Source: Minisyncoccia bacterium (lineage in GTDB: Bacteria > Patescibacteriota > Minisyncoccia > Phycocordibacterales > JAACPR01). From it: a DNA stretch of 43,430 bases. A program made the position numbers and the translations under genes. The stretch lies in contig JBGSLH010000014.1 in the NCBI GenBank assembly GCA_041740795.1, positions 1 through 43,430 on the forward strand. Direction: 5' to 3'. Under the pieces are notes generated by a model. That model was given only the letters and a program-made list of their open reading frames with translations. It did no database searches and was not told where the DNA came from. Shown here in pieces: positions 1 through 43,430 of this stretch. Positions within the stretch are counted from its first letter, which is position 1. The number at the start of each line of letters is the position of its first letter.

Positions 1-21
1 GGCGCGACCTTTGGTCGCGCC
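1..21 (-). terminator. GC-rich hairpin downstream of rpmJ (window edge)
   Basis: GGCGCGACC-TTT-GGTCGCGCC, perfect 9-bp stem; any minus-strand U-tract would lie outside the window. Confidence 0.55.
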
Positions 22-36
22 TCTTTCTGCCACATG

Positions 37-153
37 TTATCCTTGTCGCGCTTTGCGTCGAGGATCCTTTTTATTAATTCGATAGAGCTTGCCTCGTCGT
101 CTAACGAGTTGGTCTCCAGCTTTCTCCTTTTTGATTGATGATTTTACTTTCAT
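37..153 (-). CDS. rpmJ: 50S ribosomal protein L36, zinc-free type (not in ORF track)
   Basis: Manual translation [38 protein letters not shown] (38 aa): L36 pattern MKV.SS...VRRRG...I....PR.K.RQG, with no Cys or His. Confidence 0.95.
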
Positions 154-441
154 GATGAGTGTATTTGTAACATATTTCCAATTGTAACACAAGGAACGAT
201 TGCTTCTTGGTCAAAATTAGAGCAATGGTATAAAGTTCTTGTCGCCAAGTTCAAAAACCCTGATTTTGAGGGCTTAAAAAGCCCTTGCATAAAAAAAATC
301 TTTACACGGGCTTCTTTTTGTTTTTTTCTTTATTTTTTCTTTAAAAAAGTTGAAAAAGTCATCATTAATTAGCGAGAGTAGGGTATAATTTCAGCAATGA
401 CTAATTGCTGGTCGTTTTATTAGAAGTAATTGCCTTTTGCT

Positions 442-3009
442 ATGAATATTTTTGTCACAAAACGAGACGGAACAAAGGTTCCTTTCGATGCAAACCGAAT
501 CAACCGATCTCTCGAACGTGCATCAAAGGGTTTTGAGAATCAGATCCAGATGGTTACTCAGATTGCGACCGAGACTCAGGTCACTATCTACGACGGAATC
601 AGTGAGCGAGAGATGGACGAGGCAACAATCAACACAGCACTTCAGAACGTATCAGAAGATCCTAACTATGACACAGTAGCAACGAGATTGCTTCTTAAGG
701 TTACCTATGCAAAAGTGCTTGGTGATTATGATAAGGATGATGAAGAAGCACCTCAAAAACTTCACAACGCTCGTTTTGCAGATCACATCAATACATATGT
801 AGAAAAGGGCCTCTTCGACAAACGCATGCAGGAAAAGTTCGATCTTCAAGAACTTGCGCAGGTGCTCGATGTGACTCGTGACGATCTTTTCGCATACACT
901 GGACTCTCCGGACTTCTTCATCGGTACGCGCTCAAGGATCTCAATCAAGAACCAGCAGAAACTCCTCAATATTTTTTTATGCGCGTAGCGATGGGAATGT
1001 CGTATAACGAAGTTGATCCGACAGCAATGGCAAAACGCTTCTACAATAAGATGTCCAAATTAGAATACCTTGCAGGAGGTTCTGCAAACATGAACGCAGG
1101 AGTTCCAAAGCCAGCACTCTCAAATTGTTTCCTTATGGAAATGCACGATGATATGACACATATCGCAAAGACAGTGGGGGACGTGATGCTTCTCTCCAAA
1201 TCTTCGGGAGGAATCGGACTCTCTCTTACAAAGCTTCGGGCCAGCGGTTCTCCTCTTACATCATCGAACACTGTTTCATCAGGACCTACTCCTTTTGCAA
1301 AGATTATCGACGTTGCGATCCGTGCAATTCAGCGAGGAGGAAAGAAAAAGGGTGCACTTTGTTTTTATATGGAAAACTGGCACATCGATTTCCCAGACTT
1401 CATGGAATGGCGACAAAACTCAGGAGACGACCATCTTCGAATGCGAACTGCAGATACTGCGGTGTTCATTTCTGACGAATTCATGAAACGAGTGAAGATC
1501 AATGCTGACTGGATCATGTTTGATCCAAAAGAGACCGCCGACCTCAATGAGCTGTATGGAAATGCATTTTCAAAGCGGTATCAGGAATACTGTGACAAGG
1601 CTGAGAAGGGAGAGATGCGAATGTACAAAAAGGTAAAAGCACGAGAACAGTACCGACAGATCCTTGCTCAACTCCAAGGAACGTCACACCCTTGGCTTGT
1701 ATGGAAGGATACGATTAACAACAGGGCTCTTAATAACAACACGGGCACAATTCACATGTCTAACCTCTGTACAGAAATTTGTCTTCCTCAGGACAAGGAC
1801 AATGTTGCCGTATGTAATCTTGCATCACTTAACCTAGCAAAGCACATCGACGAGAATAAGAAGGAAGTAGAATGGCAAAAATTGGAAGATACTGTGCGGA
1901 CAATGGTTCGACATCTCGACAACCTTGTTGATATCAACGTACTTCCTATCCCGGAAGCGACTAAGTCAGACACAGAGAACCGAGCAGTAGGACTCGGAGT
2001 TATGGGATTTGCAGATGCGGTAGAAAAAATGGGATGGTCTTACGATTCTGACGATACGTATGATTTTACTGATAAGATTTTTGAATTCATCAGCTACATG
2101 GCAATCGACGAATCAGCAATCATTGCACAAGAAAAAGGTCCATACATGCATTTCCAGGGTTCAGGTTGGTCAAAGGGCATGGTTCCATATGACTCAATCG
2201 CAATTCTTGAAAAGGAACGAGGTTTTGAACTCAGTGTGGACAAGGAAAGCAAGCACAAGGGACTTGATTGGAGTATCCTCCGAGAGAAAGTAAAGAAGGG
2301 AATGCGAAACGCGACACTTATGGCTGTTGCTCCGAATGCTAACATCGGACTCGTAGCAAACACGACTCCCGGTATCGATGCCAGGTTCGCGCAGGTATTT
2401 TCTCGAAACAAGATTTCTGGAAAATATCTCGATCTTAATACCAACCTGGTAAACGAACTCAAGAAGAGGAACTTGTGGGAAAAGGTAAAGGGAAAAATAA
2501 TCGAACAGCAGGGAGACATTGCTGCAATCGAAGAGATCCCAGCTGACATAAAAACAATCTACAAGACATCATTCACTACAGATCCTCTTGCATACGTTGA
2601 AGTTGCTGCCCGAGCTCAAAAATGGGTAGATCAGTCTCTTTCTCGAAACATGTATCTTGCAACTCGAGATAACGATGACATTATGAATATTTACACAACA
2701 GCGTGGGAAAAAGGAGTAAAGAGTACATACTATCTCCACATGAAACCGCGACACACCGCAGAGCAGAGTACGACTTCGGTAAACAAGTCGACCGCAATCG
2801 GAAAGGTCGGATTCGGTGCATTCAAGTCACGATTTGCAGAAGTAAGACAGAAGGAAGAGTTGGCAACAATGCCAAGTGTAGAAAGTCCCCTCAAAGTTGC
2901 AGAACCCAGTTCAGTTGCCACCCAGACTCCTGTGACAAATGTTGCCAAAAAACCATTCGTATGTCCCGTAGATCCTGCGGAGCGCGCACAGTGTGACAGT
3001 TGTCAATAA
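442..3009 (+). CDS. nrdA: Ribonucleoside-diphosphate reductase alpha subunit with N-terminal ATP cone
   Basis: VTKRDG ATP cone, SNCF, SNLCTEI catalytic loop, APNA, STYY tyrosine pair, C-terminal CDSCQ; ATG at 442 preferred over TTG at 430. Confidence 0.96.
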   Translation: MNIFVTKRDGTKVPFDANRINRSLERASKGFENQIQMVTQIATETQVTIYDGISEREMDEATINTALQNVSEDPNYDTVATRLLLKVTYAKVLGDYDKDDEEAPQKLHNARFADHINTYVEKGLFDKRMQEKFDLQELAQVLDVTRDDLFAYTGLSGLLHRYALKDLNQEPAETPQYFFMRVAMGMSYNEVDPTAMAKRFYNKMSKLEYLAGGSANMNAGVPKPALSNCFLMEMHDDMTHIAKTVGDVMLLSKSSGGIGLSLTKLRASGSPLTSSNTVSSGPTPFAKIIDVAIRAIQRGGKKKGALCFYMENWHIDFPDFMEWRQNSGDDHLRMRTADTAVFISDEFMKRVKINADWIMFDPKETADLNELYGNAFSKRYQEYCDKAEKGEMRMYKKVKAREQYRQILAQLQGTSHPWLVWKDTINNRALNNNTGTIHMSNLCTEICLPQDKDNVAVCNLASLNLAKHIDENKKEVEWQKLEDTVRTMVRHLDNLVDINVLPIPEATKSDTENRAVGLGVMGFADAVEKMGWSYDSDDTYDFTDKIFEFISYMAIDESAIIAQEKGPYMHFQGSGWSKGMVPYDSIAILEKERGFELSVDKESKHKGLDWSILREKVKKGMRNATLMAVAPNANIGLVANTTPGIDARFAQVFSRNKISGKYLDLNTNLVNELKKRNLWEKVKGKIIEQQGDIAAIEEIPADIKTIYKTSFTTDPLAYVEVAARAQKWVDQSLSRNMYLATRDNDDIMNIYTTAWEKGVKSTYYLHMKPRHTAEQSTTSVNKSTAIGKVGFGAFKSRFAEVRQKEELATMPSVESPLKVAEPSSVATQTPVTNVAKKPFVCPVDPAERAQCDSCQ

Positions 3010-3037
3010 TATTATTATCTAATTCAATCTCATACAT

Positions 3038-4012
3038 ATGCTACTAGGAAAACTAACAGAAGAAGACTTCAATATTTACCCGAGCAAATATCCATGGGCA
3101 CGTGAGCTGTACGAACAAGCAGTAGCTAACACGTGGTTTCCACACGAGATCCCTCTCAAGGAAGACCGTGATGACTATGATTCAATGACTGAAGAAGAAC
3201 AACATGCACTTAAGTTCATCATGGCCTTTTTTAACCCTGGAGAACTCATGGTGAATCGTTCTATCGCACTTGGAATCTATCCGCATATTAAGTCTGCAGA
3301 ATGTCACCTGTTCCTTGCAAAGTGGATGTGGGAAGAAGCCAATCACTGTACGTCGTTTGAGTACGTGCTTGAAACATTCAACTTTGATCGGGAAGAAACA
3401 TACGGCATTCACCTTAATCAACCCTCAATGGTTGCAAAGGAAGAATTTGTAAATAATTATACCTCCAAAATGGTATCGGAAGATGTTGATGTGACGACTC
3501 CAGAAGGAAAGAAAGACTTTATCAAAAACCTCATTGCGACAAATATTGTGACCGAGGGAATCTGGTTTTATTCCGGATTCATGGTTATCCTTTCGTTCAG
3601 GCAACGTAACAAGATGCGAAACTTCGGATCAATGATCAACTGGGTACTTCGAGATGAATCACTTCATCTTAAGTTTGGAATGAATCTCATTCTCAATATT
3701 CTCGAAGAAAACGCAGAACTCGTAACCGAAGAATTCGCAAAAGAAATCAAGGACATCATCATCGAAGGTGTTCGACTCGAGAATCAATACAACAAGGACC
3801 TGTTCCCGAACGGGATTCTGGGTCTCAATGCTGAATACGTGAACCAATATGTGCAGTATGTTGCGGATAGGCGGCTTGAGGAACTCGGATTCGAACCTCA
3901 CTTCAACGTTTCGAATCCTGCAAAATGGATGTCCACCTCGACTGACGTGCTCGAGCTCGTGAACTTCTTCGAGCAACAGAATACGAACTATGAAGTGAAC
4001 AACAAGGCGTAA
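3038..4012 (+). CDS. nrdB: Ribonucleotide reductase beta subunit, class Ic (Mn/Fe)-like
   Basis: Ferritin-like ligands E69, EEANH, EGIWFYSGF, RDESLH; C-terminal NFFE...Y; Phe107 at the radical-Tyr position. Confidence 0.93.
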   Translation: MLLGKLTEEDFNIYPSKYPWARELYEQAVANTWFPHEIPLKEDRDDYDSMTEEEQHALKFIMAFFNPGELMVNRSIALGIYPHIKSAECHLFLAKWMWEEANHCTSFEYVLETFNFDREETYGIHLNQPSMVAKEEFVNNYTSKMVSEDVDVTTPEGKKDFIKNLIATNIVTEGIWFYSGFMVILSFRQRNKMRNFGSMINWVLRDESLHLKFGMNLILNILEENAELVTEEFAKEIKDIIIEGVRLENQYNKDLFPNGILGLNAEYVNQYVQYVADRRLEELGFEPHFNVSNPAKWMSTSTDVLELVNFFEQQNTNYEVNNKA

Positions 4013-4144
4013 TTTGAGTCAATGAAAGATTCTCGTGAGTAATGTGTCATATTCGGTACAGATAGGTCTCTGTAAATAAACAGTCCTTTTTGCAGGTATG
4101 CCTAGATGGTATACTTGAAACATTATAAATGTAATCAGATAAAT

Positions 4145-4930
4145 ATGGATTTTAATAATAAGTATGTGCAGTGGGGGGTGAAAGCGGGCGTAGCTACCAT
4201 TGGATTGTTAGCTGTGTTTTTGCTCTCAAAAACAATTACTGAAATTGTTTCTTGGTCACAAGACGAAACTTATCCGTCCAAGACCGTGACGGTGAGCGCT
4301 GAAGGTGAGGCTCTTGCAGTTGCGGATATTGCCTCATTTAGTTTTGGAGTAAGCGAGGAAGGGGTGACAAGTGAGGAGGCGCAGAAGAAGGCAACTGAAA
4401 AAATAAACAAGGCACTTGAGTATCTCAAGGAGAATGACGTGGAAGAAAAGGATATCAAAACTGAGAACTACTCAGTGAATCCCAAGTACAACAACGTTGC
4501 GCCATGTTACGCATTCGACTGTCCTCCGGCAGAATCGAAGATCGTGGGATACATCGTCTCCCAGGACATTCGCGTGAAGGTTCGAGATACTGACAACGCA
4601 GGCAAGTTCCTTAGTGAACTGACTACGTTCGGAATCAACAATGTGTCCGGACTTTCATTCACGATCGATGACAAGGATGCATTGTATGACCTTGCACGAA
4701 AGGATGCAGTAGAGAAGGCTCGGGCAAAGGCGAAGCTTCTTGCAAAGGATCTCGGAGTACAACTTGGGGATGTAATCTCATTCAATGAAGATAGTTCTAC
4801 TCCGTATGCGACAGAGGGTTATGGTGGAGATATGATGAACATGAAGGCGTCAATATCTCCCCAGGTTCAATTACCTCAGGGTGAAAATAAATACACCTCT
4901 CGAGTGTATGTTACGTACGAGTTGAAGTAA
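4145..4930 (+). CDS. SIMPL (DUF541) domain membrane-anchored protein
   Basis: N-terminal TM helix; TVSAEGE..AVAD.A, DIKT.NYSV.P.Y, A...A.AKA..LA..LGV.LG patterns; start may be 4106 or 4145. Confidence 0.85.
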   Translation: MDFNNKYVQWGVKAGVATIGLLAVFLLSKTITEIVSWSQDETYPSKTVTVSAEGEALAVADIASFSFGVSEEGVTSEEAQKKATEKINKALEYLKENDVEEKDIKTENYSVNPKYNNVAPCYAFDCPPAESKIVGYIVSQDIRVKVRDTDNAGKFLSELTTFGINNVSGLSFTIDDKDALYDLARKDAVEKARAKAKLLAKDLGVQLGDVISFNEDSSTPYATEGYGGDMMNMKASISPQVQLPQGENKYTSRVYVTYELK

Positions 4931-4938
4931 AAAAGATT

Positions 4939-4969
4939 AAAAAGGCCAGCACGAAGTGCTGGCCTTTTT
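4939..4969 (+). terminator. Intrinsic terminator (bidirectional shape)
   Basis: AAAAAGGCCAGCAC-GAA-GTGCTGGCCTTTTT. Confidence 0.85.
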
Positions 4970-5005
4970 CTTTACTCTTTATCCCTAAAAGATTACACTA
5001 GCACA

Positions 5006-5821
5006 ATGATTATCTCGGGAACACAAATCAGAGAAAAGCGCACGAACGCCCTCAAACGCAAGATTGCAAAGCTCGAACACAAGCCTGTTCTTGTAATTAT
5101 TCAGATTGGAGAAAATAAGGAATCTCAGGCCTATGTCAACCAGAAGATCAAGTTCGGCAAGCTGATTGGAGTAGCAGTCGAGTTCTATCAGCTCGAATCT
5201 ACGGTGACACTGGATTTTGTGCAAAAACTCATCTCTGACTTCAATCATGATGACGATATTCAGGGAATTATCGTACAGCTACCCTTGCCCAAGAATCTAC
5301 AGAAGTTCCAGTTCGAGATTATCGACAGTATCGTACCTTCAAAGGATGTTGACGGACTGACTTCTTCCAATCTCAAAAGGTTGATCAGCAATGAGTCGGG
5401 AATGCTGCCTGCAACAGCAAAAGGAATCCTGACAATGTTCAAGGAATCCAAGATAGAGATCGCCGGCAAGAATATTGTGATTGTCGGACGATCTGTCCTA
5501 GTTGGACGAAGTCTCTCGCAACTTCTTCTCAATCATGATGCGACCGTGACGATCTGTCATTCAAAGACAAAGGATCTCGCCTCCATTACAAAAAGAGCAG
5601 ACATCATAATTGTAGCCGTTGGTTCGCCCAAGCTCATAACGGCAAAGCATGTATCGGTAGGCCAGGTCGTTATTGATGTGGGAATTACTTCTACTGGTGA
5701 ACTGCTCGAGGGTGATGTTGATTTTGGTCCAGTATCCAAGAGAGTCGCATACATCACGCCGGTTCCTGGTGGAGTAGGGCCGATGACAGTGTTGAGCCTG
5801 TTTGAGAACCTTGTCGGATAG
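5006..5821 (+). CDS. folD: Methylenetetrahydrofolate dehydrogenase/cyclohydrolase
   Basis: YVNQK, GIIVQLPLP, KDVDG, GRS..VG, IDVG, ITPVPGGVGPMT. Confidence 0.96.
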   Translation: MIISGTQIREKRTNALKRKIAKLEHKPVLVIIQIGENKESQAYVNQKIKFGKLIGVAVEFYQLESTVTLDFVQKLISDFNHDDDIQGIIVQLPLPKNLQKFQFEIIDSIVPSKDVDGLTSSNLKRLISNESGMLPATAKGILTMFKESKIEIAGKNIVIVGRSVLVGRSLSQLLLNHDATVTICHSKTKDLASITKRADIIIVAVGSPKLITAKHVSVGQVVIDVGITSTGELLEGDVDFGPVSKRVAYITPVPGGVGPMTVLSLFENLVG

Positions 5822-5833
5822 GAAAAGGAAAGT

Positions 5834-5862
5834 TTGACTAACTTTCCCAGAAGTAGTATATT
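5834..5862 (+). promoter_or_regulatory. Sigma70-type promoter for secE-nusG
   Basis: TTGACT-N17-TATATT. Confidence 0.6.
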
Positions 5863-5908
5863 TGCTGTATAGAAACCCCTTCGGGGGTTTTAAAAATGAC
5901 CAAAATAT

Positions 5909-6088
5909 ATGAATATTTTTAATTTTTTGAGAGAAGTAAAAGGTGAGATGAAGCACGTGAGCTGGCCTACAAAGAAGCAGACAATCGCATACAGCCTTAT
6001 GGTAGTTGTGATATCGCTTTTTGTAGCCCTGTACGTTGGTGTTTTTGACCACCTCTTTTCTCTCGGAATCGAACAACTTACAAAGTAA
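5909..6088 (+). CDS. secE: Preprotein translocase subunit SecE (not in ORF track)
   Basis: Manual translation MNIFNFLREVKGEMKHVSWPTKKQTIAYSLMVVVISLFVALYVGVFDHLFSLGIEQLTK: E..KV.WP-like motif plus a TM helix, directly before nusG. Confidence 0.95.
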   Translation: MNIFNFLREVKGEMKHVSWPTKKQTIAYSLMVVVISLFVALYVGVFDHLFSLGIEQLTK

Positions 6089-6099
6089 TTTTTTTGAGT

Positions 6100-6648
6100 A
6101 TGTCAAAACAACAACAACCAAATCGAGATCGAAACTGGTACGCTATTCATACATATGCAGGATATGAAAACGCCGTTCTTCGAAACCTCAAACAGCGAAT
6201 CGAATCATACGGAATGGAAGACCATATCTTCAATGTAGTTGTTCCTATTGAAAAAAAGATAAGGATCAAAGGAAACAAGCGTGTAGAAGTAGAAGAAAAG
6301 GTCTATCCAGGATATGTTTTGGTGGATATGGTTGTGACGGATGACTCTTGGTATGTTGTGCGTAACACTCCTCGTGTTACTGGATTCGTAGGAGCGGGAG
6401 TATTCCCAGTTCCTCTTTCCAAAAAGGAAATCGACGAACTCTTCAGTCGAATGACGAATGATACTGCAAAACACGCAGTTGATCTTGAAATCTCAGATGC
6501 AATTGTTATTGTAGACGGGCCATTCAAGGATCTTGAAGGAAAGATTGAAGAAATCGACAATGAACGAGGAAAAGTAAAAGTATTGGTATCAATGTTTGGT
6601 CGAGAGACTCCGGTGGAACTGGATTTCCTGCAAATAAGGAAGATTTAG
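6100..6648 (+). CDS. nusG: Transcription termination/antitermination factor NusG
   Basis: WYAIHTYAGYE, YPGYVLV, VRNTPRVTGFVG, KOW motif DGPF, MFGRETPVEL. Confidence 0.97.
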   Translation: MSKQQQPNRDRNWYAIHTYAGYENAVLRNLKQRIESYGMEDHIFNVVVPIEKKIRIKGNKRVEVEEKVYPGYVLVDMVVTDDSWYVVRNTPRVTGFVGAGVFPVPLSKKEIDELFSRMTNDTAKHAVDLEISDAIVIVDGPFKDLEGKIEEIDNERGKVKVLVSMFGRETPVELDFLQIRKI

Positions 6649-6654
6649 AAGGAA

Positions 6655-6743
6655 TGTCATCCCGCACAAGTTTGCGAAAGACAAACGCGGATGCGGGATA
6701 TCATAATAAAACACCGAGATCCCGGAATAAATCCGGGATGACA
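6655..6743. repeat. REP-like inverted pair of GTCATCCCG palindromic units
   Basis: TGTCATCCCGCA...TGCGGGAT and GAGATCCCGGAATAAATCCGGGATGACA in inverted orientation. Confidence 0.7.
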
Positions 6744-6788
6744 TCCCTCCCTTGCTAAAACAATAAAATAAGATAATATAACCACACT

Positions 6789-7211
6789 ATGGCTAAAAAA
6801 ATAACAAAAGTAATCAAGCTTATCGCACCTGCAGGTAAGGCAACACCGGCTCCACCCCTTGGACCGGTGCTTGGACAGGCAGGAGTAAATATTGCTGAAT
6901 TCACACAACGATTCAACGCTGATACACAATCTCGAATGGGAGAGCTTGTGCCAGTTGTGCTGACAGTGTATGAAGATCGAACATTCTCAATGATTTACAA
7001 GGTTGCTCCGGCTTCTGACCTTATCAAGAAGGCGGCAGGAATCACTTCAGGTTCAGGAACAAACGTAACCAAAAAAGCTGGTTCAATCACAAAGGCTCAA
7101 CTAAAGGAGATCGCAGAACGAAAGATGCCGGATCTCAACGCGAATTCTATTGAAGGAGCGATGAATATCCTTGCTGGAACATGTCGATCAATGGGAGTCG
7201 AAGTTAAGTAA
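6789..7211 (+). CDS. rplK: 50S ribosomal protein L11
   Basis: [21 protein letters not shown]...FN, KMPDLNA, GT.RSMG. Confidence 0.98.
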
Positions 7212-7229
7212 ACTATTTATATAAAAGAG

Positions 7230-7255
7230 AAAGGGCGCCCGAAGGGCGCCCTTTT
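7230..7255. terminator. Bidirectional terminator between convergent rplK and the DHFR-like gene
   Basis: AAAGGGCGCCC-GAA-GGGCGCCCTTTT. Confidence 0.85.
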
Positions 7256-7257
7256 GA

Positions 7258-7818
7258 TTAGGAAGGCCTGACTTTCCTCATCCAATGCTGGACCTGGATA
7301 GGGGAAACCTGTCTTTGTGGATCTGTTCCGAATCTGGCATGATTCATTAGCCAGATTTCCTCTTTTGAATCTATCCATGACACCTGACGAAAACGCTGGG
7401 TGTCTATTTTTGGAAAGCATAAGGAGGAAGCTGAAATGTTCATGCCTATCTGTAGGTAGCGAATCTCAGTCGCCTCCTGAACAATGCTTATCGGCAACTG
7501 ATCGTCTCCGATGACCCATATGTTCGGGGTTGAGTCTGTTGCAGATGCCAATGCCACAGAGAGATCTTTTGAAGCGAAGACCCTCGAATCTTTCCCAACC
7601 TCACCGTTATGCAGGACTGTTATCTTTGCGCATGCAGCGAGTAAGAATTCTTGGAAAAACACATCTTGAAAACTATCGCTTCCGATCAGGATCGATCGAC
7701 CGTGAATATGTTGTAAAAGAAAGTTTCTGAAAATGGCCCAATGTAACCATGGAATGATTCCTTTGGCATCAGACATTCCATAGGAACGTGTACCTGAACC
7801 GATAAGTGTTATGTTCAT
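7258..7818 (-). CDS. Divergent dihydrofolate reductase-like protein
   Basis: DHFR-fold echoes: N-terminal strand, G.IPW, ILIG..SF, IWVIG, FP.ID...F; acidic substrate residue and GG motif degenerate; TACTAT 6 nt before the ATG. Confidence 0.6.
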   Translation of the reverse strand: MNITLIGSGTRSYGMSDAKGIIPWLHWAIFRNFLLQHIHGRSILIGSDSFQDVFFQEFLLAACAKITVLHNGEVGKDSRVFASKDLSVALASATDSTPNIWVIGDDQLPISIVQEATEIRYLQIGMNISASSLCFPKIDTQRFRQVSWIDSKEEIWLMNHARFGTDPQRQVSPIQVQHWMRKVRPS

Positions 7819-7887
7819 GTCGTAATAGTAGTGTGCTGTTTAATTAATTCTAAACGCTTTTGCCGAGAATACAACTGGACGAAAAGG

Positions 7888-8535
7888 CTAATCAGTGTTG
7901 ACCTTGAAGTCTTGTTTGAGCTTCTGAATATCTCCTTCCTTTACAAGCTTTACTTCATCCTTGTATTTGTTCTGAACCATGAATCCATCGATAATATCCT
8001 TTTGATGGTATGTTCCTTTCTCCTTTTTGGAAGGTTCTGAAAGTTCTTCGAATGTAACCTGACAGAATCGCTCTCCTGGATAAATTGCAATAGATTGAGT
8101 TGTTGTGTTGTTTCGAATTGGAATAATAAGTTGTCCAGAATATCCTGTATCAATAATTCCTGTAAGGTCCACGGACAAGCCACGTCTGTTGGTAGATGAT
8201 CGGGGATAGAGGACCGACATGACATCATCAGGCCATGTGATTGTCTCGAGTGTGCAGGCGAGCACGTGTTCTCCCGGGAGAAGCTCAAACATCTGACCCT
8301 TTTCGAGTTCAATCACCTCGAAGTTGTTCTGGTCTTCCTTGGGATTCATATAATCGAAGGAAAGAGATTCTCGACCTCGGGGAGTCATGTGCCATTGTTT
8401 CGGTATTAAAAAAGTATATCCAAGTCGAAGGTCAATCGCGTGTGCCTGAAGTTGGAATTGATCGAGTGAAGGTTCGATGATGATGCTACCGTTTTTGATT
8501 CGTTCCAATATCTGTCGTTGTGTAAGTATTCCCAT
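7888..8535 (-). CDS. dcd: dCTP deaminase-family (trimeric dUTPase fold) protein lacking the catalytic Glu
   Basis: IDLRLG, L.PGE..LA.TLE, RSS..R.GL, IDTGYSG, YPGER.CQ; Pro139 where E. coli Dcd has Glu138. Confidence 0.85.
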   Translation of the reverse strand: MGILTQRQILERIKNGSIIIEPSLDQFQLQAHAIDLRLGYTFLIPKQWHMTPRGRESLSFDYMNPKEDQNNFEVIELEKGQMFELLPGEHVLACTLETITWPDDVMSVLYPRSSTNRRGLSVDLTGIIDTGYSGQLIIPIRNNTTTQSIAIYPGERFCQVTFEELSEPSKKEKGTYHQKDIIDGFMVQNKYKDEVKLVKEGDIQKLKQDFKVNTD

Positions 8536-8537
8536 GA

Positions 8538-9038
8538 TTATGAAGTTATTTTATATTCCAATAGTAGCGTATTTGCCCCTAGTTGGGTAGTTGAAAGAAG
8601 TTCCAGATTGGTTTCTGAAATGTTGCTCATGAGCGGTATTCCTACTCCAAAAAGTATCGGTTCAAGCGTAATATACAAAGTAGAAATACATCCTGCTTGA
8701 AAGAACATGGTGTAGATCGAACTTCCACCACAGATTGCCACTTCGTTCACTCCTTCTTCTTCAAGCTTTGTGAGTAAGTCTTGGGGTGAAAGACTTGTTG
8801 TTTCGATCCCTTCAATATCAATGGGTTTTGTCGAATAGACAATCGTCCTTCGTCCGGGAAGCGCTTTGCCAATTGTTTCGAATGTCGTTCGTCCCATTAC
8901 GACCACTCCAGCTTCGTTTGTTCTTTTTTTAAAAAATTCCTTGTCCGCTCCACTCGTCCAAGTCATCGAATTAGTATGTTCAAGGGGACTGATGAATCCA
9001 TCGAGTGACTGTGCTGCAATGATGAAAGCTTTGATCAT
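8538..9038 (-). CDS. folA: Dihydrofolate reductase
   Basis: SLDGFI, W...AD..FF...T, VVMGRTTFE.IG.ALPGR, ICGG..IY; overlaps the thyA stop. Confidence 0.88.
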   Translation of the reverse strand: MIKAFIIAAQSLDGFISPLEHTNSMTWTSGADKEFFKKRTNEAGVVVMGRTTFETIGKALPGRRTIVYSTKPIDIEGIETTSLSPQDLLTKLEEEGVNEVAICGGSSIYTMFFQAGCISTLYITLEPILFGVGIPLMSNISETNLELLSTTQLGANTLLLEYKITS

Positions 9039-9871
9039 AATACAATTTTGAGACCTTTAATCGCAGGCGCAGGCTTATACTGCTTTTTGAGATTGAGCGT
9101 GATCTCTTTTACGAGATTCACGTCTTTTTTTTCTGCTCGAGAGAAAGATTTTGGAGGCAAGGTCAGTCTCACTTTCTTATGGGCAACTTTTCGTTTGATG
9201 ATTTCTTTTGCTGTATCGTAATGGATGTCGTAGAAGTGCGCGTTTGAAATCGTGTGAGTATAGATTCCTGGTTTTACTCCGAGTTCTTGTGCAAGGATAC
9301 ACTGGAGAAGTGCAAATCCTGCGACATCGTGAGGGAATCCTAGAATCATGTCATTAGACCTGATGATATTGTGCATGTGCAATTTGCCACCGATGATATT
9401 TACGGTGAATGTATATGGACAGGGAACATTCTTTTTGGTTACACCTCCGAGTCCGTCAGCCGAAGGATCCCATGTGACAACCACCCCGTGTCTTGAAGTC
9501 GGATCTTTTTTGAGAAGACTGACCAGGAGTTTGAGCTGGTCTCGTCCAAAGTGCTTTCTCCAACGATATCCGTATGCAACTGTTACGACGTCGCCTGGGT
9601 TTGTAAATATATCCCAGATCTTTGTGAACTGTCTGAGAAAATCGGCCGGCTTGCGCGATCCCGAGATGAACCATGCCTGTTCTGCAACAAAAAGTTGAAT
9701 CGGAATTTCTCTAAGTGTAAGAAGGGGAAAGCCGTCTTTTTCTATGTCCATTGAAAAAGTAAGTCCCGGAAGCGCCTTTGTCTCGTGTCCTGTCCGGGCA
9801 TTGGTCTCGGCGATTCCGTGTTTCATAATGTCCTTGAGTAAGTTTTGGTAGATGGTGTCGAAAGGGGTCAT
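9035..9871 (-). CDS. thyA: Thymidylate synthase-family enzyme with dCMP-type specificity residue
   Basis: RTG, FPLLT, E..WF, YG..WR, catalytic PC (C151), RSND, H.Y; Asp182 at the Asn177 position. Confidence 0.9.
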   Translation of the reverse strand: MTPFDTIYQNLLKDIMKHGIAETNARTGHETKALPGLTFSMDIEKDGFPLLTLREIPIQLFVAEQAWFISGSRKPADFLRQFTKIWDIFTNPGDVVTVAYGYRWRKHFGRDQLKLLVSLLKKDPTSRHGVVVTWDPSADGLGGVTKKNVPCPYTFTVNIIGGKLHMHNIIRSNDMILGFPHDVAGFALLQCILAQELGVKPGIYTHTISNAHFYDIHYDTAKEIIKRKVAHKKVRLTLPPKSFSRAEKKDVNLVKEITLNLKKQYKPAPAIKGLKIVL

Positions 9872-9966
9872 GGGTATATTGTAGCAAATTGGTGAAAGGG
9901 GTATATATTGACTTGTAATTTGATTATGTCATTATTCGATTTGAACTGATTTCTGAAAACTAAAAC

Positions 9967-10419
9967 ATGAAAGCCAAACAACTTCCACATACAAGGACTG
10001 TTTTTGTAGCTGTGAGCCATGATATTTGGCAAAAAGCTGTATCAACTAGTCGTCGCCCTAATCTTGAGCAGGACTTAGATTTGATGCCAGAAGATCCTTT
10101 GGTTGAAAATCACCATTTCGAAATTGTACTCCTTAGCATTGAAGACATGCTTCAAGCTAAGGATTCTTTGAGTCAGGAAGAGCTGCAAAGTATGTTGTGT
10201 TTGCTCGAGCTTGAGCCACTTGATCCTCGAATTATGATAATTCTTGATACTCAAGATTCAAATTTCAACCACTGTGCTACTTTCTGGAAGAAAGAAAACA
10301 AATTTTGTGTCATGTCTTTGAATTCAGAGCGTGGCGCGCCAGAGCAAGACACTTCTCCTGTTAATCCAATAAAGATTTTTTGGTGCAAAGGATGGTCGGT
10401 TGCTACTGTTTGTTTATAA
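9967..10419 (+). CDS. Hypothetical protein (orphan)
   Basis: 150-aa ATG ORF filling the gap, TTGACT upstream, followed by a hairpin. Confidence 0.55.
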   Translation: MKAKQLPHTRTVFVAVSHDIWQKAVSTSRRPNLEQDLDLMPEDPLVENHHFEIVLLSIEDMLQAKDSLSQEELQSMLCLLELEPLDPRIMIILDTQDSNFNHCATFWKKENKFCVMSLNSERGAPEQDTSPVNPIKIFWCKGWSVATVCL

Positions 10420-10437
10420 AATTGCAAATGCTACTTC

Positions 10438-10464
10438 AAGGCGCGCCGTACGGCGTGCCTTTTT
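10438..10464 (+). terminator. Intrinsic terminator
   Basis: AAGGCGCGCCG-TA-CGGCGTGCCTTTTT. Confidence 0.75.
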
Positions 10465-10493
10465 ATATAAAAAAGTTTTGGTATACTTTTGGC

Positions 10494-10988
10494 ATGCACA
10501 ACATTCAATATCCATACATTCCTCCCAATCGAACGATTGATTACGTTCCTCGGGATAACACATTTATTCTGCAGGCCAAGGAATATGCCCGGAAGCATTC
10601 ACTCGATAAGACCATGCCTGGCGCTGCCGTTGTTGTGAAGGACGGTGAATTGATTGGTATCGGTGCGAACGGAAGCAACTACCACGAGAAGCACGGCTGC
10701 GAACGAGTGCGTCAGGGATGTGGAAGTGGAAAGGGATACGAGCTCTGCGAAGGATGTCATCCCAAGAACCATTCAGAACCGACAGCGATCAATAACGCGA
10801 TTGATAATGGATACCACACTGAAGGTGCTGACATCTATCTCTGGGGCCATTGGTGGTGTTGCGAATCCTGCTGGAACGTTATGATTTCGGCTGGGATAAA
10901 GGACGTATATCTTATGGAGGGAAGCGAAGTGCTTTTTTGCAAAGAGCATCCTGACAACATTGTTGGAAGACAATTCGAGGGTAATTAG
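10494..10988 (+). CDS. Deoxycytidylate (dCMP) deaminase-family zinc enzyme
   Basis: GAAVV..G..IG.G.NG, HSE..AI, CCESC (PCxxC equivalent), MI.AGI..V; extra Cys-rich loop; ATG at 10494 follows TGGTATACT. Confidence 0.85.
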   Translation: MHNIQYPYIPPNRTIDYVPRDNTFILQAKEYARKHSLDKTMPGAAVVVKDGELIGIGANGSNYHEKHGCERVRQGCGSGKGYELCEGCHPKNHSEPTAINNAIDNGYHTEGADIYLWGHWWCCESCWNVMISAGIKDVYLMEGSEVLFCKEHPDNIVGRQFEGN

Positions 10989-10999
10989 TTCTTTTAAGT

Positions 11000-11031
11000 A
11001 AGGCGGGGCACCGAAGGTGCCCCGCCTTTTT
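11000..11031 (+). terminator. Intrinsic terminator
   Basis: AAGGCGGGGCACC-GAA-GGTGCCCCGCCTTTTT. Confidence 0.85.
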
Positions 11032-11078
11032 CTTTTGTGCTAGAATAAACCCACTATCAGTCATTAATCCAAACCATC

Positions 11079-12254
11079 ATGAACGATACCGAAATCCAAA
11101 AGCTTATAAAGGCTGAAAAAACAAGACAGGGCAAAGTTATCAATTTCATAGCATCCGAAAATATCGTCTCAAAGGACGTTCTTGTTGCTCTCGGTTCAGA
11201 ACTGACGAACAAGTACGCCGAAGGATATGCGCATGCTCGTTATTATGGTGGAAACGAAGTGGTCGACCAGATCGAGGATCTCTGCATTGTACGAGCACTT
11301 AAGACATTTAAACTAGCCAAGAACAAATGGCACGTGAATGTCCAACCTCTCTCCGGTTCACCTGCGAACTTGGCAGTATATTCTGCACTGCTGACACCGG
11401 GTGACAAGATAATGGCGATGGATCTTTCTCATGGCGGGCATCTTACTCATGGATTCAAAGTCTCTTTCACGGGAAAACTTTACACTCAGATCGCCTATGG
11501 AGTTGATGAAAAAACTCAAAAACTAGATTACGAAAATCTTATGCAGATTGCTAAAAAATATCAACCGAAATTAATTATTACTGGATACTCTGCATATCCT
11601 AGAAAAATTGATTTTAAAAAATTTAAGGAGATTGCAGATTCGGTCGGCGCACTTCTCATGGTAGACATGGCACACATTGCAGGACTTGTCGCGGCTGGTG
11701 CACATCCAAACCCTTTTGCTCATGCGGATATCGTAACCTCTACAACCCACAAGACACTTCGAGGTCCACGGTCCGGAATTATTTTTGTAAAAAAAGACGA
11801 ACGAGAACTAGATAAAAAAATAGACAAAGCAGTTTTCCCTGGACTCCAAGGTGGTCCACACATGAATCAGATTGCTGCTGTCGCAGTTGCTCTCAAAGAA
11901 GCGCAGACTCCCGCATACAAAAAATACATTGATCAGGTGTGTAAGAACGCAAAAGTACTTGCAGAAGAACTCAAAAAACTTGGATGGAAAATTCTATCAG
12001 GAGGGACAGACAATCACCTTGTCCTTGTTGATGTGTGGATGGATGGAAAGGGAATCGGAGGCAAGGACGCGTCTGACAAGCTCGAGGCAGAGGGAATCAT
12101 CGTGAACAAGAACACGATTCCTGGAGAAAAACGATCACCAGTAAACCCTTCTGGTATCAGGCTCGGTACTGCAGCGGAGACCACTCGAGGCTTGAAGGAA
12201 AAGGATTTTATCAGAATCGCAAAGCGGATAGATTCGATATTAAAGAGTTCCTAG
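11079..12254 (+). CDS. glyA: Serine hydroxymethyltransferase
   Basis: IASEN, NKYAEGY...RYYGG, GGHLTHG, TTHKTLRGPR (PLP lysine), FPGLQGGP, SGIRLGT. Confidence 0.98.
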   Translation: MNDTEIQKLIKAEKTRQGKVINFIASENIVSKDVLVALGSELTNKYAEGYAHARYYGGNEVVDQIEDLCIVRALKTFKLAKNKWHVNVQPLSGSPANLAVYSALLTPGDKIMAMDLSHGGHLTHGFKVSFTGKLYTQIAYGVDEKTQKLDYENLMQIAKKYQPKLIITGYSAYPRKIDFKKFKEIADSVGALLMVDMAHIAGLVAAGAHPNPFAHADIVTSTTHKTLRGPRSGIIFVKKDERELDKKIDKAVFPGLQGGPHMNQIAAVAVALKEAQTPAYKKYIDQVCKNAKVLAEELKKLGWKILSGGTDNHLVLVDVWMDGKGIGGKDASDKLEAEGIIVNKNTIPGEKRSPVNPSGIRLGTAAETTRGLKEKDFIRIAKRIDSILKSS

Positions 12255-12326
12255 ACTAGCTAAGTACTAAATATTATTTAGTTTAATATGTACCGAGCCT
12301 GGTCTGGACCTAAATTAAATAACTAG

Positions 12327-12374
12327 AAATAAGTAAAAACCATACTATCTAAATAGTATGGTTTTTACTTATTT
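12327..12374. terminator. Long AT-rich inverted repeat between convergent genes
   Basis: AAATAAGTAAAAACCATACTAT-CTAA-ATAGTATGGTTTTTACTTATTT. Confidence 0.7.
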
Positions 12375-13812
12375 ACTTAACCGTATAAGTTGAGAAGGTT
12401 GCACCAAGCTCTTTATTATAGAAATTCAAAAGTGCTTGTTGCGCAGCTAGTGCATCTTTATTTGCATATTCTTTTCTTTTGTCTGCCTTTTTTGAATTAT
12501 CCGCTGCCTGTGATGCAATTTCAAAGCTTTTTTTGATAAATTTAATATATTTATTTTTATCATTCCAAGTATCCCTGGCCTTTTTCGATGCCGACTGATC
12601 ATATTCATAGACTGTTCCGTCTGCAGAAACAGCTCTTTCGATAACGTCTCCAAGTCCTAGTATTTTGTGATACGCGTTTTCTTTAATGAAAAAACTTCCA
12701 AATATATCTGCATCTGAGGGAATTGGAGAATAATAGTTTCCATTTTTATAAATTAAGTATTTTTTTATATTCTCATCTTTGGAACCATCACGAATTGATT
12801 TGAAATCATGGCTATGATACATATACATTTTCTTGATATCTTTTTCTTTGTATGCTTCATAAAAAGATTTCACAACATTTATTGGAACTGTTTCTCCTGA
12901 AGTCATGTCTATAAGTTTTGCACATACTAGGTCATTACCATATTGGACAGCAAAAGCAAAAACTTCTCCTTGTGCATTAATTTTTAGTTTGCTATCACCC
13001 TTGTTCTGTGCAAATTGCATAAGTTTTCTCTCTAGTTCAGATACATTTGAGAAAACCACATGAGACGGCGATAGTTCAGCACAGTTTTGATAATAAGTAT
13101 TTATCTCTGTTGGACCATTAAGATTTAGATTCCAAAGTATTTGAACTTTCTGTAAAAGCCCACCGTTCACACTTGCTCCGAGATAAAAACCATTATTAGC
13201 CCATTCGTCCCACGAGTCATCAGACATTAATGTCCAAGTTATCTGTGTATATTGAGGATATGTATATGTGCCCGTGCTCTCGACTTTATTTTCTCGAAAA
13301 ATAGTCCATTTAACAGGTACATAGGGAGAGCCCCAGGCCGCACTTCTTAATTCTGATGTTGAGGACGTCGTCTTTAAGATATTTTTTTCATTAACTTCAA
13401 CTTGAGGAGCGCTGATTCCAAGGCCTTTGGTTGTCTCTTTGTCTAAAAACTCCGTATCAGAGGACGATAATCCATCCGAAGGAGTTGTGGACATACGCAC
13501 CAAAGAACCAATCTTATTTTTCGTTTTGTATCCAAAATATCCCTGCGAAGGTTCAATATTGTTATCTTTTTGAAAACTTGAGAGCGCCTTACGAGTTAAT
13601 TCGCCAAAATAATCACTCTCGTGTCCAATAGACCCTTCTTCACCGAGTGTTTGATTTACTATATATCCATTACTGTTTAAGAATTTTTGCAATTCAGAAA
13701 CATTCGAGTTGGTAGTTTTATATTCCAAATCAGGATATTGTTCGAAGTTAGCGAATGTAATAATTGGTGATAAAAGTATTAATGAAGCAGTAAATATGGT
13801 TATTTTTTTCAT
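12373..13812 (-). CDS. Secreted protein with N-terminal peptidoglycan-binding domain, AT-rich
   Basis: Signal peptide; V.ELQ.FL...GY, YFG.LT..AL..FQ, GYFG..T PG-binding pattern; C-terminal part unrecognised. Confidence 0.75.
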   Translation of the reverse strand: MKKITIFTASLILLSPIITFANFEQYPDLEYKTTNSNVSELQKFLNSNGYIVNQTLGEEGSIGHESDYFGELTRKALSSFQKDNNIEPSQGYFGYKTKNKIGSLVRMSTTPSDGLSSSDTEFLDKETTKGLGISAPQVEVNEKNILKTTSSTSELRSAAWGSPYVPVKWTIFRENKVESTGTYTYPQYTQITWTLMSDDSWDEWANNGFYLGASVNGGLLQKVQILWNLNLNGPTEINTYYQNCAELSPSHVVFSNVSELERKLMQFAQNKGDSKLKINAQGEVFAFAVQYGNDLVCAKLIDMTSGETVPINVVKSFYEAYKEKDIKKMYMYHSHDFKSIRDGSKDENIKKYLIYKNGNYYSPIPSDADIFGSFFIKENAYHKILGLGDVIERAVSADGTVYEYDQSASKKARDTWNDKNKYIKFIKKSFEIASQAADNSKKADKRKEYANKDALAAQQALLNFYNKELGATFSTYTVK

Positions 13813-13882
13813 AAAATAAGTATATACTAATTCATTTTTTTGACTATTATTTATTCACAGATAGTGTTAACCTAATATTAAT

Positions 13883-14515
13883 ATGAATACATCACAAAAA
13901 GGAACATTCGTGGTGATTGAAGGTCCTGATGGATCAGGAAAATCAACCCAAATGACAATGCTTGCGGATTTTTTTGGTGACAAATTAATTCTAACAAGAG
14001 AACCAGGTGGAACGGAATATGCAGAATCAATTCGTGAACTTGCCTTGAAGCACCCACGTGCAGGAGAGGCTGATGGTAAAACACTGTTCATGCTTATGTG
14101 GGCATCGCGAGCTGAACACATGAATCATCTTATAATTCCTTCTCTGAAAGAAGGGAAGATAGTTGTGAGTGACCGTTTTGATTCATCGACATTCGCTTAT
14201 AACATCTATGCGCAGGGTGAAAAAGAAATGATTGATTATTTCAATCAAACTCGAACAGCTATTCTTGGATCGGATACTCCTGATTTGTACATCTATCTCG
14301 ATGTTACACCGGAAGTAGGTCGGTCTCGAATGAGCGGAAGAGGTGACGAAGAAAATCACTTCGACGTACGTTCGGATGATTTCAAGGAAACGGTCAGGAA
14401 GGGATATTTGGAATTTTTCAGGAATGTTCCTCATGTCGTTATTGATGCGAGCAGAACGAAGGATGAAATATTTGAAGATATCCTGACTGCGATCAAAAAA
14501 GTCTGTGGAATCTAA
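13883..14515 (+). CDS. tmk: Thymidylate kinase
   Basis: EGPDGSGKST P-loop, TREPGGT, SDRF..S..AY, PDL..YLDV. Confidence 0.96.
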   Translation: MNTSQKGTFVVIEGPDGSGKSTQMTMLADFFGDKLILTREPGGTEYAESIRELALKHPRAGEADGKTLFMLMWASRAEHMNHLIIPSLKEGKIVVSDRFDSSTFAYNIYAQGEKEMIDYFNQTRTAILGSDTPDLYIYLDVTPEVGRSRMSGRGDEENHFDVRSDDFKETVRKGYLEFFRNVPHVVIDASRTKDEIFEDILTAIKKVCGI

Positions 14516-14519
14516 TTTT

Positions 14520-14559
14520 GAGAGTCTGTCGTACCTATTGCGACGGACTCTCTTTTTTT
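14520..14559 (+). terminator. Intrinsic terminator
   Basis: GAGAGTCTGTCG...CGACGGACTCTC followed by a T-tract. Confidence 0.6.
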
Positions 14560-14572
14560 ATACAGTACATCC

Positions 14573-14995
14573 ATGAATATTCGTATAAAAAAACTTCACC
14601 CTGACGCACAGATTCCAAAACTGGCACATCATGATGATGCGGGATTCGATATGTATGCAACTGAAACCATTACACTACAACCAGGAGAAAAAGGAAGGAT
14701 ACCAACAGGGATTTCGATGGAAATTCCTTTTGAATACGCAGTGTTATTTTGGGATAAGAGCAGTATTTCTCATGATGGAGGTATTAAAACACTTGGAGGT
14801 GTGATAGATTCTGGATATCGAGGAGAGTTTGTTGTCGGTGTCATTAATCTTGGAAAAGAAGCATATACTTTTGAAAAAGGACGTAAGATTGCACAATTTT
14901 TAATTCAAAAAGTTGAAATACCCACATTCGAAGAGGTTGATGAACTGTCAGAAACAATAAGGGGAGAGGGGACGTTAGGAAGTACTGGAAAATAA
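14573..14995 (+). CDS. dut: dUTP diphosphatase (trimeric)
   Basis: AGFD, KSS (motif 2), GVIDSGYRGE, IAQ, RGEG.LGSTG. Confidence 0.95.
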   Translation: MNIRIKKLHPDAQIPKLAHHDDAGFDMYATETITLQPGEKGRIPTGISMEIPFEYAVLFWDKSSISHDGGIKTLGGVIDSGYRGEFVVGVINLGKEAYTFEKGRKIAQFLIQKVEIPTFEEVDELSETIRGEGTLGSTGK

Positions 14996-14996
14996 C

Positions 14997-16682
14997 ATGC
15001 AAGAAGAAATCAAAAAATATATACTCAAGGATCTTGAAAAACTCGGCTATCCGCAAGTAGATTTTGTTGTGGAACTTCCGAAAGATATTACCAACGGAGA
15101 TTTTTCAACCAATATCGCCCTTGTGCTTTCAAAAGAAATTGGAAAGAGTCCAAAAGAAATTGCTGATTCGCTCGTTGCGACTTGGACTACTGAATCAACT
15201 CCAGCCTTTTCAAAAATAGAAACAGCTGGTCCTGGCTTTATCAACTTCTACCTTTCAAAAGAGTATATAGAAAATGAAATTGCAAAGCCTTTTGCAAACT
15301 TACAAACTCAATACACAGGCAAGAAAATCATTACCGAATTTACAGACCCTAATCCATTCAAGCAATTTCACATCGGACATTTGATGTCGAATACGATTGG
15401 GGAGTCCGTCTCTCGACTATTTGAAATCGGTGGAGCAGATGTGACCCGAGTCTGCTATAACGGTGACATAGGACCGCATATTGCAAAAGGAATATGGGGA
15501 ATGATTCAACACACGGAAATGTTTCCTCAAGAACAAGATTCTCTTGAAGACAAGATGAAATACATGGGAGATGCTTATGTATATGGATCTAATCAGTATG
15601 AGGAAGATGAAAAGGTTCAGTCAGAGATAAAAGAAATCAATAAAAAGCTTTTTGAAGGTTCAGATTCTGAATTACAAATCTATTATGACAAGGGGCGAGC
15701 CTGGAGTCTTGAATATTTTGATACTATCTATAAGAAGCTCGGAACAGAATTCAAACATTTGTTTTTTGAGACTCAAACAGCACCAATCGGTAAGAAAATT
15801 GTAGAGGATAATATTGCTACGGGTATTTTTGAAAAGAGTGAAGAAAGCGAAGCTATTATTTATAAGGGGGAACAGGATGGGTTGCACACGCGAGTATTCA
15901 TTAATTCACAAGGACTCCCTACGTATGAAGCAAAAGATCTTGGTCTTGCTGTCATGAAAAGTGAGTTTGGAAGTTATGATCTCTCTATAGTAGTAACAGC
16001 ACAGGAACAGAATGAGTATTTTAAGGTCATGCTTGCTGCACTTTCTATGATTAAACCTGAAGTTGCTGCTATGACAAAACATATTTCACATGGGATGATG
16101 CAGTTTGCTGATGGTAAAATGTCATCTCGAAAGGGGAACGTGATTACTGGCGATACACTTCTCGAACAAGTTGAACAGAAAGTAATTGAAAAGATTGCAG
16201 AGAGAGAATACTCAGAAGAAGAAAAAAAGGAAATTATCGATACCGTTTCAATTGCTGCACTCAAATACTCAATCCTCAAACAAGCACCTGGGAAGAACAT
16301 TATTTTTGATTTTGAAAAGTCTATTTCATTTGAAGGTGATAGTGGTCCATATATTCAATATGCATATACCCGTGCGATGTCTGTTCTCAATAAGGCTGGA
16401 GATTTTGCACCTGATGCAAAAAATTTGAAAGATACGTATCACATAGAAAAACTTTTAATCAGATTTGATTCAATTGTTATGCGAGCGATTGAAGAACTTG
16501 CTCCACAGATTGTTGCGAATTACCTCATTGAACTTGCTGGTGAATTCAATTCTTGGTACGCACAGGAAAAGATACTCGGAGACGAGAATGAAAAGTATAA
16601 ACTACTCATAGCAAAGAAAGTTACTGAAGTTTTGAAAGTTGGTTTAAATATACTTGGAATCAAAGTGCCAAGTAAGATGTAA
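14997..16682 (+). CDS. argS: Arginine--tRNA ligase
   Basis: GPGFINF, PNP.K.FHIGH, KMSSRKGNV, GDSGPYIQY. Confidence 0.97.
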   Translation: MQEEIKKYILKDLEKLGYPQVDFVVELPKDITNGDFSTNIALVLSKEIGKSPKEIADSLVATWTTESTPAFSKIETAGPGFINFYLSKEYIENEIAKPFANLQTQYTGKKIITEFTDPNPFKQFHIGHLMSNTIGESVSRLFEIGGADVTRVCYNGDIGPHIAKGIWGMIQHTEMFPQEQDSLEDKMKYMGDAYVYGSNQYEEDEKVQSEIKEINKKLFEGSDSELQIYYDKGRAWSLEYFDTIYKKLGTEFKHLFFETQTAPIGKKIVEDNIATGIFEKSEESEAIIYKGEQDGLHTRVFINSQGLPTYEAKDLGLAVMKSEFGSYDLSIVVTAQEQNEYFKVMLAALSMIKPEVAAMTKHISHGMMQFADGKMSSRKGNVITGDTLLEQVEQKVIEKIAEREYSEEEKKEIIDTVSIAALKYSILKQAPGKNIIFDFEKSISFEGDSGPYIQYAYTRAMSVLNKAGDFAPDAKNLKDTYHIEKLLIRFDSIVMRAIEELAPQIVANYLIELAGEFNSWYAQEKILGDENEKYKLLIAKKVTEVLKVGLNILGIKVPSKM

Positions 16683-16687
16683 GAGCA

Positions 16688-16714
16688 CGTCATTCCCACT
16701 TTCGTGGGAATGAT
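16688..16714. repeat. REP-like palindrome (GTCATTCCC type)
   Basis: CGTCATTCCCAC-TTTC-GTGGGAATGAT, no U-tract. Confidence 0.55.
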
Positions 16715-16746
16715 ACTATTTTGAATTTTGGTATACTAATCCCATT

Positions 16747-17607
16747 ATGCCTGATAAATATTCTGCAGTATGGGTCTCACACTCCTCAATGGGAGATTTT
16801 CTAAAATGTCCCCGTTCGTACTATCTCAAGAACATGTACAAGAATCCCAAGACTGGGAAGAAGATGAACATCGTCAGTCCTGCACTTTCTCTCGGTTCTG
16901 CCGTACACGAAGTCGTCGAAGGTCTTGCTGTGTATCCGGCTGAAAAACGTTTTGAACATCCTGAGGAATTACTCGTGCGTTTTGATCAGGTATGGGAAAA
17001 ATTCAAGGGGAAAAAAGGAGGTTTTAAAACTGAGGAAGAGGAACAGGCGGCAAAAGAAAGAGGCAAGTCGATGATTCAAAGAGTAATTGATAACCCTGGT
17101 CCGCTCAAAGAAAAAATTGTAAAGCTTAAAGAGGGTGAGATGCTTCCAAATTTTTATCTTTCAGAAAAAGACAATATTATTTTGTGTGGGAGAATTGATT
17201 GGCTTGGATACAAACCAGAAGATGACAGTATTCACATTCTTGATTTTAAAACTGGAAAGCATGAAGAAAATTCTGACTCACTCCAACTTCCTATTTATCA
17301 ACTTCTTTTAAATAATCTACAAAAAAGAAAAGTAACAGGCGCATCGTATTGGTATCTTGATTCTGATAATGAACCCAAAGAGGTCGCGTTGCCCAATCTA
17401 GAGGATTCGTTCGAACGCGTATACGAAGTTGCCAAAAAAGTTTCGGACGCGCGTGCCCGGGCTCAGATCGAAGGTGTCGAAAAAGTTTTCACATGTCCTC
17501 GTGGCGAAACAGGGTGCTTTGGTTGCGCTCCATTTGAAAAAATAATCAAAGGCGAAGCAGAATTTCTTGGAACAGGGGAATGGGGGCAGGAGATGTATAT
17601 GGTGTAA
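16747..17607 (+). CDS. PD-(D/E)XK nuclease, AddB/Cas4-like with Fe-S cysteines
   Basis: S.S....F..CP, GS.VH, GRID, ILDFKTG, QL.IY, C-terminal CP.....CFGC. Confidence 0.85.
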   Translation: MPDKYSAVWVSHSSMGDFLKCPRSYYLKNMYKNPKTGKKMNIVSPALSLGSAVHEVVEGLAVYPAEKRFEHPEELLVRFDQVWEKFKGKKGGFKTEEEEQAAKERGKSMIQRVIDNPGPLKEKIVKLKEGEMLPNFYLSEKDNIILCGRIDWLGYKPEDDSIHILDFKTGKHEENSDSLQLPIYQLLLNNLQKRKVTGASYWYLDSDNEPKEVALPNLEDSFERVYEVAKKVSDARARAQIEGVEKVFTCPRGETGCFGCAPFEKIIKGEAEFLGTGEWGQEMYMV

Positions 17608-17686
17608 GAAGACATTGACTTTTTATAAAAATACTGTATTGTTAGTATTAGGCTCAATGTCTGAGTATGTTCAACAAAAACAACCA

Positions 17687-18538
17687 ATGAAAGTACTATG
17701 TATCGTGACTGCTTCGGCAGCACTCGTGTCGGCAGCACTTGCGGCCGATGGTCCCTCCGTCATCATCAAGCGCGCCATTGTCATCAATGGTGCAGCTGAT
17801 GCTTCGGTTATCGGAACAGCTCCTTCGAATGTCACAATCGGTATTACCGGCTGCGGCAACGTCAATAACTTTGGCACTGCACTCCAGTTCCAGTTTGTTG
17901 ATGGAGAAGGAACTCCAATCAATGTCACGGATTTCAAGGTAACTTCGGCGACCTATACCCTTTACCGGGATGGTGTCATTGTGACCAATTGGAATACCGT
18001 GTCACACGGTGCCTACAATCCGGTAGGTGATACGGCAAAACCCGACTTGCTATTTTATGACACAACTGCGACACAAGTCTCGGTCAATGGGACTCAAGTC
18101 ACTGGAACTAACATTCCAACCGGCTCAAAGTTTCAGGTCCTTGATCAGCAGGTTACCTTGGGTACAGCTTCACGTCCCAAGTTCACGACAGTAGGTCAGT
18201 ATTATCGTCTCGAACGGACGTGGACGTTCACTTATGTATGGAATGAACAGTCGTACACACGTACGCTTGTCCCATCCGAGACATCGGTGAACATCCGTGT
18301 TTCTCCAGACTTGCCGGGGTTTAATTCGGGTGAGGAATCAGGTCCATTTATGGTCGGACTTCAAGTCAGTGAAAACCTTGTCACATGGGTTGAAGTTGAT
18401 GCAGAGATTCCATATCCACGGCCAACCACCGTAGAAGGAATCGAGGCATTCTTTCCTCGAAGCAAACAAATTGCCGGGTTCGCCAATGATCAGCGTATGC
18501 GGTTTTACCGCTACACGATGCACAATATGACCCCTTGA
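17687..18538 (+). CDS. Secreted beta-rich hypothetical protein
   Basis: Signal peptide MKVLCIVTASAALVSAALAA; Thr/Val-rich body; C-terminal LQ.S.NL..W...RFYR; start may be 17657. Confidence 0.7.
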   Translation: MKVLCIVTASAALVSAALAADGPSVIIKRAIVINGAADASVIGTAPSNVTIGITGCGNVNNFGTALQFQFVDGEGTPINVTDFKVTSATYTLYRDGVIVTNWNTVSHGAYNPVGDTAKPDLLFYDTTATQVSVNGTQVTGTNIPTGSKFQVLDQQVTLGTASRPKFTTVGQYYRLERTWTFTYVWNEQSYTRTLVPSETSVNIRVSPDLPGFNSGEESGPFMVGLQVSENLVTWVEVDAEIPYPRPTTVEGIEAFFPRSKQIAGFANDQRMRFYRYTMHNMTP

Positions 18539-18561
18539 GTAGTTCGGTTTGCCGAGCTCAT

Positions 18562-18593
18562 CGCCTGTCCCTTACAAGGGTCAGGCGTTTTTT
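18562..18593 (+). terminator. Intrinsic terminator
   Basis: CGCCTGTCCCTT-AC-AAGGGTCAGGCG followed by a T-tract. Confidence 0.7.
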
Positions 18594-18595
18594 AA

Positions 18596-18624
18596 TTGAC
18601 ACAAAACGATTTAAGTTGTAATAT
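18596..18624 (+). promoter_or_regulatory. Sigma70-type promoter
   Basis: TTGACA-N17-TAATAT. Confidence 0.65.
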
Positions 18625-18651
18625 TATAATCTTAGCAATATATAAATTATC

Positions 18652-19413
18652 ATGCTTACAAAAATTACAAAAACAGCAGGAGTTTCAATGTTCATCTCAT
18701 TGGCTTTTGTATTTTCTTTCAGCGTTTCAACTGTAAACGCTGTTGAGGTTGTGCCACAGGCAGAATCTTCAATCGCTCTTTGTGAAGACGGTTTTGATAA
18801 CGACGACAACGGAAGTACAGATGCGGCAGATGCAAACTGTGCTGCTTTCTTGGTAGAAGCTCAAGTTGTTCCTGAACCTCAACTTGTTCCCGAAAATTCA
18901 TTCGCTCTATGTCACGACTCAATCGACAACGATGACAACGGATCAGCCGACATGGCTGACGTGAATTGTGCGAATTTCGAAAATCCACCAGCTCAGGAAG
19001 AGGAGGAAACATCATCACGACGAAACGGATCAAAGAAGAGAGTGCCAACAGGTAACCTTTCTTCTGGAGAAGTTCTCGGTGCCTCAACTGATGCGGATTC
19101 TTGTCCAATGATTACATCTTTCATGAAAGAAGGACAATCAAATGATATGGATCAAGTAAAACTACTTCAATCATTCCTTAATACACACCTTGGAATCTCA
19201 CTTCCAACAACTGGATTCTTCGGGGCACTTACAAACAAGGCCGTTGAAGATTTTCAGCTCAAGTATAAGGATGACGTTCTCAAGCCTTGGGTAGATCTTG
19301 GATTACATACAAATGTCGACGTACCAACAGGATATGTGTACCAGACTACTACGTATAAAATCAATACGATTCTTTGTCCTGACGCAGACATCTCTGCTCC
19401 AGTTCTAAACTAA
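18652..19413 (+). CDS. Secreted protein with two Cys/Asp repeats and a C-terminal peptidoglycan-binding domain
   Basis: Signal peptide; two copies of C.D..DNDDNG..D.AD.NC; GEVLGA; V..LQ.FLN...TGFFG.LT..AV..FQ. Confidence 0.8.
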   Translation: MLTKITKTAGVSMFISLAFVFSFSVSTVNAVEVVPQAESSIALCEDGFDNDDNGSTDAADANCAAFLVEAQVVPEPQLVPENSFALCHDSIDNDDNGSADMADVNCANFENPPAQEEEETSSRRNGSKKRVPTGNLSSGEVLGASTDADSCPMITSFMKEGQSNDMDQVKLLQSFLNTHLGISLPTTGFFGALTNKAVEDFQLKYKDDVLKPWVDLGLHTNVDVPTGYVYQTTTYKINTILCPDADISAPVLN

Positions 19414-19425
19414 TTACAACTCTAT

Positions 19426-19463
19426 AAAAAAGGGGCGCGCCCGAAGGGTGCGCCCCTTTTTTT
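19426..19463 (+). terminator. Intrinsic terminator
   Basis: AAAAAAGGGGCGCGCCC-GAA-GGGTGCGCCCCTTTTTTT. Confidence 0.85.
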
Positions 19464-19514
19464 ATCTAATCACCGAATCATGTACAAACCTTGAATCTGT
19501 GGTATTGTTTTGAT

Positions 19515-20405
19515 ATGAAAAAAGCCATCAGGAAAGTCTTCTTTCCTCACAAGGATACAAATCCAAGACCGTTGTTTTGGCATCCACTTTCTGTTTCGGT
19601 TTTTACTCTTGGACTTCTATTTATCTCTGGATTCATCACTCTTCAGAACGTGGAGACAACCAATCCTGGCTCTTTACTTGGCGATATTAGATCTGGCGTT
19701 TTGATTTCTTTTACCAACAAAGAACGGACAAGTGTTGGACTTCCTGAATTGAAAGAAAGCGAAATATTGAACAAGGCCGCATTACTCAAGGCAGAGGATA
19801 TGGCTTCTACTGGTTACTTCGCGCACTATTCTCCGACTGGACTTTCACCGTGGTACTGGTTCACTCAAGCAGGGTACGAATATCAGAAGGCAGGGGAAAA
19901 TCTCGCCGTCAACTTCAATGATTCCAAGGCTGTCGTAAACGCGTGGATGGATTCGCCGACCCACAAAGCGAACATTGTGAAGGACGGATACACCGAAATT
20001 GGCATCGCATCTGCGGAAGGAATATATAAAGGCAAGAAAGCTACATTCGTTGTGCAGCTTTTTGCAACACCTCAGTATGAACAGACAACAGGACTTGCGC
20101 TTTTGGTTGAAAAAAAGACACCTATTTCTCTGGACGAACAGTCAGCGGTTCGAGGTGCTGAGATTGCAATCTATGAACCCGCAAACGTATTTCAGATATT
20201 TACCACTGAGACATACACTCTCATCATCCTTCTCGTGCTTCTTTCGATTGTTATTATCATTGCGATCGGAGCGATGTTCATTAAAGGCAAACATCACACA
20301 AGACAATTTTACATATCGATTATCATACTTTGTATCGCACTCTGCATTTCAATCGTGACCCAGATACATTTCTTCAAGGACATGTCAGTCATTTTTTCTC
20401 GCTAA
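19515..20405 (+). CDS. CAP/SCP domain membrane protein
   Basis: TN.ER...GL..L, KA.DM...YF.H, AGENLA, AWM.SP.H..NI, EIGIA; TM helices at both ends. Confidence 0.88.
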   Translation: MKKAIRKVFFPHKDTNPRPLFWHPLSVSVFTLGLLFISGFITLQNVETTNPGSLLGDIRSGVLISFTNKERTSVGLPELKESEILNKAALLKAEDMASTGYFAHYSPTGLSPWYWFTQAGYEYQKAGENLAVNFNDSKAVVNAWMDSPTHKANIVKDGYTEIGIASAEGIYKGKKATFVVQLFATPQYEQTTGLALLVEKKTPISLDEQSAVRGAEIAIYEPANVFQIFTTETYTLIILLVLLSIVIIIAIGAMFIKGKHHTRQFYISIIILCIALCISIVTQIHFFKDMSVIFSR

Positions 20406-20466
20406 ATTGCTTGTTAAAGAAGCCGGGTTGTGAGATAGTGTTTCTCTCTGTTCTTTTATCAAACCT

Positions 20467-20937
20467 ATGAGTGCCATTCCTACAATTCCCGTTCATTCAA
20501 TCGTCGTCGTCACACCTGCTCAAACTCTTTCTTTCCTTGAAGTGCATGTGAAAGATACAAAGTCCATCAATGTTTTGGAAGACATGAAATCTGTTCACTT
20601 GCCACCTGAAGATATTGGCGGCAGCAAAAAAGTTAACGTATCGGATTATTTGCCACGGTGTCCCATTCCGCAGTCCGAATACGCATCTTCGCATCTCTGT
20701 CTCAACTTCTTCAGTTTTCTTGGTGAAAATTCCAAAGTACTGGCTGAGTACTTCAGTGGAGATTTTAGGCCGATGGTGAATTCTATTCCATTTCAATTGC
20801 GAAAGAAGGATGTCCACTTGATTTTCAGTGTGAGTCCCGATACCAGACTTGTCCTTCTGCGTCTGATTCCTGCTCTCAAAGGCAGCGATCTTCCGTTTTA
20901 TCGGACTGTTTGCGTCGAATCGCCCTCGAAGCCCTGA
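20467..20937 (+). CDS. Hypothetical protein (orphan)
   Basis: 156-aa ORF filling the gap, followed by a terminator. Confidence 0.5.
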   Translation: MSAIPTIPVHSIVVVTPAQTLSFLEVHVKDTKSINVLEDMKSVHLPPEDIGGSKKVNVSDYLPRCPIPQSEYASSHLCLNFFSFLGENSKVLAEYFSGDFRPMVNSIPFQLRKKDVHLIFSVSPDTRLVLLRLIPALKGSDLPFYRTVCVESPSKP

Positions 20938-20949
20938 TACTTCAACTTC

Positions 20950-20989
20950 AGACCCGAAACATCATTAGATGTTTCGGGTCTTCTTTTTT
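20950..20989 (+). terminator. Intrinsic terminator
   Basis: AGACCCGAAACATC-ATTA-GATGTTTCGGGTCT followed by a T-tract. Confidence 0.8.
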
Positions 20990-21000
20990 ATAATGTCATT

Positions 21001-21029
21001 TTGACATCCACTCCCAAAAAGAGTACATT
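21001..21029 (+). promoter_or_regulatory. Sigma70-type promoter for ileS
   Basis: TTGACA-N17-TACATT. Confidence 0.7.
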
Positions 21030-21055
21030 TTAGCTATATTTATCATAATTTTCAT

Positions 21056-24000
21056 ATGTCAGACACCCCAAAAACAGAACGAGAACTAAGCGCGGTCGCA
21101 AGGAAGGAACGTGAAATTCTGGAATTCTGGGAAGCAAACCAGATTTTTAAAAAATCACTCGAGAAGAAGTCTCCAAAAGGCGAGTTCACGTTCTATGACG
21201 GTCCTCCTTTTGCAACGGGACTTCCTCACTTCGGACACATGCTGCCCGGGACTATCAAGGATGCGATTCCTCGATACAAGACGATGCAGGGATTTCACGT
21301 ACGGCGTCAGTGGGGTTGGGATTGTCATGGGCTTCCGATAGAAAAATTGATTCAGGAAGAACATAATCTCAAAACAAAAAAAGACATCGAGGATTTTGGA
21401 GTAAAAAAATTCAACCAGGCTGCAAAAGCAAGCGTGTTCACTTATGAAGAAGAATGGAAAAAGATAATTCCACAGACTGGACGCTGGATTGACATGACTA
21501 ATCCGTACACCACTATGGACTCTTCGTTTACCGAGTCGGTATGGTGGGGATTCAACGAATTACAAAAGAAAGGACTGGTGTATGAGAGCTTTAAAGTGAT
21601 GCACGTGTCACCGCTTCTTGAGACGACACTTTCGAACTTCGAAGTGAACCAGGCATACAAGGATATCACCGACATCAGTGCTACCGTAAAATTTGAATTG
21701 CTCGACACTCCAAACACTTTTATTCTCGCGTGGACGACAACTCCATGGACGCTTCCTGGGAACGTCGCGCTCGCAGTAGGGAGTAACGTGATGTACGTGA
21801 AGGTAAAACACGAGGATAATTTTTACATTCTCGCACAAGATCTTGTAGAAAAGAATTTTAAAGATAAGCAATATGAGCTCGTAGAAGAATTGTACGGAAA
21901 AGAATTAGTAGGAAAATCATACAGACCGCTTTTTGATTATTATGCAAAAGATAAAACATTGGAGAATCATTCAAATGGCTGGAAAATATATGCAGCTGAC
22001 TTCGTAACAACTACAGACGGAACCGGAGTTGTGCATATCGCACCTGCGTTTGGAGAAGACGATCTTAATCTCGGACGTACAAACAGTCTTCCGTTCGTGC
22101 AGCACGTAAAAATGAACGGAGAAATAAAAGAAGAAGTTCCGGAACTTGCAAGTAGACAGGCAAAACCAAAACACGATCCACAAGAGACTGATATCGAAGT
22201 GATCAAGATGCTTGCGCACCAAGACTCTCTTTTTGCCAAGGAAAAATACATCCACTCATATCCGCATTGTTGGCGAACGGATGCCCCGCTTCTCAACTAC
22301 GCCACCTCATCATGGTTCATCAAGGTAACGAGCCTCAAGGATAAGCTGGTAAAAAATAATGAGGCAGTAAAATGGGTACCCGAAGCAGTTGGGACATCAA
22401 GATTTGGTAATTGGCTCAAGGAGGCACGAGATTGGGCAATATCACGATCTCGATTTTGGGGGACACCAATTCCGATTTGGAAATCCGAAGATGGACGAGA
22501 TGTTCGATTTATTGGTTCATTAACAGAGTTGAAGTCAAAAACAAAATCTACAAATAACTATTTTACCCTTAGACACGGGGAAGCCGAGCATAATCTTCAG
22601 AATATCGCATCAGATTCGAACGATACTCCGAGTCATCTGACCGAATCTGGCAAAGTGGAAATCAAAAAAGCAGCGGATCAATTAAAATCAAAAAATATCG
22701 ATCTTGTCTTCGTATCACCACTCATGAGAACACAAGAAACTTCTCAAATCATAAAAGAAGTCCTTGGTCTTTCTGCTGATCAACTCATCACCGATGATCG
22801 ACTCAGAGAAGTACAGACAGGATTTGATGGAAAAAGTGTAGAACAATATCGGGCTAAGAGTTTTGTAGAAAAATTTGAAAATAAATATAACGAAGGAGAA
22901 ACTCTGGTCGATCTCAAGAATCGAGTAGGGGATTTTGTATATGAGACTGATTCCAAATATTCAAATAAGAACATTCTTATTATTTCTCATGAATATCCGA
23001 TCTGGATGCTTCATGCAGTCAAAGACGGCTTGAATAAAAAACAAACAATAGCACTCAAAGAATCTGTCGATGAATTTATTCAGACGGGGGAGTTGCGACC
23101 ATTTGAATTTTCAAGACTGCCTCATGATGACAATTTTGAACTTGATTTCCATCGACCGTATATCGATGAGGTCACTTTTTTGGAAAACGGTAAAACATTC
23201 AAAAGAATCCCGGATGTCTTTGATACATGGATTGATTCTGGATCTATGCCATTTGCAAGCGCGGGATATCCGTTCAACAAGGAAGTTTTCAAACCAGGTA
23301 ACTTCTTTTTCAAAGGGAAAGGATTTCCTGCAGACTTCATCGCCGAAGGACTCGACCAGACACGAGGATGGTTCTATACACTTCTTGTGTGGTCCACTGC
23401 GCTTTTTGGAAAATCTCCATACAGGCACGTAATCGTAAATGGTTTGATACTCGCCGAAGATGGCAAAAAAATGTCCAAGTCACTCAATAACTATTCACCC
23501 CTTGCCGATACGCTCGATAAGTTCGGAGCCGATGCCATCAGGTATTTCTTGCTGAGTTCACCGGCCGTAAAAGGAGACGATGTTCGCTTTGCAGAAAAAG
23601 GCGCAGACGACGTGATGAAAAAGATCGTGATGCGACTTGATAACGTAATTTCTTTTTATGAAATGTATAAAGATGAATCAATTGAAGCTGATGATTCGAG
23701 TCCTCATGTCCTCGACAGGTGGATCGTCGCGCGTCTTCGAGAAACCAATCGTGATATGACGAACGGATTTGAAAAATATGAATTAGATAAGGCCTCACGA
23801 CCACTTATGGATTTTGTGGATGATCTTTCGACATGGTATCTGCGCCGAAGTAGAGACCGGCTCAAGTCGGAAGGGGAGGACAAGAATCTCGCACTCGCAA
23901 CTACGCGTTTCGTTCTGCAGGAATTTGCAAAACTCATGGCGCCTGTCATGCCATTCAAGGCAGAAGATGCGTACCTTAGAACGAAGGCACTCCACTCTGC

Positions 24001-24532
24001 GTCAAGTGTGCATTTATGCACGTGGCCAAAACTCGAATCAATCGATCAGGACGTGATTGTGGGCATGAAGGAAGTTCGCGACATCGTAACGAAGGCACTT
24101 GAGATCAGAGCGAAAGAATCAGTGAAGGTACGACAGCCGATCCAGACTCTTGAAACAAAACTTCACATCAAATCAGAGTATGCAGAGATCATTAAGGATG
24201 AAGTGAACGTAAAGGAGGTCGAGACCAATCTTCAACTTGAGACGGATGTGTGGCTCGACATTACGATCACACCAGAACTCAAAAAAGAAGGCGATGCTCG
24301 GGAATTCATCCGCATGATTCAGGATCTGCGCAAGTCATCAGGACTTTCTCAGGAGGATACCGTTGTCGTGCACCTTTTTGCGACTGAAGAATTCAAAAAC
24401 ATAATCGAACTTCACAAGGTGTTTATTCAATCGGTAACTCGAACGCAGGAAATTGTATTTGCAGAAGAATTACCTGGAGAAGAATCTCAAGTGAACGAGT
24501 ACAAGGTGAAGGTGGTGGTGCAGAAGGTGTAG
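21056..24532 (+). CDS. ileS: Isoleucine--tRNA ligase (type 2) with inserted histidine phosphatase domain
   Basis: YDGPPFATGLPHFGH, GWDCHGLP, WTTTPWTLP, GTG.VH.AP.FG.DD, WAISRSRFWGTP, EGLDQTRGWF, KMSKS; insertion starting at LRHGEAEHN. Confidence 0.96.
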   Translation: MSDTPKTERELSAVARKEREILEFWEANQIFKKSLEKKSPKGEFTFYDGPPFATGLPHFGHMLPGTIKDAIPRYKTMQGFHVRRQWGWDCHGLPIEKLIQEEHNLKTKKDIEDFGVKKFNQAAKASVFTYEEEWKKIIPQTGRWIDMTNPYTTMDSSFTESVWWGFNELQKKGLVYESFKVMHVSPLLETTLSNFEVNQAYKDITDISATVKFELLDTPNTFILAWTTTPWTLPGNVALAVGSNVMYVKVKHEDNFYILAQDLVEKNFKDKQYELVEELYGKELVGKSYRPLFDYYAKDKTLENHSNGWKIYAADFVTTTDGTGVVHIAPAFGEDDLNLGRTNSLPFVQHVKMNGEIKEEVPELASRQAKPKHDPQETDIEVIKMLAHQDSLFAKEKYIHSYPHCWRTDAPLLNYATSSWFIKVTSLKDKLVKNNEAVKWVPEAVGTSRFGNWLKEARDWAISRSRFWGTPIPIWKSEDGRDVRFIGSLTELKSKTKSTNNYFTLRHGEAEHNLQNIASDSNDTPSHLTESGKVEIKKAADQLKSKNIDLVFVSPLMRTQETSQIIKEVLGLSADQLITDDRLREVQTGFDGKSVEQYRAKSFVEKFENKYNEGETLVDLKNRVGDFVYETDSKYSNKNILIISHEYPIWMLHAVKDGLNKKQTIALKESVDEFIQTGELRPFEFSRLPHDDNFELDFHRPYIDEVTFLENGKTFKRIPDVFDTWIDSGSMPFASAGYPFNKEVFKPGNFFFKGKGFPADFIAEGLDQTRGWFYTLLVWSTALFGKSPYRHVIVNGLILAEDGKKMSKSLNNYSPLADTLDKFGADAIRYFLLSSPAVKGDDVRFAEKGADDVMKKIVMRLDNVISFYEMYKDESIEADDSSPHVLDRWIVARLRETNRDMTNGFEKYELDKASRPLMDFVDDLSTWYLRRSRDRLKSEGEDKNLALATTRFVLQEFAKLMAPVMPFKAEDAYLRTKALHSASSVHLCTWPKLESIDQDVIVGMKEVRDIVTKALEIRAKESVKVRQPIQTLETKLHIKSEYAEIIKDEVNVKEVETNLQLETDVWLDITITPELKKEGDAREFIRMIQDLRKSSGLSQEDTVVVHLFATEEFKNIIELHKVFIQSVTRTQEIVFAEELPGEESQVNEYKVKVVVQKV

Positions 24533-24533
24533 A

Positions 24534-24561
24534 TTGACTTTCTATAAAAGTATGATATAGT
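24534..24561 (+). promoter_or_regulatory. Promoter of the downstream orphan gene
   Basis: TTGACT-N16-TATAGT with extended TG. Confidence 0.55.
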
Positions 24562-24602
24562 TCTGTCTGAAAATAGAACCGTAAAAACAAAATCATACCA
24601 CC

Positions 24603-25283
24603 ATGAATACCACAATCACAATTGTCTTTTTGAGCATTGCTGCTCTTGCGTGCGGATGGGTCTATACCTATCTGGCCTGGGCCCCATTCTTCACGTACGT
24701 GGGAACCAGAAAGAATTTTGCTGACATACCCAAGGTAAGTTTGCTGAGATTTCTTATATCAGGTTTTCTGGTTATCGTCTGTGCAACCATGATCTTCTTT
24801 AGTTTGATCGAAGGTGCATTGACATTGTTTCTACTGATGCCCGCAATGGCGATCATCTCTGTCTTTGCCGCTATGGTTTTCTTCTTTATAAAATGGAGAA
24901 AGGCTTCTGATCCACTCGACGTGACTCTTGAGCAACACTTCAGGAAAATCTGGCCGGACTTGGTTCCTTTCAGTGTGTCTGAAGTGGATTTAAAGCGATT
25001 CCCAAAGATGGCGAATATTGAAAAGAGAATACGTAAAAATGAGCACAATATTAGCGAGTTCTGGTTTGTAAGGCAAGACCTTCGACTGGAGGACGTTCGT
25101 GTTGCATACAATTCGTATCTTGATGGACTTGGGCACAAGATGCTTCGTTCTCACGATCCGGATTCGCGAAACAGGCATTATATGCGGATATTTGAAACTA
25201 CTGATGGAGATGCTCAATATTTCCATATTGTGCAATCCGGTATTTCGAACTTATATCACGTATATGGCGAGGTGCTCGAATGA
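24603..25283 (+). CDS. Hypothetical membrane protein (about 3 TM helices plus soluble domain)
   Basis: Hydrophobic N-terminal segments; own promoter and terminator. Confidence 0.65.
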   Translation: MNTTITIVFLSIAALACGWVYTYLAWAPFFTYVGTRKNFADIPKVSLLRFLISGFLVIVCATMIFFSLIEGALTLFLLMPAMAIISVFAAMVFFFIKWRKASDPLDVTLEQHFRKIWPDLVPFSVSEVDLKRFPKMANIEKRIRKNEHNISEFWFVRQDLRLEDVRVAYNSYLDGLGHKMLRSHDPDSRNRHYMRIFETTDGDAQYFHIVQSGISNLYHVYGEVLE

Positions 25284-25288
25284 TTGTA

Positions 25289-25358
25289 GGGCGGTCCGAC
25301 CAAGTCGGACCGCCTTTTCTTTTTTAAAAAAACCGCTCTCTATGGATAGCGGTTTTTT
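25289..25358. terminator. Tandem terminators between convergent orphan genes
   Basis: GGCGGTCCGAC-CAA-GTCGGACCGCC plus T-tract, then AAAAAACCGCT...AGCGGTTTTTT. Confidence 0.7.
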
Positions 25359-25600
25359 AGTTGGGCTAGAAATGAGATGCAGAAGATCACATCGTTTGCG
25401 TTTATGTTGTGTGTTTCGATGAACTTTCTAAAATCCTCGATAGAGCTAATCTCAATGGTTGTTAGACCAGTTGGTCTCAAACCTTCGTCGGTGACTTCAA
25501 CTTTTGTTTTGAATGATGTAACCTTGAATACGAATCTTTCAGTTTCGATGAAAAAACAATGTACCTCAAGGGTACTCGGGAGGTGCAGGGTGATTTTCAT
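25340..25600 (-). CDS. Hypothetical protein (orphan)
   Basis: MKITLHLP... ORF filling the gap and ending in a hairpin; start uncertain. Confidence 0.45.
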   Translation of the reverse strand: MKITLHLPSTLEVHCFFIETERFVFKVTSFKTKVEVTDEGLRPTGLTTIEISSIEDFRKFIETHNINANDVIFCISFLAQLKNRYP

Positions 25601-25668
25601 GTTTTGGGAAATACTACTATAGTTCATATGTATACACAAGATGATAAGCTTTTTGCTACAATACCTAC

Positions 25669-26256
25669 ATGTACTCCAAACTCAGTACCCAAGCGATAGT
25701 TCTCAAGGTAGACGACGTAGGGGAAAAAGACGTCATGCTTTCGCTTTTTACACGTGAATTTGGATTTGTGTATGCGAAAGCGACAGGCGTGAGGACGCAG
25801 TCCTCACGCCTTCGGTTCGCCCTTCAGTCCATGACACTTTGTTTTGTCTCACTTGTTCATGGTAAGACCGGTTGGATTCTTACCAACGCCACTTTTTTGA
25901 AGTCGTATTATTTTGACTCGGATCGCCAGATTCAAAAGCAAATTACTATCAAGGTCTTGCACTTGCTTGGGCGCCTTTATATCGGGGAAGAGGCACACAT
26001 AGATCTTTTTGATTTTATAGAGGAAAAGTTAAACCTCATACTCGAAGCGAATCTCGAATCCGAAGACATCAAGCAACTCGAGATTTTTATCGTGTTCAAG
26101 ATGCTTGAGAAGCTTGGATATGTCGAAGATCACAAAACAATCGCACCTCTTGCTAAAGCCGATCACTACACTGAGGAGCTTAAGCAATATATAACAGAAT
26201 ACAAGGCCCAGATCACACCGTTCGTTAACTCTGCAATTCGAGCGAGCGGATTATAA
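25669..26256 (+). CDS. recO: DNA repair protein RecO (short form)
   Basis: AIVL....GEKD....LFTRE.G...A.A.G.R...SRL OB-fold N-terminus; LGY near the C-terminus. Confidence 0.85.
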   Translation: MYSKLSTQAIVLKVDDVGEKDVMLSLFTREFGFVYAKATGVRTQSSRLRFALQSMTLCFVSLVHGKTGWILTNATFLKSYYFDSDRQIQKQITIKVLHLLGRLYIGEEAHIDLFDFIEEKLNLILEANLESEDIKQLEIFIVFKMLEKLGYVEDHKTIAPLAKADHYTEELKQYITEYKAQITPFVNSAIRASGL

Positions 26257-26258
26257 TC

Positions 26259-26292
26259 GTACTGCCCAGGGCAGTTTTGCCCTGGGCAGTAC
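26259..26292. repeat. Perfect 15-bp inverted repeat without U-tract
   Basis: GTACTGCCCAGGGCA-GTTT-TGCCCTGGGCAGTAC. Confidence 0.7.
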
Positions 26293-26314
26293 CTGTCTAT
26301 GATATAATTTTTCC

Positions 26315-28231
26315 ATGAACAACAACTTTGAAAAACCTGATCGACTCGATGAGGTTGAAAAGAAACTCAACTCACCCAATCAGGTTATAGGGATTCGTAC
26401 TCGTAAGCCCCTGCGTGAAGAAACCTACGAAACGCCGCGTGATTGGCAGTCGCCGCATGCGAACACACAAGAATCACCGCTTGCTCTGGATGGCAAAAAG
26501 ACAAACTGGTTTTTCAGGTTTTTTATTATCGCATTTATATTTTTTCTTGGAGCGCTTGGATACCTAGGATACAAATTTTATTTTGACGGCGGCATCGATG
26601 TTAAGAACGTTGATATCCTTATCAACGCGCCTTTGACCATCGGGGCAGGGGAAGTGCTTGATTTTGAAGTGGTGATGCAGAACAAGAATCAGGTCGGCAT
26701 GAGATATATTGATGTTGAAGTTGATTTTCCTGACGGAACACGCTCTGTTCAAGACATTGGATCAAATTATGAGATAGACAATCAAGCAGTTGATATGCTT
26801 GAAGTCGGAGGAATTGTCAAAAAGAATTACAGTGCGCTACTTTTTGGGGAAGAAGGAGACAAAAAGGAAATAACAATTCTCCTTACGTATCAGATAGATG
26901 GATCGACAACACTTTTCAAAAAGGAAAAAAAGTTTGATGTGGTTCTTAAATCAACTCCGGTTCGTCTTACTATAACAAACGTAAGGGAAATAACCTCCGG
27001 TCAGGAACTCTCTTTTAATGTGGAACTGGTTTCAAATTCTACACAGACTCTCAAAAATGTTTTGGTTGAGGCAAAATATCCGTTTGGCTTTACGTTCAAG
27101 AGTTCCAGTTTTGCTCCGCAGGCAGGCAAGGACACATGGATAATCCCAACCCTTGCACCCAAAGAAGTCGCAACTTTTACCATAAAGGGAACACTTGAAG
27201 GACAGAACAACGATGAGAAGTTCTTTAACTTTTCTACAGGACTTGCAACCGACGACAGCAATACTCCGCAAATAGTTTTTAGTACCAAAGGAACAACAGT
27301 CACTCTTGCTCGGCCGTTTCTCGAACTTGATCTTGCAATCGATAAGGATAACTCGGATATTATAGTTCTTAATCCGGAACGAAGTGGAAACGCTACTGTA
27401 AGTTTTAAGAATAATACGAATTTTCAGCTTCGGAATACATCGATCTCGTTAACAATTGATGGTGCGGCACTGAATGAAGATTCTGTACAGGTGAGTGAGG
27501 GCTTCTATCAGTCTGCTAATAATACAGTTACGTGGGACAATACGACTTCTTCAGAACTTGTTTCGATACCGGTTGGATCATCGGGAGCTGTCACTTTCAA
27601 TTTTCGAGGGCTCGGACTTTTATCTTCTTTTTTTATTCAAAATCCAGAACTGACTCTTACGGTACAGGTGAAAGGGAATCGTAATCCTGAGAACCAAGTC
27701 CCTGAAATTATTGAGAATACAATCGTAAAAAAGATTAGATTTAATACACAACTCGCACTTGAGACGAGCAGTCAGCATTACTCGAGCGTTTTTGCCAACA
27801 GTGGACCCATTCCTCCAAAAGTTGAACAGAAGACGACATACACAGGACTCATCAAACTTCAAAATACGACCAGTAAGATTAGTAATGGAATTGTATCCAT
27901 GAGAATTCCTAACTACGCACAATATGAAGGAGTATTCTCTCCCGCAAGTGAAAAAGTCTCATACGATTCTGTAACACGTATTCTTTCATGGAACGTGGGA
28001 GATATTGGTCCAAAGGTAGGATACCTCGGCACTTCACCCCGAACCCTTGCTGTGCAGGTCTCCATAATTCCAAGTATTAGTCAGGTGAACACAACTCCTG
28101 AATTGATAGAAAATATTCGATTTACAGGAACAGACAGTCATACGCAGGAAGATATCATACGGACGGCCCAGTCAATCTCGACTCAGATAAGCGATTCGAA
28201 GGAATACTACGACTCTCAGGTTTCGAGATAG
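26315..28231 (+). CDS. Single-TM protein with multiple Ig-like (DUF11-like) extracellular domains
   Basis: TM helix near aa 65-87; repeated beta-sandwich patterns (YPFGF.F.SS..P...W, GP.PP.V...TTYT). Confidence 0.75.
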   Translation: MNNNFEKPDRLDEVEKKLNSPNQVIGIRTRKPLREETYETPRDWQSPHANTQESPLALDGKKTNWFFRFFIIAFIFFLGALGYLGYKFYFDGGIDVKNVDILINAPLTIGAGEVLDFEVVMQNKNQVGMRYIDVEVDFPDGTRSVQDIGSNYEIDNQAVDMLEVGGIVKKNYSALLFGEEGDKKEITILLTYQIDGSTTLFKKEKKFDVVLKSTPVRLTITNVREITSGQELSFNVELVSNSTQTLKNVLVEAKYPFGFTFKSSSFAPQAGKDTWIIPTLAPKEVATFTIKGTLEGQNNDEKFFNFSTGLATDDSNTPQIVFSTKGTTVTLARPFLELDLAIDKDNSDIIVLNPERSGNATVSFKNNTNFQLRNTSISLTIDGAALNEDSVQVSEGFYQSANNTVTWDNTTSSELVSIPVGSSGAVTFNFRGLGLLSSFFIQNPELTLTVQVKGNRNPENQVPEIIENTIVKKIRFNTQLALETSSQHYSSVFANSGPIPPKVEQKTTYTGLIKLQNTTSKISNGIVSMRIPNYAQYEGVFSPASEKVSYDSVTRILSWNVGDIGPKVGYLGTSPRTLAVQVSIIPSISQVNTTPELIENIRFTGTDSHTQEDIIRTAQSISTQISDSKEYYDSQVSR

Positions 28232-28279
28232 TGCTGTGTCCAACTTTTAAAAAACATAAAATAAGGTATTGTTAAAGCT

Positions 28280-29632
28280 ATGAATACAAACGAACACCAA
28301 GAAATCATGGAGAAGATCGTGTCGCTTTGCAAGAGGCGAGGATTTATTTTTAGGGGTTCCGAGATATATGGAGGACTCGCTGGTTTTTTTGACTACGGCC
28401 CTCTCGGTGTTGCGCTTAAGAAGAACATTGAGAAGATCTGGTGGGATATGTTTGTAGACGGACGAGATGATGTGTATGGTCTCGACGCCGCGCTTGTCAT
28501 GCATCCTCAGGTGTATCAGGCGAGTGGACATGCCGCGAACTTTGCCGATCCGATGATCGAAGATACGAAGACTGGGAAACGGTATCGTGCAGACCATCTC
28601 CTCGAAGAAAATAATATAGACGTGAACGGACTTACGTCTGATGCGATGAACAAACTGATTATTGAACGGAATATCAAAAGTCCCGACGGTAATCCTCTCG
28701 GAAACGTTATGCAGTTCAACATGATGTTCCAGACGTTTGTCGGTGCAAGTGCTGATCAGGATTCAAAGACGTTCTTTAGACCCGAAACCGCACAAGGTAT
28801 CTTTACCAACTATAAGAATGTCTTGGACTCGCTTCATCCCAAGTTGCCGTTTGGTATTGGGCAGATAGGACGAGCATATCGAAATGAAATTGCTCCTCGT
28901 GACTTCATATTCAGAGTTCGGGAACTTACCCAGATGGAGATCGAATACTTTGTGGCTCCAGAGATGTGGGAAGATATATTTGCCCATTTTCAAAAACAGG
29001 TGTGGAATTTTATCGAAGCGGTTGGTATAGATTCCAAAAAAGTTTCCGAACTTGAAGTCGCAGCAGAAGACCGAGCACACTATTCAAAACGGACCATAGA
29101 TTTTGAATTTGAATATCCTTTTGGAAAAAAAGAACTGTATGGACTCGCATACAGAACTGACTACGACCTCAAGAATCATGGGGAAGTATCTAAGACCGAT
29201 CTCTCATATTTTGATGAGGAAAAAAAAGAGCGATTCATTCCTCATGTCATTGAACCTTCATTTGGACTTGAGAGGACAATACTCGCTGTGCTTACAAGTG
29301 CATACTGTGAAGACGAAGTGAACGGAGAGACACGTGTGTTTCTCAAGTTCAAACCTGAGATTGCTCCGTTTCAGTATGCAGTGTTTCCACTTCTCAAGAA
29401 CAAGCCTGAGCTTGTAGAAAAAGCGAGAGAGGTTTTTCAGCTTTTGAAAAAGAAAGGAGATCGAGTTCTTTTTGATGATAATGGAAATATCGGAAAGCGA
29501 TATAGACGACAGGATGAGATCGGAACGCCATACTGCGTGACCATTGACTTTGATTCTCTAGAGGATGATACGGTAACAGTTCGAGATCGAGATACAGGAG
29601 AACAAAAGAGGGTGAAGATCCTGGAGTTGTAG
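28280..29632 (+). CDS. glyQS: Glycine--tRNA ligase (alpha2 type)
   Basis: EIYGG....DYGPLG, RPETAQGIF, RNEI.PR.FIFR.RE..QME.E, PHVIEPS.G, IGKRYRRQDEIGTP. Confidence 0.97.
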   Translation: MNTNEHQEIMEKIVSLCKRRGFIFRGSEIYGGLAGFFDYGPLGVALKKNIEKIWWDMFVDGRDDVYGLDAALVMHPQVYQASGHAANFADPMIEDTKTGKRYRADHLLEENNIDVNGLTSDAMNKLIIERNIKSPDGNPLGNVMQFNMMFQTFVGASADQDSKTFFRPETAQGIFTNYKNVLDSLHPKLPFGIGQIGRAYRNEIAPRDFIFRVRELTQMEIEYFVAPEMWEDIFAHFQKQVWNFIEAVGIDSKKVSELEVAAEDRAHYSKRTIDFEFEYPFGKKELYGLAYRTDYDLKNHGEVSKTDLSYFDEEKKERFIPHVIEPSFGLERTILAVLTSAYCEDEVNGETRVFLKFKPEIAPFQYAVFPLLKNKPELVEKAREVFQLLKKKGDRVLFDDNGNIGKRYRRQDEIGTPYCVTIDFDSLEDDTVTVRDRDTGEQKRVKILEL

Positions 29633-29646
29633 ATAAAATGTTTAAG

Positions 29647-29677
29647 AAAAAAGCCCGGCGCGCAGCGCCGGGCTTTT
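29647..29677. terminator. Bidirectional terminator
   Basis: AAAAGCCCGGCGC-GCA-GCGCCGGGCTTTT. Confidence 0.85.
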
Positions 29678-29694
29678 GATTTCGAAATTGGAAC

Positions 29695-29901
29695 TTATGA
29701 AGCAAAGAACATTTTCAGGCTCATGACTACGAATACTACCGCAATCAGGGCCACGACACAGAGACCGATAATTTGTCCGGTTGATCTCTGTTGAACTACG
29801 ACTTGACTGTCTTTGACCCGCTTGAAGATCTGACAATCCTGTACGATCGCCCCGACAAATAGCAGAGCAACAAGCAGGCAGATACCAATTGGAACGTGCA
29901 T
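29695..29901 (-). CDS. Small two-TM hypothetical protein
   Basis: Two hydrophobic segments; TTGACA upstream on the minus strand; terminator downstream. Confidence 0.55.
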   Translation of the reverse strand: MHVPIGICLLVALLFVGAIVQDCQIFKRVKDSQVVVQQRSTGQIIGLCVVALIAVVFVVMSLKMFFAS

Positions 29902-29984
29902 AATGGTAGGAACTCTTATTTCAGAGTAGTACTTCTTATTTTTTTGTCAATTTGCGCTTGTGCGAGATTATGTATAATACGCCT

Positions 29985-31256
29985 ATGAAATATAAAAAGA
30001 CTATACTACCAAACGGCATGAGAATTATGACTATCCCCTTGGTTGAAAGCCAGAGTGCAATAGGAATGGTTCTTGTCGAGACAGGATCAGATTTTGAATC
30101 AAAAGAACTCAACGGACTTTCTCATTTTCTAGAGCATATGTGCTTCAAGGGAACTACCAACCGCACAGGGGATGAGATCAAGCTCGAGATTGATGGAATG
30201 GGTGCGGCAAGCAATGCTTTTACTTCGAATGAATTCACCGGATATTATGCCAAGGCCAGCAAGGAAAAAATCGGCAAGATTATTGATTTTGTTTCTGATA
30301 TCTATCTTAATCCTACATTTCCGCAAAAAGATATTGATATCGAGCGTGGAGTAATTATTGAAGAGATAAACATGTACGAGGACATTCCTCAGCACGTTGT
30401 CGGTAATATTTGGCAGGAACTTCTGTACCCAGACACGGCAGCAGGAAGACAGATTATCGGTCCAAAGGAAAACATACGTAAGTTCAACCAACAAGACTTT
30501 GTCTCGTACCACAAGCTTCATTATATTCCAGCCAAGACAGTATTTGTGGTGGCAGGGAATATTGATGAAAAAAAGATCATCAAGCAGCTCAAGGATATCT
30601 TTTCACCCATAAACAATCCCAAGATCGCAAAACGTGCCAAGACGAAGTTCTCCCAATCTAAACCGCAGCTAGCACTCAAATACAAAAAAAGCGACCAATC
30701 ACATCTCATCGTCGGCTTCAGGTCTTTTGACCAATACAACGAAAAGAACTATGCACTCAAAGTCGCATCAATCATTCTGGGAAAAGGTTTCAGTTCAAGG
30801 TTATTTACAAAAATGCGTGATGAGCTCGGTCTCTGTTATTACGTGTCTGCAAACATAGAAGCGTTCACTGATCGTGGAGTATTCTATGTACGTTCAGGAG
30901 TCACCAATGTTCGAATTCATGAAGCAGTGGAAGTTTTAATGTCTGAATTCAAAAAACTGCGCGACGATTTCATTGAAGAAAAGGAACTTAAGAAAGCGAA
31001 GGATTTTTTGATCGGGAATTTTGCAATCGGACTTGAGACTTCGGAAGAGGTTGCAGACTACTTTGGTTTCCAGGAACTTTTGAAGGAAAAAATTCTTTAT
31101 CCTAAGGATTATGTAAAAAAGATAAAGGAAGTGACGGTAAAGGATATCCAGAAAGTTCTGAAGGAAATAATGAAACCCAAGAATCTCAACTTTGCACTGA
31201 TCGGTCCGTATGAAAAGAAAGACGAGGCTTCGTTTGAAAATTTGTTGAAGACATAA
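29985..31256 (+). CDS. M16 (pitrilysin) family zinc peptidase
   Basis: HFLEHMCFKGT inverted zincin motif, NAFTS, ERGVI.EEI, SSRLF...R...GL.Y. Confidence 0.93.
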   Translation: MKYKKTILPNGMRIMTIPLVESQSAIGMVLVETGSDFESKELNGLSHFLEHMCFKGTTNRTGDEIKLEIDGMGAASNAFTSNEFTGYYAKASKEKIGKIIDFVSDIYLNPTFPQKDIDIERGVIIEEINMYEDIPQHVVGNIWQELLYPDTAAGRQIIGPKENIRKFNQQDFVSYHKLHYIPAKTVFVVAGNIDEKKIIKQLKDIFSPINNPKIAKRAKTKFSQSKPQLALKYKKSDQSHLIVGFRSFDQYNEKNYALKVASIILGKGFSSRLFTKMRDELGLCYYVSANIEAFTDRGVFYVRSGVTNVRIHEAVEVLMSEFKKLRDDFIEEKELKKAKDFLIGNFAIGLETSEEVADYFGFQELLKEKILYPKDYVKKIKEVTVKDIQKVLKEIMKPKNLNFALIGPYEKKDEASFENLLKT

Positions 31257-31263
31257 AAAGAAA

Positions 31264-31291
31264 AGGGTCCGCACCTATAGGTGCGGACCCT
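31264..31291. terminator. Hairpin between convergent genes
   Basis: AGGGTCCGCACC-TATA-GGTGCGGACCCT preceded by an A-tract (U-tract on the minus strand). Confidence 0.75.
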
Positions 31292-31296
31292 CGTGA

Positions 31297-31626
31297 TTAC
31301 CATGGGAATAGGTCGCCTTCGCGAACCGGGATACCGTGCTTGCTGACACATTGCTTGAGTGACTCATGGACTTCCGAACGGTGTTTTTTGAAAATGGCTG
31401 GTTGTCCGGTACGGTGTCTAGAGATGTTTTCAATGTGAAGCAGGTACAGGCACCCTGTCGTTAAGACAGAATCTGGATGGGGAATGGGAATTTTGCAGAG
31501 CCTGCGGATATTGCAGCCCTCATAACCCGTTTCATTTTTCCACCATTTCAGTGAGTGCTCACCTTTTTTCCATGACGTGTGGAGCTGCAAGAGCTCCTTT
31601 CTTGTAGTTCTTGTATTTTGTTTCAA
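31297..31626 (-). CDS. Hypothetical protein (start uncertain)
   Basis: Open frame filling the gap with a minus-strand terminator right after; TTG start at 31626 is a guess. Confidence 0.35.
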   Translation of the reverse strand: MKQNTRTTRKELLQLHTSWKKGEHSLKWWKNETGYEGCNIRRLCKIPIPHPDSVLTTGCLYLLHIENISRHRTGQPAIFKKHRSEVHESLKQCVSKHGIPVREGDLFPW

Positions 31627-31739
31627 CTTGTATTCATATGATGTGGGACAGTTCTTCAACACAATACCTTGATAATTTACTTTTGTAAAGAAACATATTT
31701 TCCTCTTTTCGTCCAGCCTTTTTGTGATACTATGAACTA

Positions 31740-32822
31740 ATGAAAGACAAATTAAACCAACCAATCTCAATTGAGTTCACTGCGGGTACAGTTATCAAGA
31801 CGCTTGTGATATTTTTCCTGGCTTATCTCGTGTTCGTATTGCGGGATCTCTTCTTAATTATTCTCACTTCAGTAGTCATCGCTTCTGCCGTAGAACCCGC
31901 AACAAGATGGCTTATCAAGAAACGGATTCCTCGTGCAATTGCTGTTATTATGCTGTATCTTTCAGTGATTGTAGCAGTCGCTGCGACCATCACGCTTGTT
32001 CTTCCTCCTCTTGCTCAGGATGTCAAGAATACGATCACAACCTTGCCACAATATATCCAGGCAATCAATCCTTCTGATCTCGAAAAGATCCCAGGACTTT
32101 CGCTCGTCTTTAATCAGTTCACCACTTCCTTTGCCTCAGGAGAACTCTTCCAACGGGTTGGCGGATATGCGGGACAGGTATCGTTTGGATTTTTCCAGAC
32201 AGCAGGAACGGTTTTTGGAAGTATCTTCAGTTTTGCACTAATTATCGTCATCTCTTTTTATCTTGCTGTACAAGACGACGGAGTTGCGAGTTTCTTGAGG
32301 GTAGTCACTCCTGTCAAACATGAAAAATACATTCTCGATCTTTGGAAGCGCTCTCAACGCAAGATCGGACTCTGGATGCAGGGTCAGCTCCTGCTCGGAC
32401 TTATCGTAGGTACGCTTACATATCTTGGTCTCAGTATTCTCGGAGTACAGAACGCGCTCCTGCTCGCGCTTGTTGCAGCAGTGTTCGAACTCATTCCGAT
32501 TTTTGGACCGATTCTTGCGGCTATTCCTGCAGTAGGGATCGCGCTTATTCAGGATGGGTTCTCTTTTGCACTCGTAGTACTCGGGCTGTATCTGATTATC
32601 CAACAGTTTGAAAACCACCTAATTCACCCATTGGTAGTGAAGAAGATTGTGGGAATTCCGTCATTGATGGCGATCCTGTCTTTGATTGTTGGAGCTCAGC
32701 TTGCTGGATTCCTCGGTATGATAATCGCAGTTCCTGTTGCGGCCGCGCTCATGGAATTCCTTGCAGATGTCGAAAAGAAAAAAGTCAAAGAACTCGAACA
32801 GCTTGGAATCACACTTAATTAA
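31740..32822 (+). CDS. AI-2E family transporter
   Basis: Multi-TM; IP..GP, IQQ.EN.LI.P, G.LG..IAVP.AA. Confidence 0.9.
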   Translation: MKDKLNQPISIEFTAGTVIKTLVIFFLAYLVFVLRDLFLIILTSVVIASAVEPATRWLIKKRIPRAIAVIMLYLSVIVAVAATITLVLPPLAQDVKNTITTLPQYIQAINPSDLEKIPGLSLVFNQFTTSFASGELFQRVGGYAGQVSFGFFQTAGTVFGSIFSFALIIVISFYLAVQDDGVASFLRVVTPVKHEKYILDLWKRSQRKIGLWMQGQLLLGLIVGTLTYLGLSILGVQNALLLALVAAVFELIPIFGPILAAIPAVGIALIQDGFSFALVVLGLYLIIQQFENHLIHPLVVKKIVGIPSLMAILSLIVGAQLAGFLGMIIAVPVAAALMEFLADVEKKKVKELEQLGITLN

Positions 32823-32828
32823 GGAATT

Positions 32829-34268
32829 ATGAGTAAAAAGAAAAATTTTTACATAACAACGACATTACCATATGTGAATGCGAAGCCTCACATCGGTTTT
32901 GCTATTGAAATAATCCGTGCAGACGCAATCGCGCGGTTTCAGCGAAAGATCGGTAAGAACGTGTTTTTTAATACAGGAACGGATGAGCATGGTGTGAAGA
33001 TTTTGCAAAAGGCCGAGGAAGAAGGAGTTACTGCGCAGCAACTCGTGGATAAAAATGCGCAAGTGTATAAGGATGTGTTCAATCTTTTACATATTCAATA
33101 CGATGCATTCGTGCGAACAACCGATGATCGCCATCAAAAATCAGCGCAGGCGTTTTGGAACGTGTGTAATGATGCTGGATATATTGAAAAGCGAACATAT
33201 ACAGGATTGTATTGCTCCGGATGCGAATTATTTAAAACGGACCGTGACCTCATAGATGGTAAATGCATCGATCATCCGACAACTGTGCTTGAAGAAATTT
33301 CAGAAGAGAATTATTTTTTCCTCTATTCAAAGTTTGCAGAAAAGCTTCTTAAGTTGTATGAGCAAAAAGATTTTGTTATTCCAGAATTTCGACTTAACGA
33401 AATAAAGAATCAAATCAAGGAAGGTCTGGAAGACTTTAGTATTTCTCGCGTGAAAGATAAAATGCGGTGGGGGATTCCTGTTCCTGGAGACGATTCTCAG
33501 GTGATGTACGTGTGGTTCGATGCGCTCGTGAACTATATTTCTACACTCGGATGGCCTGATGATATGGATACATTTAATCAGTTTTGGAATGAAGAAAATT
33601 CTACGATGGTTCAAATCTGTGGGAAAGACAACCTTAGACAGCAGAGTGCGATGTGGCAGGCAATGCTTGCTGCCTCAGGCCTTCCTTGTACGTCTCACAT
33701 TCTCATAAATGGCTTCATCACAGTGAACGGACAGAAGATGTCCAAGACTCTTGGGAATGTGATTGATCCAGTTGAGATCGTAAGTGAATTTGGAGTTGAT
33801 GCACTTAGATATTTTGCAATTCGAGAATTGAGTCCTCATGAGGACAGTGATTTTGACATCGGGCGGTTCAAGGATGCATACAATGCCAACCTTGCTAATG
33901 GTATTGGTAATCTCACAAACCGAATTCTCAAGATGGCAGAAGACAATGTTTCTTCAAATGAAATTACTTTATCTGATGAACTCCCAAATGATTATGTAGA
34001 AAAAATGAATGAATATAATCTTCATCGCGCTTCAGAAATTGCATGGAATCACGTTGCTACTCTCGATAAATATATTCAAGAGACAGAACCTTTCAAACTG
34101 ATTAAGACCGACCCAGATGCTGGGAAAAAAGTGATCATCGAACTTGTCGGTAAATTATATACGATTGCTCACATGATAGAGCCTTTTATCCCAGAAACTT
34201 CCGCAAAAATCATCGGAGCCATCAAGGTTCACAAGAAGCCAGAGACTCCTATTTTTAACAGACTATAA
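32829..34268 (+). CDS. metG: Methionine--tRNA ligase (short form)
   Basis: PYVN..PHIG, TGTDEHG.KI, YC..CE, YVWFDAL.NY, GKD, KMSK; no C-terminal tRNA-binding domain. Confidence 0.97.
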   Translation: MSKKKNFYITTTLPYVNAKPHIGFAIEIIRADAIARFQRKIGKNVFFNTGTDEHGVKILQKAEEEGVTAQQLVDKNAQVYKDVFNLLHIQYDAFVRTTDDRHQKSAQAFWNVCNDAGYIEKRTYTGLYCSGCELFKTDRDLIDGKCIDHPTTVLEEISEENYFFLYSKFAEKLLKLYEQKDFVIPEFRLNEIKNQIKEGLEDFSISRVKDKMRWGIPVPGDDSQVMYVWFDALVNYISTLGWPDDMDTFNQFWNEENSTMVQICGKDNLRQQSAMWQAMLAASGLPCTSHILINGFITVNGQKMSKTLGNVIDPVEIVSEFGVDALRYFAIRELSPHEDSDFDIGRFKDAYNANLANGIGNLTNRILKMAEDNVSSNEITLSDELPNDYVEKMNEYNLHRASEIAWNHVATLDKYIQETEPFKLIKTDPDAGKKVIIELVGKLYTIAHMIEPFIPETSAKIIGAIKVHKKPETPIFNRL

Positions 34269-34276
34269 TAAGCGTA

Positions 34277-34303
34277 TCATCCCGGACTTGTTCCGGGATC
34301 TCG
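34277..34303. repeat. REP-like palindrome, same family as 6716-6743
   Basis: TCATCCCGGACTTGTTCCGGGATCTCG versus reverse complement TCATCCCGGATTTATTCCGGGATCTCG (2 mismatches). Confidence 0.75.
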
Positions 34304-34314
34304 TAATATAATTT

Positions 34315-35082
34315 ATGAAATACATAGACATCCACGCACACCTCGACTTTCCCGATTTTGATGCTGATAGGGACGAGATCATTACCGATATGAAAAGTTT
34401 GAGCATCGGTCATTTTAATGTCGGAACGTGTGTTGAAACGAGCATGAACTCTATCGTGCTTGCCGAAAAACATGAGCACGTACATGCGATTGTTGGCATC
34501 CATCCTCTGTATGTTAACGAGTCTCAGATAACGGATATCGATGAGATTGAGCCTCTTGTCTCGCATCCCAAGTGTGTGGCGATAGGAGAATGTGGACTTG
34601 ATTTTTTTAGAAATCCAGATGAACAGACACGGGCGAGACAACTTGAATTTTTCAAAAAACAGATCGAACTTGCGATCAGATACAACAAACCGCTCATGAT
34701 CCATTGCCGGAGTGCGTATCCCGAAACCATCGAAGTACTCAAGTCATACAAGAGCTTACACCCAAAGCTTCATGCACACTTCCATTTTTTTACGGAACCA
34801 ATTGAAACAGCAAAAATAATTCTCGAACTCGGATTTACAGTTTCTTTCACAGGTCCGATTACATTTGCTGATTATGACGAACTGATAAAATTCGTTCCAC
34901 TCGAATCTCTCATGGTTGAGACCGATGCACCATACGCTTCACCCAAGTCTCACCGAGGACAACGTAATGATCCTCGAAATGTTATCGAAATTGCTCAGAA
35001 GATTGCTGATATCAAAGGGTCGAGTGTTGAAGAGGTGAGTGAGCAAGTGAGGGAGAATGTGAAGAGGATGTTTGGGGTGTAG
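34315..35082 (+). CDS. tatD: TatD family hydrolase/nuclease
   Basis: D.HAH, GIHP, AIGECGLD, IHCR, ETDAPY, RN.P. Confidence 0.93.
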   Translation: MKYIDIHAHLDFPDFDADRDEIITDMKSLSIGHFNVGTCVETSMNSIVLAEKHEHVHAIVGIHPLYVNESQITDIDEIEPLVSHPKCVAIGECGLDFFRNPDEQTRARQLEFFKKQIELAIRYNKPLMIHCRSAYPETIEVLKSYKSLHPKLHAHFHFFTEPIETAKIILELGFTVSFTGPITFADYDELIKFVPLESLMVETDAPYASPKSHRGQRNDPRNVIEIAQKIADIKGSSVEEVSEQVRENVKRMFGV

Positions 35083-35121
35083 TCTTGTTTTCCCCTAAAA
35101 TCCATGGTAATCTAAACCCCT

Positions 35122-35649
35122 ATGGCTAAAAAAGTAATAGAATCAGTACAAGAAGACCGAGACGCAAAACTCTATGAGTTCGCGTTTCACCTTGTTCCAA
35201 AGATGTCGTCAGACGACGCAGTGTCGGCATTTACTGATATAAAAAATCAAATCACTGCAACAGGTGCAACAATCAGCAATGAAAGTACACCAGCATTACT
35301 AAACCTTGCATATCAAATGGATATCACTGTCGAATCAGTTCGATCAAAGTACAATCAAGCATATTTTGCTTGGGTTATCTTCGAAGCGACTGGTTCACAG
35401 ATCCTTGCATTAAAAGAAGAAATAAAATTACGGACAGATGTTCTCCGAAACCTGCTTATCACGACCAAGAACGAATCACCGATATCAGCCGCTGATGTCG
35501 CGCTCGTTTTGAACGCTGACGAGTCATACATAGGAGCAGAAGACGCAGTACCAGTTGAAGAAATCGCTGAAGTAGCGGAAGCTGCAGAAGTTGAAGAATC
35601 AGAAGACACACAGAAAGTAGACGAAGCGATCGATAAGCTCGTTGAATAG
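35122..35649 (+). CDS. rpsF: 30S ribosomal protein S6 with acidic C-terminal extension
   Basis: YE..F...P, LAY, Y.AYF, VLR.L; sits before ssb-rpsR. Confidence 0.85.
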   Translation: MAKKVIESVQEDRDAKLYEFAFHLVPKMSSDDAVSAFTDIKNQITATGATISNESTPALLNLAYQMDITVESVRSKYNQAYFAWVIFEATGSQILALKEEIKLRTDVLRNLLITTKNESPISAADVALVLNADESYIGAEDAVPVEEIAEVAEAAEVEESEDTQKVDEAIDKLVE

Positions 35650-35710
35650 TTCTAAAGGAACGATAAAGTTTTCGATTGACTATTGATGGTGACTTTGAGA
35701 ACATAAATAT

Positions 35711-36181
35711 ATGTATATAAATAAAGCAATATTAATAGGAAATCTCACACGAGATCCCGAGAAGAAGGCATTACCAAACGGAACAGTAGTAACATCGCTG
35801 AGCCTTGCAACCAACAGAGTCTGGAAGGACCGAGACGGCAAAAAGCAGGAAAGCACCGATTATCACAATGTCGTAGTATTTGGACGACCAGCCGAAACAG
35901 CCGCACAATACCTTGTAAAAGGGCAGAGCGTCTATATCGAAGGTAGAATTCAGACTCGAAGTTGGGATGACAAGGAAGGCAAGAAGCAGTATCGCACAGA
36001 GATCGTTGCTGACTCAGTACAGTTTGGAGCCAAGTCTGGTGGAGGAGGGTCATATGGGAATGCTGATAGTTCATCATCTGCCTCATCTGCACCAAGTTCC
36101 ATCTCAAGCGAACCGACTGACGTTGGAGGCCAGATAGACTATCCAACCGACGATATCAATCCAGAAGACATTCCTTTCTAA
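35711..36181 (+). CDS. ssb: Single-stranded DNA-binding protein
   Basis: NKAILIGNLTRDPE, IEGRIQTRSW, C-terminal DIPF. Confidence 0.98.
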   Translation: MYINKAILIGNLTRDPEKKALPNGTVVTSLSLATNRVWKDRDGKKQESTDYHNVVVFGRPAETAAQYLVKGQSVYIEGRIQTRSWDDKEGKKQYRTEIVADSVQFGAKSGGGGSYGNADSSSSASSAPSSISSEPTDVGGQIDYPTDDINPEDIPF

Positions 36182-36204
36182 ATTACAAGCATAAGACACA
36201 TACC

Positions 36205-36402
36205 ATGAGAGATTATTTTGAAGAAAATCAAATCAAACATATTGACTACAAAGATGTTGCGGTATTGAGCAAGTTCATTAACCCATTCGGTCGGATGCTT
36301 TCTCGAAAACGAACAGGTCTTACGGCCAAAAATCAACGCAAGCTTGCGAACGCAATCAAGCGATCACGATTTATGGGTCTGATGTCATATGTTCGAAGCT
36401 AA
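36205..36402 (+). CDS. rpsR: 30S ribosomal protein S18 (no Cys)
   Basis: IDYKD...L.KF, R.RTG..AK.QR.LA.AIKR.R...L. Confidence 0.96.
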   Translation: MRDYFEENQIKHIDYKDVAVLSKFINPFGRMLSRKRTGLTAKNQRKLANAIKRSRFMGLMSYVRS

Positions 36403-36415
36403 GAACTGAATCCAC

Positions 36416-36444
36416 AAAAACCGCCGGCATGCCGGCGGTTTTTT
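36416..36444 (+). terminator. Terminator formed by a perfect palindrome
   Basis: AAAAACCGCCGGCA|TGCCGGCGGTTTTT. Confidence 0.8.
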
Positions 36445-36459
36445 GGTATACTGGTAGCA

Positions 36460-36831
36460 ATGAAATTAAAGAAAAGTACACAAGCAAAACTCGCAGCCCT
36501 GAGCAATGCAGCGAGCATCATGTTTATTGGACTGTTCTTGTTCAAATACATTCCGATGCAGGTTTTTGGACAGAACATCAAGTTCGATGCCTCTGCTCAC
36601 ATTACCATTGCAATGTTGTGTCTCTATGTTATCTGGTTCTATATTGATCAAAATAAGTCGTGGCGGACAGTATTTTTTATATTTGCGCTCGTGGTAATTT
36701 CGATCGTGTCCCTTCAAAGGATTCTTGTCGATGCTCACAACGACTTCGGTTTGCTTGCAGGACTCGTACTTTCAATAATTGCAATAGTTTATTCTCAGAA
36801 GAAATATTTTAGAGGCAAGTTTAAATTTTAA
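36460..36831 (+). CDS. Four-TM membrane protein (possibly PAP2-like C-terminus)
   Basis: Four hydrophobic segments; QRI...AH.D..LLAG resembles the PAP2 SR....H...D motif. Confidence 0.65.
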   Translation: MKLKKSTQAKLAALSNAASIMFIGLFLFKYIPMQVFGQNIKFDASAHITIAMLCLYVIWFYIDQNKSWRTVFFIFALVVISIVSLQRILVDAHNDFGLLAGLVLSIIAIVYSQKKYFRGKFKF

Positions 36832-36924
36832 ATACATTGCTCCGTACATCGCTATGACAGTGGGACCGTAACAATAGGATTTCTTTATATTTCCTTTATC
36901 CTGAATCTGTATACTCTAGGAGAT

Positions 36925-37104
36925 ATGAACATTACAAATTCAGACGAATGCCTTGAAGAATGGGAAAGGGAATTCATCCGTACAGGAGACGATTCACTCA
37001 TCCCTGAAGAAGATCGGGAACGAGTACTACATGAAGTCGATCAACTCTATAACGAGATGTACGATATTCTGATCCTTGTCGGAGTGACACCTCAATTGAT
37101 ATAG
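36925..37104 (+). CDS. Small acidic hypothetical protein (not in ORF track)
   Basis: MNITNSDECLEEWEREFIRTGDDSLIPEEDRERVLHEVDQLYNEMYDILILVGVTPQLI, preceded by TATACT and AGGAG. Confidence 0.6.
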   Translation: MNITNSDECLEEWEREFIRTGDDSLIPEEDRERVLHEVDQLYNEMYDILILVGVTPQLI

Positions 37105-37142
37105 CTGTATCACAAAGGAGAGGAGACGCTTGTGAATAATGC

Positions 37143-37177
37143 AAAAGGCGCGGAGGACGAAGTCCTCCGCGCCTTTT
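37143..37177. terminator. Bidirectional terminator
   Basis: AAAAGGCGCGGAGGAC-GAA-GTCCTCCGCGCCTTTT. Confidence 0.88.
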
Positions 37178-37189
37178 AATTTTAAAATA

Positions 37190-37780
37190 TTAACCCTGTG
37201 CTCGCTCTACATATTCATTCTCAACCGTATTCACCACAATTGAGTCTCCTTCGTTCACAAAAATCGGAGTAGTAATCATCGCCCCTGTCTCAATCTTTAC
37301 GAGTTTGTTGGCTCCGTTTGCAGTGTTGCCTTTGACTGCAGGAGGTGCCTCAACAACCTTGAATGTCATTTTGATTGGAAGGGTGATACCGATTACGTTG
37401 TCGTTGTATACGAGTGCATCCACTTCGCAGTTCTCCTTGAGGTACTTGGTTGCATCTCCGAGAAGGGAAGCAAGCAATAATGCTCGATTGGATCGCTTAT
37501 CTCGTTCAAAGAACCAATACTCATTCACTCCTGTTTGCCTGTTTTCCTTCATAAAAGAAAACACGTATTTGGTTCGGTTAAGATCTGCTTCAACTACAGT
37601 ATCCTGTGCATGGAAGGTTTCCTGACGTACTGATCCATTGGTAAGGTTTCTTAATTTTGTTTGGTTTACGGGCTTTCGTTGTTGTTTTCGAAATACATGT
37701 GCCTCAAGCACTTCGTATGGATCGCCATCAAGTACGATATACTTGCGTTCTTTGATCTCGTTGTAATTTAACATAGACAT
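37190..37780 (-). CDS. efp: Elongation factor P
   Basis: DG.PY.V, TKLRNL..G, P.VKGNTA, K....ETGA....P.FV..GD.I.VNT...EY.ER. Confidence 0.93.
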   Translation of the reverse strand: MSMLNYNEIKERKYIVLDGDPYEVLEAHVFRKQQRKPVNQTKLRNLTNGSVRQETFHAQDTVVEADLNRTKYVFSFMKENRQTGVNEYWFFERDKRSNRALLLASLLGDATKYLKENCEVDALVYNDNVIGITLPIKMTFKVVEAPPAVKGNTANGANKLVKIETGAMITTPIFVNEGDSIVVNTVENEYVERAQG

Positions 37781-37883
37781 AGTTCAACGATTGTATCAAA
37801 GATCTCGCAAAAGGGAAGTAATAATTCGTCCAGTATATTATCTAGAGTAAAAATCATAATAATAATGATACTATTAGGGATAT

Positions 37884-38504
37884 ATGAGATTTATATCTAA
37901 TCGAAGAGGTTTTACTCTTATCGAACTACTTGTAGTTATTTCTATTATCTCTCTTTTATCAAGTGTTGTGCTTGCAAGTGTGAGAGATGCAAGAGATAAG
38001 GCGCAGGGCTCACAATATATTCAAGGAGCACTGCAATTACAAAATGCACTTGAATTATATAAAGCAGATTATGGAAAATACCCGAATGAAGGAGCTATTA
38101 TAACTTCTGGATCTTATGGAAATTTTTATACTAAAGATGGTTTAGAATCTGCCTTAGCTAGTAAGTATATACCAACTATCCCTAACGTAGGTGATACACA
38201 AGAGAATTATCCAGATCTTTTAGTCTACTCTACAGGTATTTATCAAGATTCACTTTATGATTTGTGGAAACTTGAACAAGGGAATGAAGGAGAAGGTTGG
38301 GTAGCTTTGGCTTGTGGTGGAAAAATACCAACCGCATATATAGTAGCTTTTTATAGCAAAGTAGAATTAAATTTTAATAAAGTTGGCTGGATTGAGAGTT
38401 ATTTAAATCAAGAAACTCTCACAGAAGGTTCACAAGCAAGCGGTAATCCTTGGGGTGGATTAGGGTATGATTCCTTTGAGAATTGGTATTGTGTAAGTAT
38501 GTAA
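37884..38504 (+). CDS. Type IV pilin / type II secretion pseudopilin-like protein, AT-rich
   Basis: Prepilin motif RGFTLIELLVVISII; ALELY..D.G.YP. Confidence 0.9.
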   Translation: MRFISNRRGFTLIELLVVISIISLLSSVVLASVRDARDKAQGSQYIQGALQLQNALELYKADYGKYPNEGAIITSGSYGNFYTKDGLESALASKYIPTIPNVGDTQENYPDLLVYSTGIYQDSLYDLWKLEQGNEGEGWVALACGGKIPTAYIVAFYSKVELNFNKVGWIESYLNQETLTEGSQASGNPWGGLGYDSFENWYCVSM

Positions 38505-38524
38505 TAATTTATCCATTATAAATA

Positions 38525-38561
38525 AAAAACAGGCGGCCCCTTCGGGGCCGCCTGTTTTTTT
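38525..38561. terminator. Bidirectional terminator
   Basis: AAAAAACAGGCGGCCCC-TTC-GGGGCCGCCTGTTTTTT. Confidence 0.88.
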
Positions 38562-38570
38562 AATCAAATA

Positions 38571-39593
38571 TTATGCAACCGCCTCCTCCTTAAACTTCTT
38601 CCGAATCAACCTCAAAATCTCATCTGTAATCTTCGGATTCTCCCGCAAAAATGTCCGTGCTGCGTCATATCCTCGTCCGAGCTTGTGCTCGCCAAACGCG
38701 TAGGAAGTCCCTGCTTTCTGAATGATTGAGTATTTTTCACCAAGTGCAATAACTTCTCCTTCTTTTGAGATACCTTCGTTGTACATGAGGTCGAACTCGG
38801 TAAGTTTGAATGGGGCAGCAACTTTGTTCTTCACAACCTTTACTCGACATCTTCCCCCCATTATTTCTTCACCTTTTTTGATCTGAGCAATTCGTCGAAT
38901 ATCTAATCGTACAGAGGTGTAGAATTTGAGAGCCTTTCCTCCTGGTGTAGTTTCTGGATTACCGAACATTACTCCAATCTGCATTCGAATTTGGTTAATG
39001 AAGATTACAATAGTTTTGCTTTTTGCTGTGATAGCTGTAAGTTTTCGTAATGCTTGTGACATGAGTCGAGCTTGCTTGCCGACATGATGAGCTCCCATGT
39101 CACCTTCGATTTCATCTTTGGGAGTAAGTGCCGCAACGGAGTCAATAACGATGATGTCCATCTTGCCACTTCGAACGAGACTTTCTACAATCTCAAGTGC
39201 TTGTTCTCCAGTATCTGGTTGTGAAATAAGAAGTTCTTCAACTTTTACTCCGAGTCGTTTGGCGTACTCAGGATCAAGAGCATGTTCGGCATCGATAAAT
39301 GCGCAGACCCCACCTTTTTTTTGTGCTTCGGCGATTGCGTGGAGGGTGAGGGTAGTCTTACCTGATGATTCTGGTCCAAACACTTCGATGATTCGTCCTC
39401 GTGGATATCCTCCAACTCCAAGTGCCTCGTCGAGACCGATTGATCCGGATGGGATCGCATCGATATTGGTCTTGGGTTTGTCGCCAAGCTTCATAATTGC
39501 TTCTTCTCCGAACTTTGTTTTGATCTCCCGTAGTGTTTCTTCTATCGTACTTTCTGATGTGATTGTTTTTGTTGATGTTTTTTTCTTTGCCAT
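38571..39593 (-). CDS. recA: Recombinase RecA
   Basis: [47 protein letters not shown]. Confidence 0.99.
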
Positions 39594-39638
39594 GTCATTA
39601 CTGTTACATATCCGTCCTGATAATTCTATAAAAATATT

Positions 39639-40175
39639 TTAAAGTTCTGATGAAAGAGGAACGGTCATCACGGTACTTGAAGCAGTGGTGACAACTGTCG
39701 TTGAACCTACATCCGAAACTTCCTCCTGAACCTCTTCTTTTGAAACTGTCGAAGACGAGTGTTCCTGGGCACGAAGAGCAATCTTCTCGTATTCGATCGT
39801 GGGTGAAGCATTTCCTGCTGCATACACGACATCTATTTTTTCACGCGCTTCCTTACCGAACTTGTCTCGAGCGTATATGTCAATTACACTCACTCCATTT
39901 GAAAGCAACAACTTTTCATTAAAATTACCTGCTTCATCAACCATAATAGGTCTATTGTTGATTGTGATGTACGAAGAGTGTTGTATGTTGCCTTGAAGTA
40001 ACAAGTTCTTGGAGTCCGTACGGATTATGTTGCTTGAAGCGCTCTTATCTATGTTTGCGAGCACTATCTCTGGTCCCTGAAGGAGGAATCTGCTATTGAA
40101 GAACGCGTACCCGACTAGGCAAATGACTGCAATCGAGAAGAAAATCTTGTGAGGTGTAGGTGTGTTGTATAGCAT
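39639..40175 (-). CDS. Membrane-anchored Ig-like hypothetical protein
   Basis: N-terminal TM; IN...I.VDE.G.F.E.L.L..G...I.I.A.D.FG pattern; Ser/Thr-rich tail. Confidence 0.7.
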   Translation of the reverse strand: MLYNTPTPHKIFFSIAVICLVGYAFFNSRFLLQGPEIVLANIDKSASSNIIRTDSKNLLLQGNIQHSSYITINNRPIMVDEAGNFNEKLLLSNGVSVIDIYARDKFGKEAREKIDVVYAAGNASPTIEYEKIALRAQEHSSSTVSKEEVQEEVSDVGSTTVVTTASSTVMTVPLSSEL

Positions 40176-40176
40176 A

Positions 40177-42420
40177 TTACATTCTATTTAGGGCGTTCTG
40201 GTTTTCTTCTGGTGTATATTCGTTTGTACCTTGGTTTGCTCCTCCGATGAGAACTTCACGTGGTTTTGAGCCATTCTCGGGTCCTACAATACCTTGTTCC
40301 TCGAGCTGATCCATCAATCGAGCTGCCCTGGCATATCCGACACCGAGCTTGCGCTGGATGTAGGATGTACTTCCTTTGCCGGCCGACACGACTGCTTGCT
40401 TTGCATCTTCAAAGAGATCATCCAGGTCTGCACTTGAATCGCTTCCGTCGAGTGAGGCGATTATTGATGCGACTCCTGTCTGGTCTTCAAGTTTGAGGTC
40501 TACAACTTCGGATTCATAGTTGGATGCGAGCCAGTCTGCAACTTTTTTTACTTCCTGTTCCGAAATAAATGCGGACTGAATACGGATAGGTTTTGCCATT
40601 TCTCCTGACATGAAGAGCATGTCTCCTGCTCCAAGAAGTTTTTCTGCTCCTGGCATATCAAGGATTGTTCGTGAGTCGATCTGTGATGCTACTTGGAGTG
40701 CGAGACGGGTAGGGACGTTCGCCTTGATGAGACCAGTGATGACGTTTACAGACGGCCTTTGTGTCGAAAGGATGAGATGAATGCCGACTGCTCGTGACAT
40801 CTGTGCGAGGCGTACGATTGCAGATTCGAGTTCACGAGGGAATGCCTGCATGATATCTGCAAGTTCATCTATGACAATTACTATATATGGCATTGCAGGA
40901 GGAATCTGATCTTCTTCGATGATTTTGTTCTTGGCACTTGCAATGGCGGGTTTAAGAATTGAATCTTGATATGACTTAACGTCTCGAACTGCGTACTTTT
41001 CAAGAATTCCATACCGTCTATCCATTTCTTTTGCTGCCCACTTGAGTGAAAGAATTGCCTTCTTGGCATCTGTGATTACGTTGGTAAGTAGATGAGGGAT
41101 TTTGTTATATAGAGTAAGTTCGACTCGCTTAGGGTCAATCATGATGAATTTGAGATCGTCTGGTGAATTACGATAGAGGAGAGAAACAAGGATTGCATGG
41201 ATCGTTACTGATTTACCAGAACCTGTCGCTCCGGCGATAAGCATGTGAGGCATCTTGGCAATGTCATTAAAGATAGGTTGCCCTGTGATTCCTTTTCCAA
41301 GACACGTTAGAAGCTGTTTGTCCGAATTTTTAAAATCAAGGTGATCAAGCATCGATCCAAGTCCTACCTTAGTCTTGGTGGTGTTAGGTATCTCAATACC
41401 TACGAGTGACTTGCCTGGGATAGGTGCTTCGACTCGAAGTGGGTGGGCGGCGAGTGCGAGGGAGAGGTCGTTTTGGAGACCAACAATCTTGGCAAGCTTC
41501 ACTCCCTCTGCAGGCTTGAGGGCATATCGTGTCACTGATGGTCCGATCGAAACTTCATCCATTTCTACCTGAATACCAAAATTGAACAGTGTACGTTTGA
41601 TAATATTCGCGTTCGCCTTGATGTCACCAACTCCAGGTTTTCCTGAATCTTTTTCGAGAAGGGTAAGAGGTGGTGGAGTAAATACCTTGCCTGATGCGGA
41701 ACCTGGGAAAAAGATAAGACCGCTTGATTTTTTGGGAGACATATCGTCATCTTCCTCTAGTTCGAGTTTTTTCTTGGGTTCGATCTTGGTCGCATCGTCG
41801 GACTTGCCGTCATCCTTCGCATCCGCTTCAAGAGGGATGTTGGTCTTGAGTTCCTGAGCTTCCGTGAATTCTTTCTGGGCTTTGGGATCTGTCTCGAGCG
41901 ATTCCTGTTTTTTGAACATGGAGAGCTTGATCTTGGCTTCGAGGACGAAAATCGTAGAAATCAGAATCATACCAAAAGTCAGTACGAGACTGACCCAAAA
42001 ATCAAACATACTCACAAGAGGTCGTGCGATCAAGGAACCGATAATTCCTCCACTTATATAGTCTGTCTCGATCGAAAGTAGACTGACGAATACGAGACCT
42101 GAAACAAAGAGGATAAAGGAAGCGATTACTTTTGGAGCTGCGAGATTCTTTTTTATCTCTTTAAGAAAAGAAAAACCAAGAATGGAAAGGATGATAGGGA
42201 GAAGGTAATATCCGATACCAAAGAGATATCGGAGGGCCTGAAATATCGCACGCCCTACGTTCCCGTTCGTACTCTCTGTGGAGTTCCCACCGAAGGCAAT
42301 CAATATAAGGAATAGTGCAACTACAAAAAAACTGACCGCCCAGATTGTTTCGAGCGTTTCTTCTTTTATGTGTTTCAACATACTTTCTTTTTCGATGTCA
42401 GCCTTCTTTTTGCGTCCCAT
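40177..42420 (-). CDS. ftsK: DNA translocase FtsK/SpoIIIE
   Basis: N-terminal TM helices; PHMLIAGATGSGKS, IDPK.VEL, IDELAD, STQRPSV, GAEKLLG.GDML; gamma domain QRKL.VGY.RAAR. Confidence 0.97.
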   Translation of the reverse strand: MGRKKKADIEKESMLKHIKEETLETIWAVSFFVVALFLILIAFGGNSTESTNGNVGRAIFQALRYLFGIGYYLLPIILSILGFSFLKEIKKNLAAPKVIASFILFVSGLVFVSLLSIETDYISGGIIGSLIARPLVSMFDFWVSLVLTFGMILISTIFVLEAKIKLSMFKKQESLETDPKAQKEFTEAQELKTNIPLEADAKDDGKSDDATKIEPKKKLELEEDDDMSPKKSSGLIFFPGSASGKVFTPPPLTLLEKDSGKPGVGDIKANANIIKRTLFNFGIQVEMDEVSIGPSVTRYALKPAEGVKLAKIVGLQNDLSLALAAHPLRVEAPIPGKSLVGIEIPNTTKTKVGLGSMLDHLDFKNSDKQLLTCLGKGITGQPIFNDIAKMPHMLIAGATGSGKSVTIHAILVSLLYRNSPDDLKFIMIDPKRVELTLYNKIPHLLTNVITDAKKAILSLKWAAKEMDRRYGILEKYAVRDVKSYQDSILKPAIASAKNKIIEEDQIPPAMPYIVIVIDELADIMQAFPRELESAIVRLAQMSRAVGIHLILSTQRPSVNVITGLIKANVPTRLALQVASQIDSRTILDMPGAEKLLGAGDMLFMSGEMAKPIRIQSAFISEQEVKKVADWLASNYESEVVDLKLEDQTGVASIIASLDGSDSSADLDDLFEDAKQAVVSAGKGSTSYIQRKLGVGYARAARLMDQLEEQGIVGPENGSKPREVLIGGANQGTNEYTPEENQNALNRM

Positions 42421-42445
42421 ATGATTGCATTTATTTTAACACACC

Positions 42446-42454
42446 TGTGGATAA
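42446..42454 (-). promoter_or_regulatory. DnaA box
   Basis: TGTGGATAA, the reverse complement of consensus TTATCCACA. Confidence 0.5.
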
Positions 42455-42480
42455 AATACCTTTTAAAATAAAGATGAAAC

Positions 42481-43323
42481 ATAAAAGACACCCCGTAATT
42501 TGCTTTAATGTATAAAAAGATATAATGTCCTATATATCAAGTAAGATTTTATAAAAGACATACACAAACCTATGGATAAAAGACAAACAGATAGTGAAAG
42601 ATATGTAGCCAATAAGTTCAATGAATACAAGGAATTTATAAAGGACAAACAAGTATCTTTTGTGATTCGCAAGTCAGAAAGGATTGTCTATGGCATCTAC
42701 ATGCTCTCTCGGTTCATCCCGCAAGAGGAGTCACTTTCTTCGGATCTCAAAAAGACATCACATCACCTACTCGAGACTGTCTCAAAGTTCGTATCCACGA
42801 CTGGTATAACCGAATCCGAGATCGATCGTACTCATGCGCACTTGCAGTACCTCAGTTCGCTTCTCTCACTTGCCTTTATTTCGGGTTATGTTTCAAGCTC
42901 CAATATCGAAATTATAAAAAGCGAAATCAATTATCTTCACAAACATGTCGAAGAGTTATCCACACGTTTTGCGAGTGAGACCGGACAGCTTCACTTCAAG
43001 TCTGATTTGTTTGTGGTAGGGCAGTCGAGGGCATCCAAACATCCTGATGATAAAATGTCCTTTGTCAAAGACACACCCTCTCAAGTTGATCAAAATATGT
43101 CCTTTAACAAATCCAAGCCTCACATCAAGACGCAAACTACTTCTCTTGTGAAACCAAAACCTACCCCATCTATAAATGCAGGAAAAGATACTAGAGAATC
43201 AAGAGTTCTTGATGTTATTCGAGATAAGCGAACTGTGTCTATAAAGGACATATCTTCTGTTATTTTTGATGTAAGTGAAAAGACTATTCAAAGGACTCTT
43301 CAGTTGATGATTGATAAAGGACA
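42481..43323. repeat. Dispersed array of ATAAARGACA-like boxes
   Basis: Exact copies at 42481, 42551, 42576, 42638, 43241, 43314; reverse variants at 42526, 43056, 43098; forward variants at 42748, 43065. Confidence 0.75.
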
Positions 43324-43372
43324 AATTAAAAAAGAAGGCGAAAGACGATGGGCAAAGTATCAACTTGTATAG
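42572..43372 (+). CDS. Protein with helical N-terminal domain and C-terminal DeoR-like winged helix
   Basis: R..RVL.VI....VSIKDI.....VSEKTIQR.L..M...G.I.KEGERRW..Y; K.ERI...IY in a four-helix-like N-terminus. Confidence 0.8.
   Translation: MDKRQTDSERYVANKFNEYKEFIKDKQVSFVIRKSERIVYGIYMLSRFIPQEESLSSDLKKTSHHLLETVSKFVSTTGITESEIDRTHAHLQYLSSLLSLAFISGYVSSSNIEIIKSEINYLHKHVEELSTRFASETGQLHFKSDLFVVGQSRASKHPDDKMSFVKDTPSQVDQNMSFNKSKPHIKTQTTSLVKPKPTPSINAGKDTRESRVLDVIRDKRTVSIKDISSVIFDVSEKTIQRTLQLMIDKGQIKKEGERRWAKYQLV
42956..42964 (+). promoter_or_regulatory. DnaA box inside the HTH gene
   Basis: TTATCCACA exact consensus. Confidence 0.4.
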
Positions 43373-43430
43373 AAATAAAAGAAGAAATCGGACGACTTGA
43401 TCTGGTTGTTCAGAGTTGTTGATTTTATTG

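What the first reader, a model, noticed from the sequence alone, without database searches (positions are those of the whole stretch)
9035..9871. ThyA homolog with a cytosine-type active site
The sequence reads IIRSNDMILGFPHD where E. coli has YQRSCDVFLGLPFN. Asp182 (codon 9326-9328) lies 31 residues after catalytic Cys151, the same spacing as Cys146 to Asn177. The His after the catalytic Cys is Pro (PCPY) and the Gln165 equivalent is Ile. RSND plus Asp at this position matches T4-type dCMP hydroxymethylases. Coupling to DHFR favours full methylation, which produces dihydrofolate, over hydroxymethylation (inference).
Basis: partly seen in the sequence, partly recalled or inferred. Interest (0 to 1): 0.85.

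Follow-up and report, generated by a model that had tools for sequence, protein, structure and literature searches.

The report
dCMP-type thymidylate synthase in Parcubacteria
The only thymidylate-synthase gene of this tiny-genome bacterium has the active-site signature of phage enzymes that methylate dCMP instead of dUMP, so the cell may make thymidylate by methylating cytosine first and removing the amino group afterwards.

Summary
ORF 9035-9871(-) is a full-length thymidylate-synthase-fold protein. At the E. coli Asn177 column it has Asp182, at His147 it has Pro152, at Leu143 Asn148 and at Gln165 Ile170.

This signature is fixed. Asp177 and Asn143 occur in 81 of 81 orthologues and Pro147 in 78 of 81. 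They come from Parcubacteria-type candidate-phyla-radiation (CPR) genomes. The protein lies outside the strongly supported Asn177 clade, among all-Asp sequences. That set includes the phage XP12 enzyme, which a preprint reports makes 5-methyl-dC.

It is the only thymidylate synthase found in this genome, and ThyX and thymidine kinase were not found. Among 17 orthologue-bearing relatives, ThyX was found above cut-off in none and thymidine kinase in none.

Three genes are inherited together: this synthase, a very divergent dCMP-deaminase-family gene, and a "dCTP deaminase" whose catalytic Glu is Pro (75 of 75). Relatives with Asn-type ThyA keep the Glu (15 of 15).

Best reading (about 0.6): a cellular dCMP methyltransferase in the route dCTP -> dCMP -> 5-methyl-dCMP -> dTMP. 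DHFR overlaps the synthase stop codon, and SHMT, FolD, thymidylate kinase and ribonucleotide reductase lie nearby. No step is shown biochemically. I rate it a new variant of a known, phage-borne kind.

The parts
9035..9871 (-). Thymidylate-synthase-fold protein (278 aa) with a cytosine-type pocket: Asn148, Cys151, Pro152, Ile170, Asp182. Predicted dCMP C5-methyltransferase.
   Evidence: Pfam PF00303 at 3.7e-52. Alignments. Signature invariant in 81 orthologues. Model pLDDT 96.7 with thymidylate-synthase fold.
9326..9328 (-). Codon GAT for Asp182, at the E. coli Asn177 column
   Evidence: alignments; 81 of 81 Asp
9416..9421 (-). Codons TGT-CCA for the catalytic Cys151 and Pro152 (E. coli Cys146-His147)
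   Evidence: Cys 81 of 81, Pro 78 of 81
8538..9038 (-). Dihydrofolate reductase (166 aa). Its ATG overlaps the synthase TGA (ATGA).
   Evidence: Pfam DHFR_1 at 8.9e-19. Overlap read. A DHFR was found beside the synthase in 62 of 80 related loci by blastp.
7888..8535 (-). dCTP-deaminase-like protein (215 aa) with Pro139 (codon 8119-8121) where E. coli Dcd has catalytic Glu138. Predicted dNTP pyrophosphatase, most simply dCTP -> dCMP.
   Evidence: Pfam DCD at 5.6e-32 and TIGR02274 at 118.7 bits. Glu-to-Pro seen in PDB alignments and in 75 of 75 orthologues. Glu is kept in 15 of 15 homologues from genomes without the Asp-type synthase.
10494..10988 (+). Very divergent dCMP/cytidine-deaminase-family protein (164 aa; H-S-E at 93-95, C-E-S-C at 123-126), transcribed divergently from the synthase. 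Predicted 5-methyl-dCMP deaminase.
   Evidence: Pfam PF00383 at 46.9 bits. Motifs. Adjacent in 79 of 80 loci. Strong orthologues occur in exactly the 18 genomes of 151 that hold the Asp-type synthase. Only weak phage and PDB matches.
11079..12254 (+). Serine hydroxymethyltransferase, which regenerates methylene-tetrahydrofolate
   Evidence: Pfam SHMT at 5.1e-166; present in 60 of 80 related loci
13883..14515 (+). Thymidylate kinase (dTMP -> dTDP)
   Evidence: PF02223 at 132.5-132.7 bits
14573..14995 (+). Conventional dUTPase (140 aa), separate from the DCD-like protein
   Evidence: PF00692 at 90.5-91 bits
5006..5821 (+). FolD, methylene-tetrahydrofolate dehydrogenase/cyclohydrolase
430..4012 (+). 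Class I ribonucleotide reductase: large subunit with ATP-cone (430-3009) and small subunit (3038-4012)

Best explanation
The gene encodes a cellular deoxycytidylate C5-methyltransferase (the EC 2.1.1.54 reaction: dCMP + 5,10-methylene-tetrahydrofolate -> 5-methyl-dCMP + dihydrofolate). It is not a dUMP-specific thymidylate synthase. It is the organism's only thymidylate-synthase-family enzyme and works inside a co-inherited module that reaches dTMP without passing through dUMP. The proposed steps are as follows. (1) Ribonucleotide reductase supplies deoxycytidine nucleotides. (2) The DCD-like protein, which has lost the deaminase Glu, hydrolyses dCTP to dCMP. (3) The Asp182 enzyme methylates dCMP, Cys151 being the nucleophile and Asp182 pairing with N3/N4 of cytosine. 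(4) DHFR, SHMT and FolD recycle the folate. (5) The divergent deaminase converts 5-methyl-dCMP to dTMP. (6) Thymidylate kinase carries it on. Shown here: the residues, their conservation, the phylogenetic placement, the gene linkage, the co-inheritance, and the failure to find ThyX, an Asn-type ThyA or thymidine kinase. Inferred: every substrate assignment.
For: Active site. Asp at Asn177, Pro at His147, Asn at Leu143 and Ile/Val at Gln165 all match the XP12 enzyme (N/P/L/D). The signature is fixed in 81 orthologues.

Literature. From passages of PMC8670742: position 177 sets dUMP versus dCMP preference, the Asn-to-Asp change makes a dCMP methylase, and positions 177 and 147 best separate homologues on C-modified phage contigs from those on unmodified ones. 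From passages of bioRxiv 10.1101/2024.12.05.627091: the XP12 homologue and 5 of 7 deaminase-linked Asp177 homologues made 5-methyl-dC in E. coli. The authors propose that 5mC phages obtain thymidine nucleotides by deaminating 5-methyl-dC nucleotides.

Placement. The best phage hits are XP12-group enzymes. Of 130 nearest representative clusters, 119 have Asp177, and the first Asn177 cluster appears at rank 100 of 150. In the tree the Asn177 enzymes form one clade with 99% support, and the window protein lies outside it in an all-Asp group.

Methylation rather than hydroxymethylation. The thymidylate-synthase C-terminal tail is kept. The DHFR start overlaps the synthase stop by 4 nt. SHMT and FolD lie alongside.

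Essential role. One PF00303 match and no ThyX or thymidine kinase were found in the window's genome, which is 80% complete. In 17 relatives with the orthologue, 15 of them at least 90% complete, ThyX was above cut-off in 0 of 17 and thymidine kinase was found in 0 of 17. Sixteen of the 17 have no second synthase match.

Co-inheritance in 151 genomes of the same order. The Asp-type synthase is in 18. The divergent deaminase is in exactly those 18. The Pro-type DCD-like gene is in those 18 plus G360. Both module states occur within 4 GTDB families, one of them within a single genus.

Relatives with Asn177 ThyA. Of 20 fetched homologues, 18 have the full canonical site. Their dCTP deaminases keep the Glu (15 of 15 detected).

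A natural swap. In G360 the Asp-type synthase and its deaminase are replaced at the same locus by a ThyX-domain protein and a conventional-looking dCMP deaminase. The Pro-type DCD-like gene stays.

Fusions. Among the Asp-type representatives there are deaminase+synthase and PRA-PH (MazG-like pyrophosphohydrolase)+synthase fusions.
Against: No assay exists for any of the three proteins. The window protein is not inside the XP12 subclade: it sits in a separate all-Asp group with 89% support, and the deeper forks are unresolved. Homology-based transfer of 'methylase' therefore crosses 36-38% identity.

The genome keeps a true dUTPase, which yields dUMP. The deaminase could equally make dUMP from dCMP. 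The same gene set therefore also fits dCTP -> dCMP -> dUMP -> dTMP, provided the Asp enzyme accepts dUMP.

In this order, Asn-type ThyA genes also sit beside a dCMP-deaminase-like gene and a dCTP deaminase. Adjacency alone is thus not diagnostic. G360 shows that the Pro-type DCD-like protein can serve a dUMP-dependent synthase.

The deaminase is unrelated at close range to the phage 5mC-selective deaminases: no XP12-group hit appeared. The one characterised phage enzyme acts on the triphosphate, not on 5-methyl-dCMP.

Arg127 of E. coli is His or Gln here. The catalytic role of Dcd Glu138 is recalled from Johansson et al. 2005, of which I saw only the reference-list entry.
Confidence: 0.6

Rival explanations
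1. It is an ordinary thymidylate synthase acting on dUMP, or on both dUMP and dCMP. The Asp, perhaps protonated in this pocket, would be tolerated. dUMP would come from the dCMP-deaminase-family enzyme and the dUTPase, and the DCD-like protein would only supply dCMP or dUMP.
For: All other catalytic and folate-side residues of thymidylate synthase are present. TIGR03284 scores above its cut-off, 123.6 against 108.35. The genome has a dUTPase and a deaminase that could both yield dUMP. In G360 the same DCD-like protein accompanies a dUMP-dependent ThyX. Asn-type modules in the same order show the same gene adjacency.
Against: Four residues of the O4-side network (143, 147, 165, 177) are changed together, exactly as in the enzymes reported to make 5-methyl-dC. 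Asn-to-Asp is reported to switch preference to dCMP (passages of PMC8670742). Five NCBIfam thymidylate-synthase equivalog models score far below their cut-offs. The protein lies outside the Asn177 clade. The deaminase type changes with the synthase type, which is unexpected if both deaminases only make dUMP.
Confidence: 0.2
2. It is a dCMP methyltransferase whose product is also phosphorylated and built into the chromosome. The DNA of these bacteria would then carry 5-methylcytosine in place of much or all cytosine, as in phage XP12. The DCD-like enzyme would remove dCTP and the deaminase would divert part of the pool to thymidine nucleotides.
For: The gene set matches the XP12 locus, which reads hydrolase - synthase homologue - dCMP deaminase - DHFR. 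A pyrophosphatase-like enzyme sits in the operon. No C5 DNA methyltransferase was found in the genome, so any 5mC would have to come from the nucleotide pool.
Against: No kinase for 5-methyl-dCMP is evident. Cytidylate kinase was not found in the genome, although it is rare in the whole order (6 of 151) whatever the synthase type. Thymidylate kinase next to the module fits a monophosphate route to dTMP. A cell needs a regulated dCTP pool unless replacement is total. There are no data on the DNA itself; a search for bisulfite runs listed none.
Confidence: 0.08
3. It is a dCMP hydroxymethylase of the T4 gp42 kind, making 5-hydroxymethyl-dCMP.
For: It shares the R-S-N-D motif and the Asp with T4 gp42.
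Against: It is 23% identical to gp42, which sits on a long isolated branch. The query keeps the C-terminal tail that gp42 lacks. It is translationally coupled to DHFR, which a hydroxymethylase does not need. With no other synthase, ThyX or thymidine kinase found, a hydroxymethylase would leave the cell without a visible source of thymidylate.
Confidence: 0.03

Closest known systems
Deoxycytidylate methyltransferase of Xanthomonas phage XP12 and related phage homologues (EC number recalled as 2.1.1.54)
   Same: Thymidylate-synthase fold. Shared pocket signature: Asn143, Cys146, Pro147, a hydrophobic residue at 165, Asp177 and Phe at Trp83. A C-terminal tail is kept. Neighbours include a DHFR, a dCMP-deaminase-family gene and a nucleotide hydrolase.
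   Different: Only 36-38% identical and in a different all-Asp subclade. The gene is chromosomal and housekeeping, next to nusG and rplK, in a cellular organism. The nearest contig in a viral collection is at most 44% identical. The accompanying hydrolase is DCD-like rather than HAD or MazG. The deaminase is not closely related to the phage one. Residue 176 is His/Ala/Ser instead of Tyr, and Arg127 is His/Gln.
Canonical ThyA (E. coli, L. casei; EC 2.1.1.45)
   Same: Same fold (TM 0.82-0.84). Same nucleophile Cys, Arg21, Arg126, Arg166, Ser167, Asp169, Glu58, Tyr94, Trp80, His207, Tyr209 and C-terminal tail. Same operon logic with DHFR.
   Different: Asn177 is Asp, His147 is Pro, Leu143 is Asn, Gln165 is Ile/Val and Trp83 is Phe. 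The protein lies outside the 99%-supported Asn177 clade, which also holds the ThyA genes of other genomes of the same order.
Engineered thymidylate synthases: L. casei N229D and E. coli N177D
   Same: The single change that, according to passages of PMC8670742, converts thymidylate synthase into a dCMP methylase. A structure of N229D with dCMP (1njc) is among the fold matches.
   Different: Here the change is natural, fixed, and accompanied by three further pocket changes.
T4 gp42 dCMP hydroxymethylase
   Same: Asp at the 177 column and the R-S-N-D motif.
   Different: 23% identity. gp42 has no C-terminal tail and has Asp143/Thr147. Its reaction gives tetrahydrofolate, so it needs no DHFR (the reaction chemistry as quoted).
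Proposed phage bypass: thymidine nucleotides made by deaminating 5-methyl-dC nucleotides (mSCD-B5 and XP12; bioRxiv 10.1101/2024.12.05.627091)
   Same: An Asp177 synthase homologue linked to a PF00383 deaminase and no separate dUMP synthase.
   Different: It has been described for phages only, and the word Patescibacteria does not occur in that text. The characterised phage enzyme acts on the triphosphate. Here a thymidylate kinase beside the module points to the monophosphate. The deaminases are not close relatives.

Membership tests
Thymidylate synthase / dCMP hydroxymethylase superfamily (Pfam PF00303) | Profile match over the whole domain, and the fold | tested here: met
   177.5 bits against a cut-off of 24.3, residues 7-254. 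AlphaFold2 model pLDDT 96.7; Foldseek TM 0.82-0.84 to solved thymidylate synthases.
Thymidylate synthase / dCMP hydroxymethylase superfamily (Pfam PF00303) | Nucleophilic Cys (E. coli 146) and the phosphate/pyrimidine-site residues Arg21, Arg166, Ser167, Asp169, Glu58, Tyr94, His207, Tyr209 | tested here: met
   All are invariant in 81 of 81 orthologues. Arg127 is His in 71 and Gln in 10.
Canonical dUMP-specific ThyA (EC 2.1.1.45) | Asn at E. coli position 177 | tested here: not met
   Asp182; 81 of 81 Asp
Canonical dUMP-specific ThyA (EC 2.1.1.45) | His147 and Gln165 of the O4-side water network | tested here: not met
   Pro152 and Ile170. Among orthologues: Pro 78 of 81, Val 62 and Ile 19.
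Canonical dUMP-specific ThyA (EC 2.1.1.45) | Score above curated NCBIfam equivalog cut-offs | tested here: inconclusive
   TIGR03284 scores 123.6 against 108.35 (passes). NF002497, NF002496, NF002495, NF002499 and NF002498 score 75-139 against cut-offs of 325-427 (fail).
Canonical dUMP-specific ThyA (EC 2.1.1.45) | Placement inside the Asn177 clade | tested here: not met
   The Asn177 clade has 99% SH-aLRT support and 25 rows. The window protein lies outside it.
Canonical dUMP-specific ThyA (EC 2.1.1.45) | Turnover of dUMP to dTMP | not testable with these tools
   Needs an enzyme assay.
Deoxycytidylate methyltransferase (XP12 type) | Asp at position 177, with Pro147 and Asn143 | tested here: met
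   Query has N/P/D and XP12 has N/P/D. Of 130 nearest clusters, 80 have exactly N/P/D and 119 have Asp.
Deoxycytidylate methyltransferase (XP12 type) | Same clade as an enzyme shown to make 5-methyl-dC | tested here: inconclusive
   XP12 lies in a 47-row all-Asp group (96%). The window lies in a separate 21-row all-Asp group (89%). The forks joining them are unresolved.
Deoxycytidylate methyltransferase (XP12 type) | Reductive methylation that yields dihydrofolate: C-terminal closing tail and dependence on DHFR | tested here: met
   The tail (Y-x-P-x-x-x-I-K-G-L-x-I-x-L) aligns with the E. coli C-terminus. The DHFR start overlaps the stop codon. DHFR is adjacent in 62 of 80 loci. This is indirect evidence only.
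Deoxycytidylate methyltransferase (XP12 type) | Formation of 5-methyl-dCMP from dCMP | not testable with these tools
   Needs an assay. Reported for XP12 and 5 of 7 metagenomic homologues in a preprint.
dCMP hydroxymethylase (T4 gp42 type) | Asp at the 177 column | tested here: met
dCMP hydroxymethylase (T4 gp42 type) | Short C-terminus without the thymidylate-synthase tail; close sequence relationship | tested here: not met
   The query has the tail and gp42 ends about 30 residues earlier. Identity is 23%, and gp42 has an end branch of 3.75.
dCTP deaminase (neighbour gene 7888-8535) | Catalytic Glu (E. coli Dcd 138; its role is recalled, not read) | tested here: not met
   Pro139 in the window and Pro in 75 of 75 orthologues. 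Glu is present in E. coli, in M. tuberculosis and in 15 of 15 homologues from genomes without the Asp-type synthase. NCBIfam TIGR02274 nevertheless scores above its cut-off.

The most novel reading that the evidence does not exclude
These Parcubacteria run the full XP12-style toolkit on their own chromosome: a dCTP-removing pyrophosphatase, a dCMP methylase, and a deaminase that diverts part of the pool to thymidine nucleotides. Their genomic DNA would then carry 5-methylcytosine in place of most or all cytosine. To my knowledge that would be the first cellular organism with a pool-level base replacement. The less extreme and much more probable form is a third cellular route to thymidylate, beside ThyA and ThyX, that never passes through dUMP.
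Probability: 0.08. Interest if true: 0.95.

Novelty: new variant of a known kind. Interest (0 to 1): 0.72.

Why it matters
As far as I recall, de novo thymidylate synthesis in cells has two textbook solutions, ThyA and ThyX, and both methylate dUMP. This window, with at least 80 related genomes, points to a lineage of ultra-small bacteria whose only identifiable route uses a cytosine-type enzyme known so far from phages. Two partner genes have been rewired with it: a dCTP-deaminase homologue without its deaminase residue, and a novel deaminase. If this is confirmed, the order of reactions is permuted to hydrolyse, methylate, deaminate. dUMP is then not an intermediate, and 5-methyl-dCMP becomes a normal cellular metabolite. 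That has consequences for uracil avoidance, for methylation calls in metagenomes, and for automatic annotation: all three genes are currently named as the conventional enzymes. The finding also offers natural enzymes for making or deaminating 5-methyl-dC nucleotides, and a test case for gene exchange between phages and cells in nucleotide metabolism. The hypothesis can be tested directly with three recombinant proteins and a thyA-deletion complementation.

Tried and rejected
Cytidylate kinase as a discriminator. It was not found in the window's genome and is strong in only 2 of 18 module genomes. But it is just as rare in the whole order, 6 of 151. It therefore says nothing about the synthase type.

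Synthase-deaminase adjacency as a hallmark of cytosine-type enzymes, as reported for phages. In this order, Asn-type ThyA genes also sit beside a dCMP-deaminase-like gene. Only the type of deaminase is informative.

Relationship of the window's deaminase to phage 5mC-selective deaminases. tblastn against phages gave 8 weak hits, the best at 3e-5, and none from the XP12 group. The PDB gave only RibD at 1.4e-3.

ORF 7258-7818 as a second DHFR. There is no Pfam or NCBIfam match and no similarity to the DHFR. It is not conserved in any of 80 loci.

RNA elements. Rfam gave no match at gathering score in the whole window. In the long synthase-deaminase spacer there were only two sub-threshold matches.

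Bisulfite libraries holding this DNA. None was listed, and that is no evidence either way.

Literature. I searched for a cellular or CPR cytosine-type thymidylate synthase, or a 5-methyl-dCMP route to dTMP. Nothing was found in the held library, which omits most subscription journals. A search for the role of Dcd Glu138 and a look into PMC10733785 gave only the reference to Johansson et al. 2005. The catalytic role of that Glu is therefore recalled. Supplementary figures of the two NEB papers, for example Supplementary Figure 1E of the preprint, were not seen; only text passages and legends were read.

Limits of the counts.
- Residue 177 was not read directly in the 17 G-handle genomes. They are counted as Asp-type by 64-90% identity.
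- In one search, 2 of 76 DCD-like hits were dropped as partial.
- In one search, 4 of 20 fetched loci (L113, L114, L117, L124) gave no blastp hit in my script.
- In the tree I left out representatives over 330 aa or under 240 aa, every second representative after the first 40, and the aberrant L109.
- The tally includes the unpublished genome G154. It is not one of the 14 orthologue-bearing genomes, and no specific claim rests on it.
- E-values from different tools and databases are not comparable with one another.
Full report
**What is there.** ORF 9035-9871 on the minus strand encodes 278 residues. It matches Pfam Thymidylat_synt over residues 7-254 (177.5 bits). An AlphaFold2 model built from 75 aligned sequences has pLDDT 96.7 and superposes on solved bacterial thymidylate synthases with TM 0.82-0.84.

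Cys151 is TGT at 9419-9421 and Asp182 is GAT at 9326-9328, 31 residues later. phmmer alignments to solved structures and MAFFT alignments with E. coli ThyA give the same correspondences:

| This protein | E. coli ThyA |
|---|---|
| Asp182 | Asn177 |
| Pro152 | His147 |
| Asn148 | Leu143 |
| Ile170 | Gln165 |

The rest of the catalytic apparatus is intact. This includes the C-terminal tail that aligns with the E. coli C-terminus.

**Is it more than a quirk?** A large, tightly conserved family exists. The word-based search found 2389 proteins. The best 120 are 72-100% identical, nearly all are 278 aa long, and where named they come from Parcubacteria/Paceibacterota-type bacteria.

In one-genome-per-species contigs, 227 stretches encode a relative. 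The best 80 are 68-90% identical, and all are Parcubacteria-type metagenome-assembled genomes on contigs up to 686 kb. In these 80 plus the window:
- Asp177, Asn143, Cys146, Arg166, Ser167, Asp169, Glu58, Tyr94, Trp80, His207 and Tyr209 are invariant.
- Pro147 occurs in 78 of 81.
- Trp83 is Phe in all.
- Arg127 is His or Gln.

**Where it belongs.** Against phage genomes the best matches are XP12-group phages of Xanthomonas, Stenotrophomonas and Pseudomonas (XP12, PaMx28/74, AAT-1, DLP4 and others), followed by Roseobacter and Rhodobacter phages. They are 32-40% identical, with E down to 4e-56. XP12 has a single homologue, and it carries the same Asn143/Pro147/Asp177 signature.

An exhaustive HMMER search of 1.84 billion representatives gave 13453 hits. 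Of the 130 best that are at least 240 aa long, 119 have Asp177, 80 have exactly Asn143/Pro147/Asp177, and the first Asn177 protein is at rank 100.

In a 108-row likelihood tree the Asn177 enzymes form one clade with 99% support. That clade holds E. coli ThyA, ThyA genes from other genomes of the window's own order, and a single Asp-bearing exception (L110, described under odds and ends). The window clade (five CPR sequences, 99%) sits in a 21-row all-Asp group (89%). XP12 sits in a 47-row all-Asp group (96%). T4 gp42 is a very long branch. In a viral contig collection the nearest relative is 44% identical, so the family is not a recent phage insertion.

**What the literature says.** I read passages only. 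PMC8670742 states that position 177 dictates dUMP versus dCMP preference and that Asn-to-Asp yields a dCMP methylase. It also states that positions 177 and 147 are the two positions that best separate homologues on cytosine-modified phage contigs from those on unmodified ones.

bioRxiv 10.1101/2024.12.05.627091 reports that the XP12 homologue and 5 of 7 deaminase-linked Asp177 homologues produced 5-methyl-dC in E. coli. It reports that a linked PF00383 enzyme selectively deaminates 5-methyl-dCTP. It proposes that 5mC phages obtain dTTP that way instead of through a dUMP synthase. That text does not mention Patescibacteria.

Five searches found nothing on a cellular enzyme of this type.

**Gene context.** The window is a DNA-precursor supercluster:
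- class I ribonucleotide reductase (430-4012)
- FolD (5006-5821)
- NusG and L11
- on the minus strand, a DCD-like gene (7888-8535), DHFR (8538-9038) and the synthase
- on the plus strand, a PF00383 deaminase (10494-10988) and SHMT (11079-12254)
- thymidylate kinase (13883-14515) and a conventional dUTPase (14573-14995)

The DHFR start codon overlaps the synthase stop codon (ATGA). In the 80 related loci the neighbours recur as follows. Many loci are cut by contig ends, so misses are partly technical.

| Neighbour | Loci (of 80) |
|---|---|
| deaminase | 79 |
| DCD-like gene | 76 |
| DHFR | 53 by tblastn, 62 by blastp |
| SHMT | 60 |
| L11 | 47-48 |

**It is the only visible route to thymidylate.** The window's genome (653 kb, 80% complete) has one PF00303 match, no ThyX and no thymidine kinase. 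Among 17 relatives carrying the orthologue, 15 are at least 90% complete and one is a single contig. In these 17:
- ThyX was above cut-off in none. One genome has a 21.8-bit fragment with two stops.
- Thymidine kinase was found in none.
- Sixteen have no second synthase-family match.

**The two partner genes are rewired too.** The DCD-like protein scores as dCTP deaminase in NCBIfam. Yet it has Pro139 where E. coli Dcd has Glu138. That Glu is also present in the M. tuberculosis enzyme and was mutated in several PDB entries. The Pro occurs in 75 of 75 orthologues, while the Ser and Arg of the same site are kept.

The deaminase keeps the H-x-E and C-x-x-C zinc motifs. It is nevertheless so divergent that PDB and phage searches barely find relatives.

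**Co-inheritance.** In 151 genomes sampled from the window's order:
- The Asp-type synthase (at least 64% identical) is in 18.
- 78 have other synthase-family matches.
- 55 have none at E up to 1e-5.
- Strong orthologues of the deaminase are in exactly the same 18.
- Strong orthologues of the Pro-type DCD-like gene are in those 18 plus G360.

The 18 genomes span 16 GTDB families. In four families, and once within a single genus, both states occur. The module has therefore been swapped repeatedly as a unit.

Of 20 'other' synthase genes fetched, 18 have the full canonical site (His147, Gln165, Phe176, Asn177). Of 20 dCTP-deaminase homologues fetched from genomes without the Asp-type synthase, 15 of 15 detected non-orthologues keep the Glu. 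Four loci gave no hit in my script.

G360 is a natural experiment. At the same locus next to L11, the Asp-type synthase and its deaminase are replaced by a ThyX-domain protein (58.5 bits) and a conventional-looking dCMP deaminase (77 bits, against 46.9 for the window's). The Pro-type DCD-like gene remains, and no DHFR is seen.

Among Asp-type representatives there are deaminase+synthase and MazG-like (PRA-PH)+synthase fusions.

**Interpretation.** The simplest model that accounts for all of this is a permuted thymidylate pathway. The DCD-like enzyme hydrolyses dCTP to dCMP. The Asp182 enzyme methylates dCMP and produces dihydrofolate, which is why DHFR, SHMT and FolD travel with it. The divergent deaminase converts 5-methyl-dCMP to dTMP for the adjacent kinase. 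The net chemistry equals that of the classical route (dCTP deaminase, dUTPase, ThyA), but dUMP is not an intermediate.

The weak points are as follows.
- Every substrate is inferred.
- The protein is not in the same subclade as the tested enzymes.
- The same genes would also serve dCTP -> dCMP -> dUMP -> dTMP if the Asp enzyme accepted dUMP. G360 shows that the DCD-like protein is compatible with a dUMP-dependent synthase.

I put the dCMP-first pathway at about 0.6, a conventional or dual dUMP enzyme at 0.2, incorporation of 5-methyl-dC into the chromosome at 0.08, and hydroxymethylation at 0.03.

**Novelty.** The enzyme kind and the idea of reaching thymidine nucleotides by deaminating 5-methyl-dC nucleotides are known or proposed for phages. 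What is new is a chromosomal, housekeeping, widely conserved cellular version, with two co-evolved partners that current annotation names as ordinary enzymes. I rate it a new variant of a known kind, with interest 0.72.

**Odds and ends.**
- Cytidylate kinase is rare across the whole order (6 of 151), so it does not discriminate.
- In the phylum-wide sample, 14 of 301 genomes carry an orthologue at least 48% identical. That tally includes the unpublished genome G154, which is not among the 14.
- A second, independent Asp177 occurs inside the canonical clade, in a paralogue of G308 (L110) that also lacks His207 and Tyr209.

Noticed in passing
window 7888-8535 (-), Pro139 codon 8119-8121: The gene that NCBIfam would call dCTP deaminase (TIGR02274, above cut-off) has Pro at the catalytic Glu138 column of E. 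coli Dcd. This holds in 75 of 75 orthologues. Homologues in genomes with Asn-type ThyA keep the Glu (15 of 15). It is likely a pyrophosphatase that is mis-annotated as a deaminase.
   Followed up: yes
L128 (G360:C1:76500-84500), ORFs 1854-3143, 3210-3761, 3918-4550: In one relative, the Asp-type synthase and its special deaminase are replaced at the same locus by a 429-aa ThyX-domain protein and a conventional-looking dCMP deaminase. The Pro-type DCD-like gene and L11 stay in place, and no DHFR was seen.
   Followed up: yes
L110 (G308:C8:25300-27000), ORF 437-1330 (+): This is a second synthase paralogue in a genome that also has an Asn-type ThyA. It sits inside the canonical clade but has Pro147 and Asp177. 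It also has Glu and Phe at the His207 and Tyr209 columns. It looks like an independent Asn-to-Asp switch, of unknown function.
   Followed up: partly
L109 (G391:C1:200900-202600), ORF 295-1341 (-): A second, aberrant synthase-family paralogue (348 aa) in a complete single-contig genome that also has the Asp-type gene. It lacks Glu58, Trp80 and Tyr94 but keeps the Cys and an Asn at column 177.
   Followed up: no
P0146, P0170, P0157 (representative clusters): Natural fusions of Asp177 synthase homologues with an N-terminal partner: a dCMP deaminase domain (P0146), a PRA-PH/MazG-like pyrophosphohydrolase (P0170) and an HNH endonuclease domain (P0157). Their organisms of origin could not be looked up.
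   Followed up: partly
window 9872-10493: The spacer between the synthase and the deaminase is 622 bp here. In most related loci it is roughly 30-200 bp (148 bp in the closest one, L005). It holds a non-conserved 150-aa ORF (9967-10419) with no Pfam match and no significant Rfam match.
   Followed up: partly
window 7258-7818 (-): A 186-aa ORF between L11 and the DCD-like gene. It has no Pfam or NCBIfam match, no similarity to the neighbouring DHFR, and no counterpart in any of 80 related loci. It may be lineage-specific or not a gene.
   Followed up: partly
window 430-17607: An unusually complete clustering of DNA-precursor genes in one 15-kb stretch: class I ribonucleotide reductase with ATP-cone, FolD, the five-gene thymidylate module, thymidylate kinase and dUTPase. 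It is followed by ArgRS and a PD-(D/E)XK Cas4-like nuclease (16747-17607).
   Followed up: partly
order-level sample of 151 genomes; own genome: Cytidylate kinase was found in only 6 of 151 genomes of this order. Neither it nor nucleoside-diphosphate kinase was found in the window's genome, which is 80% complete. How these cells phosphorylate (d)CMP and NDPs is unclear.
   Followed up: partly
e.g. G376:C13:7327-9102, G364:C5:24334-25734: In this order, Asn-type ThyA genes also lie next to a dCMP-deaminase-like gene and/or a Glu-bearing dCTP deaminase. Some of these ThyA genes are about 335 aa long with an internal insertion. A thymidylate gene cluster is therefore ancestral here, and it exists in two alternative versions.
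   Followed up: partly

Follow-up and report, generated by a model that had tools for sequence, protein, structure and literature searches.

The 43,430 nucleotides of a Minisyncoccia bacterium contig analyzed here (hereafter the window) contain a gene, divergent from ftsK, in which a 10-bp sequence is repeated both in front of the coding region and throughout it. This raises the question of why a gene should carry such an array in its own coding sequence, and which protein might recognize it. A first-pass annotation had counted about 11 copies of the motif, ATAAARGACA, together with DnaA boxes, and had proposed that the encoded winged-helix protein binds its own locus as an iteron- or centromere-like array, possibly linking replication or segregation to the expression of ftsK and recA. 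The Patescibacteria (CPR) are ultra-small and mostly uncultured, and their gene regulation and cell-cycle control are almost unstudied. Full-text literature searches returned no published description of the box array or of the protein.

The box array and its gene

Exact copies of ATAAARGACA occur six times in the window, all on the plus strand and all within 42481-43323, whereas shuffled windows hold 0.34 on average and none of 100 shuffles reaches six. With up to one mismatch, 23 matches are found against 8.86 expected (17 in the largest shuffle), and nine of these fall in 42481-43323, among them the antisense boxes at 42526, 43056 and 43098. The 7-base core AARGACA is present in ten copies in 42482-43323, which makes the earlier figure of about 11 a fair count. 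Across the genome (653 kb, 16 contigs) the exact 10-mer occurs 12 times, with six copies at this locus, in line with the enrichment over background that the annotation implied. The box consensus, tTAAARGACA, corresponds to one winged-helix-sized site. Re-reading the sequence confirmed the imperfect palindromes described at 43056 and 43236, the box-encoded peptides DKRQ, IKD, DKGQ and MSF, and the DnaA boxes, exact at 42446 and 42956 and with one mismatch at 42571. These two exact DnaA boxes are the only ones in the window, in which DnaA boxes with up to one mismatch are not enriched overall (11 versus 11.46 expected). The features of the locus are listed in Table 1.

Table 1. Positions of genes, protein domains, boxes and DnaA boxes in the window
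Feature	Position	Strand	Remarks
recA, beyond ftsK	38571-39593		ORF
ftsK, divergent neighbour	40177-42420	-	ORF; divergent in 72/72 loci
ftsK/winged-helix intergenic region	42421-42571		3 boxes, 1 exact DnaA box; perfect TATAAT, 42522-42527
Exact DnaA box	42446-42454	-	Intergenic; same place in 3/6 genus-level loci
Box ATAAAAGACA	42481-42490	+	Exact match, 5' of gene
Box ATATAGGACA	42526-42535	-	1 mismatch; overlaps TATAAT 42522-42527
Box ATAAAAGACA	42551-42560	+	Exact match; 12-21 bases 5' of start codon
Composite TATGGATAAAAGACA	42571-42585		One-mismatch DnaA box (-, 42571-42579) overlapping exact box (+, 42576-42585); spans start codon
Winged-helix gene, 266 aa	42572-43372	+	ORF; 341 homologs
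Avd-like helical bundle, residues 1-136	42572-42979	+	AF2 model, pLDDT >90
Box ATAAAGGACA	42638-42647	+	Exact match; codons F-I-K-D-K
Weaker box AAAAAGACA	42749-42757	+	Core match only
Exact DnaA box TTATCCACA	42956-42964	+	In gene, codons L-S-T; kept in 6/6 genus loci
Disordered linker, residues 137-203	42980-43180	+	AF2 model, pLDDT <50
Inverted pair TGTCCTTTG/TCAAAGACA	43056-43073		Linker-coding part, peptide MSFVKDT
Box TTAAAGGACA	43098-43107	-	1 mismatch; linker-coding part, peptide MSF
Winged helix, residues 204-266	43181-43369	+	AF2 model, pLDDT >90
Box ATAAAGGACA	43241-43250	+	Exact match; near-invariant I-K-D codons of winged helix
Box ATAAAGGACA	43314-43323	+	Exact match; codons D-K-G-Q

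The divergent arrangement with ftsK, as annotated, recurs in every locus of the neighbourhood comparison. The family belongs to the Paceibacteria and comprises at least 560 loci in species genomes, and a weak match at C8:14760 (E 0.03) in genome G000 may represent a paralog. In 7 of 41 relatives no copy of the gene turned up. Five of the seven were examined, and there ftsK is truncated at a contig end or is itself not found; this looks like assembly loss and makes these relatives uninformative for a presence/absence comparison. A promoter scan gave no full sigma-70 match in 42421-42571, and any promoter assigned to the intergenic region is therefore putative; a hand-picked candidate, TTGCTT-16-TATAAT at 42500-42527, fails the rule of the scan and is likewise putative. 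A conserved promoter-like region 3' of the gene was considered as an rRNA leader that would explain the contig break, and this was rejected: Rfam searches showed the 3 kb around 20 loci, and also loci L011 and L005, to be free of rRNA, and in relative G018 five protein genes follow the winged-helix gene before the 23S rRNA begins 6 kb off. A blastn search did not find a continuation of the contig in G000, and the locus appears in none of the 14 RNA runs checked.

Conservation and selection at the DNA level

The array is present in all orthologous loci examined, 20 from relatives and 77 from public species genomes, so that the motif is conserved across the whole order. Its density is about 16 sites/kb compared to about 0.3/kb in the flanks. 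In the 77 species loci, density peaks at -100 to +30 relative to the start, with 16.4 sites/kb at -100 to 0, 14.2 at +500 to +600 and about 0.3 in the flanks. Each of the 20 loci from relatives has 6-18 copies of WAARGACA, almost all of them in the gene and the roughly 100 bp upstream, and in these loci AAGGACA has 91 copies in the 19.7 kb of gene regions versus 7 in the 51.8 kb of flanks.

Within the coding sequence, 164 sites were counted against a mean of 58.8 (sd 5.6, maximum 82) in 1000 synonymous-codon shuffles, a 2.8-fold excess. Five of the six strand-and-phase classes are used by the sites, all three phases in sense orientation and two in antisense. Furthermore, the I-K-D codons in 67 loci are biased toward the box, with ATA in 48/65 and GAC in 55/66 compared to gene-wide levels of 40% and 52%. 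The array is neither a product of chance nor a by-product of the protein sequence, and the selection at the DNA level that the first-pass annotation had suspected is borne out by the shuffles, the spread over strands and phases, and the codon bias.

The spacing of adjacent boxes peaks at 11, 20-21 and 31 bp, and most neighbours are direct repeats. The boxes show a strand bias (160 sense, 54 antisense) for which simple DNA binding does not account. Of the intergenic boxes, 71/131 fall in the fifth of the gap nearest the start of the winged-helix gene. No -10-like signal was found at any fixed distance from the box; the box is therefore not a promoter hexamer, and its interpretation as a -35 element was rejected.

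Searches by pattern found tight box clusters in 10 of 11 genomes of the order (G000 counted), and wherever the winged-helix gene itself was also found in these, the densest cluster lies on it. Five single-contig genomes of other classes, which are without the full-length family, showed no box clusters. The array and the family share the same taxonomic range. Phylum-level matches to the winged helix alone are proteins of about 350 residues with another architecture, without boxes or an ftsK neighbour, and were set aside. The link between protein and box, as read from these genomes, is correlative and rests on one clade versus the rest, a single evolutionary contrast.

Domain architecture of the encoded protein

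The AF2 model is confident (pLDDT >90) in the N-terminal bundle and the winged helix, and not in the linker that separates them (<50). Residues 204-266, modelled with pLDDT of about 90, show the topology H-E-H-H-E-E, with three helices and a beta-hairpin wing, and in the model fit the winged helix-turn-helix fold. This predicted domain superposes on Z-alpha, AntR, ROK, TtgV and MecI with Z 9.1-10.9 and rmsd 1.1-2.9 over 59-63 residues. The annotation as a winged-helix gene stands on this clear modelled fold, with a weak Pfam signal: all Pfam winged-helix hits of the window protein are below the curated cut-offs (PF03965, Penicillinase_R, 19.0 bits versus 22.6; PF08220, HTH_DeoR, 16.6 versus 21). 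Among the 38 aligned homologs, 22 match PF03965 and 33 match PF08220 at E <=0.01, and the family as a whole is therefore a distant relative of these regulators. A sequence search of the PDB gave weak matches at best (top E 0.063, 1p6r). Neither the recognition helix SEKTIQR nor the wing GERRW..Y varies among the 38 homologs, in parallel with the invariant GACA core of the box. No initiator or AAA+ domain was found by Pfam in the window protein or its homologs.

In the model, residues 18-136 superpose on the four-helix bundle of Avd and 23S-rRNA-IVS proteins (PF05635, PF22296). The best structural matches, 2gsc, Avd (8ub7, 4dwl) and 2rld, give Z 14.6-15.2 and rmsd 1.7-2.4 over 105-116 residues, four rows that lie barely above the generic bundle of talin (Z 13.4); Foldseek E values for this domain are 2e-3 to 2e-2. 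The Pfam bAvd model hits one of the 38 homologs (7.7e-5) and not the window protein. Modelling of four copies of residues 1-140 predicted self-association through a head-to-tail interface, with a score of 0.71 against 0.02 for the best of three controls, agreement of at least 91% of contacts between runs and partner pLDDT of at least 80. The mark applied is reached by 20/30 proteins solved as pairs and by 1/23 solved as single chains; since Avd pentamers have already been solved, the pass may reflect likeness to them.

The position of the replication origin

Cumulative GC skew places the replication switch at or near dnaA in three relatives, 67-113 kb from the winged-helix gene. In G018 the minimum is at 293.6 kb, with dnaA at 292.0 kb and the gene at 379.4 kb, and in G040 it is at 123.0 kb, with dnaA at 121.8 kb and the gene at 189.8 kb. 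G013 has a plateau spanning 70-120 kb; its densest DnaA-box cluster is at 117.0 kb, beside dnaA, and the gene is at 194 kb. The skew of the window is positive throughout, with no switch inside, and dnaA of the window genome is on another contig (C15). Because the switch lies at or near dnaA, the winged-helix locus is not an origin, and the suggestion of an iteron-type origin is not supported. The oriC-type DnaA-box clusters beside dnaA in G013 and G040 contain no boxes.

A second box locus at the parS cluster

The one other conserved box site is the parS (centromere) cluster at tRNA-Gly/Arg-cca-xth, which lies 25-35 kb from dnaA; boxes also occur at tRNA promoters and inside cca. The boxes interleave with the only near-consensus parS sites of those contigs; ParB and true parS thus have places in the genome other than the winged-helix locus. 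The boxes of the parS locus flank or overlap exact DnaA boxes, and a composite TAAAGGACA-N4-5-TGTGGATAA-N1-5-TGTCCTTTA is conserved. The relatives' parS locus also carries the conserved TGTCYTTTATNCACA, the same overlap of DnaA box and box as in the composite spanning the start codon of the winged-helix gene. Of 37 exact DnaA boxes, seven lie within 100 bp of a box versus 0.25 expected, a comparison between related genomes whose P value is overstated. The association of boxes with DnaA boxes is upheld by this proximity and by the conserved composites. No non-coding RNA was matched by Rfam at E <=1 in the cca-xth gap or 3' of the winged-helix gene. The densest DnaA-box cluster of G018 (contig C1) is this second locus; its candidacy as oriC was rejected, since the skew of G040 falls on through to dnaA and the densest cluster of G013 adjoins dnaA.

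The presence of boxes at a parS cluster fits the proposed link to segregation. In the 3-kb flanks of the winged-helix gene no ParA, ParM or TubZ gene was found, and FtsK is the conserved neighbour.

A model for the array and its alternatives

The sites lie over the gene's own start and are conserved in its orthologs, as in an autoregulated operator array. The reading favoured here, and considered probable, is that the gene encodes a multivalent, self-regulating DNA-binding protein and that the array over it consists of its putative binding sites, so that the boxes would be landing sites for the product of the very gene that carries them. The Avd-like four-helix bundle would assemble head-to-tail, probably into a ring-like oligomer, and a flexible linker of about 65 residues followed by the C-terminal winged helix would equip each particle with several DNA-binding heads on loose tethers. 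It could then bind clusters with boxes in either orientation and at variable spacing, with one face of the helix preferred. The cluster over the promoter and start would bring about negative autoregulation by occlusion or as a roadblock, and a second cluster sits in the part coding for the linker, whose peptide sequence is free to accommodate DNA sites. At the parS/tRNA-cca-xth locus the protein would likewise be bound to a few boxes next to high-affinity DnaA boxes, which would make it a small-regulon factor tied to the chromosome cycle (DnaA, ParB/parS, FtsK), with possible effects on DnaA, ParB or ftsK. As for the suggested link to ftsK and recA, ftsK is a strictly conserved neighbour; the boxes between the two genes gather at the start of the winged-helix gene and not at that of ftsK, so that control of ftsK/recA is possible but not indicated.

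That the motif merely follows from repeated peptides or codon usage is extremely improbable. Two boxes do coincide with the conserved peptides IKD and DKGQ, but the sites far exceed the synonymous shuffles, are also found 5' of the gene in non-coding DNA and at further loci, and spread over five of six strand-and-phase classes, while the IKD codons themselves are biased toward the box and a palindromic double box, when translated, gives the linker peptide (M/V)SFIKDT. An iteron-type replication origin, or a part of oriC, is only slightly less improbable. Direct repeats at about 11-bp spacing and DnaA boxes close by speak for such an origin, and the array resembles phage lambda, in which the origin repeats lie within the linker-coding part of the initiator gene; against this stand the skew minima or plateau near dnaA in G018, G040 and G013, the positive skew across the window, and a protein without an initiator or AAA+ domain.

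Two further alternatives concern what binds the boxes and for what purpose. Some other factor might bind them, the winged-helix gene being a target or simply in the way, and boxes at tRNA promoters and inside cca show that the motif is not private to the gene. This is decidedly unlikely, given that the densest cluster is on the winged-helix gene in every pattern-searched genome where both clusters and the gene were found, that array and family share a taxonomic range, and that an invariant recognition helix parallels an invariant box. The same protein could instead bind the same sites as a structural, centromere-like or domain-organizing element and not as an operator, which is thought unlikely, though less so. 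An oligomer that nucleates both at the gene encoding it and at the parS locus, on opposite sides of the origin region, could connect the two places, retain DnaA at high-affinity boxes, or pass DNA on to FtsK. The interleaving with near-consensus parS sites, the excess of nearby DnaA boxes, the conserved composites, the adjoining ftsK in 72/72 loci, and an array that continues through the entire coding sequence, further than simple autoregulation requires, all fit this proposal. Yet FtsK is the only candidate nearby, with no other partition ATPase close, the oriC-type clusters of G013 and G040 are without boxes, and divergent genes with boxes covering just one of the two starts are a usual feature of ordinary regulators.

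Significance

With a self-regulating box-binding protein as the favoured reading, the system comprises one protein family, one sharp DNA box and two conserved target loci. It offers a clear natural case in which DNA sites constrain the coding sequence of a protein, with (M/V)SFIKDT as a translated palindromic double box, and the pairing of box, DnaA box and parS provides an entry to the coordination of replication, segregation and division in genomes of about 0.6-0.7 Mb. A more far-reaching version, regarded as speculative and unlikely in full, would be a chromosome-cycle factor of the Paceibacteria, a ring oligomer with tethered winged helices that occupies arrays on its own gene and at the parS cluster, against DnaA boxes. 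From these origin-flanking loci the complex could tie together the origin-proximal arms, hold or release DnaA and couple to the FtsK translocase, and it would be a minimal-genome substitute for several separate regulators of model bacteria.

Comparison with known systems

MraZ forms ring-shaped oligomers on direct repeats about one helical turn apart, regulates itself and precedes the division and cell-wall (dcw) operon. The putative ring oligomer on short direct repeats, the proposed self-regulation and the cell-division gene neighbours described here are alike. The fold of MraZ is SpoVT/AbrB-like, whereas here an Avd-like bundle is joined to a winged helix, and the array runs through the coding sequence and recurs at parS beside DnaA boxes. 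Avd, the accessory variability determinant of diversity-generating retroelements, and the IVS proteins are the top matches for residues 18-136, and the predicted head-to-tail interface is as in a ring; the present protein is without a retroelement, shares 14-15% sequence identity and is fused to a winged helix, and four copies were modelled.

TubR-tubC and AspA represent small winged-helix, centromere-binding proteins that coat repeat arrays by their own gene and autoregulate. Their structures (3m9a, 5k5q) are among the weak Foldseek rows for the C-terminal domain, as generic winged-helix matches. They serve in plasmid partition and have a motor of their own, TubZ or ParA, whereas the present system is chromosomal and order-wide, with only FtsK nearby and an extra domain predicted to oligomerize. 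The best sequence-level winged-helix match is to BlaI/MecI/CopY (PF03965 and PDB 1p6r, see above), whose half-sites TACA/TGTA are close to the GACA/TGTC core. The present protein, which scores below the family cut-off, differs in having no C-terminal dimerization or sensor-cleavage domain, and its sites are mostly single or direct repeats and not one palindromic operator.

Sites within the own coding sequence are known from ParB, with parS in its own gene (Bacillus spo0J), and from lambda O, with the origin repeats in its linker-coding part. In contrast, ParB and true parS are separate here, and the locus is not an origin. CtrA (Caulobacter), Spo0A (Bacillus), MtrA and AdpA bind beside or over DnaA boxes, and datA/DARS and the Bacillus DBCs are DnaA-box clusters outside oriC. 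The putative sites of a second protein likewise overlap or flank consensus DnaA boxes here, although the composites lie at the parS locus and at the protein's own gene, not in a dnaA-adjacent cluster of oriC type, and the protein belongs to another family.

The box array and the gene that carries it

The box ATAAARGACA occurs in exact form six times in the window, compared to 0.34 copies expected, and none of 100 shuffles reaches six; each copy is on the plus strand and between 42481 and 43323. These are six of the 12 exact copies found genome-wide in the assembly (653 kb in 16 contigs, 80% complete), of which the window is all of contig C14. With up to one mismatch, there are 23 matches in the window compared to 8.86 expected; nine of these, three of them antisense, fall in the 850-bp array stretch, which holds ten copies of the 7-base core AARGACA. 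These counts bear out the motif cluster reported in the first-pass annotation, and the palindromes and encoded peptides listed there read as described. Exact DnaA boxes number 18 in the 653-kb genome, and allowing up to one mismatch gives no enrichment over the whole window (11 vs 11.46 expected).

Features of the window and of the second locus
Feature	Location	Strand	Remark
Winged-helix gene	42572-43372	+	266-aa ORF
ftsK	40177-42420	-	divergent from winged-helix gene
178-aa ORF, then recA	beyond ftsK	as ftsK
Exact DnaA box	42446	-	in array stretch; one of only two in the window
Exact DnaA box	42956	+	in array stretch; the other of the two
One-mismatch DnaA box	42571		in array stretch
Imperfect double box	43056-43073		peptide MSFVKDT
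Second locus	G000:C9:1-4000		assembly holding the window (G000)
parS-type palindromes	G000:C9:1625 and 1982
parS-type palindromes	G018:C1 266,275 and 267,643		relative
parS-type palindromes, four	G040:C2:94483-94806		relative
parS-type palindromes, seven	G013:C1:85132-87183		relative
Boxes within cca	L024:2616-2666; L025:2245-2277; G000:C9:1422-1462		L, loci of relatives

The contig ends 58 bases past the winged-helix stop codon. A divergent ftsK lies upstream of the gene in all 72 loci with at least 700 bp of upstream sequence (five loci with shorter flanks were left out), across an intergenic gap with a median of 175 bp, and in 14 of the 3-kb flanks recA stands at the distal end. Elsewhere in the window (37884-38504, 37190-37780, 35711-36402), the translations read as putative ordinary neighbors: a type IV pilin-like protein whose N-terminus is of prepilin type (RGFTLIELLVV), elongation factor P, SSB and ribosomal protein S18.

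Conservation and selection at the DNA level

The winged-helix protein has 341 homologs at E ≤1e-3, all without a name or generically named, and species-representative genomes hold at least 560 loci encoding its relatives. The array accompanies the gene, as the first-pass annotation would predict: all 20 oriented orthologous loci hold 6-18 copies of WAARGACA at protein identities as low as 27%, nearly all within the gene and ~100 bp upstream, and AAGGACA counts are 91 in 19.7 kb of gene regions vs 7 in 51.8 kb of flanks. Eighty species loci were kept, of which 77 with an ORF containing the SEKTIQR helix were used (L076, L081 and L095 were dropped for want of it). Site density in these is 16.4/kb at -100..0, 11.7 at 0..100, 2.3 at 300..400 and 14.2 at 500..600, falling to ~0.3/kb beyond +900 and upstream of -300. 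The array is thus two-lobed, with one lobe at the promoter and 5' end and another over the linker-coding part. When the gap is divided into fifths, the one next to the winged-helix start contains 71 of the 131 intergenic boxes counted over 68 loci, and the one next to ftsK contains five.

The claimed selection on the DNA sequence is upheld by permuting codons among synonymous positions within each of 20 genes, which keeps protein and codon usage: 164 in-gene core sites are observed compared to 58.8 after shuffling (sd 5.6, maximum 82, 1000 shuffles). On the sense strand, sites are found in every phase (62, 31, 29), on the antisense strand in two phases (22, 20), and the peptides they encode include KDI, KKT, KDK, KGQ, KDT and MSF. 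For the near-invariant I-K-D in the winged helix, ATA encodes Ile in 48/65 loci vs 40% gene-wide, and GAC encodes Asp in 55/66 vs 52%. The linker, otherwise without conservation, frequently reads (M/V)SFIKDT, which is what the palindromic double box TGTCCTTTATAAAGGACA encodes.

The logo consensus is tTAAARGACA (214 sites, and likewise 648 sites in a larger set), with no information beyond ~11 positions, a length matching one winged-helix site. A promoter hexamer is ruled out, since no companion element stands at a fixed distance up to +44. Boxes are oriented 160 sense vs 54 antisense; the spacing of adjacent boxes, mainly direct repeats, has maxima at 11 bp (34 pairs) and 20-21 bp (33 pairs) and further ones at 24 and 31 bp, which places the sites on one helix face, and inverted pairs at 9-10 bp offset recur.

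Taxonomic range

Of 201 genomes sampled across the phylum, 46 contain profile matches, full-length only within the order and class; the remainder match in the winged helix only, in ~350-aa proteins of different architecture that have neither boxes nor an ftsK neighbor. Five single-contig genomes of other classes contain no two TAAARGACA sites within 300 bp. Tight box clusters are present in 10 of 11 pattern-searched genomes of the order, G000 included, the exception (G026, 92% complete) also being without detectable ftsK. The gene was detected in 34 of 41 relatives, which carry the labels Parcubacteria, Paceibacterota or Minisyncoccota. The misses look like assembly breaks at the locus, because the contig ends 42 bp from the ftsK start in G008 and within ftsK in G029, and no ftsK is found in G019, G023 and G026. 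Assemblies of several relatives break at or near this point (window 43373-43430; G008:C53:1-42; G029:C2:1-15), so that the gene is frequently missing from otherwise near-complete bins; no rRNA gene adjoins the locus.

A second locus with parS-type palindromes and DnaA boxes

TAAARGACA is not enriched genome-wide in relatives, its counts equaling the reversed control, and it clusters at the winged-helix gene and at one syntenic locus. The latter consists of tRNA-Pro/Gly/Arg (-), cca (+), a 200-530-bp non-coding gap, xth (-) and a tyrosine recombinase (-), and lies 25-35 kb from dnaA. It is the sole site of near-consensus parS palindromes on the contigs examined, with none elsewhere in the 653-kb assembly, which encodes ParB. 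The palindromes, with a TTTCACGTGAAA core, are concentrated in and around cca and the tRNA-Pro/Gly/Arg genes (in G000 at C9:1613-2500), some of them within cca coding sequence. Two or three boxes also lie within cca, ~400-500 nt from its start, in 6/6 genomes examined.

The distal end of the cca-xth gap carries, in this sequence, a box, N4-5, TGTGGATAA, N1-5 and an inverted box in L024, L025, L026 and L028, with a variant in L027 and a degenerate DnaA box in G000. Beside tRNA-Gly, a box overlaps a DnaA box (TGTCTTTTATACACA) with TTATCCACA 11 bp on (L024, L025, L027; variant in L026), and such an overlap also occurs at the start codon in the window (42571-42585). Fifteen of the order's 61 family representatives have a single copy of the overlap pattern TGTCYTTTATNCACA, its reversed control occurring in one genome. 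On three relatives' contigs and G000, a box is found within 100 bp of 7 of the 37 exact DnaA boxes vs 0.25 expected, kinship of the genomes overstating the independence of these cases. The in-gene DnaA box at +384 is kept in 6/6 loci of the genus, and in 13/13 more distant loci an exact DnaA box, the GGG-TTATCCACA element, lies 60-350 bp past the gene between two promoter-like elements; the window stops shortly before this region.

The downstream region is a conserved non-coding stretch of 400-600 nt (L011:2262-2860, equivalents in L004-L022), ordered TTGACT..TAnnaT, GGG-TTATCCACA, second TATAAT and further blocks including 'cattgaaaattaaata' and 'ggttagttaatga'. The window breaks off at the first -35-like element of this stretch (43419-43430). 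Nothing in Rfam matches the stretch, which could represent a long leader or an RNA not yet described. In G040, three boxes stand directly upstream of -35-like elements of divergent tRNA-Ser and tRNA-Glu genes (L029, G040:C1:238199-238235), a position typical of an activator or UP-element-like site.

Possible roles of the array

The first-pass annotation had likened the array to iterons or a centromere. A replication-origin reading is excluded by the position of the skew switch, at or near dnaA in three relatives with the winged-helix gene elsewhere. Cumulative GC skew on G018:C1 (388 kb) falls to ~266 kb, is flat to ~296 kb and then rises; the minimum, dnaA and the winged-helix gene lie at 293.6, 292.0 and 379.4 kb, and the corresponding positions on G040:C2 are 123.0, 121.8 and 189.8 kb. 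G013:C1 has a skew plateau at 70-120 kb and its densest DnaA-box cluster at 117.0 kb, adjoining dnaA, with the winged-helix gene at 194 kb. The oriC-type DnaA-box clusters adjoining dnaA contain no boxes. In G000, dnaA lies on another contig (C15), and GC skew is positive all along the window.

The simplest account of these sequence patterns is that the boxes are putative sites of the encoded winged-helix protein, because array and family have the same taxonomic distribution, the gene always carries the densest array and the recognition helix is invariant, as is the box. Since boxes cover the gene's own start, negative autoregulation is suggested; the other boxes, which run along the coding sequence, recur at the parS cluster and abut consensus DnaA boxes, suggest that the protein may be more than a local repressor. 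A centromere-like or domain-organizing site is a possible alternative role for the array, a rival on function and not on binding.

The winged-helix protein and its structural relatives

In the AF2 model (mean pLDDT 77), helices span residues 3-136 (pLDDT mainly >90), residues 137-203 are disordered (<50) and the winged helix comprises 204-266 (~90). In structure comparison, the N-domain is matched best by four entries, 2gsc, Avd in a DGR complex (8ub7), Avd (4dwl) and 2rld (Z 14.6-15.2, rmsd 1.7-2.4 over 105-116 residues), with generic bundles close below (talin 13.4); Foldseek E values are 2e-3 to 2e-2, and Pfam bAvd is matched by 1/38 homologs. The N-terminal part also shows weak similarity (E 0.03, at G000:C8:14760-15038) to a 357-aa ORF, with the ParB gene (C8:16664) ~1.6 kb away.

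Modeled as four copies, residues 1-140 are predicted to associate (score 0.71 vs 0.02 for the best of three controls), with at least 91% contact agreement between runs and partner pLDDT of at least 80. The association mark is reached by 20/30 proteins solved as pairs and 1/23 solved as single chains, counts that are approximate here given the custom alignment and four copies. The predicted interface is head-to-tail and ring-like, residues 54-127 of one copy facing 12-77 of the next; because Avd pentamers are solved, the pass may reflect likeness to these. An oligomeric core would bear several winged helices on flexible tethers, so that clusters would tolerate either orientation and variable spacing while favoring helical phasing.

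A full-text literature search judged from titles and abstract openings gave no match to protein, box or locus, and in the protein atlas the only entries are Minisyncoccota clusters labeled 'hypothetical protein'. Across 38 aligned homologs, neither the recognition helix S-E-K-T-I-Q-R nor the wing G-x-R-R-W-x-x-Y varies. By sequence, the winged helix is distantly related to the Penicillinase_R and DeoR HTH families, the window protein falling below cut-offs, and structure matches liken it to MecI/BlaI, ArsR-type and ROK-type domains.
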